The notes: a model not told the origin generated them from the sequence alone. A stretch of DNA of 41,091 nucleotides from Candidatus Eiseniibacteriota bacterium (GCA_035716085.1 DASTKC010000198.1:1-41091); one strand, 5' to 3'. Shown: positions 1 to 41,091, counted from the stretch's first letter. Numbers and translations: made by a program.

Positions 1-1113
1 GAGGCGCTCCAGTTCTACCAGTCCTGGCGCGTGTTCGCGGCGCAGGAGGGGCGCGAAGGCGACATGCTCCTCCGCATCTACGACGTGACGGCGCTCATGG
101 GGAGAACCCAGGATGCGCTCAAGGGCTACAACGACCTCGTGAACAAGTTTCCGCGCACGGCCGTCGCGTACGAGGCCCAGTTCCAGATCGGCTACCTGTA
201 CGAGACCGCGGTCCAGGATCTCGACGCCGCGGGCCGCGAGTACGACAAGCTGAAGAGCCAGCCGACGTCGGAGTTCCAGCAGCAGGCCATGCGCCGCTCG
301 CAAAGCCTGGCCGCGATCCGCACGTACCGGAACTCGCTCGCGTCCGACTCGACCGGAGCGCGCGCCCACGCCGCCTTCATGATGGCGGAGCTCAACTACT
401 TCCAGCTGGGGAAGCCGGATTCGGCAATCGTCCAGTACCAGCGCGTCGAGATGGAGTTTCCGCACAGCGTTTACGCGGCCAAGGCGGCGTACGCCCGCCT
501 CTGGATCGCGACCCAGGACAAAGGGGACACGCTGGAAGCGATGCGCATCGCGGACATGATGGGGCAACGCTACCGCGGAACGCCGTACGCCGAATCGGGC
601 CTCTATCTCTGGAAGCAGTGGAGCGGGCGCACCGACGAGCGGACCGCGCTCCTCGATTCGCTCCTCGCGAATCCGGACACGTCCCAGGTCGTCGTGCTGG
701 AGCCAGAGCTCGCCGATTCGACGTTCGCGTCTCCCGATTCCACGCTCATCCGACCCCAGACCTACGCCATGACGCCGGCGGACAGCGCGCGCATGGACTC
801 GCTCCGCCAGCACGCCCTCGAGATCCGCGAGCAGTACATGCGCGAGCACGGCGACAAGAAGCGCCCCAAGCCTCAGCAGCAGGTGCGGCCCCAGGGGCCC
901 ACGCCGCAGGTCCAGACGCCGACGCCCTCCGCGCCGAATGCCGCCGGCGGCGCGGCAGCGGCTGGCGCGGCCGCGGCGGGAGCCGCCGCCGCCGGAGGCT
1001 CGGCCCCCGCGGACAGCTCCACGAACCCAACGCCGCCGCCGTCCACCACCGCGGCTCCCGATTCGACAGCACGCCCCGACAGCACGACCCATGAGGACGA
1101 CACGGGTCCATGA
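1..1113 (+). CDS. TPR-repeat protein, 5'-partial, with a Pro/Thr/Ala-rich low-complexity C-terminal tail
   Basis: Frame 1 is open from base 1, so the gene starts upstream of the window. TPR-like helical repeats (AYEAQFQIGYLYE, AAFMMAELNYFQLGK, AAKAAYARLWI). The tail is PQQQVRPQGPTPQVQTPTPSAP...AAGGAAAAGAAAAGAAAAGG...TPPPSTT. The stop overlaps the pyrK start (ATGA). Confidence 0.65.
   Translation, partial: EALQFYQSWRVFAAQEGREGDMLLRIYDVTALMGRTQDALKGYNDLVNKFPRTAVAYEAQFQIGYLYETAVQDLDAAGREYDKLKSQPTSEFQQQAMRRSQSLAAIRTYRNSLASDSTGARAHAAFMMAELNYFQLGKPDSAIVQYQRVEMEFPHSVYAAKAAYARLWIATQDKGDTLEAMRIADMMGQRYRGTPYAESGLYLWKQWSGRTDERTALLDSLLANPDTSQVVVLEPELADSTFASPDSTLIRPQTYAMTPADSARMDSLRQHALEIREQYMREHGDKKRPKPQQQVRPQGPTPQVQTPTPSAPNAAGGAAAAGAAAAGAAAAGGSAPADSSTNPTPPPSTTAAPDSTARPDSTTHEDDTGP
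937..1000 (+). repeat. Imperfect GCN trinucleotide tract encoding an (Ala/Gly) run
   Basis: gccgccggcggcgcggcagcggctggcgcggccgcggcgggagccgccgccgccggaggc, translated as AAGGAAAAGAAAAGAAAAGG. Confidence 0.5.
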
Positions 1114-1916
1114 ACCTGGTCTCCTGCTCGGTCGTCTCCAATCACGAGCTCAACCCCGGCAACTTCCTCATCACCCTCAAGGTGCCGCGGGGCTTCGCGC
1201 GCCCTCAGCCGGGGCAATTCGTGCACCTGCGGGTGGGGGACGGCCTGGAGCCGCTCCTTCGCAGGCCGTACAGCCTCGAGGGCTTCATGGAGAAGGGCGC
1301 GCTTCGCGCGGTCCGGATCTACTACTCCGTCGTGGGGCGCGGATCCGGCGTCCTGGCCCGGCAGGAGAAGGGGACGAAGCTCGACTTGATCGGCCCGCTC
1401 GGCATCGGCTTCGCGCCGAGACCGCGCCGGCTGCCGATCCTCGTGGCCGGCGGGCGCGGCGTGGCGCCGCTCCTCTTCCTGAGCCGGAGGCTTCGGGAGC
1501 GGAAGCGTCCGTACGTCTTCCTGTACGGCGCGCGGTCGAAGACGGAGCTCTACGGCGTGCGCGAGGTCCGCGGCGGCCGGGTGCACTTGGCGACGGACGA
1601 CGGCTCGATCGGATACAAGGGGAGCGTGATGGATCTCCTCGCGCGCGAGTGGAGCGAGAGCGGGCACACGCCGCTCACGGCCGAGATCTTCACGTGCGGC
1701 CCGCACGGACTCCTTCACGCGATCTCCGATTTCGCGCGCGACCGGGGCATCCGGTGCGAGGCCTCGCTCGAGGGACCGATGGCGTGCGCCGTGGGCGCCT
1801 GCCGCGGATGCCCGGTGCCTCTCCTCCCGGGGGTGGACTCCGGACGCTATCCCGCCATGTGCCTCGAGGGGCCCGTCATGGATGCCACCGTCGTCGACTG
1901 GGCGAGGCTCCCATGA
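1110..1916 (+). CDS. pyrK: Dihydroorotate dehydrogenase (class 1B) electron-transfer subunit
   Basis: FAD/NAD ferredoxin-reductase fold motifs (RPYSL; GGRGVAPL). C-terminal 2Fe-2S cysteine cluster (MACAVGACRGCPV...MCLEGPV). ATGA overlap with pyrD. Confidence 0.88.
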   Translation: MNLVSCSVVSNHELNPGNFLITLKVPRGFARPQPGQFVHLRVGDGLEPLLRRPYSLEGFMEKGALRAVRIYYSVVGRGSGVLARQEKGTKLDLIGPLGIGFAPRPRRLPILVAGGRGVAPLLFLSRRLRERKRPYVFLYGARSKTELYGVREVRGGRVHLATDDGSIGYKGSVMDLLAREWSESGHTPLTAEIFTCGPHGLLHAISDFARDRGIRCEASLEGPMACAVGACRGCPVPLLPGVDSGRYPAMCLEGPVMDATVVDWARLP

Positions 1917-2893
1917 AGCCGTCGCTCGAAGTCCGGATCGGCGGGCTCACGCTCCGGAATCCCGTGCTCGTCGCGTCCGGCATCATCGGCTACGGGCGCG
2001 AGTACGAGCGGCTCACCGATCTCTCGCGCATCGGCGGCATCGTGACGAAGACGGTGACGCTCCGTCCGCGCGCCGGCAATCCGCCGCCGCGCGTGTGCGA
2101 GACGCCGTCCGGCATGCTCAACTCCATCGGGATCGAGAACCCCGGGCTCTCGGGCTACCTCGAGCAGAAGGTCCCGATCCTCCGCGAGCTCCCCTGCGCC
2201 GCCATCGTGAGCGTCGAAGGGGAGGACGTGGGCGAGTTCTGCGAGCTCGTGCGGGGCGTCGACGGAAGCGGCGCGGCGCACGCGATCGAGGTGAACATCT
2301 CCTGCCCCAACGTGGGCCCGCACGGAATGCGCTACTCGACCGATGCCGGCATGGCGCGCGAGGTGATGAGCGCGATCCGTCCGCTCACGAAGCTTCCGCT
2401 CATCGCCAAGCTCACCCCCAACGTCACGCGCATCGCCGAGATCGCGCAGGCGTGCGAGGACTGCGGCGCGGACGCGGTGTCGCTGGTGAACACGTTCGTC
2501 GGGATGGCCGTCGACGCGCGCACGCGAAAGCCGATCCTCGGCACGGTGCTCGGCGGACTCTCCGGACCCGCCATCAAGCCGCTCGCCCTGGCCAAGCTCT
2601 GGGAGACGGTCCAGGCGGTCGACATCCCGGTGGTCGGGATGGGCGGGATCGCCCGCCCGACCGACGCGGTGGAATTCCTGCTGACAGGCGCCACGGCCGT
2701 GGAGGTAGGCACGGCGATGTTCGCGAACCCGAGCCTCCCGGAGGAGTGCGTGGATGCGATCGAGGAGGCGGTGCGCCTGGCCGCGGGCACGAGCGTCGAC
2801 GATCTGATCGGCGCGCTCGAGGTCCCGGAAGGACGCGGGGTGATCCGGGCCGGACGCGGGGCGCGGCGCGAGCCGGGGAGGCACGCGTCGTGA
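1913..2893 (+). CDS. pyrD: Dihydroorotate dehydrogenase catalytic subunit
   Basis: GLTLRNPVLVASG, GGIVTKTVT, GMLNSIGIENPG, EVNISCPN, VNT, GLSGPAIKP and GMGGI motifs. ATG at 1913 overlaps the pyrK stop. Confidence 0.92.
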   Translation: MKPSLEVRIGGLTLRNPVLVASGIIGYGREYERLTDLSRIGGIVTKTVTLRPRAGNPPPRVCETPSGMLNSIGIENPGLSGYLEQKVPILRELPCAAIVSVEGEDVGEFCELVRGVDGSGAAHAIEVNISCPNVGPHGMRYSTDAGMAREVMSAIRPLTKLPLIAKLTPNVTRIAEIAQACEDCGADAVSLVNTFVGMAVDARTRKPILGTVLGGLSGPAIKPLALAKLWETVQAVDIPVVGMGGIARPTDAVEFLLTGATAVEVGTAMFANPSLPEECVDAIEEAVRLAAGTSVDDLIGALEVPEGRGVIRAGRGARREPGRHAS

Positions 2894-3618
2894 GCTTGCG
2901 CGATCGGCTGATCGTCGCACTCGACATGCCCGATCTGGAGCACGCGGTCGCGCACGTGGACCGGCTCGGCGCGGGCGTTCTCTGGTACAAGGTCGGGCTC
3001 CAGCTCTTCTACGCTTCCGGGCGCCGCGCGGTCGAGACGATCGCCGGGCGCGGCAAGAACGTCTTCCTCGATCTCAAGTTCCACGACATCCCGGCCACGG
3101 TGGAGAAGGCGATCCGCGCGCTCGATGGCCTCCCGATCTCGCTCCTCACCGTGCACGCCGCGGGCGGCCCCGCGATGCTCGAGGCTGCCGCTCGTGCGGC
3201 GCGCTCGATCGGCTCCCAGCCGACCGTGCTCGGCGTGACCGTGCTCACGAGCCTGGACGGGAACGAGCTTCCGGGCGTCTGGGATCCAGGCACCGATCTC
3301 GAGGCGAAGGTGCTCGCGTTCGCGAAGCTCTGCGCGGACGCCGGCGTCGGAGGCGTGGTCGCGTCTCCACGCGAGCTCGCAGCGCTTCGACGCGCGCATC
3401 CGGCTCCGTTCCGGATCGTGACGCCCGGCATCCGCGGTCCCGAGGATCGATCCCACGATCAGAAGCGGACTCTTTCGATCGGCGAAGCCTTCGCGCTCGG
3501 CGCCGATCACATCGTCGTCGGCCGCCCGATCCTCGAAGCGGCCGATCCCAAGGCGGTCCTCGCGGCCTACGAAGCGGCGGCGGGCCTCCATTCCTCCACC
3601 GAAAGGATGATCGGATGA
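2890..3618 (+). CDS. pyrF: Orotidine 5'-phosphate decarboxylase
   Basis: LIVALDMPD, WYKVG, VFLDLKFHDIP, LLTVHA, IVTPGIR, HIVVGRPI. GTG at 2890 overlaps the pyrD stop (GTGA). Confidence 0.9.
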   Translation: MSLRDRLIVALDMPDLEHAVAHVDRLGAGVLWYKVGLQLFYASGRRAVETIAGRGKNVFLDLKFHDIPATVEKAIRALDGLPISLLTVHAAGGPAMLEAAARAARSIGSQPTVLGVTVLTSLDGNELPGVWDPGTDLEAKVLAFAKLCADAGVGGVVASPRELAALRRAHPAPFRIVTPGIRGPEDRSHDQKRTLSIGEAFALGADHIVVGRPILEAADPKAVLAAYEAAAGLHSSTERMIG

Positions 3619-4565
3619 AGGTCCTGGTGACCGGGATCACCGGTTTCGCAGGCAGCCACCTGGTCGACTACCTGCTCACGATCCCCGGCGTCGAGATCTC
3701 CGGCATCCTCCGCTGGCGAAGCCGCACCGAGAACATCGAGCACTTCATGGACAAGGTGCGGCTGGTCGAGTGCGACCTTCGCGACGCGTCCTCGGTGCGC
3801 GACGCGATCGACGAGCTCCGCCCGGACCGCATCTTCCATCTGGCGGCGCAGAGCTTCGTGCCCACGTCGTGGACGGCGCCGACCGAATCGCTCGTCACCA
3901 ACGTCATCGGCCAGCTCAACCTCTTCGAGGCGGTGAAGAAGCTCGGCATCAAGCCGCGGATCCAGCTGGCCTGCTCGAGCGAGCAGTACGGGATGGTCTA
4001 CGAAGACGAGCTTCCCATCCGCGAGACCAATCCGCTCCGGCCGCTCTCGCCCTACGCGGTGAGCAAGGTGGGGCAGGACGCTCTCGGCTACCAGTACTGG
4101 ATGAGCTTCGGGATTCCGATCGTGCGCACGCGCGGCTTCAACCACGAAGGCCCGCGCCGCGGACCGGTCTTCGTCTGCTCGGATTTCGCGCGGCAGGTCG
4201 CCGACATCGAGAAGGGACGGAAGGCGCCGGTGATCCGCGTGGGGAATCTCGACGCCCGCCGCGACTTCACCGACGTGCGCGACATCGTGCGCGGATACTG
4301 GCTCTCCCTCGAGAAGGCCGAGATGGGCGAGGTCTACAATCTCTGCTCCGGCAAGGACTGGACGATCCGCGCGATGCTCGATCTCCTTCTCTCGATGTCC
4401 AACGTGAAGGTGAAGGTGGAGCAGGATCCGGCGCGCATGCGCCCGAGCGACGTGCCGGTGCTCCTCGGCGATGCCTCCAAGTTTCACAAGGCGACCGGAT
4501 GGAAGCCGGAGATCCCCTTCGAGCAGACGCTCCGGGACCTGCTCGAGTACTGGCGGGCCCGGTAG
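3615..4565 (+). CDS. Extended SDR, GDP-mannose 4,6-dehydratase / GDP-4-dehydro-6-deoxy-D-mannose reductase (Gmd/Rmd-like) family
   Basis: VLVTGITGFAGSHL Rossmann motif, catalytic YAVSK. FNHEGPRRG...FARQVADIE...VGNLDARRDFTDVRDIV resembles Rmd-type reductases I recall. ATGA overlap with pyrF. Confidence 0.82.
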   Translation: MKVLVTGITGFAGSHLVDYLLTIPGVEISGILRWRSRTENIEHFMDKVRLVECDLRDASSVRDAIDELRPDRIFHLAAQSFVPTSWTAPTESLVTNVIGQLNLFEAVKKLGIKPRIQLACSSEQYGMVYEDELPIRETNPLRPLSPYAVSKVGQDALGYQYWMSFGIPIVRTRGFNHEGPRRGPVFVCSDFARQVADIEKGRKAPVIRVGNLDARRDFTDVRDIVRGYWLSLEKAEMGEVYNLCSGKDWTIRAMLDLLLSMSNVKVKVEQDPARMRPSDVPVLLGDASKFHKATGWKPEIPFEQTLRDLLEYWRAR

Positions 4566-4568
4566 CCG

Positions 4569-5543
4569 TTGCGTCTCTTCATCACGGGGGTGGCCGGTTT
4601 CGCGGGCGGCCATCTGCTCGAGCATCTCGCGGAAGTAGGTGGCTTCGAAGTCCACGGAGCGGATCACGCTCCGCTCGAGGCGCACCCGAACGCGGCCGCG
4701 CTCCGCGCGCGGCTCGCCTCCTATGGCGCGCTCGACATCACGAGCGCCGATGCGGTGGATTCCTGGCTCACCCCAAGGAAGCCTGACGCCCTGATCCATC
4801 TCGCGGCCCAGGCTTCGGGCGCGGACGCGCTCGAGAAGCCGGTCGCGACCTACGACGTCAATGTCATGGGCACGCTCCACGTCCTGGAAGCCCTCCGCCG
4901 CACGGCGCCCTCCGCGCGCGTGCTCGTGACGGGCTCGGCCGACGTCTATGGCTCGGGCGCGGCGGGCGGGCGCATCCGCGAGGACGCCCCGCTTCGGCCG
5001 GCCAACCCGTACGCCGGGAGCAAGGCCGCGCAGGACGTGATCGCCGAGATCTACGCTGCGACCTTCCACCTTCCGGTCATCCGGACGCGCACGTTCTCGC
5101 ACACGGGGCCCGGGCAGAGGCCTCGCTTCGCGCTCGCGGGTTTCGCGGATCAGCTCGCCCGGATCGACGCCGGGTTCGCACCGCCCGAGATCCGTGTCGG
5201 CAATCTCGATGTCACGCGGGAGTATGGGGACGTCCGGGACGTGGTCCGGGCCTATGTCCTCCTCCTCCAGCGCGGCGAGCCGGGCGCGGCCTATAATGTC
5301 GCCACGGGCCAGGGCCACAAGCTCCGGGACCTTCTCGACCGCTTGATCGAGATCTCCGGAGTCGCGGCCACGGTCGTCGTCGATCCGTCGCGGGTGCGAT
5401 CCCGCGACGCGGACCATCTCGTGGGAGATCCGGCCAAGCTCGTGAGCGCGACCGGCTGGAAGCCTCTTCGTTCCATCGAACAGACACTGTCCGATCTCTA
5501 CCGGGACGCGCGCGATCGCGTGCTCTCCCAAGCGAAGGCCTAG
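4569..5543 (+). CDS. Second Gmd/Rmd-like extended SDR (tandem paralog)
   Basis: TTG start. ITGVAGFAGGHL, YAGSK, FSHTGPGQ, FADQLARID, VGNLDVTREYGDVRDVV. Colinear with the preceding gene. Confidence 0.78.
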   Translation: MRLFITGVAGFAGGHLLEHLAEVGGFEVHGADHAPLEAHPNAAALRARLASYGALDITSADAVDSWLTPRKPDALIHLAAQASGADALEKPVATYDVNVMGTLHVLEALRRTAPSARVLVTGSADVYGSGAAGGRIREDAPLRPANPYAGSKAAQDVIAEIYAATFHLPVIRTRTFSHTGPGQRPRFALAGFADQLARIDAGFAPPEIRVGNLDVTREYGDVRDVVRAYVLLLQRGEPGAAYNVATGQGHKLRDLLDRLIEISGVAATVVVDPSRVRSRDADHLVGDPAKLVSATGWKPLRSIEQTLSDLYRDARDRVLSQAKA

Positions 5544-5553
5544 GAGCCGCCCC

Positions 5554-6870
5554 TTGCGGATCACGATCGTGGGAACTGGCTACGTCGGGCTCGTCACCGG
5601 AGCCGGGTTCGCCGATTTCGGCAACCAGGTGCTCTGCGTCGACGTGGACCGCGCGAAGATCGAGACGCTGGAGCGCGGCCAGCTCCCGTTCTATGAGCCC
5701 GGCCTGGACGACCTGATCGCGCGGAACGTGCGCGAGCGGCGGCTTCGATTCGGGCTCTCGCTCGAGGAGGCGACCCGCTGGGGCGAGGCGATTTTCATCT
5801 GCGTCGGGACGCCCCAGGGGGAAGACGGGCGCGCCGACCTCAAGTACGTCGACGCGGCCGCGCGCGTCATCGGGCGGGCCATGAACGGCTACCGGCTCAT
5901 CGTCCAGAAGAGCACGGTCCCGGTCGGCACCGCGGAGCGCGTGCGCGGGATCGTGAAGAAGAACGCGAAACGCGGAATGAAGTTCGACGTCGCCTCCAAC
6001 CCCGAGTTCCTCCGCGAGGGGACCGCCGTCGAGAACTGGATGCGCCCCGACCGCGTGGTCATCGGAGCCGATTCCACCCGGGCGCGGCAGCTCCTCCGCG
6101 AGATCTACTCGCCCCTCTATCTCATCGAGACGCCGATGGTGCTCACCGATGTGCGCACCGCGGAGCTCATCAAGTACGCGGCCAACGCGTTCCTCGCGAC
6201 CAAGATCTCGTTCATCAACGAGATGGCGAACCTGTCGGAGGCGCTCGGTGCCGACGTGAAGGACGTGGCCAAGGCGATGGGGCTGGACCGCCGCATCGGG
6301 CCCAAGTTCCTCCATCCGGGGCCTGGATTCGGAGGCTCGTGCCTGCCGAAGGACACGCGCGCCATGACCGGATTCGCGAAGAAAGCGGGCGTGAAGCTCC
6401 GGATCGTCCAGGCCGCGGTCGAGACCAACGACGCGCAGCAGGACATCGCCGTCGGGAAGGTGATGGACGCGCTCCCGGGAGCCCGGAAGTCGCGCACCGC
6501 CGCCATCCTGGGCCTCTCGTACAAGCCCGACACGGACGACCTGCGCGAGGCGCCAGCGCTCCACATCATCCGCGCGCTCTTGAAGCGCGGGGTGCGCGTG
6601 CGCGCGTACGATCCGGTCGTGCGCGAAGGGGCCGCGGGCGTCCCGGCGGGGATCACCTTCGCGGAGAACGCGTACGACGCGGCCAAGGGAGCGGACGCGC
6701 TGGTCATCGTCACGGAGTGGAACGAATTCCGAAGGCTCGACCTCGCGAGGATCAAGAGGGCCATGCGGCGGCGGGCGATCGTCGATCTGCGCAACATCTA
6801 CGACCCGGCTTCGGTCCGGAAGCTCGGGTTCGACTACACCTCGGTGGGGAGACCAAATGAAGCTGATTGA
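5554..6870 (+). CDS. ugd: UDP-glucose 6-dehydrogenase
   Basis: TTG start. IVGTGYVGLVTGAGFA, FICVGTP, NPEFLREG, GFGGSCLPKD, YKPDTDDLREAP. Confidence 0.88.
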   Translation: MRITIVGTGYVGLVTGAGFADFGNQVLCVDVDRAKIETLERGQLPFYEPGLDDLIARNVRERRLRFGLSLEEATRWGEAIFICVGTPQGEDGRADLKYVDAAARVIGRAMNGYRLIVQKSTVPVGTAERVRGIVKKNAKRGMKFDVASNPEFLREGTAVENWMRPDRVVIGADSTRARQLLREIYSPLYLIETPMVLTDVRTAELIKYAANAFLATKISFINEMANLSEALGADVKDVAKAMGLDRRIGPKFLHPGPGFGGSCLPKDTRAMTGFAKKAGVKLRIVQAAVETNDAQQDIAVGKVMDALPGARKSRTAAILGLSYKPDTDDLREAPALHIIRALLKRGVRVRAYDPVVREGAAGVPAGITFAENAYDAAKGADALVIVTEWNEFRRLDLARIKRAMRRRAIVDLRNIYDPASVRKLGFDYTSVGRPNEAD

Positions 6871-7318
6871 CGGAGTGGTGGTGAAGCCGCTCAAGGTGAT
6901 CGCCGACGAGCGCGGGTACTTGATGGAGATGATGCGGAAGGACGACCCCTTCTTCCAGCGGTTCGGCCAGACGTACGTCTCGGTCGCGTATCCGGGCGTT
7001 GTGAAGGGGTGGCACTATCACAAGATCCAGACCGATCACTTCGTGATCGTGAAGGGGATGATGAAGGTCGTGATGTACGACGACCGCGAGAAGTCGCCGA
7101 CCAAGGGGGTCGTGAACGAATTCTTCATGGGCGAGCGCAATCCGATCCTCGTGACGATCCCGCCCGGGGTGTGGCACGGCATGAAGGGAATCGGCAGCGA
7201 GCCCGCCATGCTCGTCAACTGCCCGACCGAGCCCTACAACTACAAGGAGCCGGACGAGTATCGCTGCGACCCGCACAAGAACGACATCCCCTACGACTGG
7301 GCGCAGAAGGATGGCTGA
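6857..7318 (+). CDS. RmlC-like cupin, dTDP-4-dehydrorhamnose 3,5-epimerase-like sugar epimerase/isomerase
   Basis: DERGYLMEM, KGWHYHK, short 153 aa cupin. Overlaps the ugd 3' end by 14 nt and the rmlB start by 8 nt. Confidence 0.75.
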   Translation: MKLIDGVVVKPLKVIADERGYLMEMMRKDDPFFQRFGQTYVSVAYPGVVKGWHYHKIQTDHFVIVKGMMKVVMYDDREKSPTKGVVNEFFMGERNPILVTIPPGVWHGMKGIGSEPAMLVNCPTEPYNYKEPDEYRCDPHKNDIPYDWAQKDG

Positions 7319-8342
7319 GCGCCTGGATCTCAACCGGTCGCGCCTCCTCGTCACGGGCGGCGCTGGCTTCATCGGCAGCAACTTCGTCCACCATCTCCGC
7401 CAGTCGTACCCCCAGGCGGCGATCACGGTGCTGGACAAGCTCACCTACGCCGGGAACCTCGCCAATCTCGAGGTGGTGAAGGACGACCCCGGCTACCGCT
7501 TCGTGAAGGGGGACATCTGCGACCGGAAGGTCGTGGCCGAGGCGATGGAGGGGTGCGACTTCGTCGTGAACTTCGCCGCAGAGACGCATGTCGACCGCTC
7601 GATCGATCACGCGGAGGACTTCGTCCTCACGGACACGTACGGCGTGTGGGTGCTCCTCGAGGAGGCGCGCAAGCGCAAGCTCACGCGGTTCCTCCAGGTC
7701 TCGACCGACGAGGTCTACGGCGAGATCCTGGACGGCGAGGCCACCGAGGAATCGCCGCTCCTCGCGCGGAATCCCTACGCCGCGTCCAAGATCGGCGGCG
7801 ACCGGCTCGCGTATTCCTACTTCGCGACCTTCCAGACGCCGACGATCGTGACGCGCTGCAGCAACAACTACGGCCCCTACCAGTATCCCGAGAAGCTGAT
7901 CCCGCTCTTCGTGACCAACGCGCTCGAGGACAAGACGCTTCCGGTCTACGGAAGCGGAAGGAACACGCGCGACTGGATTCACGTCCTCGATCACTGCCGC
8001 GCGATCACCGCCATCCTCGAGTCTCCGGGCGTGGAAGGGCACACGTTCAACATCGCCGGGAACAACGAGCGCTCGGTGAACCAGATCGCGGATCTCATCT
8101 TGAAGCGGCTCGGAAAGCCGGAGTCGCTCTTGAAGAGCGTGACCGACCGGCCAGGACATGATCGGCGCTACGCGATCGACGCGTCGAAGCTCGAGCGGAT
8201 GACCGGCTTCAAGCCGCAGGTGGAGTTCGCGACCGGAATCACCGAGACGATCGACTGGTACAAGACCCATCGCTCCTGGTGGGAGGCGATCCGCTCCGGC
8301 GAGTTCCGCCATTACTACGAGAAGATGTACGGCGCCCGCTAA
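7311..8342 (+). CDS. rfbB: dTDP-glucose 4,6-dehydratase
   Basis: VTGGAGFIGSNF, FAAETHVDRS, STDEVYG, YAASK, SNNYGPYQYPEKLIP, GSGRNTRDWIHVLDH, DRPGHDRRYAID. Confidence 0.92.
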   Translation: MAERLDLNRSRLLVTGGAGFIGSNFVHHLRQSYPQAAITVLDKLTYAGNLANLEVVKDDPGYRFVKGDICDRKVVAEAMEGCDFVVNFAAETHVDRSIDHAEDFVLTDTYGVWVLLEEARKRKLTRFLQVSTDEVYGEILDGEATEESPLLARNPYAASKIGGDRLAYSYFATFQTPTIVTRCSNNYGPYQYPEKLIPLFVTNALEDKTLPVYGSGRNTRDWIHVLDHCRAITAILESPGVEGHTFNIAGNNERSVNQIADLILKRLGKPESLLKSVTDRPGHDRRYAIDASKLERMTGFKPQVEFATGITETIDWYKTHRSWWEAIRSGEFRHYYEKMYGAR

Positions 8343-8423
8343 GGGAATGTAGGGAGGGAAGCCCCCCTGCGCCGCCTCGTCCGCTCCACGGCGATCCTGG
8401 GCTTCGGCTCGATCGCCACGATC

Positions 8424-9848
8424 GTGGCCGCCATCCTGCGCGCGAAGATCCTCGCCGCGTGGCTGGGACCGGAAGGCACGGGAGCGCTCGCGCAGCTCGC
8501 CGCGTTCACCGCGGTCCTGGTCCCGTTCGCCACCCTGGGGGCGGGAAGCGGCGTGATCACGATGATCGCGGACGCCCGGGCGCGCGGCGACCTGGACCGC
8601 GTGCGGCGCATCACGAGCACCGCGCGGTCGCTGACGTGGGCTGCCGGGATCGCGCTCGCCGTGCTGTCCTTAGCGCTCTCCCCCTGGATCACCGACGCGG
8701 TCTACCGCGACCGCGCGTTCGTCTGGGCCATCCTGATCGGCGCGGCCACCATCCCGCTCTCCGGCGTCGCCTCGATCCAGATCTCGATGCTCCAGGGATA
8801 CGGCGCCGTCCGCGCGATGGCGATTCTGAACGGCCTCGTCGCGGCGACGACGATCGCCACGATCGTGCCGATGGCCTGGTTCTTCGGCGTGAAGGGAGCG
8901 GTGACGCAGCTCATCGTCCTCGCCGTGGCCCAGGTCCTGCTCGGGAACCGGCTCCTCAAGCCGTACGTGCCTTCCGCTCCCGCCGCGGCAGAGTCGACCG
9001 TGGATCGCTCACTCCTGCGCCCCATCGCGCGCTTCGGCGGGAGTGCGCTCCTCGTGGGGCTCTCCTCGACGCTCACGGTCCTCATCCTGCGCTCCATCAT
9101 CGTGGACAAGCTCGGGCTCGGGCAGAACGGGATCTATCAGGTATGCGTCGGCGTGTCGGGCCTCACGATGCCCCTGATCCTGAACTCGATCACCGCGACC
9201 GTCTGGCCCGAGATCGCCGCACAGCCGACCGACGAGGGGGCGGGCGTTCCGATGCGGAGCGGCATCCGTCTCTGCTTCCTCCTCACCACGGGGCTCGCCG
9301 CGGCGCTCATGGTGGGAGCGCCGGTCTGGGTTCCGCTCCTCTACTCGACCAAGTTCCGTCCCGCGCTCGAGCTCCTGCCGTATCAGTTCCTCGGCGATTA
9401 CTTCCGCGCCGCGGCCTGGATGTTCGGCATCTGGCTCGTGCCCCGGAATCGGCTCCGCCCGTGGGTGCTCTTCGACGTCGTGTACGGCCTCGTGATCCTG
9501 GGCGCCTTCCTCTTCCTCGTGGATCGGATCGGCGTGCGCGCGACCGTGATCGCGTACATGCTCGCCCACGTCAGCCACGCGGTGCTCCACTACGGCCTGG
9601 CGCGTCGCGCGATCGGATTCCGGCTCGGCCCCGACAACCGCGTGCTGCTCCTCGCGTCGCTCGCGCTCCTGCTCCTCCTCCTGGTGGTGCGCCCCGAGGA
9701 CACCCCCGGGATGGTGATCGGAGCGATCCTGACGGCCGCCTGGGCCGCGCTCGTGGTGCGCCCGCGCGAGTGGCGGGGCCTCCGCGACATGGCGCTGCGG
9801 CAGATCCGGCGCTTCGCGCCAGGTCCGGGGCGCCCGGGAGGGGAATGA
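8424..9848 (+). CDS. MOP-superfamily polysaccharide flippase (Wzx-like). The true start is probably upstream.
   Basis: About 12-14 hydrophobic segments, AWLGPEGTG after TM1. The first canonical start (GTG 8424) would truncate TM1. An in-frame CTG at 8367 lies 8 nt after GGGAGGG (8352-8358). Confidence 0.78.
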   Translation: MAAILRAKILAAWLGPEGTGALAQLAAFTAVLVPFATLGAGSGVITMIADARARGDLDRVRRITSTARSLTWAAGIALAVLSLALSPWITDAVYRDRAFVWAILIGAATIPLSGVASIQISMLQGYGAVRAMAILNGLVAATTIATIVPMAWFFGVKGAVTQLIVLAVAQVLLGNRLLKPYVPSAPAAAESTVDRSLLRPIARFGGSALLVGLSSTLTVLILRSIIVDKLGLGQNGIYQVCVGVSGLTMPLILNSITATVWPEIAAQPTDEGAGVPMRSGIRLCFLLTTGLAAALMVGAPVWVPLLYSTKFRPALELLPYQFLGDYFRAAAWMFGIWLVPRNRLRPWVLFDVVYGLVILGAFLFLVDRIGVRATVIAYMLAHVSHAVLHYGLARRAIGFRLGPDNRVLLLASLALLLLLLVVRPEDTPGMVIGAILTAAWAALVVRPREWRGLRDMALRQIRRFAPGPGRPGGE

Positions 9849-11503
9849 GGCCATCCGTCCTAGGGGCTATCCGCCGTCCCCCAGGCATGGCATCATCGTC
9901 GCCCTTGACCCAGATTCGCTCGATCAGCCATCGGATCGCCCCCCGCTTCGTCCTGGGGCTCACCGCCTGCTGCGCCGGCCTCCTCGTCCTGACCACAGCC
10001 TGGGCCCAGACGCCCGGAGCGGGCGTGTCCGATGATGCCGCCCGCGCCGCGCAGATCGACACTCCCATCGAGGGACGCGTGGATCCCACGACCTACCGCA
10101 TCGGTCCCGGGGACGAGCTGGCCCTCCGCTACTCGGACCTCCTCGAGCCGAAGATCCTGCGCGTCGCTCCCTCGGGCGAGCTCCTCCTGCCCGACGTGGG
10201 AACGTTCCACGTCGCCGGTCTCACGCTGGCGGAGACCCAGGCGCGGCTCAAGGAGGCGCTCAAGCCGTACATCAAGGGGAAGGGGTTCGTGCTCGCGCTC
10301 AGCAGGCCGCGCCGGTTCCGCATGCCGGTGCTCGGCGACGTCGAGCGCCCCGGCTCGGTGACGCTCCAGGCCCCGGTGCGCGCGTCCGAAGCGATCGCGG
10401 CGGCCGGAGGAGTCACCGCCACCGGAGCGAGGCGCGGCATCGAAGTGCGCCGCTCGAGCGACACGCTCCGCGTGGATCTCGTCCAGTACACACGCGGCGG
10501 AGACCTCGCGTCGAACCCGCTCGTCTTCGAGACGGACGTGATCTACGTGCCCCCCGCGCGGAAGCGCATCGAGGTTCTCGGCGCGGTGCCGCACCCGGGG
10601 GCATATGATTTCGTCCCCGGCGACCGCCTCTCGACCGCGATCGCGCTCGGCGGCGGCACCCTCGCGGACGCGGCGCCCGAAGCCGCCGAGCTCGCGCGCG
10701 TGCGCGCCGACGGAACCCGGAGCGTCGAGAAGATCGCGATCGCCCAGGCGCTCGAGGCGCCAGGCGGGGACGCCGATCCGGTGCTCGCGGAAGGGGATCG
10801 CGTCTTCATTCCGTCACGGTCGCACTACCTGAAGGGCGCGCACGTCGAGGTCGAAGGCGAAGTGGCGCGGCCCGGACCGTACCCGATCACGGAGGGCGTG
10901 GACCGGATCCGCTCCGTGCTCGAGCGGGCCGGCGGGTTCACCGACCAGGCGGACCGTGCCGCGATGCGCGTCGAGCGCATGGTGAAGGACGAGGAGCCCG
11001 ATTCGGTCTTCCTCCGGATCGCGCTCCAGCAGGAGGAGCTCCTCGCCGGCTCCGACCGGTCGTACGTGATCGCGAAATCGCGCGAGCGGCAGGCCATCTC
11101 CGCGCACGTCGGCGTGCTCCTCGAAGCCGGCGACGAGCGGGGCGATCTCCCGCTTCGCGACCTGGACCGGATCGTGGTCCCGAAGCGAGTCCCCTACGTC
11201 TCGGTCCAGGGCGAGGTGAGGGCGCCGGGCTACGTGCCGTATCGCGAGGGATGGAAGGTGGACGACTACGTGAAGGCGGCGGGCGGCACCACGTCGCGCG
11301 CCTACAAGAGCCGGACGCGCGTGACCTTGTCGCTGACCGGCCGCCCCGTGGCCGCGGAGGACGTCGGGGCGCTCCGCCCTGGGGACCAGGTCCTGATCCC
11401 GTCCAAGCCCGACCGCAATCCGTGGGGCACGATCCGCGACGTGATCGGCGTGGTCGCCGCCGCGTCGGCGATCGTGATCGCCGTGGAGGCGGTGAACCAG
11501 TGA
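9845..11503 (+). CDS. Outer-membrane polysaccharide export (OPX, Wza-like) protein with four SLBB-like repeats
   Basis: Signal sequence. Poly_export-like YRIGPGDEL. Four G-x-V-x-x-P-G...AGG repeats (VLGDVERPGS..AAAGG; VLGAVPHPGA..ALGGG; VEGEVARPGP..ERAGG; VQGEVRAPGY..KAAGG). C-terminal hydrophobic helix. ATG 9845 overlaps the flippase stop (ATGA); ATG 9887 is an alternative start. Confidence 0.85.
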   Translation: MRPSVLGAIRRPPGMASSSPLTQIRSISHRIAPRFVLGLTACCAGLLVLTTAWAQTPGAGVSDDAARAAQIDTPIEGRVDPTTYRIGPGDELALRYSDLLEPKILRVAPSGELLLPDVGTFHVAGLTLAETQARLKEALKPYIKGKGFVLALSRPRRFRMPVLGDVERPGSVTLQAPVRASEAIAAAGGVTATGARRGIEVRRSSDTLRVDLVQYTRGGDLASNPLVFETDVIYVPPARKRIEVLGAVPHPGAYDFVPGDRLSTAIALGGGTLADAAPEAAELARVRADGTRSVEKIAIAQALEAPGGDADPVLAEGDRVFIPSRSHYLKGAHVEVEGEVARPGPYPITEGVDRIRSVLERAGGFTDQADRAAMRVERMVKDEEPDSVFLRIALQQEELLAGSDRSYVIAKSRERQAISAHVGVLLEAGDERGDLPLRDLDRIVVPKRVPYVSVQGEVRAPGYVPYREGWKVDDYVKAAGGTTSRAYKSRTRVTLSLTGRPVAAEDVGALRPGDQVLIPSKPDRNPWGTIRDVIGVVAAASAIVIAVEAVNQ

Positions 11504-11505
11504 GC

Positions 11506-12549
11506 ATGGCGCTCGCGCGGCGGGACCGGGAAGACTTCATGGGCGTCGTGCGCGCGCGTCGCCGCTTCCTCGCGCTCAACGTCCTCGCGACCACGCTCGT
11601 CGCGCTCGGGATCAGCCTGATCCTCCCGAAGTGGTACACGGGTCGCGCGGTCCTCCTTCCGCCGGTGGAGGACGACGCCACCTCCGCGCTCAGCATGCTG
11701 ATGCCGAAGTCGCTCGGCTCCGTGCGCCTTCCCGGCGCTCCCACGATGGCGGACGTGTTCGTCGCCGTGCTGAAGAGCCGCTCCGTGGCCGACCGCCTGG
11801 TGTCGCGATTCGATCTCGTGCGGCGCTATCACCTGAAGGACGAGGAGCGGGCGGTGAAGGAGCTCAGCTCGCACGTGGCCTTCCGCCTCGGCGACGAGGG
11901 AACCATCACGATCGCCGTGGAGGACAAGGACCCCAAGACCGCCGCGGCCATGGCGAACGCGTACGTCGAGGAGCTGGACCGCTTCAACGTCGAGACGCGA
12001 ACCTCGAGCGCCAAGCGCACGCGCGCCTTCATCGACGAGCGCCTGACCCTGGCCAAGCAGGACCTCGCGAACGCCGAGGACCGGATGCGCGCGTATCAGC
12101 AGCAGCACAAGCTCCCGGCGCTATCGCCTTCCGCCCAGGGCGACACCGACGTCGGCGCGAATCTCATGGCGCAGAAGATCGCGCTCGAGGTGAAGCTCCA
12201 GGTGCTCCAGCAATCGCTCGCCGAGTCGAGCGAGGAGGTGCGCCGAGTCCGCCAGGAGCTGGCGGCGATCGACAGGCAGGTCGGCGGGCTCCCCCAGGCG
12301 GGGATCGAGATCATGCGGCTCTGGCGCGACGTGAAGGTCCAGGAGCAGGTCTTCGAGCTGCTGACGGCGCAGCTCGAGGAGGCGCGCATCCGGGAGACCC
12401 GCGACACGCCGACGGTGCAGGTGCTGGATCACGCCGTGGTCCCGCTCCACAAGTCGCGGCCGAAGCGCGCCCTGGTCGTGCTCGCGGGGTTCGTCATCGG
12501 TCTGGCCGGTAGTCTCACATGGGTGCTTCTGCACGACCGGCCGCGCTAG
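11506..12549 (+). CDS. Polysaccharide co-polymerase / chain-length determinant (Wzz/GumC-like), no kinase domain
   Basis: N-terminal TM followed by PKWYTG, a long coiled-coil periplasmic region, C-terminal TM (ALVVLAGFVIGLAGSLTWVLL). The alternative GTG at 11500 overlaps the OPX stop. Confidence 0.8.
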   Translation: MALARRDREDFMGVVRARRRFLALNVLATTLVALGISLILPKWYTGRAVLLPPVEDDATSALSMLMPKSLGSVRLPGAPTMADVFVAVLKSRSVADRLVSRFDLVRRYHLKDEERAVKELSSHVAFRLGDEGTITIAVEDKDPKTAAAMANAYVEELDRFNVETRTSSAKRTRAFIDERLTLAKQDLANAEDRMRAYQQQHKLPALSPSAQGDTDVGANLMAQKIALEVKLQVLQQSLAESSEEVRRVRQELAAIDRQVGGLPQAGIEIMRLWRDVKVQEQVFELLTAQLEEARIRETRDTPTVQVLDHAVVPLHKSRPKRALVVLAGFVIGLAGSLTWVLLHDRPR

Positions 12550-13946
12550 CGGCGCCTCCGTCCCGCCTCTCCCTCGGGGCTCTGGCCTGGATCGCGCTGG
12601 CCGAGCTCCTTCTCCTCCTCCTCGGTTGGAAGCTCGGCAGCCTCGCCTGGCCGCTGGCGGGCGCCTTCGCCGTCGCGTTCGCGCTCGTGGCCTATCGATC
12701 GCCCGAGACGGCCTGGATCCTGGTCTGGATCGCCACGCCGTTCTCACGCGAGATCGTCGTGGTGGGCGGCGCAGCGGTCTCCGTTCCCACCGAGCCCATG
12801 ATGGCCGTGGCCGTCGGCGTCTGGATCCTACGGCGCTGGCCCTGGCGCGAGGGCTCCGCCGGCCCGCGATCCATCACCCGTCCGCTCTTCGTGCTCGCCG
12901 CGATCGCCCTCGTTTCGATCGCCGTGAGCCGGTTTCCCTTCGAGGGAATGAAGGCGTGGATGATGGCGGCGCTCTATGTCGTGTTCGGCTACCTCTACTT
13001 CGTCTCGACCCCGTTCGATGCCCGCCGGGCGAAGCTCTGGATGGCGCTCGGGGTGCTGCTCGCCTCCCTCCTCTCGATCTACGCTTCGTATCGCGTCCTC
13101 TCGGCCGGCATCGGAGTGCGCTCCGCGTACGGCGCGGCGCGCCCGTTCTTTCCGGAGCACGGAACGTTCTCCGCCTACCTCGCCTTCTTCCTCCCCGTCG
13201 CCATCGTGCAGAGTCTCGCGCGCGAGCGGGGACGACTTCTCTGGACCCTCGGCTCGGCAGCGATCCTCGTCGGGATCGTGCTCTCGTTCACGCGCGCGGC
13301 GTGGCTCTCCGCCGTCTTCGTCCTCCCGCTCCTGCTCGTGTCCTGGATGCTGGGGCGAGGCGGCGCTTCGCGCCTGTGGCTTCCGCTCACGATCGTCGCG
13401 CTCGTGTCGGCCTGGATCGGGACGTCGCGCGTGGCGGATCCGTTTCTCGGGCACGCGCGCACCATCGTGAACAGCGGCAACGTCTCCAATCTCGAGCGCG
13501 TCAATCGATGGATGGCGGCGGCCGAGATGATCCGCGCGCGACCGCTGACCGGGGTGGGATATGGGGTCTACCCTGAGGCCTACCATCAGTACCGCCGGAA
13601 ATCGATCGTGACCGATCAGGCCCTCACCACGTTCGGCGTGCACAACGAGCTCCTGCGAATCCTGTCCGAGACAGGCTGGCCCGGACTCGCCGCCTGCCTC
13701 TGGTTCGTGGGGTCCGTGGCCGTCGTCGGGTTCAGGACCTTCCTCGACCGGCCGGGATCGGCCGAGGGCCGGCTCGCGCTCGGATTGATCCTCGGTCTCA
13801 CCACGTACGCGGTCCACAGCCTCTTCAACTCCTACCTGGGCATCGACAAGATCACCACGCCCTTCTGGGTCTTCCTCGGGATGACCGCGGCGCTCGGAAG
13901 CGCGAGGACCTCGAACGCGGCCCCGGACGAGAAGGACGCGGCGTGA
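12519..13946 (+). CDS. Wzy_C / O-antigen ligase family membrane protein (likely the polymerase)
   Basis: At least 10 hydrophobic segments. SFTRAAWLS, RPLTGVGYGVY, HNELLRILSETGWPG. Confidence 0.78.
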   Translation: MGASARPAALAAPPSRLSLGALAWIALAELLLLLLGWKLGSLAWPLAGAFAVAFALVAYRSPETAWILVWIATPFSREIVVVGGAAVSVPTEPMMAVAVGVWILRRWPWREGSAGPRSITRPLFVLAAIALVSIAVSRFPFEGMKAWMMAALYVVFGYLYFVSTPFDARRAKLWMALGVLLASLLSIYASYRVLSAGIGVRSAYGAARPFFPEHGTFSAYLAFFLPVAIVQSLARERGRLLWTLGSAAILVGIVLSFTRAAWLSAVFVLPLLLVSWMLGRGGASRLWLPLTIVALVSAWIGTSRVADPFLGHARTIVNSGNVSNLERVNRWMAAAEMIRARPLTGVGYGVYPEAYHQYRRKSIVTDQALTTFGVHNELLRILSETGWPGLAACLWFVGSVAVVGFRTFLDRPGSAEGRLALGLILGLTTYAVHSLFNSYLGIDKITTPFWVFLGMTAALGSARTSNAAPDEKDAA

Positions 13947-14055
13947 GGGCGAGGATGCGCCGCTGAGCGTCATCCTCATCGTCGCGAACGCGCTCGCCCT
14001 GGCCGCCGCGTGGGCCCTCGCGGCGAGGCTGGTCCCCGAGGGTCGTGGCACCGCG

Positions 14056-15960
14056 GTGGTGCTTGGATTTGCGCTGGTCCTCGCGTCGCTCCTCGTGGTG
14101 AGCGTCGAGGTCGTGGGCGCCTTGGGGCTCCTCATCGCGCCCATCGCGCTCCCGGGTGTCGCATCGGCGCTCGCGCTGGCCCTACTCATCTCGACGCGCG
14201 TCGTTCCGCGCGAGCCATCGCCGGCCGGCCAGCCCGCCGCCTCCGCGAGCACCGGCACGGGACCGGGTCCGGTGCACGTCGTCGATCGGGTCGCAAGTCG
14301 CGAGGCCCGCGCGATCGGGTTGTCCGCGGTGGTGCTCCTCCTGACCTGGCTGCCGCTCGCCTGGAGCCGGCTCGCGCTTCCGCCCGTATCGTGGGACGCG
14401 CTCACGTATCACCTCGCGTTTCCCGCCGGATGGCTCGAGCGCGGCGATCTCGCGACGACCGTCCCCGCGTCCGGCGATGCGGCAAACACCTTCTATCCGC
14501 TCGTGGGACAGATGCTCCTCGCCTGGAACCTCGTCTCGACCGGCACCGACCGGTGGACGGTCATCGCTCAACTTCCATTCCTCCTCGCGGGAGCTCTCGC
14601 CGTTTCCGGCATCGCGCGGCATCTGGGCGCGACGCGAGGTCCGGCTCTCCTCGCCGGCCTCCTCTTCGCCGCCACGCCGGTCGCGCTGCGCCAGAGCGTC
14701 GAGGTCATGCTCGACGTGGAGCAGGCGGCGCTCTTCGCGATGGCCGCCTACTTCGCGCTCCGCTCCCGAAGCGGGAGCCCGGGTGACGCCATCCTCGGAT
14801 GGCTCGCGGTCGCACTCCTGGCCGGGCTCAAGTATTCGGGAGCCGTTCTCGCGGTCCCGCTCGTCCTCCTCCTCGTTGTCTCGGGTCTTCGTTCGGGACG
14901 GAGCGGTGTCGCGAGTCTCGGCGTGGGTCTGATCGCGGCGCTCGCGGTCGGAGGCTTCGCGTACGTGCGAAACGCCGTCACGTGCGGGAACCCGTTCATG
15001 CCGCTCGAAGTGACCGTGGGCGGGCACGTTCTCTGGCCCGGATCGTCCCATGCGGCCGCCTACTTCGGCCCGAACGCGCCGCGTCTGGGATGGCGGGAGC
15101 TCCTCCTCTCCCCGCGCTGCGTTCTCGAGATGGGGGTCGTCTTCCTCCCCGCGCTCGCCATCCTTGCGATCGGCGCGCTCGCCTTACGCGGCTCGAAGGA
15201 ACGCATGTGGCTCGCGTGGATCGGAGTCGCGGCGTTCGCGCTGTCCGCCCTCGTCCTCCCGTTTCGGGAGCACCGGTACTTCCTGCCGGTCGTCGCGGCG
15301 GCCTGCGCTCTCGCGCCCGGACTCCTTCGAGGCCCGAGGTCGAGGACCTGGTTCGCGCGCGCGGTCCCGGTCGTCGTTCTTCTGCAGGCGCCCGTCTCGC
15401 TCGCCTACGTGGCGAAGGACGTCATGGTCCTCGGTCCGGCCGGAGCGGCGCATGCGTTCGGCCATGGTGCTTCGACCGGATACGAGAGCTCCCGGTACGA
15501 GCGATGGCTCTCCTACTGGAGCACGCGCCATGAGTGGGAGGACCGCGCCCACGCGCGCGCCGATCTCAGGGACATGGCCGCCGCGTGGGCCTGGATCGCC
15601 GGGCACACGGACCTCGCTCCCGCGATCGTGGCCTATGCCGGAGCGAACACTCCCTATCCATTCACCGGTGAAGGCTCGCGCAATCGCGTTCTCTTCGTGC
15701 CGCGCTCGGGCGCCGCGGACGGGACTACGTATCGGTGGGGAAAGCCGCCCGCTTCGGTCCAAGAACCCGATTCGACCGCCTGGCGCTCGAACGTTCGAGC
15801 CCTCGGCGCCGCCTATCTCTGCGTCGTGCGACTCGACGCGCGCTACGGCGGGAGCGGAGCGTTTCCGATCGAAGACGAATGGGCGCGCGCGGACACGGAC
15901 GGGTTCTCGCCGCTCTGGACGTCGGAGAACGCCCGGATCTACGGGGTCCGGGTCCGCTGA
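14056..15960 (+). CDS. Polytopic membrane protein, GT-C-fold (ArnT/PMT-like) glycosyltransferase candidate
   Basis: Many TM segments with a C-terminal soluble domain of about 200 aa. The hydrophobic reading frame continues upstream to CTG 13963, which lies 7 nt after GAGGA. The family call is tentative. Confidence 0.5.
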   Translation: MVLGFALVLASLLVVSVEVVGALGLLIAPIALPGVASALALALLISTRVVPREPSPAGQPAASASTGTGPGPVHVVDRVASREARAIGLSAVVLLLTWLPLAWSRLALPPVSWDALTYHLAFPAGWLERGDLATTVPASGDAANTFYPLVGQMLLAWNLVSTGTDRWTVIAQLPFLLAGALAVSGIARHLGATRGPALLAGLLFAATPVALRQSVEVMLDVEQAALFAMAAYFALRSRSGSPGDAILGWLAVALLAGLKYSGAVLAVPLVLLLVVSGLRSGRSGVASLGVGLIAALAVGGFAYVRNAVTCGNPFMPLEVTVGGHVLWPGSSHAAAYFGPNAPRLGWRELLLSPRCVLEMGVVFLPALAILAIGALALRGSKERMWLAWIGVAAFALSALVLPFREHRYFLPVVAAACALAPGLLRGPRSRTWFARAVPVVVLLQAPVSLAYVAKDVMVLGPAGAAHAFGHGASTGYESSRYERWLSYWSTRHEWEDRAHARADLRDMAAAWAWIAGHTDLAPAIVAYAGANTPYPFTGEGSRNRVLFVPRSGAADGTTYRWGKPPASVQEPDSTAWRSNVRALGAAYLCVVRLDARYGGSGAFPIEDEWARADTDGFSPLWTSENARIYGVRVR

Positions 15961-16934
15961 GCGAGGGACGCCCTGCGGCGTCCGCGAAGGAGAGCGGCGA
16001 CGAGCACGAAGGGGACCGCCGGCACGAGCGGGATCCGCCGGGGATCGAAGCGCCACTTGGACCAGACCACGAGCAGGAGCGCGCCCGCCAGCGCGGCGAA
16101 CCAGACCGCGAGGCCTGGCTCTCCCTGGAGCGCCAACGTGAGCGCGATAACCGCGGCGATGATGAAACCCGTGCAGGCACGCACGAACGGGCGGCGCATG
16201 CGAAACGGTCCCAGGCGCGCGATTTCGATGCGCTCCCGAAACGCGGCCGGGTGCCGCCTGGCGAGGAGGGGATCCATCTCGTAGCGCTGGGCCCAGCGGA
16301 TGGGATCCAGCCATCCGGGGTGCTCCCTGGGGTGCTCGACCCGTATCGCCGGATCGAACGCCGCGCGCGCCCCCTGCTCGAGCGCCGTGAATCCGAAGTC
16401 GGAGTCCTCGCGAAAGTAGACGCCCCGCTCCGGATCGAAAAACTGCTCGCAGTAGCCGCCGATCCGCTCGAAGAACGATCGCAGGACGATGAGATTGGTG
16501 GGGAGGAAGGTGAGCTCTCCCGGCTCGCGGCGCCGCGCCGGACTCCCGTCGGGGAGGACCGTCGCGCCTTCGAGCACGTCGGTCCCGGGGTCCCTCTCGA
16601 GACGCTGCGCGGCGAGTGCGAGCCAGTCGCTCGACGGGAGGCAGTCGTCCTCGGTGAACGCCAGGTAGTCGCCCATCGCGCGCGCCGCGCCCGCGTTGCG
16701 GGCCGCGCCCGGCCCACGCCGCTCGCGATTCGAGACCGTCGTGGCGCTCATCGCGTCGAGGCGGCGCGCGATTCCGGTCGAAGGCTCCGCCCCGTCGAAG
16801 CTGACGACGAGATCCCAGCGGGATCGATCGAGAGTCTGCGACGCCAGGGCGTCGAGGAGCGTGTTCAGGCGATGGTCCTGACCGAGAGTGGGAACGACGA
16901 CCGTGAAGCGGAGGGCGGTGGGATCGGCGGGCAC
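15939..16934 (-). CDS. Family 2 glycosyltransferase with C-terminal membrane segments
   Basis: FTVVVPTLGQ, GPGAARNAG, FTEDDCLP (DxD-like). Its 3' end overlaps the convergent gene by 22 nt. Confidence 0.82.
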   Translation of the reverse strand: MPADPTALRFTVVVPTLGQDHRLNTLLDALASQTLDRSRWDLVVSFDGAEPSTGIARRLDAMSATTVSNRERRGPGAARNAGAARAMGDYLAFTEDDCLPSSDWLALAAQRLERDPGTDVLEGATVLPDGSPARRREPGELTFLPTNLIVLRSFFERIGGYCEQFFDPERGVYFREDSDFGFTALEQGARAAFDPAIRVEHPREHPGWLDPIRWAQRYEMDPLLARRHPAAFRERIEIARLGPFRMRRPFVRACTGFIIAAVIALTLALQGEPGLAVWFAALAGALLLVVWSKWRFDPRRIPLVPAVPFVLVAALLRGRRRASLAQRTRTP

Positions 16935-16946
16935 GCGGCCCCGGGT

Positions 16947-18522
<1,576 letters not shown>

Positions 18523-18600
18523 GGAGCCGCAGTCTATCCAAGGCGAGCCCCGCCCGGCCAGGGCCTTGACCCCGGGACGGCCCGGCCCCAGGATCACGGG

Positions 18601-19797
18601 GTGTCGCTCGCCCTCGAGCGCGGGGCCGCGCTCTCGTTCCTCCTTCTGGCCGCCGCGCTTCCCTGGTCCATCGCGCCCATGTCGATCGCGGTCGCGCTGT
18701 CGGGCGCGCTCACGCTCGCATGCTGGTGGCGCCCCGGAGGCGCGCGCTGGGTGCGCACGCCGGTCGATCCGGCCGCCATCGTGTGGCTGATCGCGCTCGG
18801 GATCGCGGCGCTCGCCGGGGAGGATCCGGCGGGGAGCGTGAATCGCGTCACGAAGGGATTCCTTCTCGCCATCGTTCCTCTTGCGGCCTATCACGGACGC
18901 GATCCCAAGCTCGCGCGGCGCGCGATCGCGGTGCTCCTCGTTTCGGCGGCCGTCGCGACGGTGTTCGCGCTCGTGAAGTTCGCCATGCAGGGGGGCGCGT
19001 TTCCGGTGCGCGTGCGGGGCGCGGTGGGGCATCCACTCACCTACGGCGGTCAGGCGATGCTCCTCGCGGTGCTCGCGGGGGCGATCCTCCTCCGCTCGCG
19101 CGACCGGCGCTGGAAGGGCGCGGCCGGCGCGCTGCTCCTTCTGCTCGCCCCGGCGCTCCTCGGGAGCTACACCCGGAGCGCGTGGATCGGCACCCTCGTC
19201 GGATTCGCGATCCTGATCGGCTTCACGCGCGCGCGATGGCTCCCCGCGCTCCTGGGAGCGCTTCTCGTCCTCGTGCTGGTCCTGCCTGGCGGCTACCGGG
19301 AGCGCGCGCTGAGCGTGTTCCATCCGCACGGCGTCTGGAACCGCGAGCGGATCATTCTCTGGGACGCGGGGTGGCGGATGTTTCGCGACCATCCGGTGAC
19401 CGGAGTCGGGCTCGAGGACTTGAAGCCCTGGGTGGCGCGATACCGCTCGCCCGAGGCGCACGAGCCGCCGCACGGCCACATGCACAACGTGTATCTGCAA
19501 GTGCTCGTCACGATGGGCGTGATCGGATTCGCGGCGTTCGTCTATCTGGTCACGGCGCTCTGGCGCACCGCCGCGCGCCGTCTCCGCGTCGATGCGCGCT
19601 CCCTAGACGCGGATCCCTTCGGCATGGCCCTTCGGATCGGGACCGTGGCCGCGCTCGCGGGATTCCTCGTCGCGGGACTCTTCGAGTGGAATTTCGGCGA
19701 CGAGGAGCTTCTCGATTTCCTGTTCACGCTGATCGGCCTCGCCTGGGCGGCGAGCGCCTGGAGGCACGTACGCCCCGTCGCGCCGCCCTCGTCCTGA
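18601..19797 (+). CDS. Second Wzy_C / O-antigen ligase family membrane protein (WaaL-like candidate)
   Basis: GTG start divergent from the methyltransferase. SYTRSAWIG, HPVTGVGLEDL, HMHNVYLQVLVTMGVIG. Confidence 0.78.
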   Translation: MSLALERGAALSFLLLAAALPWSIAPMSIAVALSGALTLACWWRPGGARWVRTPVDPAAIVWLIALGIAALAGEDPAGSVNRVTKGFLLAIVPLAAYHGRDPKLARRAIAVLLVSAAVATVFALVKFAMQGGAFPVRVRGAVGHPLTYGGQAMLLAVLAGAILLRSRDRRWKGAAGALLLLLAPALLGSYTRSAWIGTLVGFAILIGFTRARWLPALLGALLVLVLVLPGGYRERALSVFHPHGVWNRERIILWDAGWRMFRDHPVTGVGLEDLKPWVARYRSPEAHEPPHGHMHNVYLQVLVTMGVIGFAAFVYLVTALWRTAARRLRVDARSLDADPFGMALRIGTVAALAGFLVAGLFEWNFGDEELLDFLFTLIGLAWAASAWRHVRPVAPPSS

Positions 19798-20957
19798 CGC
19801 CGCGGCTTCCGTGGCCGGAGGATGACGGGGGACGGATCGCCACGGCCCAGTCGATCTGGGCGGCGGCGCAGGAGTACGACGTCACGGTGATCTCGTTCGC
19901 GCAGGAAGCGCCCGGCCCCACGCCTGAGCCGTGGCTTGGTCTCGGCATCGACGTGAAAACGGTGCCGCATCGCCCGCCGTCCAAGCCCGTCGCCCTAGCC
20001 CAGGGGCTCTTGGGGAAGCTCCCCTACACGCTCGCGCGCTACCGGAGCGCGGCGTTCGCCCGTGTCGTGGACGAGTGCGTCCGCACCCTTCGCCCCGCGT
20101 TCGCGCTCGCGAACAACCTCCACACGGCCTCGTATGTCGATCGCCTCGACGGCGTCCCGCTCGTTCTGCGCGAGCAAAACCTCGAGCACCTCTGGATGAG
20201 CCGCTACGCCGAGGAGTCGCTCGGCGGCCTGGCACGCGTGTACGCGGGCATCCAGGCCCGTCGGCTCAAAGCCGCCGAGCGAGCGTTTTGCCGCGCCGCG
20301 GCGCTGACGCTCGCGATCCAGGATCTGGAGCGGGACGCGCTGCGAGCGCTCGCCCCCGGCGCGTGGATCGAGACCTTGCCGGTCGGGATCGATCTCGACC
20401 GATTCGGTGAGCCGCGGACCGCCGATCCGCCGATCGTGCTCCTAGCGGGGGCGTTCGGATGGCCGCCGACCGCGTCGGGCGCGATCCGGTTCCTGAAGGA
20501 CGGTTGGCCGCGAGTGCGCGCGGCCGTTCCGGGCGCTCGCCTGCGCGTGGTGGGGAAGTCGCAGCCGGACGACCTCGTGCGCGCCGCACGCGCTCTCGGT
20601 GCGGACGTGGTGACCGTCGTTCCGTCGATGGCCGAGGAGATGGCTCGGGCCTCGGTGATGGTGGTCCCGCTCTGGAGCGGCGCCGGGGCGCGCGTCAAGA
20701 TCATGGAAGCCCTCGCGGCGCGCCTCCCGGTCGTCGCGACGCCGATCGGGGCCGAAGGGTTAGGGCTCGAACAAGGGCGTCATCACGTCGAAGGGGAGAG
20801 CGCGGGGGAGTTGGGGGACCGGACGGGCGCGCTCCTTCGCGACCCGGAGCGGCGCGCGTCGCTCGCGCGGGAAGGCCGGGCGTACGCGGAGGCCCACTGG
20901 TCGCAGGCCGCCGTGGCGCGGCTCCAGAACGAGCTCGTGGGACGAATCGCTCGATGA
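19686..20957 (+). CDS. Family 4 (GT-B) glycosyltransferase, start codon uncertain
   Basis: The conserved N-terminus LVLTPRLPWPEDDGG begins near 19785, with no ATG/GTG/TTG nearby. The nearest upstream in-frame GTG is 19686. C-terminal E-x7-E-like KIMEALAARLPVVATPIGAEG. Confidence 0.72.
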   Translation: MEFRRRGASRFPVHADRPRLGGERLEARTPRRAALVLTPRLPWPEDDGGRIATAQSIWAAAQEYDVTVISFAQEAPGPTPEPWLGLGIDVKTVPHRPPSKPVALAQGLLGKLPYTLARYRSAAFARVVDECVRTLRPAFALANNLHTASYVDRLDGVPLVLREQNLEHLWMSRYAEESLGGLARVYAGIQARRLKAAERAFCRAAALTLAIQDLERDALRALAPGAWIETLPVGIDLDRFGEPRTADPPIVLLAGAFGWPPTASGAIRFLKDGWPRVRAAVPGARLRVVGKSQPDDLVRAARALGADVVTVVPSMAEEMARASVMVVPLWSGAGARVKIMEALAARLPVVATPIGAEGLGLEQGRHHVEGESAGELGDRTGALLRDPERRASLAREGRAYAEAHWSQAAVARLQNELVGRIAR

Positions 20958-22087
20958 ACGAGTACGTTCTCTTCTTCCTGTCGGCCGTCGTGTCCGTGGT
21001 GGTGAACGCGCTCGGCCGCCTGCGTGGGCGCTCCGAACCGAGCCGCATCCTCGTCGTGAAGCTGGACCATCTCGGGGACGTGATCCTCGCGACTCCGGCC
21101 ATTCGCGCGCTCCACATGCGCTACCCCAAGGCCGTGATCGACGTGCTCGTCCATCCCGGGGGTACGGCCGCGGTCGCGCATCATCCCGGCGTCCACAGCG
21201 TCCTCACGTATCGCTCGCCGCGATTCTCGCGCGATGGAACGGCCGACGATTCGTCGCGCCTCCACGAAGTCGCCCGGACGCGGTACGACACCGTCGTGGA
21301 GCTGCGCGGCGACGGGCGGACGCTTCTCCTGCCGTTTCGGACCGGCGCCCGTCGGCGCGTGGATCGAGGAACGGTGCGACTCCGCAATAAGGCCCTGCGC
21401 GTCCTCGGACGCGCGCCTACGCTCCACGAGGTGGAGACCAATCTCGAGATCGTGCGGCCGCTCGTCGGGGCGCCGGCGGCTCGTCCCCGGGTCGAAGTGG
21501 ATCCTGGGCCCGAGGCGCGTGCCTCGCTGACCCGGACGCTCGAGGAGCGGGCCGTTCCGGCCGGTGCGCGCCTCGTCGTGCTCCACCCGGGCGCCGCGTG
21601 GCGTCCGCGCGCGTGGCGCCCGGAGCGGTTCGGGGCGGTTGCCGACTGGATTCTCGGCCACTATGATGCCCAGGTCGTGCTCGTCGGCTCCGAGGACGAG
21701 CGGGATGTCGAGGACCTGGTGCGGCGCTCGATGCGGGAGGATCGGGCTCTGGCGATGACCGGCTCGCTGACGCTCGAGGAATTGACGGCGCTGCTCGGTC
21801 GATCGGCCCTCTTCATCGGGAACGACAGCGGCCCCGCCCACCTGGCGGCCGCCTGCGGCGTACCGTCCATCGTGCTCTTCGGACCCCAGGACCCGCGCCG
21901 CTTCGGTCCGTGGTCGGAGCGCACCCAGGTGCTTCACCATCCGGTCGCGTGCTTTCCGTGCCGCCAGACCGTGTGCGTGATGGCCGAGGATCCCTGCGTG
22001 AACCGAAACGAAGTCGCCGACGTGATCGCGAGAGCGCGCGACCTCCTGGGGCCGCCCGAGCGCGTCCAAGCCGCGGCGCGGGGCTGA
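20954..22087 (+). CDS. Family 9 glycosyltransferase (heptosyltransferase-like)
   Basis: ILVVKLDHLGDVILATPAIRAL, VLHPGAAW, GNDSGPAHLAAACGVPSIVLFGP. ATGA overlap with the GT4 stop. Confidence 0.85.
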   Translation: MNEYVLFFLSAVVSVVVNALGRLRGRSEPSRILVVKLDHLGDVILATPAIRALHMRYPKAVIDVLVHPGGTAAVAHHPGVHSVLTYRSPRFSRDGTADDSSRLHEVARTRYDTVVELRGDGRTLLLPFRTGARRRVDRGTVRLRNKALRVLGRAPTLHEVETNLEIVRPLVGAPAARPRVEVDPGPEARASLTRTLEERAVPAGARLVVLHPGAAWRPRAWRPERFGAVADWILGHYDAQVVLVGSEDERDVEDLVRRSMREDRALAMTGSLTLEELTALLGRSALFIGNDSGPAHLAAACGVPSIVLFGPQDPRRFGPWSERTQVLHHPVACFPCRQTVCVMAEDPCVNRNEVADVIARARDLLGPPERVQAAARG

Positions 22088-22089
22088 GC

Positions 22090-23487
22090 GTGTTCGCCCG
22101 GCACCGCCAGCTCCTCCAGATCGGCGTCTTCTTCCTCGACGCGCTCCTGATCTTCGCGGCGTGGTGCGTCGCGTACTGGCTCCGCTTCCACGCGCTCCAC
22201 CTGGCGGCGCCGCGCGGAGTGCCTCCGATCGAGCGCTACCTCTGGATCGGGGCCGTCCTCACGCCGTTCGGGCTCTTGATCCTGCGCTCCTTCCGCCTCT
22301 ACCGCTCGGCGCGCACCGCGCGGCTCTCGCAGGAGCTCTGGACGCTCGTACAGGGCGTGGCGATCCTCACGGCGGTGGCCGCGCTCGCGTCCTATTCGAT
22401 TCGCGGAGAGGTCGCGCGCTCGGTGCTTTTGATCTTCGCGGTCGTGGCGGCGCTCCTCCTGACGGCCGCGCACGCGGCGATCCGGCTCGCGCTCCGCGCC
22501 GCGCGACGGAGCGGCCACAACCTGCGCCACGTGCTCCTCGTGGGCACGGGCGATCTCGCCGAGCGCGTCGGGCGGAAGATGATCGCGGAGGCGGACTACG
22601 GCCTTCACGTGATCGGGATGGTCTCCGCGGACGCCACGGAAGTGGGGAATCACGTCGGGCCGTTCCTCGTGGTGGGCTGCGTCGCGGATCTGCCGGGGCT
22701 CGTGACCGAGTCCGGGGCGGAGCTCGTGTACGTGGCGTTTCCGCGCGCGGAGCACGAGGCCGAGCAGGACGCGCTCGAGCGGCTCGGCGACTCGACGGCC
22801 GCCGTCCGCCTCGTGCCCGATCTCAACCGCAGGCACACCCTGAACGCGAGCGTCGAGGATTTCGACGGCACGCCGGTCGTGCTCGTGACCGAGACGCCGG
22901 AGCAGGGCTGGAACTCGGTTCTCAAGCGCGCGTTCGATCTCGCCGTCTCGGCAGCGTCCCTGGTCTTGCTGTCGCCGCTTCTCGTCGCGATCGCGCTCTG
23001 GGTGAAGCTCGACTCGTCCGGCCCCGCGCTCTACGCGCAGGAGCGCGTGGGCTCGAACGGACGCCGGTTCCGCATGCTCAAGTTCCGCACCATGCGCACG
23101 GACGCCGAAGCCGCGGGGCCGCAGTGGAGCCAGGCCGAGGATCCGCGCCGGACGCGGGCGGGCGAGATCCTCCGGCGCCTCTCCCTCGACGAGCTGCCGC
23201 AGCTTTGGAACGTCCTCGTGGGCCACATGAGCCTCGTCGGCCCGCGCCCCGAGCAGCCGGTCTTCGTCGACCGGTTCCGCGCGTCGATCCCGCGTTACAT
23301 GCTCCGGCACCACGTGAAGTCGGGCATCACCGGCTGGGCGCAGGTGAACGGCCTCCGCGGCGACACGCCGCTCGAGCGGCGGATCGAGTACGACCTCTAC
23401 TACATCGAGAACTGGTCGATGAGCTTCGACATGAAGATCCTCGCCCTCACCGTCGTTCGCATCTTCCGCGACCCGAGCGCGAACTAG
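22090..23487 (+). CDS. Polyprenyl-phosphate hexose-1-phosphate transferase (WcaJ/WbaP-type bacterial sugar transferase)
   Basis: N-terminal TM block, then KRAFDLAVSAASLVLLSPLL...ALYAQERVG.NGRRFRMLKFRTM...DELPQLWNVLVGHMSLVGPRP...GITGWAQV. Confidence 0.9.
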   Translation: MFARHRQLLQIGVFFLDALLIFAAWCVAYWLRFHALHLAAPRGVPPIERYLWIGAVLTPFGLLILRSFRLYRSARTARLSQELWTLVQGVAILTAVAALASYSIRGEVARSVLLIFAVVAALLLTAAHAAIRLALRAARRSGHNLRHVLLVGTGDLAERVGRKMIAEADYGLHVIGMVSADATEVGNHVGPFLVVGCVADLPGLVTESGAELVYVAFPRAEHEAEQDALERLGDSTAAVRLVPDLNRRHTLNASVEDFDGTPVVLVTETPEQGWNSVLKRAFDLAVSAASLVLLSPLLVAIALWVKLDSSGPALYAQERVGSNGRRFRMLKFRTMRTDAEAAGPQWSQAEDPRRTRAGEILRRLSLDELPQLWNVLVGHMSLVGPRPEQPVFVDRFRASIPRYMLRHHVKSGITGWAQVNGLRGDTPLERRIEYDLYYIENWSMSFDMKILALTVVRIFRDPSAN

Positions 23488-23498
23488 GAGGCGTTGGC

Positions 23499-24104
23499 AT
23501 GGCGTTACGGCTCCACGTGGGCTGCGGCACCGTGTACCTGGACGGATACGTGAACCTGGACGTCGAGGTGCCGGGCTACTCCTTCCTCGCGACCGAGCGG
23601 CCCGATCTCGCCGATCGAAACCGCACGACGGTCGACCGCTACTACAAGAAGGAGGAGTCGCAGGCGACGCTCGAGCACGGACCGGGCGAGATCCAGTACT
23701 GCGTCGTGGATCGCTTCGCCGATCTTCGCGCGCTTCCGTTCGCCCCCGATTCGGCCGACGAGATTCGAACCGTGCAGGTGCTCGAGCACCTCGACATGCG
23801 GGAAGCGCCGCGCGTGGTGCGACACTGGTACGAGGTCTTGAAGCCTGGCGGAATGCTCCACGTGGACGTCCCCGATTTCGAGGAGACCGCGCGCCAGCTC
23901 CTCGCGCAGCCGGACGAGCCGTCGAAGGACTGGTACTACCGGCTCGTCTACGGCAGCCAGAAGAACGCGTACGCGTTCCACAAGAACGGCTTCAGCCCGG
24001 CGCGACTCGAGCGGCTCCTGCGCGAGGCCGGCTTCCGCGAGGTGCGCCCGGTCCCGAACCGGATCCACTTCTACCCGGTGGCGATCGCCGAGGCGATCAA
24101 GTAG
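23499..24104 (+). CDS. Class I SAM-dependent methyltransferase
   Basis: AGGAGG lies 7 nt upstream of the ATG. LHVGCG, VQVLEHL, LKPGGMLHV. Confidence 0.72.
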   Translation: MALRLHVGCGTVYLDGYVNLDVEVPGYSFLATERPDLADRNRTTVDRYYKKEESQATLEHGPGEIQYCVVDRFADLRALPFAPDSADEIRTVQVLEHLDMREAPRVVRHWYEVLKPGGMLHVDVPDFEETARQLLAQPDEPSKDWYYRLVYGSQKNAYAFHKNGFSPARLERLLREAGFREVRPVPNRIHFYPVAIAEAIK

Positions 24105-24132
24105 CGCGGCCGCGAGCGACCCCGAACCCAGC

Positions 24133-25290
24133 GTGCGCATCTTCCTCGTCCTCCACCGGAGCCCCAACCCGGCGATCACGTCGGACCTCTGGAAGGACAA
24201 CCTCCACGATCCGCTCGTCGCGATGGGGCACGACGTCGTGCTCTGGGGAGAGGGAATCGCTCCGCTCTTCGATCTCGACCCCGACGATCCGGGAACGGCG
24301 GAGCCCCGGGCGCGCTTCACCGAGCGCTTCCTCGAGGCGGTCGAGGAGGCCCATCGGGCCTCGCCGCTCGACCTCGTCATCACGTACGTCATGGACAGCC
24401 ATCTCGAGCCCGCCGCGATCGATCGCGTTCGCGACAAGATCGCGCCGGTCCTCAATTTCTTCTGCAACAACGTGCACCAGTTCCATCTCGTGCAGAGGAA
24501 CGCGCGCCACTACTCCTTCTGCCTCGTACCGGAGGCGGAAGCGATCCTTCGCTACAAGCGGGCGGGGGCGGAGCCCCTTTTCTTTCCCATGGCGGCGAAC
24601 CCGGACCGCTACCGCCCGATGGACGCCTCCTACCGGTACGACGCCACGTTCTCCGGACAGCGCTACGGCGATCGGACCTCGTCGATGCTCGCGCTTCGTG
24701 AGGGAGGCGTGGACGCACACGCGTTCGGCCAGTACTGGGATCCGGCGCCCGTTCCCGAGGACTCATCCGCCGGCTTCGGGCAACGGGGGATTCTGGCGCG
24801 CGCTGTGGAGCTCGCGTTCGGCGGCCGGAACGTGCTCCAGGCGATGCGCGACCGGATGGACTGGGACCGGCTCCGGACGCGCCATGGAGCGGCGCTCCAC
24901 GGTCCCGTGAGCGACGAGGAGTACGTGGCGCTCTTCAGCGAGAGCCGGATCAGTCTCGGCTTCCTCATTCTTGGAGACACGCATCGAACGTCCCGGCCGC
25001 TCCGGCAGATCCGCCTCCGCGAGTTCGAGGCGCCGATGGCGGGGGCGTTCTACGTCACAGGATGGCTGGACGAGATCGCGCTTCACTACGAGATCGGGAA
25101 GGAGATCGTCTGCTACCGGTCGAGGGACGAGCTCGTGGACCTGAGCCGCTACTACCTCGCGAACGACACGGAGCGCGAACGGATCCGCCGCGCGGGGCAC
25201 GAGCGGGCGCGGCGCGACCACACGTGGCGCCGCCGGTTCGAGGACCTGTTCGCTGAGCTTCGGCGCCGCAAGGTGATCGAGAGCGTCTGA
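24133..25290 (+). CDS. CgeB-like glycosyltransferase (Glyco_trans_1_2-type C-terminus)
   Basis: C-terminal RLREFEAPMAGAFYVT...YYLANDTERERIRRAGHERARRDHTWRRRFEDL resembles CgeB/DUF3880-type proteins as I recall them. GTG start. Confidence 0.62.
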   Translation: MRIFLVLHRSPNPAITSDLWKDNLHDPLVAMGHDVVLWGEGIAPLFDLDPDDPGTAEPRARFTERFLEAVEEAHRASPLDLVITYVMDSHLEPAAIDRVRDKIAPVLNFFCNNVHQFHLVQRNARHYSFCLVPEAEAILRYKRAGAEPLFFPMAANPDRYRPMDASYRYDATFSGQRYGDRTSSMLALREGGVDAHAFGQYWDPAPVPEDSSAGFGQRGILARAVELAFGGRNVLQAMRDRMDWDRLRTRHGAALHGPVSDEEYVALFSESRISLGFLILGDTHRTSRPLRQIRLREFEAPMAGAFYVTGWLDEIALHYEIGKEIVCYRSRDELVDLSRYYLANDTERERIRRAGHERARRDHTWRRRFEDLFAELRRRKVIESV

Positions 25291-25300
25291 GCGGGCTCAG
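25287..25300. terminator. Short palindrome CTGAGC-GG-GCTCAG spanning both convergent stop codons
   Basis: Read directly. TGA (25288-25290) and the minus-strand TGA (25297-25299) both lie inside the inverted repeat. No U-tract. Confidence 0.2.
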
Positions 25301-26727
25301 GCCCGGGTGATCAGCGCGGCGAGTCCCGTGAGGAGCGCGGCCGCGGCGCCGGCCGCCGCAAGGTCGCCGGCGCGCGGCCCTATTCCCGCGCGCCGCATGC
25401 GCCAGATCGCGACCAGGAGCAGCACCCCGCCACCTGCCGCGTAGGCGAAGGGGAGCGACATCGCGCCCGCTCCCGCGCGGACGAACGCGGCATACGCGAC
25501 GGCGAGCGCGATCGGCCAGACGGTGCCGATTCCCACCCAGAGCCTGCGTCCTCCGACGGGCAGGGCTCCCACCGACCACGTGAGCGCGGCGATGCGTCCG
25601 AACTCTCCGAGAAGGGCCCAGGCCATGAGCGGGCGCGCCGCATCGAAGCGCGTCGAGTAGAGGAGATGGAGGAGCGGCGAGGCCGCCACCATCGTGAACG
25701 CGATCGCCGCCGCCGCGAGAAGGAGGAGCGGCTTCCATTGACGCCTTGTATACGTCCGCGCGGCGTCCACGCCTCCGGCCGCGGACGCCGCGCTGATCTT
25801 CCCGAACGCGTAACTGGCCAGGTAGGCGTAGAAGACGGCGCCGACGATCTGCGACAGAGCGAGAGCCGCCTGCAACAGTCCGTTCGCGTCCACGCCATGA
25901 GCCCGAACGTAATGCGCGCGGAGCGCGAGCATCGTGCCGAGATCGAGGAGCGCCAAGAAGAGCGCCGATGTGCCGATGCCGAGGAGCCGCTTCGCCACCT
26001 CCCCGCTCACGATCGGGCGCGTCGGTGGTCCCGGCACGTCGCGGTACGCCCGGCCTCGCACGAGGAGCACACCCAGCGCTCCCGCGGGCCAGAACACGGT
26101 CACCCCGATCGTGGCCCCCACGAGTCCCGCGCGGGGCACGAGGAGGAAGGTGGCCGTGAGCGAGGCGGCGCCGCCGAACGCCGCGTAGATCACGGGGGCC
26201 GTCACGTCCGAGCGTCCCGCGAAGAGTCCGAGCAGGAGATTCGCGATCGCATAGCCGACCAGGCCGAGCACCGACCAGCGAACGAGATCCGCGTGCGAGG
26301 GCGAGTCCAGGAGCGCTCGAGAGAGCGCGGGGGCGAGGAGGAGGGCTGCCGTCGCGATCACGAGGACGGCGGCGAGGACGAGGCCGAACGCGGTCCAGAA
26401 GCCGCGCCGCGCGCCCTCGACGTCGCCGCGTCCCAAGGACTCCGACACCGCCTGCGCGACGGGCAGGCTCATGCCGAGCCCGGCGGCGATGCCGAGCCAC
26501 GTCTGACCCTGGACGATCTGCGCCAGCACGCCGATGCCGGACACGTCGAGGTGCGTCGCGACCCACTTGTTGCGGCCCACGCTCGCCAGCGCGACCACGG
26601 CCGGATAGGCGGCGGTCGCGGCGAGCCTCGCGCCGCGCTCGATCCAGAGCCGCGCGCCGGGCGGCATGGCGGAGAGCGGCGCCTCGAACGGAGACGGCGC
26701 GCGGTTGGGCTCCGGCTTGAGCGGCAT
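25297..26727 (-). CDS. Second MOP-superfamily flippase (Wzx/polysaccharide biosynthesis protein)
   Basis: About 12-14 TM segments. The start is set at MPLKPEP (ATG 26727). The upstream 83 codons of the ORF are Arg/Ser-rich and overlap the divergent GT2. Confidence 0.78.
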   Translation of the reverse strand: MPLKPEPNRAPSPFEAPLSAMPPGARLWIERGARLAATAAYPAVVALASVGRNKWVATHLDVSGIGVLAQIVQGQTWLGIAAGLGMSLPVAQAVSESLGRGDVEGARRGFWTAFGLVLAAVLVIATAALLLAPALSRALLDSPSHADLVRWSVLGLVGYAIANLLLGLFAGRSDVTAPVIYAAFGGAASLTATFLLVPRAGLVGATIGVTVFWPAGALGVLLVRGRAYRDVPGPPTRPIVSGEVAKRLLGIGTSALFLALLDLGTMLALRAHYVRAHGVDANGLLQAALALSQIVGAVFYAYLASYAFGKISAASAAGGVDAARTYTRRQWKPLLLLAAAAIAFTMVAASPLLHLLYSTRFDAARPLMAWALLGEFGRIAALTWSVGALPVGGRRLWVGIGTVWPIALAVAYAAFVRAGAGAMSLPFAYAAGGGVLLLVAIWRMRRAGIGPRAGDLAAAGAAAALLTGLAALITRA

Positions 26728-26795
26728 GCGCGGCAGTGTCGAGGACCCTCCGCGGAGTGTCAATCGCGCCAGCGGGCGCGTGCTACATTCGGCCG

Positions 26796-27767
26796 ATGAA
26801 TGCGGACCCGGCCGCTCCCCTCGTGAGCGTCCTCCTCGCGAGCCGAAACGGAGCGCGGTTCCTACCCGAAGCGCTCGCGAGCATCGCCTCCCAGACCTAT
26901 CCCGCGATCGAACCGGTGCTGGTCGACGACGGCTCGGCCGACGGGACGCGCGCGATCTTAGACGAGTTCGCCGCATCGCACCCGCGCGCGCGCGTGCTCC
27001 GCACGGATGGAGTCGGGCTCGCGTCGGCGATGACGCTCGCCGCCCGCGAGGCGAGCGGGGACTACCTCGCGCGGCACGACGACGACGACCGCTCGCATCC
27101 CGAGCGCATCGCCCGCCAGATGAAATACATGGAAGAGCATCCCGACGTGGGGGTGCTGGGCACCGCGGCCCAGGTGATCGACGGTGAAGGACGGCGCATC
27201 GGAACGCATCCGGTGCCTCTCACGCCCATGGACATCGGACGAACCCTCGAGCGCGCGTCGCCGTTCGTGCACGGCTCGGTCGTGATGCGGCGCCGCGCGT
27301 ACGAGGCTGCCGGCGGGTACCGCGGGGCATTTCGCGCCTCCCAGGACTATGACCTCTGGCTCCGCATGGCGCCGCACGCCGGGCTCGCCAATCTCGCGGA
27401 GCCGCTCTACGAGTGGCGGCTCCACGACGCGGGCGTTTTCTCGCGCGCGCGGCGCGATCAGCTCTTCTATGCGGCCGTCGCGCGCGCGTTCGCCGACGAG
27501 CGGCGCGACACGGGGTCCGATTCCGTATCGCTCCTCTCGAACGGCGCGGATCCGGACGGACTCTTGAGCCGCTATCCGCGCGCGGGACGGCTGGCGCTCT
27601 ATCTCGGCGAAGTCCACGTGCGGGAGGGGCTCGGCTCGGAAGGGCGCCGCTATCTCGGCCGCGCGCTGCGCGAATCGGAATTCGGAGCGCTTCCCTGGTG
27701 GCTCCTCGCCTGGATGATTCCATGGACCAAGCGCGGGCGCCGGGCCTCGCGCCGCGCTCGCACGTGA
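26796..27767 (+). CDS. Family 2 glycosyltransferase
   Basis: VSVLLASRNGARFLPEALASIASQTY, VLVDDGSADGT, ARHDDDDRSHPERI, QDYDLWLRM. Start at ATG 26796 (MNADP). Confidence 0.85.
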   Translation: MNADPAAPLVSVLLASRNGARFLPEALASIASQTYPAIEPVLVDDGSADGTRAILDEFAASHPRARVLRTDGVGLASAMTLAAREASGDYLARHDDDDRSHPERIARQMKYMEEHPDVGVLGTAAQVIDGEGRRIGTHPVPLTPMDIGRTLERASPFVHGSVVMRRRAYEAAGGYRGAFRASQDYDLWLRMAPHAGLANLAEPLYEWRLHDAGVFSRARRDQLFYAAVARAFADERRDTGSDSVSLLSNGADPDGLLSRYPRAGRLALYLGEVHVREGLGSEGRRYLGRALRESEFGALPWWLLAWMIPWTKRGRRASRRART

Positions 27768-28771
27768 AGATTCTCCTCGCCGCGGACGTCGATCTCTCGA
27801 AGCCGGGCGGGCTCGAGACTCACGTGCTCGAGGTCTCGGAGCGGCTCCGCGCGCGGGGCCACGATATCGACCTCTGGGCGCGAGGCGTCCCGGATGCGGT
27901 GCGCGCGCTCGAGCCCTCGCGCTACGACATCGTCCACCGTCACACGATGGCGTGGCCACGGAGCGTGGAGCCGGGTCCGCGCGTGGTCACGACCCTCCAC
28001 TTCTGCGTGGCGGGCAAGATGGACGCGTACGTGCGTCTGGGCCGCTGGAAGACGCTCGCGCGGCCGGGCAACTGGACCGCGCGGGCGGACGAAGGGCGCG
28101 CGGCGCGAGCGCCAGGCGCGCTGATCGCGGTCTCGAAGCGGGTCCGGGACGAGTTCGCGCGCTTCCACGGCATCGACCCCGCGCGCGCCGCCGTGATCCC
28201 GAATGGGGCCTCCTTCGCGCCGCCGCGCGAGGGGCGGGAGGCGTGGCGCCGGAAGCACGCCATCGACCCCGGCACCCTCGTTCTTCTCACGATCGGGAGA
28301 CACGACTTCGTGAAGGGGTATGACCTTCTGGAGCGCGCGTGGCGCGAGGTTCGATCGCGCCACTCAGGCGCCCTTTGGGTCGTCGTGGGGGGAAGCGGCC
28401 CCGAGCGATCGGAGGGCCGGCTCGTGACGGGATCGGTGCCGCGCGACCACGTGACCGAGTGGATCCACGCATCCGACCTGGGCGCGCTTCCGTCGTATTA
28501 CGAAGGCTGCAGCGTCGCGCTCCTCGAGATGCTGGCCGGAGGGCTCATGACGCTGGCGCACGATGTCGGGGGGGCGCTCGAGGCGATCCGCCCGGGCGAG
28601 AACGGCGAGCTCGTGCCGCGCGACATGAATGCGTGGGTCCACGCGATCGACCGTGCATTTCGCCAATCGCCGCCGCGTCGCTCCGGGGGTCTAGACCCGG
28701 CGTATCGATGGGACGCGATCGTGGATTCGATCGAAGAGGTCTATCGGAGGGTGCGTGCCCGATATCCGTGA
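27764..28771 (+). CDS. Family 4 (GT-B) glycosyltransferase
   Basis: GTGA overlap with the GT2 stop. KPGGLETHV, PSYYEGCSVALLEMLAGG. Confidence 0.78.
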   Translation: MKILLAADVDLSKPGGLETHVLEVSERLRARGHDIDLWARGVPDAVRALEPSRYDIVHRHTMAWPRSVEPGPRVVTTLHFCVAGKMDAYVRLGRWKTLARPGNWTARADEGRAARAPGALIAVSKRVRDEFARFHGIDPARAAVIPNGASFAPPREGREAWRRKHAIDPGTLVLLTIGRHDFVKGYDLLERAWREVRSRHSGALWVVVGGSGPERSEGRLVTGSVPRDHVTEWIHASDLGALPSYYEGCSVALLEMLAGGLMTLAHDVGGALEAIRPGENGELVPRDMNAWVHAIDRAFRQSPPRRSGGLDPAYRWDAIVDSIEEVYRRVRARYP

Positions 28772-28784
28772 TACACTGCCGCCC

Positions 28785-30002
28785 ATGCGAGTCGTCTTTC
28801 TCACCTCGCGCCTGCCCTTCCCCCCCGAAGGGGGCGATCGCTTCCGCGTCTACCACCAGATCCGAACGGCATCCGAAGCCGGTCACGAGGTCCACCTCGT
28901 GACGTTCGCGCGCGAGCATCCCGATCCCTTGTCGATCGCGCCGCTCGAGCGCCTCCTCGCGTCGATCACCGTGGTGCCGCTGCCTCCCCTGCTCTCGGCG
29001 TTCCGCGCCGCCAAGGCGATCGCGGGGCACGCGCCGTTCCAGGCAGCCTATTACCGCTCGCGCCGCATGGAGGATGAGGTTCGCCGCACGCTCCGCCGTG
29101 TGAAGCCGGACGTGGTCGTGACGCATCTCTTCCGGATGGCTCCCTACGCGCTCGCGAATCAGGGCACGTGCCAGGCGCGCTGGATCCTCGATCTCACGGA
29201 CGTGATCTCGGTCGGCATCGCCCGGTCGCTTCCGTTCCGGAAGGGGCCCGATCGCTGGCTCTACCGCGAAGAGCGCCGCCGTATCCGGCGGTACGAATCG
29301 GAGATCTCGCCCCAATTCGACGAGTGCTGGGTGATCAGCGACGCCGAACGGAACGAGCTCACGCGGATCGCTCCCGGCGCCGACGTTCGCGTCGTGCCGA
29401 ACGGACTCGTGCCCGGCTCCCGCCTCGACGGAAACGCGCCCGACAAGGCGCGGCTCCTCTTCCTCGGCTTCCACCAGGTATTCCACAACCGCGACGCCTT
29501 GCGCTTCCTCGTGCAGGAGGTCCTGCCGCGCGTCCGCGCGAGCGTGCCGGACGCGACGCTCGACGTGATCGGAGCGGGCGCGGAGGCGCTCGGACCATGG
29601 GCGCGAGGGCCCGGGGTGCACGTGCTGGGGCACGTTCCGCGGCTCGAGCCCTACTTCGTGCGGGCCACCGTCTTCGTCGCGCCTCACCGCTTCGCGGCGG
29701 GCGTGCAGAACAAGGTGGTGCACGCGCTCGCGAACGGCGTTCCGGTCGTTTCGACCTCGGTCGTCCGGAGGGGCCTCGAGCCCATTCCAAGAGGCTTGAT
29801 CCTGACCGGGGAGACCGCCGACGAGATCGCGGCGCGCGTCGTCGATGTCATCCACCACCCGGCCCGCGCCGCGTGGATGGCCGAGCAGGGGCGCGAGTGG
29901 GCGCTCGCCACGTTCAGCTGGCACGCCACGCTCGAAGCGCTCGAGGCCCACGACACCGATTCCGCGGCTGACGCGGAACCGCTCGTCTCCTCGGCCGTGT
30001 GA
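28785..30002 (+). CDS. Family 4 (GT-B) glycosyltransferase
   Basis: MRVVFLTSRLPFPPEGGDR, VAPHRFAAGVQNKVVHALANGVPVV. Confidence 0.78.
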   Translation: MRVVFLTSRLPFPPEGGDRFRVYHQIRTASEAGHEVHLVTFAREHPDPLSIAPLERLLASITVVPLPPLLSAFRAAKAIAGHAPFQAAYYRSRRMEDEVRRTLRRVKPDVVVTHLFRMAPYALANQGTCQARWILDLTDVISVGIARSLPFRKGPDRWLYREERRRIRRYESEISPQFDECWVISDAERNELTRIAPGADVRVVPNGLVPGSRLDGNAPDKARLLFLGFHQVFHNRDALRFLVQEVLPRVRASVPDATLDVIGAGAEALGPWARGPGVHVLGHVPRLEPYFVRATVFVAPHRFAAGVQNKVVHALANGVPVVSTSVVRRGLEPIPRGLILTGETADEIAARVVDVIHHPARAAWMAEQGREWALATFSWHATLEALEAHDTDSAADAEPLVSSAV

Positions 30003-31012
30003 TCGGCCCTCCACCGAACCTCGTCTTCGCCCCGCTCGCGTTCGGCTGCGCCCTGGCGCTGACGCCGCTCCTCGGCCGCATCGCCGAGGGGACCGGCTAC
30101 CTCGATCATCCCGATCTCAGAAAACACCACGCACAGCCGACGCCGCTTTTGGGCGGCGTCGCGATCGGCCTCTCGATCGTCTCCGCGCTCCTTCTCGCGA
30201 ACTACGTGTTCGAGAGGACCGTGAACGTGCCGGCGCCGGGGATCATGCTCGGCGCGGCGATCTCGCTCGTTCTCGGATTGATCGACGACTGGCGTCCGAT
30301 GGGGCCGCTGGGAAAGCTCGTGGGCCAGGTGGCCGCGGCGGCGAGCCTCGTCCTCTGGGGACCTCGCATGGAGTGGCTGCACGGCAATCCGATCGTGGTC
30401 GCGACCGCGATCGTCGCGGTGGTCGCGCTCTTGAACGCGGTCAACTTCCTCGATGCGATGGATGGAATCGTCGGCACCGTGCTCCCCATCATCGGAGCCG
30501 GGTTCGTCGCGCTGGCGGTGCTCTATCAAGCGCCCCTCGCGACCGCGCTCGGATGGTCGATCGTCGGCGCGTGCGCGGGATTCCTCGTCTACAACGCGCC
30601 CCCGGCGCGCATCTTCCTGGGCGACGCCGGAAGCCATCTCCTCGGCTTCGGTCTCGCGACGCTCGCGCTCCAGGCGCTCCGGGACGAGCCCACGCTGCCG
30701 CACGTCGCGTCCGTCACCATCCTCGTTGCGTATCCACTTTTCGACGTCATGTTCGTCATGTGGGACAGAAGTGCCCGTCGGAAGCCGATCTATGTCGGAG
30801 GTGTGGACCACACGACACACCGCTTGAGCCGACGGTGGGGCGCTTGGCCGACACTCGGCCTCCTCGCGCTGCTCAACGTAATCCATGTAGCACTCGCGCT
30901 ATGGGTCTGGGGCCTCTCCGGACCGCAAGCCGTGATTCCGCTTGTCCTCATTTTTGGGCTTGGATACGCCATTTTCGGGGCCTACCTGAGACGTTTGAGT
31001 CCCACCCCCTAG
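29999..31012 (+). CDS. MraY/WecA-family polyprenyl-phosphate N-acetylhexosamine-1-phosphate transferase
   Basis: PLLGGVAIG, LIDDW, NAVNFLDAMDG, YNAPPARIFLGDAGSHLLGF. GTGA overlap with the preceding stop. Confidence 0.86.
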   Translation: MIGPPPNLVFAPLAFGCALALTPLLGRIAEGTGYLDHPDLRKHHAQPTPLLGGVAIGLSIVSALLLANYVFERTVNVPAPGIMLGAAISLVLGLIDDWRPMGPLGKLVGQVAAAASLVLWGPRMEWLHGNPIVVATAIVAVVALLNAVNFLDAMDGIVGTVLPIIGAGFVALAVLYQAPLATALGWSIVGACAGFLVYNAPPARIFLGDAGSHLLGFGLATLALQALRDEPTLPHVASVTILVAYPLFDVMFVMWDRSARRKPIYVGGVDHTTHRLSRRWGAWPTLGLLALLNVIHVALALWVWGLSGPQAVIPLVLIFGLGYAIFGAYLRRLSPTP

Positions 31013-31020
31013 TTCGACAT

Positions 31021-31049
31021 TTGACAAACGGCTTTTACAGTTGTATAGT
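31021..31049 (+). promoter_or_regulatory. Near-consensus sigma-70 promoter: TTGACA, 17 nt spacer, TATAGT
   Basis: Read directly: ttgaca aacggcttttacagttg tatagt. It sits in the only clearly low-GC intergenic stretch, about 70 nt upstream of the regulator ATG. Confidence 0.5.
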
Positions 31050-31073
31050 CCGTCAAGCAAATCCACAGGGGAG

Positions 31074-31100
31074 CCGGTGCCATCCCACCGGTGTGGTTTT
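31074..31100 (+). other. Leader hairpin CCGGTG-ccatcc-CACCGG followed by GTGTGGTTTT
   Basis: 6 bp perfect inverted repeat, 6 nt loop and a downstream T4 run, lying between the putative promoter and the ATG at 31118. Confidence 0.3.
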
Positions 31101-31117
31101 CGCGAGGGCCAAACGAC

Positions 31118-32797
31118 ATGTCACAGCGCCCTGATCCAATGCACGAGAACGATCCAACGCCTGAATTGCCGGAAATGGACCCGCTCGAACGTCTGAGCCG
31201 GGGGCTCACACAATGGGAACGTGAGCTTCTGGCGCAGCCGCGTTCGCCGGCGCGTCCGCGCGCGTCCACCGATCTCGAGCGCGTCAACAACGTGCTCCAG
31301 GCGAGCCGCCAGGTTACCGGCACGCTCGACTGGAACGAGCTCCTGATACGCGTCGTCGACGCCGTCGTTCAGATCGCCGGCGCCGATCGCGGCTTCCTCA
31401 TGCGCATGCGCGAGGATGGAAAGCTCCACTTCGAGATCGCGCGGAGCCGCGACGAGGCCACGCTGCCGCCGGACGAGTTCCAGATCTCCTGGGGCATCGC
31501 CGAGGAAGCGGCGCACCGCCGCGAGACCGTCTGGGTTCCCGACGCCGTCGGCTCCTCCCTCTTCCAGGATCGAAAGAGCGTCCGCGAGCTCTCGCTTCGC
31601 ACCGTCGTCGCTCTTCCCATCCTGACCGCGGGGCGCGTGCTCGGCGTGCTCTACGTCGACTCGCATTCGATCGCGCACGAGTTCACTCCCGAAGACATCG
31701 CGATTCTCGAAGGCTTCGCGGCGCAGGTCGCGGTGGCGCTCGAGAACGCGCGGCTGCACGAAGAGCTCAAGGATTCGAAGAACCGTCTCGAGATGGAGAA
31801 CCTGAATCTCCGCCGCGCGCTCAAGGAGGAGTCGCGGTACGGCCTCCTCGTGGGCCGGAGCCCGAAGATGCTCCGCGTCATCGAGCTCATGGAGAAGGTC
31901 ATCCCGACGCAGGTGTCGATCCTGATCCAGGGCGAGACGGGAACCGGGAAGGAGCTGATCGCCCGCGCGATCCATCTGAACGGCCCGCGCCGCGAGAAGA
32001 ACTTCATGGCGGTGAACTGCGGCGCGCTGCCGGAATCGCTCCTCGAGAGCGAGCTCTTCGGCTACCGGAAGGGTGCATTCACCGGCGCGTCGGAAGACCG
32101 CATCGGCCTCTTCGAAGCGGCGGACGGCGGGACGTTGTTCCTGGACGAGGTGGGGGAGATGCCCGCCACGCTCCAGGTGAAGCTCCTCCGCGTGCTTCAG
32201 GACTCGCAAATCCGTCGCGTCGGGGACACCGTGTCCCGCCGCGTGGATTTCCGTCTGATCGCCGCGACCAACCGCGACCTCAAGACCGAGGTCGAGGCTG
32301 GGCGATTCCGCCAGGACCTCTTCTACCGGCTCAACGTGGTGCCGATCTCGCTGCCGCCGCTTCGCGAGCGGGGCGAGGACGTGCTCCTTCTCTCGCAGCA
32401 CTTCCTCGAGCTCTTCTCGAAGCAGCAGGAGAAACCGGTGCGCGGCCTGAGCGCGGAATCGCGGGAGCTCCTGCTCCGTCATCCGTGGCCGGGGAACGTC
32501 CGCGAGTTGGAGAACGCCATGGCTCGCGCGGTCGCGCTGGCCGACGAGGGAGGCGCCATCGAGCCGCTCCTCTTCGGGCTGGGCGCGCCGGTCACGCGGC
32601 GCTGGGACGGCCAGCACACGCTGCGGGAGACGCTCGACGCCGTCGAGGCGGAGACGATCCGCGAAGCGCTGCGCCAGTGCGAGTCGAACGTCTCGCGCGC
32701 GGCGCGTGCCCTCGGCGTGAGCCGCCAGCATCTCCACAACCGGATGAACGCGCACGGCATCCGCCGCTCCCGGACCCTGAGCGAGTCCGCCGGATAG
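31118..32797 (+). CDS. Sigma-54-dependent transcriptional activator (GAF sensor, AAA+ domain, Fis-type HTH)
   Basis: GAF-like N-terminus (GADRGFLM...ALPIL...GVLYVDS). Walker [15 protein letters not shown] motif (KGAFTGA), Walker [16 protein letters not shown]-terminal [23 protein letters not shown]. No receiver domain. Confidence 0.9.
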
Positions 32798-32886
32798 GAT
32801 CGGTGTCGTCCACAATCGCTCCCCGCGCGACGTCCGGGAAGGACGCAATCGCCTCCCGGAGGCTTAGCTCGCTCCGCGCCATCCTC

Positions 32887-33837
32887 ATGCAGAGCGATGC
32901 CGAGATCCGCGCGCAGTTCCCCGAGTACTTCCTCACGTATTACACGTACCTCCGCATCATTCGGAACCCCGCGCGCATCGAGCACCTCTTCCAGAAGGGG
33001 TACGACATGTACCGCTACCTCGAAGCCGAGGGGAAGGACGTGCTCGATCTGGGGGCGGGATTCGGGATCGAGGCGCTCCTCGTCGCGATCTACGGCGCTC
33101 GGCGCGTGGTGGCGACCGAGATCGACCACGACATGGTCGCGGTCGGGACCTATCTCGCGGAGAAGATCGATCCGCCGGCCACCCACTTCGAATCCAAGTA
33201 CGGCGACGGGATCGGGATGGAGTTCCCGTCCGCCTCCTTCGACGGGGTCATGGCCAACTGCGTCATCTCGCACGTGCGGGATCTCGAGGGCTTTCTCGCG
33301 GAGGCGAATCGCCTGCTCCGGCCGGGCGGGATCTTCTTCCTGAGCGACGAGAACAACTCGCTCTACCTTCCCGCGCGCGGCCGGCGCCGGCGCGGCTGGC
33401 ACAGCATGGAGCACGAGCCGGACGGTCCTTACTTCGCCGCCCGGCGAGCGATGATCGGGGAGCGCTTTCCCGGGCTCAGCTCGAACCAGCTTCTCGAGGC
33501 GGTGCGGCAGACGCGCGGCCTCTGGGGAGAGGGCGTCGAAGCGGGGGTTCGGGAGCTCGTGGAGACGGGCCGGGTTGAGCGGAAGCCCGAGTTCCTGTAC
33601 CGGGATCCTCGCGACGGGCAGTACCCCGAGCGGGAGCTCAATCCGTTCTGGATGATGCGAAAGTTCAAGGACGCCGGACTCGAGCCGGAGCTCTTGCCGG
33701 CGTTCTTCTCGCGCGCCATCGAGGTGCATCCACGGCAGTGGGTGAAGGATTTCCTCCGGTTCTTCTGCGTGCGGTGGCCGGCCTTGTCGGTCTACGTCTG
33801 GCCCATCATGCGGCTCCGCGGGCGAAAACTGCGTTGA
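32887..33837 (+). CDS. Class I SAM-dependent methyltransferase with a C-terminal extension of about 150 aa
   Basis: VLDLGAGFGIEAL, VATEID, DGVMANCVISHV, LRPGGIFF. An alternative in-frame GTG at 32803 lies just after the regulator stop. Confidence 0.72.
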   Translation: MQSDAEIRAQFPEYFLTYYTYLRIIRNPARIEHLFQKGYDMYRYLEAEGKDVLDLGAGFGIEALLVAIYGARRVVATEIDHDMVAVGTYLAEKIDPPATHFESKYGDGIGMEFPSASFDGVMANCVISHVRDLEGFLAEANRLLRPGGIFFLSDENNSLYLPARGRRRRGWHSMEHEPDGPYFAARRAMIGERFPGLSSNQLLEAVRQTRGLWGEGVEAGVRELVETGRVERKPEFLYRDPRDGQYPERELNPFWMMRKFKDAGLEPELLPAFFSRAIEVHPRQWVKDFLRFFCVRWPALSVYVWPIMRLRGRKLR

Positions 33838-33871
33838 CACTGCCTTGTAACGTCGCCTAGGCTGCGGCCTA

Positions 33872-35062
33872 GTGAAGTCCGTGAGCGTCACCTTGATCGG
33901 GCTTTTCCTCGCGGCGAATGCCTTCGCCGCCCCTATCGACGCGCCCGCTACCCCGCCTCCCGACCTTCCCATCCCGCAGAACCTGGTCGCCAAGGACAAG
34001 CCAGGAGACTCCGGTGGGTCCGTCGTCCTGACGTGGACGGACCCGGTTTCGCTTCCCGCCGGGGCGGACATCGAGGTGCTCCGGGCGGAGCCGCCGGCCT
34101 ACGACCTGCAGCCGATCGATCACGTGGCGGCCGGCAAGGGGACGTATACCGACACTTCGGCCAAGGACGGCGTGGCGTACCGCTACGGCCTCCGGACCAG
34201 CCTTGCGGCGACCGACTCCACGGGGGCGGTCAGCGTGGCGGCCGCGACCGGCGCTCCGGTCGTGAGCGAGCCCGTCTCCTCGCACGACAACTGGTTCAAG
34301 GTCGAGCGCACCAACTCCTTCATCGCCTCGATCCTGTTCGTGATCATCATCCTCGGCTCGATCCAGGTGGCGCGCTCCGGCAAGGAGATCTTCATCCGCC
34401 GGATCGCAGGCTTGAACGCCATCGACGAGGCCATCGGCCGCGCGACGGAGATCGGCAAGAAGGTGATGTACATCCCCGGCATCCAGTCGATGGATGACAT
34501 CCAGACCGTCGCCTCGGTGGCGATCCTGGGCCATGTGGCGCGCTCGACCGCGCGCTACGGCACCGACCTCGAGGTGCCGAACAAGGACCCGCTCACGTTC
34601 GCCTCCGCGCGCGAGGTCGTCCGCGCGGCCTACCTCGAGGAAGGGAGGCCGGATCTCTTCCGCGAGGAGATGGTGAACTACGTCACGTACGACCAGTTCG
34701 CCTTCACCGCGGCGGTCTCCGCGAAGATGACGCGCGAGAAGCCGGCCGCGATCTTCCTGGTCGGCTACTTCTTCGCGGAGTCGCTCATCCTGGCCGAGAC
34801 GGGGCAGTCGACCGGAGCGATCCAGATCGCCGGGCAGGCCGATCCCACGCAGCTCCCGTTCTTCGTGGCGACCTGCGACTACACGCTGATCGGCGAGGAG
34901 CTCTACGCGGCGAGCGCGTACCTCTCGCGCGAGCCGGTCCTGCTCGGCTCCATCCGTGGGCAGGACATCGCCAAGGGCATCCTCATCCTCATCGCGATCG
35001 CTGGCATCGTGCTCGCGAGCGTCCACCTGGTCGACATCTCCCCCTGGATCCGAACCAAATGA
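33872..35062 (+). CDS. Uncharacterised envelope protein A: signal peptide, FN3-like domain, TM, ~195 aa domain, C-terminal TM
   Basis: GTG start. MKSVSVTLIGLFLAANAFA/AP signal. FN3-like PQNLVA...GSVVLTWTDP...TYTDTSAKDGVAYRYGLRT. Hydrophobic FIASILFVIIILGSI and GILILIAIAGIVLASV. Codon usage matches its neighbours. Confidence 0.7.
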   Translation: MKSVSVTLIGLFLAANAFAAPIDAPATPPPDLPIPQNLVAKDKPGDSGGSVVLTWTDPVSLPAGADIEVLRAEPPAYDLQPIDHVAAGKGTYTDTSAKDGVAYRYGLRTSLAATDSTGAVSVAAATGAPVVSEPVSSHDNWFKVERTNSFIASILFVIIILGSIQVARSGKEIFIRRIAGLNAIDEAIGRATEIGKKVMYIPGIQSMDDIQTVASVAILGHVARSTARYGTDLEVPNKDPLTFASAREVVRAAYLEEGRPDLFREEMVNYVTYDQFAFTAAVSAKMTREKPAAIFLVGYFFAESLILAETGQSTGAIQIAGQADPTQLPFFVATCDYTLIGEELYAASAYLSREPVLLGSIRGQDIAKGILILIAIAGIVLASVHLVDISPWIRTK

Positions 35063-35859
35063 GCTTCGAATTCGGACAGGTCGCTCTCGTCCTCTGCTTC
35101 GCGATCGTTCCGATCATCGGGATCGTGCTGGGGCTGAACGCGCCCGGTCTTCGGAGCCGCGGCCCGATCCTGATTGGCGTCGTCGCCGGCCTCGTCCCCA
35201 TCTTGGCGATGTACATCCCGAAGGGCTTCGTGTCGGGACCCGAGGGAATGGGGCCCCGGCTCGACAACTGGCTCATCATCCTGGCGGGGTTCGCCCTGCT
35301 CCTCGGGATCGTGAACGTGCTGCAGAACAATTTTAAGAAAATCGCGCGCCGGGAGTCCGGCTGGTTCTTCTCGGTCGTTCTCCTGATCGGGCTCTTCGTC
35401 ACGGGAGGGTTCGGAGTCTACGGGGCGCTCTCGAGGGTGGGCATCGGCTTCAATCCGGATGGCTCGCCGACGCCGTTCAAGTACATGACCGACTGGTTCT
35501 TCCAGCCGCTCCAGTCCACGATCTTCGCGCTCCTCGCGTTCTTCATGGCGAGCGCGGCGTTCCGCGCGTTCCGCGCCAGGAACGTGGAGGCGACGATCCT
35601 CCTCATCGCCGCCGGCCTCGTGATGCTCGGCCGCGTTCCGATCCTCGAGTTCCTGGCGGTTCCGTTCCCGTTCCTCCATGCGGCCGCCGCGTCCGGCAGC
35701 CAGGGGTTGGGGAAGCTCACCGAGTGGATCATGGACGTGCCGAACGGAGCGGCGCAGTCGGGCATCATCATCGGCGCGGCGCTCGGCGCCGCGTCCATGG
35801 CGATCCGCGTGATTCTCGGCATCGAGCGCGGCTACCTCGGCCTGGGGAAGGGGGAGTAG
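35059..35859 (+). CDS. Uncharacterised polytopic membrane protein B (about 7 TM)
   Basis: ATGA overlap with A. Seven hydrophobic segments. I recognised no motif. Confidence 0.7.
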   Translation: MSFEFGQVALVLCFAIVPIIGIVLGLNAPGLRSRGPILIGVVAGLVPILAMYIPKGFVSGPEGMGPRLDNWLIILAGFALLLGIVNVLQNNFKKIARRESGWFFSVVLLIGLFVTGGFGVYGALSRVGIGFNPDGSPTPFKYMTDWFFQPLQSTIFALLAFFMASAAFRAFRARNVEATILLIAAGLVMLGRVPILEFLAVPFPFLHAAAASGSQGLGKLTEWIMDVPNGAAQSGIIIGAALGAASMAIRVILGIERGYLGLGKGE

Positions 35860-35860
35860 G

Positions 35861-36733
35861 GTGCGCGCGTTCTTGGAACGGCTCCTCCGCCTGGATCGCC
35901 GCTGGATCTTTCTCTTCGTCCTCCTGAGCGTCGCGATTCCGATCGTGATTCCCCTTGGGCTTCCCGTGACCACGACCGAATCCACGCGCAAGGCCTTCGA
36001 GTTCATCGAAGCCATGAAGCCCGGCGACACGGTGCTGATCTCGTTCGACTACGGGCCGTCCTCGGCCCCGGAGAACGATCCGATGGCCGAAGCCGTCATG
36101 CGGCAGTGCGCGATCAAGAAGCTCCGCTTCATCGTGATCGCGCTCTACCCGCTCGGAGGGCTGAACCTCGCCAACAACGTCGTCGCCAAGGTCGCGGCCG
36201 AGTACCCCGATCTCAAGTACGGCGTCGATTACGTCAATCTCGGCTACAAGGACGGCGCGTCGGCGGTCATGCGCCGGATGGGGGACGACATCGCGGGCGC
36301 GTTCCCGACGGACGAGGCGGGCACTCCCATCGCGCAGATCCCGATGATGAAGGGGATCGGAAGCCTTCGTCAGGTGCAGCTCGTCTTCACGGTGGCGACC
36401 GGGATCATCGGGGAGTGGTGGATCACGCAGGTGCACCCGCAGGTGGGCACACCGGTCATCATCGGTCCGACCGCGGTGAGCGCTCCCAAGTACTATGCCT
36501 TCCTGAACTCGGGCCAGCTCGTCGGAATGATCGGAGGCATGAAGGGCGCTGCCGAGTACGAGAAGCTCATGCGCGCGGCCCATCCCGACATGGAACGCTT
36601 CTACAAGTCGACCCGCGACTTCACGGCCACCAAGGGGATGGATGGGCAGACTGTGATGCACACGGTCGTACTCCTCTTTATCCTGCTCGGCAATCTGGCG
36701 TTCTTCCTCACTCAGAAGAGGGCGGTCCGGTGA
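35861..36733 (+). CDS. Uncharacterised bitopic protein C: N-terminal TM, ~220 aa globular domain, C-terminal TM
   Basis: GTG 1 nt after the B stop. RRWIFLFVLLSVAIPIVIPLGL and VMHTVVLLFILLGNLAFFL flank a soluble domain. Confidence 0.7.
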   Translation: MRAFLERLLRLDRRWIFLFVLLSVAIPIVIPLGLPVTTTESTRKAFEFIEAMKPGDTVLISFDYGPSSAPENDPMAEAVMRQCAIKKLRFIVIALYPLGGLNLANNVVAKVAAEYPDLKYGVDYVNLGYKDGASAVMRRMGDDIAGAFPTDEAGTPIAQIPMMKGIGSLRQVQLVFTVATGIIGEWWITQVHPQVGTPVIIGPTAVSAPKYYAFLNSGQLVGMIGGMKGAAEYEKLMRAAHPDMERFYKSTRDFTATKGMDGQTVMHTVVLLFILLGNLAFFLTQKRAVR

Positions 36734-37356
36734 GCCATCTGCCCCCGATCGGCGTCTGGATCGCGGCGTTCCTGACCCTCTCCGCGCTCTCGTTCCTGTA
36801 CAAGGACAACCCGTTCTTCCGCTTCGCGGAGAGCCTCTTCGCCGGCGTGTCGCTCGGCTACTACGTGGGGATCACCCTCGACCAGACCCTCGTCCCGAAC
36901 CTGATCGAGCCGATGCAGCAGGACTTCGGCAAGCACTGGGATCTGCTCGTGCCGGGGCTTCTCGGGGTGTTGCTCTACGCGCGCTATCTGCCGCGGATCG
37001 GATGGGTCTCGCGCTACGCGCTGGCGATCTACGTGACCTACTACATCGGGCTCGATTTCACGCGGCGTCTGCATGGCGAAGCCATGCCGCAGATCGCCCG
37101 CGTCATCGTGGCCCTCCCCGGGCCGAATCCGCTCGCGTTCATCTTCGTGGTGGGCGTGCTGAGCGTGCTGGTCTACTTCTTCTTCTCGAAGGAGCAGGGG
37201 CCGGTGACGCGGAGGATTTCGAGGCTGGGGATCTGGTTCCTGATGATCTCGTTCGGCGCCGCCTTCGGCTTCACGGTCATGGGCCGCGTCGCCCTTCTGA
37301 TCGGCCGCCTCAACTTCCTGATTCTGGACTGGATCTACCCGATTCTCGGGATTTGA
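36730..37356 (+). CDS. Uncharacterised polytopic membrane protein D (about 6 TM)
   Basis: GTGA overlap with C. Six to seven hydrophobic segments. The 3' end overlaps the convergent regulator gene by 47 nt. Confidence 0.68.
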   Translation: MSHLPPIGVWIAAFLTLSALSFLYKDNPFFRFAESLFAGVSLGYYVGITLDQTLVPNLIEPMQQDFGKHWDLLVPGLLGVLLYARYLPRIGWVSRYALAIYVTYYIGLDFTRRLHGEAMPQIARVIVALPGPNPLAFIFVVGVLSVLVYFFFSKEQGPVTRRISRLGIWFLMISFGAAFGFTVMGRVALLIGRLNFLILDWIYPILGI

Positions 37357-38083
37357 TCTCCGGGTCCGTCGCGGGCTTCACCGCCGGCCCGGGGTCGGGC
37401 GCGTCCGACGACGCCTTGAAGTTCACCATCGGCACCGTCGTCCGGTTCCCCGCCGGATAGTCCACCGTCACCACGTCCCGAAGCGCCGCGATCCGCTGCG
37501 TGAGACCCGCGATCGTCTCCGTCGCCGCCCGGATGCGAGCCACCTTCTCCCGGGCCTCCGGCGTCAGCGTGGGCTGCACGTAGAGGAGCTGCGCGTTCCC
37601 CTGGATCACTTGCAGGGGATTGTTGATCTCGTGGTTCAGCGCCACCGCCATGGCCGAGACCGCCTTCATGCGCTCGGCGCGGAGCCGGTCCTCGGTCGCG
37701 CGATGCGCCGCGAGCGCGTTCCGCACCTTGATCGGGAGCTGGAACCGCACGTCCCACTCGGTGAGCGGCTTCATGAAGTAGTCCGACGCGCCGAGCGTGA
37801 GGCTCCGCTCCACGTCCTCGGGGGATGTCGACGCGCTCGCCACGATCACCGGGATCTCCTTCCAGCGGTCGTCCTTCTTCATCGCGAGGAGCACGTCGAA
37901 GCCGTTCGGCGACGGCATCATGAGGTCGAGCAGCACGAGCCCGATCGTCTCCTGGCCCAGGATCTCGAGCGCCTGGTTCCCGTTGTCCGCCTCGAAGAAG
38001 ACGTAGTCCCCCTGGCGCAAGACCATGCGCAGGAGCTTCCGGTTGTGCGCCTCGTCGTCAACGAGAAGCAGGTGCTGGGCCAT
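37310..38083 (-). CDS. Response-regulator receiver fused to a HisKA-like DHp domain, no ATPase domain
   Basis: REC: LLVDDE, LVLLDLMMP, DYFMKP. Then an H-box-like ALNHEINNPLQVIQGNAQLL plus one more helix. The protein ends in a low-complexity tail with no N/G1/F/G2 boxes. Confidence 0.82.
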   Translation of the reverse strand: MAQHLLLVDDEAHNRKLLRMVLRQGDYVFFEADNGNQALEILGQETIGLVLLDLMMPSPNGFDVLLAMKKDDRWKEIPVIVASASTSPEDVERSLTLGASDYFMKPLTEWDVRFQLPIKVRNALAAHRATEDRLRAERMKAVSAMAVALNHEINNPLQVIQGNAQLLYVQPTLTPEAREKVARIRAATETIAGLTQRIAALRDVVTVDYPAGNRTTVPMVNFKASSDAPDPGPAVKPATDPEIKSRESGRSSPESGS

Positions 38084-38480
38084 GAGCCCCTTTCTCCGCC
38101 AGAGTGCGAATGCGCGCGATCAGCTCGTCCGCGCTCACGATCGGTTTCGCGATGTAATCGTCGGCTCCCGACTCGGCGAGGAAGCGCTCGCGAGAGCCCT
38201 TCATCGCGTGCGCCGTCGCCAGAAGGATGGGAGTGCGCCGGGTCTCTGGATCCCGCTTCAGCCGGCGGCAGATCTCGAGACCGTCGACCGGAACGCCATC
38301 CCACGCGCTGTTCGAGAGCGACACGTCGAGGATCACCACGTCGACGAGGCCCTGCCGCACGCGGTCGGCCACGTACGCCGGATCCTCCGTCACCTCGACC
38401 TCGTACCGCGCCTTCCGGGTCAGGATGAGGCCGAACAGCTTGGCGTTCATCGGGTCGTCCTCGATGATCAGGATCCGCAC
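38058..38480 (-). CDS. Single-domain response regulator (REC only)
   Basis: ILIIEDD, VVILDVSL, LLATAHA, DYIAKP. GTG start overlaps the kinase stop by 13 nt. The 3' end overlaps the next gene by 26 nt. Confidence 0.86.
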   Translation of the reverse strand: MRILIIEDDPMNAKLFGLILTRKARYEVEVTEDPAYVADRVRQGLVDVVILDVSLSNSAWDGVPVDGLEICRRLKRDPETRRTPILLATAHAMKGSRERFLAESGADDYIAKPIVSADELIARIRTLAEKGAHGPAPASR

Positions 38481-40408
38481 GACTCCGCCTCCGTTGGAGC
38501 CGCCTGCGCCACGGGCAGCGTGATCCGGACCACGGTGCCGCGGTTCACGCCTTCGCTCGTGAGCTGAATGGTGCCCCCCATGAGATCGACGAGCGCGCGG
38601 CTGATCGCGAGACCGAGCCCCGTTCCGCGCTGGCGCCGGTGATAGGACGGGTCCGCCTGCGCGTACTTGCTGAAGAGCGCGGCCCGGCGCTCCGGCGCGA
38701 TGCCGACGCCCGTGTCCTCGACCGACACGACGATCGAGCCCGCGTCGATTCCGGCGCGGACCCGCACCTCTCCTCTATCGGTGAATTTCACCGCGTTCCC
38801 GAGCAGATTCAGGAGCACCTGCCGGAACCGGGCGAGATCGACCGCCGCGGAGAGCGGCTCCTTGGGAACGTCGACCCGGACCGCCAATCCCTTGGCCGAG
38901 GCCATCGGCTGGACCGCGTCGACCGCGCCCCGGATCGTCGGCGCGATGTCGGCCACGAGGAGCCGGAGCTCGAACCGCCCCGCCTCAGCCTTCGCGAGAT
39001 CGAGAAGGTCGTTGATGACGGAGAGGAGGTGCTCCGCGGCCTGGCGAATGGACCGTGCGAAGTCGAGGCGCTCGCCTTCGTCCGCGTCGATCCGCTGCTC
39101 GAGCAATGTGGCGAACCCGATCACGGCGTTGAGCGGCGTGCGGAGCTCGTGCGAGGTGTTCGCGAGGAAGTCGTTCTGCAGCCGGCGCGCCAGCTCGAGC
39201 TCGTGGTTCGCGTCGAGGAGCCGCTCGTTCATGCTTCCGAGCTCCGCTCCGCGCGCGCGGTCCTCCTGCTCGCCTTCTCGGCGCTCGGTGATGTCGCGCG
39301 CCACGAGGACGATCGCGGTCAGCGCTCCCGCGCGGTCGTGTGCCGGCGAGAGCCGCACCTCGGCCGGGAACGTGCTCCCGTCGCCGCGGCGAAAGCCGAG
39401 CTCGCCCGAGAACTCTCCCGATGCGCGCGCCACGTCGAGCGCGGCCGCGGGACCTGAAGCGGGAACGAGCGCTTCGCCATCGGCTCCGGTCGCGCCGGGG
39501 GCGAAGGCCAGGTCGTGAAGCCGGCGTCCGAGGAGCTCGCCGGGTTGAGCGGAGAGCGCAAGCTCGGCCGCGCGGTTGGCGCTCGACACGACTCCGTCGA
39601 GGTCGAGCTCGAGCACGATCTCGCTCGTCCCGACGAGGTAGGAGGCGAGGATCTGATCGCGCCGCTCGAGTCGAAGGCGACGGAGCCCGGATGCGAGCTG
39701 CGCGGCCATCCAGCGGAGGAGCGCGCGCTCCTCGTTCGCGAGCGAGGCGCCGGCCGGGAGGAAGCACTGGAGCGTGGCCGGGAGCCCTTCGTGCTCGAGG
39801 AAGGGAACCGAGACGACCGCGGTATCGGCGCCGAGCTCCGGCAGCGTGGCGGCAAACGCATCGCGCTCCGAGCCCGCGAGGTCGCCCACCACGATCTCAC
39901 CGAGCCAGGCCGCGCGGCTCGCGTGCGCCCGCGCCTCCGGTCCCGGCGCGTCCGGCTCGAGGGCGACGTTCGCCTCGGGCGTGAGGCCGCGCGTCGCCAC
40001 GAGCGTGAACTCGCCGCGGCCGCCCCGGTGCGCGTAGAGCGCCCAGTGTCGAAGACCGGTGCCTTCGGCCACCGCGTCGAGCGCGTGATGGACCAGGTCG
40101 TCCTCGCGGTCGAACCTCGCGAGGGTATCGCCGACCCGGTAGAGGCTGAGCTGCGCTTCCCGCGCCTGGGCGCGATCCAGGTCCTGGACGCGCGTCCGAT
40201 GGAGCCACCCGGCCGCGAGGATCAAGGCCAGACCGGCAGGCCAAGCAGCCCAGGGCACACTCGAGGACGACGCGATCCACCCGACCGTGAGGCACGCGAG
40301 AAGGGCGCCCAAGATGGCGAAGACGAGGGAGCGGCGCTTGGCGCGGGCGATCCCGGCGGGGCTGGATACCCCTGGCGCTGCGAGCGATGGGTTGTAGGTG
40401 CTCGGCAC
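38468..40408 (-). CDS. Membrane sensor histidine kinase (2 TM, GAF-like, PAS, HisKA, HATPase_c)
   Basis: SHELRTPLNAVIGF H-box. LLNLLGNAVKFT (N box), VEDTGVGI (G1), GTGLGLAISR (G2). PAS-like GVVSSANRAAELAL...FRRGDGSTFPAEV. The start is set at the in-frame GTG at 40408 (ORF-track arithmetic), because the longer ORF to 40744 overlaps a convincing plus-strand lipoprotein gene. TTG 40534 is an alternative. Confidence 0.85.
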   Translation of the reverse strand: MPSTYNPSLAAPGVSSPAGIARAKRRSLVFAILGALLACLTVGWIASSSSVPWAAWPAGLALILAAGWLHRTRVQDLDRAQAREAQLSLYRVGDTLARFDREDDLVHHALDAVAEGTGLRHWALYAHRGGRGEFTLVATRGLTPEANVALEPDAPGPEARAHASRAAWLGEIVVGDLAGSERDAFAATLPELGADTAVVSVPFLEHEGLPATLQCFLPAGASLANEERALLRWMAAQLASGLRRLRLERRDQILASYLVGTSEIVLELDLDGVVSSANRAAELALSAQPGELLGRRLHDLAFAPGATGADGEALVPASGPAAALDVARASGEFSGELGFRRGDGSTFPAEVRLSPAHDRAGALTAIVLVARDITERREGEQEDRARGAELGSMNERLLDANHELELARRLQNDFLANTSHELRTPLNAVIGFATLLEQRIDADEGERLDFARSIRQAAEHLLSVINDLLDLAKAEAGRFELRLLVADIAPTIRGAVDAVQPMASAKGLAVRVDVPKEPLSAAVDLARFRQVLLNLLGNAVKFTDRGEVRVRAGIDAGSIVVSVEDTGVGIAPERRAALFSKYAQADPSYHRRQRGTGLGLAISRALVDLMGGTIQLTSEGVNRGTVVRITLPVAQAAPTEAESCGS

Positions 40409-40553
40409 GGAGGCCTCGGGTAGGAGGGACGGCGCCAGGGTCCGTTCGGGACTATCGGCACCCGAGACCTGGAACTGGAGCCGCCGCGCCGGGTTTCTGC
40501 GGGTGGTGCTTCCTGCTAGCGTCCAATGCCGCAAGGGGATATCATCCGTCCTC

Positions 40554-41091
40554 GTGCGCTCCCGCCCAATCCTCGTGTCCCTCCTTCTCGCCATCTGGTC
40601 CCTGGCCCTGTCCGGTTGTTCGAACAACAGCGACCGGGTCACGGGGAACGAGCGCCTGATTCGTGGCGCGGGGGGGCTCGGGTCGACCCTGGTCGAGACC
40701 ACCATCCCGGACCGGGACACGTACGTGACACCCGGGACCGCCAACTACGGCTCCGTCCTCCTCGTGGGGCGTGACGCGACGTTCGAAGCCCGCGCCTTTT
40801 TCAAGATCCTGCGCATCAACCTGCCGAGCACCGATTTCGTGAGCGTCGTACCGACCGGGAACGTGCTGCTCGACTTCCCTCACGTCCCGCTCCGCAATGA
40901 GCCCCTTTCCATTGATCTCGAGCTGCGTGAGACGGCCACGGCTCTGGCCGATAGCGGAACGATCGCGTGGCCAGGCCCCGCGCCTGGGGTTCTTCTCGCG
41001 TCGAGCACCTACGACTTCTCCGGGGATCTGGTCATGGATCTCGGGCCGGGGAGCTATAGCCGCGTGGTGCAGTGGACGACCCCCGATCCCG
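40554..41091 (+). CDS. Putative lipoprotein, 3'-partial (absent from the ORF track because it has no stop in the window)
   Basis: GTG start, then VRSRPILVSLLLAIWSLALSGC/SNNSD. This is a positively charged n-region, a hydrophobic core and an L-S-G-C lipobox. Frame 0 stays open to the window end, with typical GC3-rich codons. Confidence 0.6.
   Translation, partial: MRSRPILVSLLLAIWSLALSGCSNNSDRVTGNERLIRGAGGLGSTLVETTIPDRDTYVTPGTANYGSVLLVGRDATFEARAFFKILRINLPSTDFVSVVPTGNVLLDFPHVPLRNEPLSIDLELRETATALADSGTIAWPGPAPGVLLASSTYDFSGDLVMDLGPGSYSRVVQWTTPDP

Follow-up and report, generated by a model that had tools for sequence, protein, structure and literature searches.

Four tightly spaced genes, here called A to D, in a contig of a Candidatus Eiseniibacteriota bacterium (GCA_035716085.1, DASTKC010000198.1:1-41091; the whole analysed stretch of 41,091 nucleotides is termed the window) form a cassette of membrane proteins which, as the comparison of homologous loci indicates, is autonomous and strongly conserved across Candidatus Eisenbacteria and allied candidate phyla of the FCB group. 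According to the profile searches, none of the four proteins is a member of any characterized family; A is covered by the Pfam entry DUF6754, a named unknown which does not extend to B, C and D, and these three are in no family database. The explanation that we favour overall, and hold tentatively, is a housekeeping four-subunit inner-membrane complex which would couple both sides of the membrane.

Gene order and conservation of the cassette

The genes and domains concerned are located as follows.

31091..32797, plus strand: GAF-type sigma-54 activator (Pfam GAF, Sigma54_activat, HTH_8), a neighbour in clade 1 only
32899..33837, plus strand: SAM-dependent methyltransferase (Pfam Methyltransf_11/25/23), 34 nt upstream of A
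33872..35062, plus strand: gene A, 396 aa, GTG start, an open reading frame with a DUF6754 Pfam match and same-length homologues at 95% identity
33872..33928, plus strand: predicted Sec-type signal peptide of A from the translation, residues 1-19, cleavage between AFA and A, hydrophobic segment 4-22
33968..34261, plus strand: FN3-like beta-sandwich ectodomain of A, about residues 33-130 (AF2, Foldseek)
34283..35032, plus strand: DUF6754 of A, residues 138-387, with TM helix 149-167, a conserved, probably cytoplasmic alpha/beta domain and TM helix 369-387
35059..35859, plus strand: gene B, 266 aa, ATG start, a polytopic open reading frame
35861..36733, plus strand: gene C, 290 aa, GTG start, an open reading frame of TM-domain-TM layout
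36730..37356, plus strand: gene D, 208 aa, GTG start, from translation and alignment
37310..40744, minus strand: convergent REC-HisKA, REC and PAS-histidine-kinase genes (Pfam), clade 1 neighbours only

Direct reading of the sequence gives an ATGA overlap between A and B (35059-35062), a 1-nt gap (TAG-g-GTG, 35857-35863) between B and C and a GTGA overlap between C and D (36730-36733), and these junctions, like the gene coordinates, are those which the first-pass annotation, made from the DNA alone, had proposed. The third-position GC of A to C, 0.88-0.93, matches that of the surrounding real genes; judged from such sequence features, all four are genuine genes with the look of a co-transcribed set.

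Among 80 related genome loci the order A-B-C-D is kept in 68, while six are cut by contig ends and six carry a lone A paralogue. Intergenic distances are short (median upper bound 13-18 nt), overlaps being typical in clade 1, and neither the order nor the close spacing is lost as identity falls from 98% to approximately 40%; loci of other genomes that are only 40-55% identical still have all four genes in this order. The possibility, raised with the first-pass annotation, that the four genes do not co-occur outside this genome has thus turned into its opposite, and the tightly coupled membrane-protein operon which it described is a conserved cassette in the neighbourhood survey. All four proteins are strongly conserved, which indicates purifying selection: A, approximately 70% identical across soil lineages, has over 100 columns without variation in a set of 50 sequences, and identities between clades lie at 40-60% for B, C and D. 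The six loci with A alone count against a complex, and A may also act without adjacent partners.

Protein architectures and the DUF6754 domain

The architectures given in the first-pass annotation agree with hydropathy for the transmembrane helices and with AF2 models for the FN3 part of A and for B. That none of the four is recognizable holds for B, C and D, which have no Pfam, NCBIfam, PADLOC or PDB-sequence match, but not for A, residues 138-387 of which match Pfam DUF6754 (PF20539) with E=1.6e-114 and 381.8 bits (cut-off 27) over model positions 2-251 of 257; by this match A is a bona fide member of the family. DUF6754, represented by approximately 2,100 clusters at 50% identity, is always positioned C-terminally, behind variable periplasmic modules which can be none, FN3 or a BamB-like beta-propeller. 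No paper in the searched literature mentions DUF6754 or PF20539.

In A, the signal peptide is followed by the FN3-like periplasmic domain, the first TM helix, a domain of approximately 200 aa and the second TM helix. The ectodomain, modelled by AF2 with a pLDDT of approximately 85 for residues 36-111, is a seven-strand beta-sandwich superimposable on fibronectin type III domains (Foldseek E down to 2e-4, TM-score 0.7-0.78 normalised to the target) and accordingly has their fold, and the FN3 match at the sequence level is weak (1x5l, E=1.3). It is absent from short A forms of other lineages, such as the 258-aa A of locus L058, and, as seen in this distribution, is a clade-specific accessory outside the core. 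Extra A paralogues, in tandem or solo, occur beside a single B-C-D set; together with the variable N-terminal modules they fit exchangeable adaptor subunits.

Since the N-terminus of A is exported and a positive cluster follows its first TM helix, the DUF6754 domain is placed inside, probably on the cytoplasmic side. The AF2 model of this part (pLDDT 35-45, predicted all-helical) was unusable and was discarded, with the FN3 part alone retained, and the alpha/beta assignment is for that reason based on covariation of low depth (Neff of approximately 100). A first DCA run, dominated by gap artefacts, was replaced by one on gap-free columns, in which 13 pairs exceed the maximum of a shuffle control that ignores phylogeny. 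Long-range couplings (201-300, 211-323 and 175-361) support a compact globular alpha/beta domain with its ends meeting beside the two TM helices, and a parallel ladder (232-237/267-272) suggests a parallel beta-sheet. Profile searches against PDB sequences, including one with a diverse DUF6754 profile of 68 sequences, returned low-complexity noise alone, and a solved relative was not found among them.

B has seven helices by hydropathy and AF2, of which a core of six (N-in/C-in, 220-266 aa) is general and one at the N-terminus is added in the clade of the window. Its homologues, at least 7,110, are all annotated as hypothetical, and neither Pfam, searched with 15 divergent members, nor NCBIfam gave a match. 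The AF2 model of B (pLDDT 73.6, pTM 0.54) is of moderate confidence, at which a fold match can be missed, and Foldseek found nothing better than E=6.7 in the PDB. D, with 6-7 TM helices by hydropathy, has no known family and no match among PDB sequences; an assignment to the septation protein CrgA was rejected, as the best match (E=0.039, 14.3 bits with a cut-off of 24.8) covered two TM helices only and occurred in five of 15 members.

C is composed of TM helix 16-34, a domain of approximately 230 aa and TM helix 265-283, and the alignment displays the conserved loops SFDYGPSxxPExxP, GYKDG, ATGIIGEW and TAVSAP. None of its 3,100 homologues has a Pfam domain, and neither 15 divergent members searched against Pfam nor C against PDB sequences gave a match. 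Its termini are positively charged and an acidic stretch follows the first TM helix, which places the domain outside; the predicted alpha/beta domain of C is thus probably periplasmic. Covariation in C (Neff of approximately 40) is too shallow to rely on; the isolated couplings 59-93 and 177-201, after renumbering, are consistent with adjacent parallel strands and were not relied upon.

Relationships within the cassette were also considered. Although the alpha/beta domains and last TM helices of A and C appear alignable by eye, paralogy was rejected with hhalign at 0.2-1.8% and hmmsearch at E of approximately 0.14. For B and D the hhalign values lie in the same range and hmmsearch gave E of approximately 0.008 in a database of 64 sequences, compared with approximately 0.6 for unrelated control pairs; this paralogy was likewise not accepted and remains a weak lead. 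A relationship of DUF6754 or C with the frequently neighbouring SLOG (LDcluster4) protein was dismissed at an hhalign probability of 0.1-0.2%.

Comparison with transporters and other envelope systems

The absence of transporter, glycosyltransferase, ATPase and secretin motifs, as noticed in the first-pass annotation, was confirmed by HMM and PDB-sequence searches and, for B, by the structural search; the analysis revealed neither a source of energy nor motifs for catalysis or substrate binding. None of the four proteins matched the PADLOC anti-phage defence models at E<=0.1, and no paper describing a membrane complex in Eisenbacteria was encountered in the searched literature. A role of A or C as polysaccharide co-polymerase (Wzz/PCP) was rejected, as neither has a Wzz or GNVR match; the window does contain a genuine PCP gene, but apart from the cassette (11251-12549). 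An ion-driven motor of the MotAB/ExbBD/TolQR type was rejected as well, with no Pfam/NCBIfam match and with bitopic subunits that have two TM helices and lack an invariant TM aspartate.

The cassette has an architectural likeness to GldF/GldG, the ABC-2 transporter of Bacteroidota gliding (ABC2_membrane plus ABC_transp_aux): in both, a 6-TM partner of approximately 230-260 aa is encoded beside a bitopic protein whose two TM helices enclose a large extracytoplasmic domain, and both occur in the FCB group. This likeness, the six-helix N-in/C-in core of B and the marginal B/D profile match, possibly a trace of two permeases paired as a pseudo-heterodimer, would suit a transporter of a known class that has diverged too far for sequence methods to see, for example an ABC-2/GldF-GldG-like exporter or another secondary transporter; C would then be its tethered substrate-binding protein, and the ATPase would be encoded elsewhere. 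We consider this unlikely. Fifteen divergent members each of B, C and D have no ABC2_membrane-type or other transporter Pfam match even at E<=5, nor do the 15 members of C match a GldG-like ABC_transp_aux domain, and the PDB searched with the B model contains many ABC-2, LptFG and MlaE structures. No ABC ATPase gene is present in the window or in eight annotated homologous neighbourhoods, and none lies in or beside the cassette in any context examined. The cassette furthermore differs from GldF/GldG in lacking sequence similarity and in possessing a second bitopic protein, the domain of which faces the cytoplasm.

GtrA/GtrB/GtrC and ArnC/ArnEF/ArnT are three-component pathways for the modification of lipid-linked glycans, in which, as in the cassette, a domain at the cytoplasmic face, small polytopic proteins and a domain at the periplasmic face are combined, and genes for glycan synthesis are often near the cassette. 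Any analogy would be architectural only; the cassette has no homology to the GT2, GtrA, EamA or GT-C families. Tol-Pal with TolB and BAM with BamB are trans-envelope systems with periplasmic beta-propeller partners, and some DUF6754 proteins carry periplasmic BamB/PQQ-type beta-propellers or FN3 domains, which by analogy suggests contacts of these modules with periplasmic or outer-membrane components. In difference to those systems, the cassette has no MotA/ExbB/TolQ-like or TolR-like protein, and its propeller is optional and fused to a membrane subunit.

Gene neighbourhoods and the proposed complex

Directly upstream of the cassette and on the same strand lies a large exopolysaccharide (EPS) locus with Wzz/GNVR, two Wzy_C, Bac_transf, a flippase and several glycosyltransferases. 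The methyltransferase, the start codon of which is uncertain, adjoins A in clade 1 only and is outside the core cassette; at the other end, the convergent two-component genes overlap D by 47 nt with their 3' end. Pfam annotation thus reproduces the surroundings described in the first-pass annotation, but the tie it drew from the cassette to the polysaccharide locus and the regulators is not supported, as this neighbourhood is conserved only in clade 1, the clade of the window, to approximately 66% A identity. Among the more distant loci, 43 in number, the cassette does not adjoin the EPS locus; outside clade 1 the gene that precedes the cassette is metG, an aminotransferase gene, a SLOG gene, the gene of a phosphodiesterase-TPR lipoprotein or ftsZ, the last of these, in two species, at the dcw cluster's end. 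Because the neighbourhoods differ between clades, guilt by association is weak, and because the distant lineages have other contexts, the cassette is autonomous and probably serves a housekeeping role, not one subordinate to this EPS locus.

GT4 glycosyltransferases are encoded within 5 kb of the cassette in 12 loci, and a periplasmic alkaline-phosphatase-superfamily lipoprotein with TPRs lies upstream in five, one of which (L085) has one copy upstream and a second inserted between A and B. The contexts, though variable, are envelope-flavoured, as exemplified by the EPS locus, GT4, the dcw end and the TPR lipoprotein.

The flanking GAF-sigma-54 activator and the histidine kinase, REC and REC-HisKA set of clade 1, along with the combination of a variable extracytoplasmic with a constant cytoplasmic domain that is typical of receptors, would suit an envelope sensor, in which the periplasmic domain of A senses and DUF6754 signals to these regulators. 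Such a sensor, which the first-pass annotation had also contemplated, is quite unlikely and finds no specific support: the regulators are absent from the neighbourhood outside clade 1, many lineages have a short A lacking any sensory ectodomain, no known output domain is present, and three further membrane proteins, equally strongly conserved, would be hard to explain. Moreover, no sigma-54 promoter match was found upstream of the methyltransferase or A (32.7-33.9 kb), matches in the whole window being below chance; a sigma-70 promoter scan and an Rfam search of the whole window also found nothing.

That the cassette comes straight after the EPS locus, in the same orientation and throughout clade 1, could point to a dedicated machine for export or modification of the adjacent Wzx/Wzy-type exopolysaccharide, yet this is very unlikely, as the cassette follows housekeeping genes in the 43 distant loci and is far more conserved than the glycosyltransferases of the same loci (70-80% identity for A-D, 52-65% for the glycosyltransferases); a component of the adjacent Wzx/Wzy pathway was likewise rejected, with the EPS context co-occurring in clade 1 only. 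That four independent, merely syntenic membrane proteins are present is, despite the lone A in six loci, highly improbable, as order and spacing persist while all flanking genes change, and overlapping start and stop codons are what co-translated partners usually show.

A to D are likely to form a four-subunit complex, judging, indirectly, from gene order and spacing that are conserved and from the overlapping start and stop codons. The hetero-oligomeric inner-membrane machine proposed in the first-pass annotation survives as the most economical reading of the tight coupling and the conserved cassette, and loses the surface-polymer connection to the adjacent locus. In such a complex, B and D would constitute a polytopic membrane core of approximately six TM helices each, A would supply a very highly conserved, Rossmann-looking domain at the cytoplasmic face, held by its two flanking TM helices, and, in some lineages, an exchangeable periplasmic adaptor (FN3 or BamB-like beta-propeller), while the contribution of C, at the periplasmic face, would be an alpha/beta domain containing a conserved pocket, held by two TM helices as well. 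A substrate, envelope-related such as a lipid-linked glycan or phospho-headgroup, might then pass from A inside through B/D to C outside, translocated or processed without a dedicated ATPase. Of the mechanisms considered we favour this housekeeping device, as a guess; that the cassette is a translocase or processor of envelope precursors is possible, if on its own rather unlikely. Whether it is an undescribed inner-membrane machine, with alpha/beta domains on both the cytoplasmic and the periplasmic side fastened to a core of 12-14 TM helices, three subunits of new families, a new fold in B, swappable A adaptors and a core envelope function, is close to evenly poised, with slightly more doubt than confidence.

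Soil and sediment contain uncultured Eisenbacteria and related bacteria in abundance, and few membrane gene sets in these organisms are as conserved as the cassette. If A to D are one machine, it would be either a transporter or enzyme of new architecture or a lineage-specific way of performing a central envelope task. DUF6754 gains its first defined partners and a topology, by which the family becomes experimentally approachable.

Four tightly packed genes and their setting

The closest relative of the window, a contig of high GC (65-73%), is a Candidatus Eisenbacteria MAG with 96% identity in A and synteny across the whole locus. The four open reading frames proposed by the first-pass annotation were all recovered, with the architectures ascribed to them, whereby hydropathy and the AF2 model agree on the seven helices of B:

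33872-35062, + strand: A, signal peptide, FN3-like ectodomain, TM helix, domain of ~200 aa, TM helix
35059-35859, + strand: B, seven TM helices
35861-36733, + strand: C, TM helix, domain of ~230 aa, TM helix
36730-37356, + strand: D, 6-7 TM helices

Also the proposed junctions can be read directly from the sequence as ATGA at 35059-35062 (A/B), TAG-g-GTG at 35857-35863 (B/C) and GTGA at 36730-36733 (C/D). GC at the third codon position is 0.88-0.93 in A-C and similar in neighbours of known function. The 34-nt gap between the methyltransferase gene and A contains a 6-bp hairpin (CTAGGC-tgcg-GCCTAG, 33857-33872), the 3' arm of which finishes at base 1 of the GTG start of A, with no evident Shine-Dalgarno sequence before A at this site.

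As described at first pass, Pfam assignments place a large Wzx/Wzy-type exopolysaccharide (EPS) locus, a GAF-sigma-54 activator and a SAM methyltransferase upstream of A-D, with convergent two-component genes (REC-HisKA, REC and PAS-histidine kinase) after D. The 3' ends of D and REC-HisKA overlap by 47 nt (37310-37356), which leaves no space for a terminator between the convergent units. The EPS locus encodes Wzz/GNVR, two Wzy_C proteins, Bac_transf, a flippase, GT1/GT2/GT4 enzymes and a WecA-like Glycos_transf_4. The two Wzy_C (O-antigen ligase/polymerase-like) proteins are separate (12519-13946 and 17848-19797), the Wzz/GNVR co-polymerase has no recognisable kinase domain and a 634-aa protein (14056-15960) has no Pfam match. 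A GC3-based gene caller left several stretches of the window >1 kb without a gene, 9848-11251 and 19797-21910 among them.

Protein families and the search for relatives

The initial statement that none of the four proteins is recognisable holds for B, C and D, which have no match in Pfam or NCBIfam, and fails for A, as residues 138-387 belong to Pfam DUF6754 (PF20539; E=1.6e-114), which makes A a named unknown. Following a Sec-type signal peptide, the N-terminal β-sandwich of A has an FN3 fold in the AF2 model (pLDDT ~85; Foldseek matches to FN3 domains with TM-scores of 0.7-0.78); the DUF6754 part is poorly modelled (pLDDT 35-45) and unusable. Beyond the window's own clade, A frequently measures just 258-305 aa and consists only of an N-terminal hydrophobic segment, TM, DUF6754 and TM, so the FN3 domain is accessory. 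An exhaustive search with the DUF6754 region of 1.84 billion representative proteins gave 2,138 clusters (50% identity) at E<=1e-3 and 750 at E<=1e-30; the proteins span 283-987 aa, all with DUF6754 at the C-terminal end. Of 68 long members, BamB/PQQ-type β-propellers are present in 12 and fn3 in three, the remaining N-terminal regions being without annotation. No paper mentioning DUF6754 or PF20539 was found in the literature search.

When 15 divergent members each of the B, C and D families were scanned singly at E<=5, no family recurred. Matches of D to CrgA were below threshold and limited to two TM helices. PADLOC models gave no match for the cassette proteins, nor did searching every PDB chain sequence with the four proteins, both as single sequences and as profiles (a diverse 68-sequence DUF6754 profile included), give anything credible. 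The AF2 model of B, built from a 121-sequence alignment including distant lineages, is usable (mean pLDDT 73.6, pTM 0.54, core >90) and has no Foldseek match among 350,542 PDB chains (best E = 6.7). Comparison of the cassette with ABC-2/GldFG systems, PCP/Wzz proteins, MotAB-type motors, CrgA and defence systems assigned it to none of these. In architecture, we take the nearest analogues to be GldF/GldG, Gtr/Arn-type three-component pathways and Tol/Bam-type periplasmic propellers, which resemble the cassette in layout only. That the cassette belongs, unrecognised, to a known class of transporter is improbable.

Distribution and neighbourhoods of the cassette

Homologues number at least 8,000 for A, at least 7,100 for B and 3,100 for C (90%-identity clusters), all annotated as 'hypothetical'. 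With each GTDB species represented by one genome, a scan yielded 116 relatives, mostly labelled Candidatus Eisenbacteria, along with Krumholzibacteriota, Fermentibacteria and unclassified MAGs. Co-occurrence, on which the proposal of a four-gene system depended, was found in 68 of 80 fetched loci, with A, B, C and D ordered on one strand; six others are interrupted by contig ends and six have A alone. Median upper-bound intergenic distances in complete loci are 18, 13 and 17 nt, with 4-nt overlaps typical of the window's clade, and the order is maintained while identity to the window declines from 98% to ~40-55%. Seven loci (L010, L019, L020, L025, L027, L029, L041) share ~70% identity with the window and complete synteny with the Eisenbacteria clade. 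Their contigs had been assigned to Dormiibacterota, Omnitrophota, Hyphomicrobiales, Bacteroidota, Limnocylindrales, Binatia and Acidobacteriota, and are most likely mis-binned Eisenbacteria.

Some genomes have a tandem A pair before a single B-C-D set, or a solo A paralogue at another site. In the Krumholzibacteriota-like loci L084 (5144-6989) and L056 (7908-9751) the tandem DUF6754 proteins are ~290 aa each. In L086 (6143-6948) A is broken into DUF6754 fragments of 65 and 175 aa with B-C-D whole; this A is either a pseudogene or was split by a frameshift or assembly error. D of L064 (10446-11204) has a hydrophobic-rich insertion of ~57 aa between TM4 and TM5, which is lacking in other lineages.

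The block of WecA-like glycosyltransferase, sigma-54 activator, methyltransferase, A-D and two-component genes is restricted to the window's own clade (A >=66% identical). In other lineages the cassette is preceded by metG (13 loci), an SLOG/LDcluster4 gene (12), a class I/II aminotransferase gene (8) or a gene for a lipoprotein that combines an alkaline-phosphatase-superfamily (Phosphodiest) domain with TPRs (6). The lipoprotein orthologue is the second gene before A, separated from it by SLOG, in L074, L075, L076, L078 and L086; L085 has one such gene upstream and a second copy between A and B (4964-6940; 658 aa, lipobox LAGGC, Phosphodiest domain, C-terminal TPRs). In two species the cassette ends the division/cell-wall (dcw) cluster (murD-ftsW-murG-murC-ftsQ-ftsZ-TPR-ABCD), following it and the TPR protein directly in L082 (1-12288, same contig as L068) and L043; no ftsA was called between ftsQ and ftsZ in L082. 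Twelve distant loci have GT4-type glycosyltransferases no more than 5 kb away. These recurrent themes hint weakly at the envelope, and the differing neighbourhoods make the cassette a self-contained module.

A sensor, adjoining two-component genes in the window's clade, is a still less probable reading than a cryptic transporter. The suggested tie to the EPS locus and regulators did not hold beyond this clade, as other genes adjoin the cassette elsewhere, and a machine that serves only the adjacent EPS is accordingly quite unlikely. That the four genes, ordered as they are in most loci, are merely syntenic is the least likely of all.

A putative inner-membrane complex

According to the positive-inside rule applied to A, B and C, DUF6754 would be cytoplasmic, since the N-terminus of A is exported and an Arg/Lys cluster follows TM1, and the C domain would be periplasmic, since the N- and C-termini of C are both basic and an acidic stretch follows its TM1. 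B is predicted to have a 6-TM core, N-in/C-in, with one extra N-terminal TM in the window's clade. Mean-field covariation of DUF6754 (350 sequences, Neff ~100) gave 13 long-range pairs above the maximum of a column-shuffled control which ignores phylogeny, such as 201-300, 211-323, 199-285, 222-354, 175-361 and 320-335, and a parallel ladder of 232-237 with 267-272. The couplings would fit a compact α/β domain with strand order ~3-2-1-4-5-6 and both ends meeting beside the TM helices, a reading which, given that control, is no more than suggestive. Alignments of each of the four proteins show many invariant positions. The most conserved motifs of A (YIPG, VPNKDP, TYDQF, FFAES, IAGQAD, CDYT) and C (SFDYGPSxxPExxP, GYKDG, ATGIIGEW, TAVSAP) are in loops after predicted strands, the usual ligand site in α/β folds of this type, and are candidate ligand sites.

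A-D constitute a four-gene membrane cassette, conserved and closely spaced, without characterised relatives. Their products probably form one hetero-oligomeric inner-membrane complex, with B and D as polytopic core, the A domain on the cytoplasmic face and the C domain on the periplasmic face. More tentatively, this complex might have a housekeeping role in which it translocates or processes a substrate related to the envelope, for example a lipid-linked glycan or phospho-headgroup, and it would operate without a dedicated ATPase. The optional periplasmic modules of A might be adaptors that connect it to partners in the periplasm or outer membrane.

Conserved unknown membrane cassettes are not rare in candidate phyla. 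The A-D cassette is clearly genuine, strongly conserved, without a structural match and previously undescribed, and it is new in the limited sense that present evidence, with a usable model for one of the four proteins, assigns it to no known kind of system.
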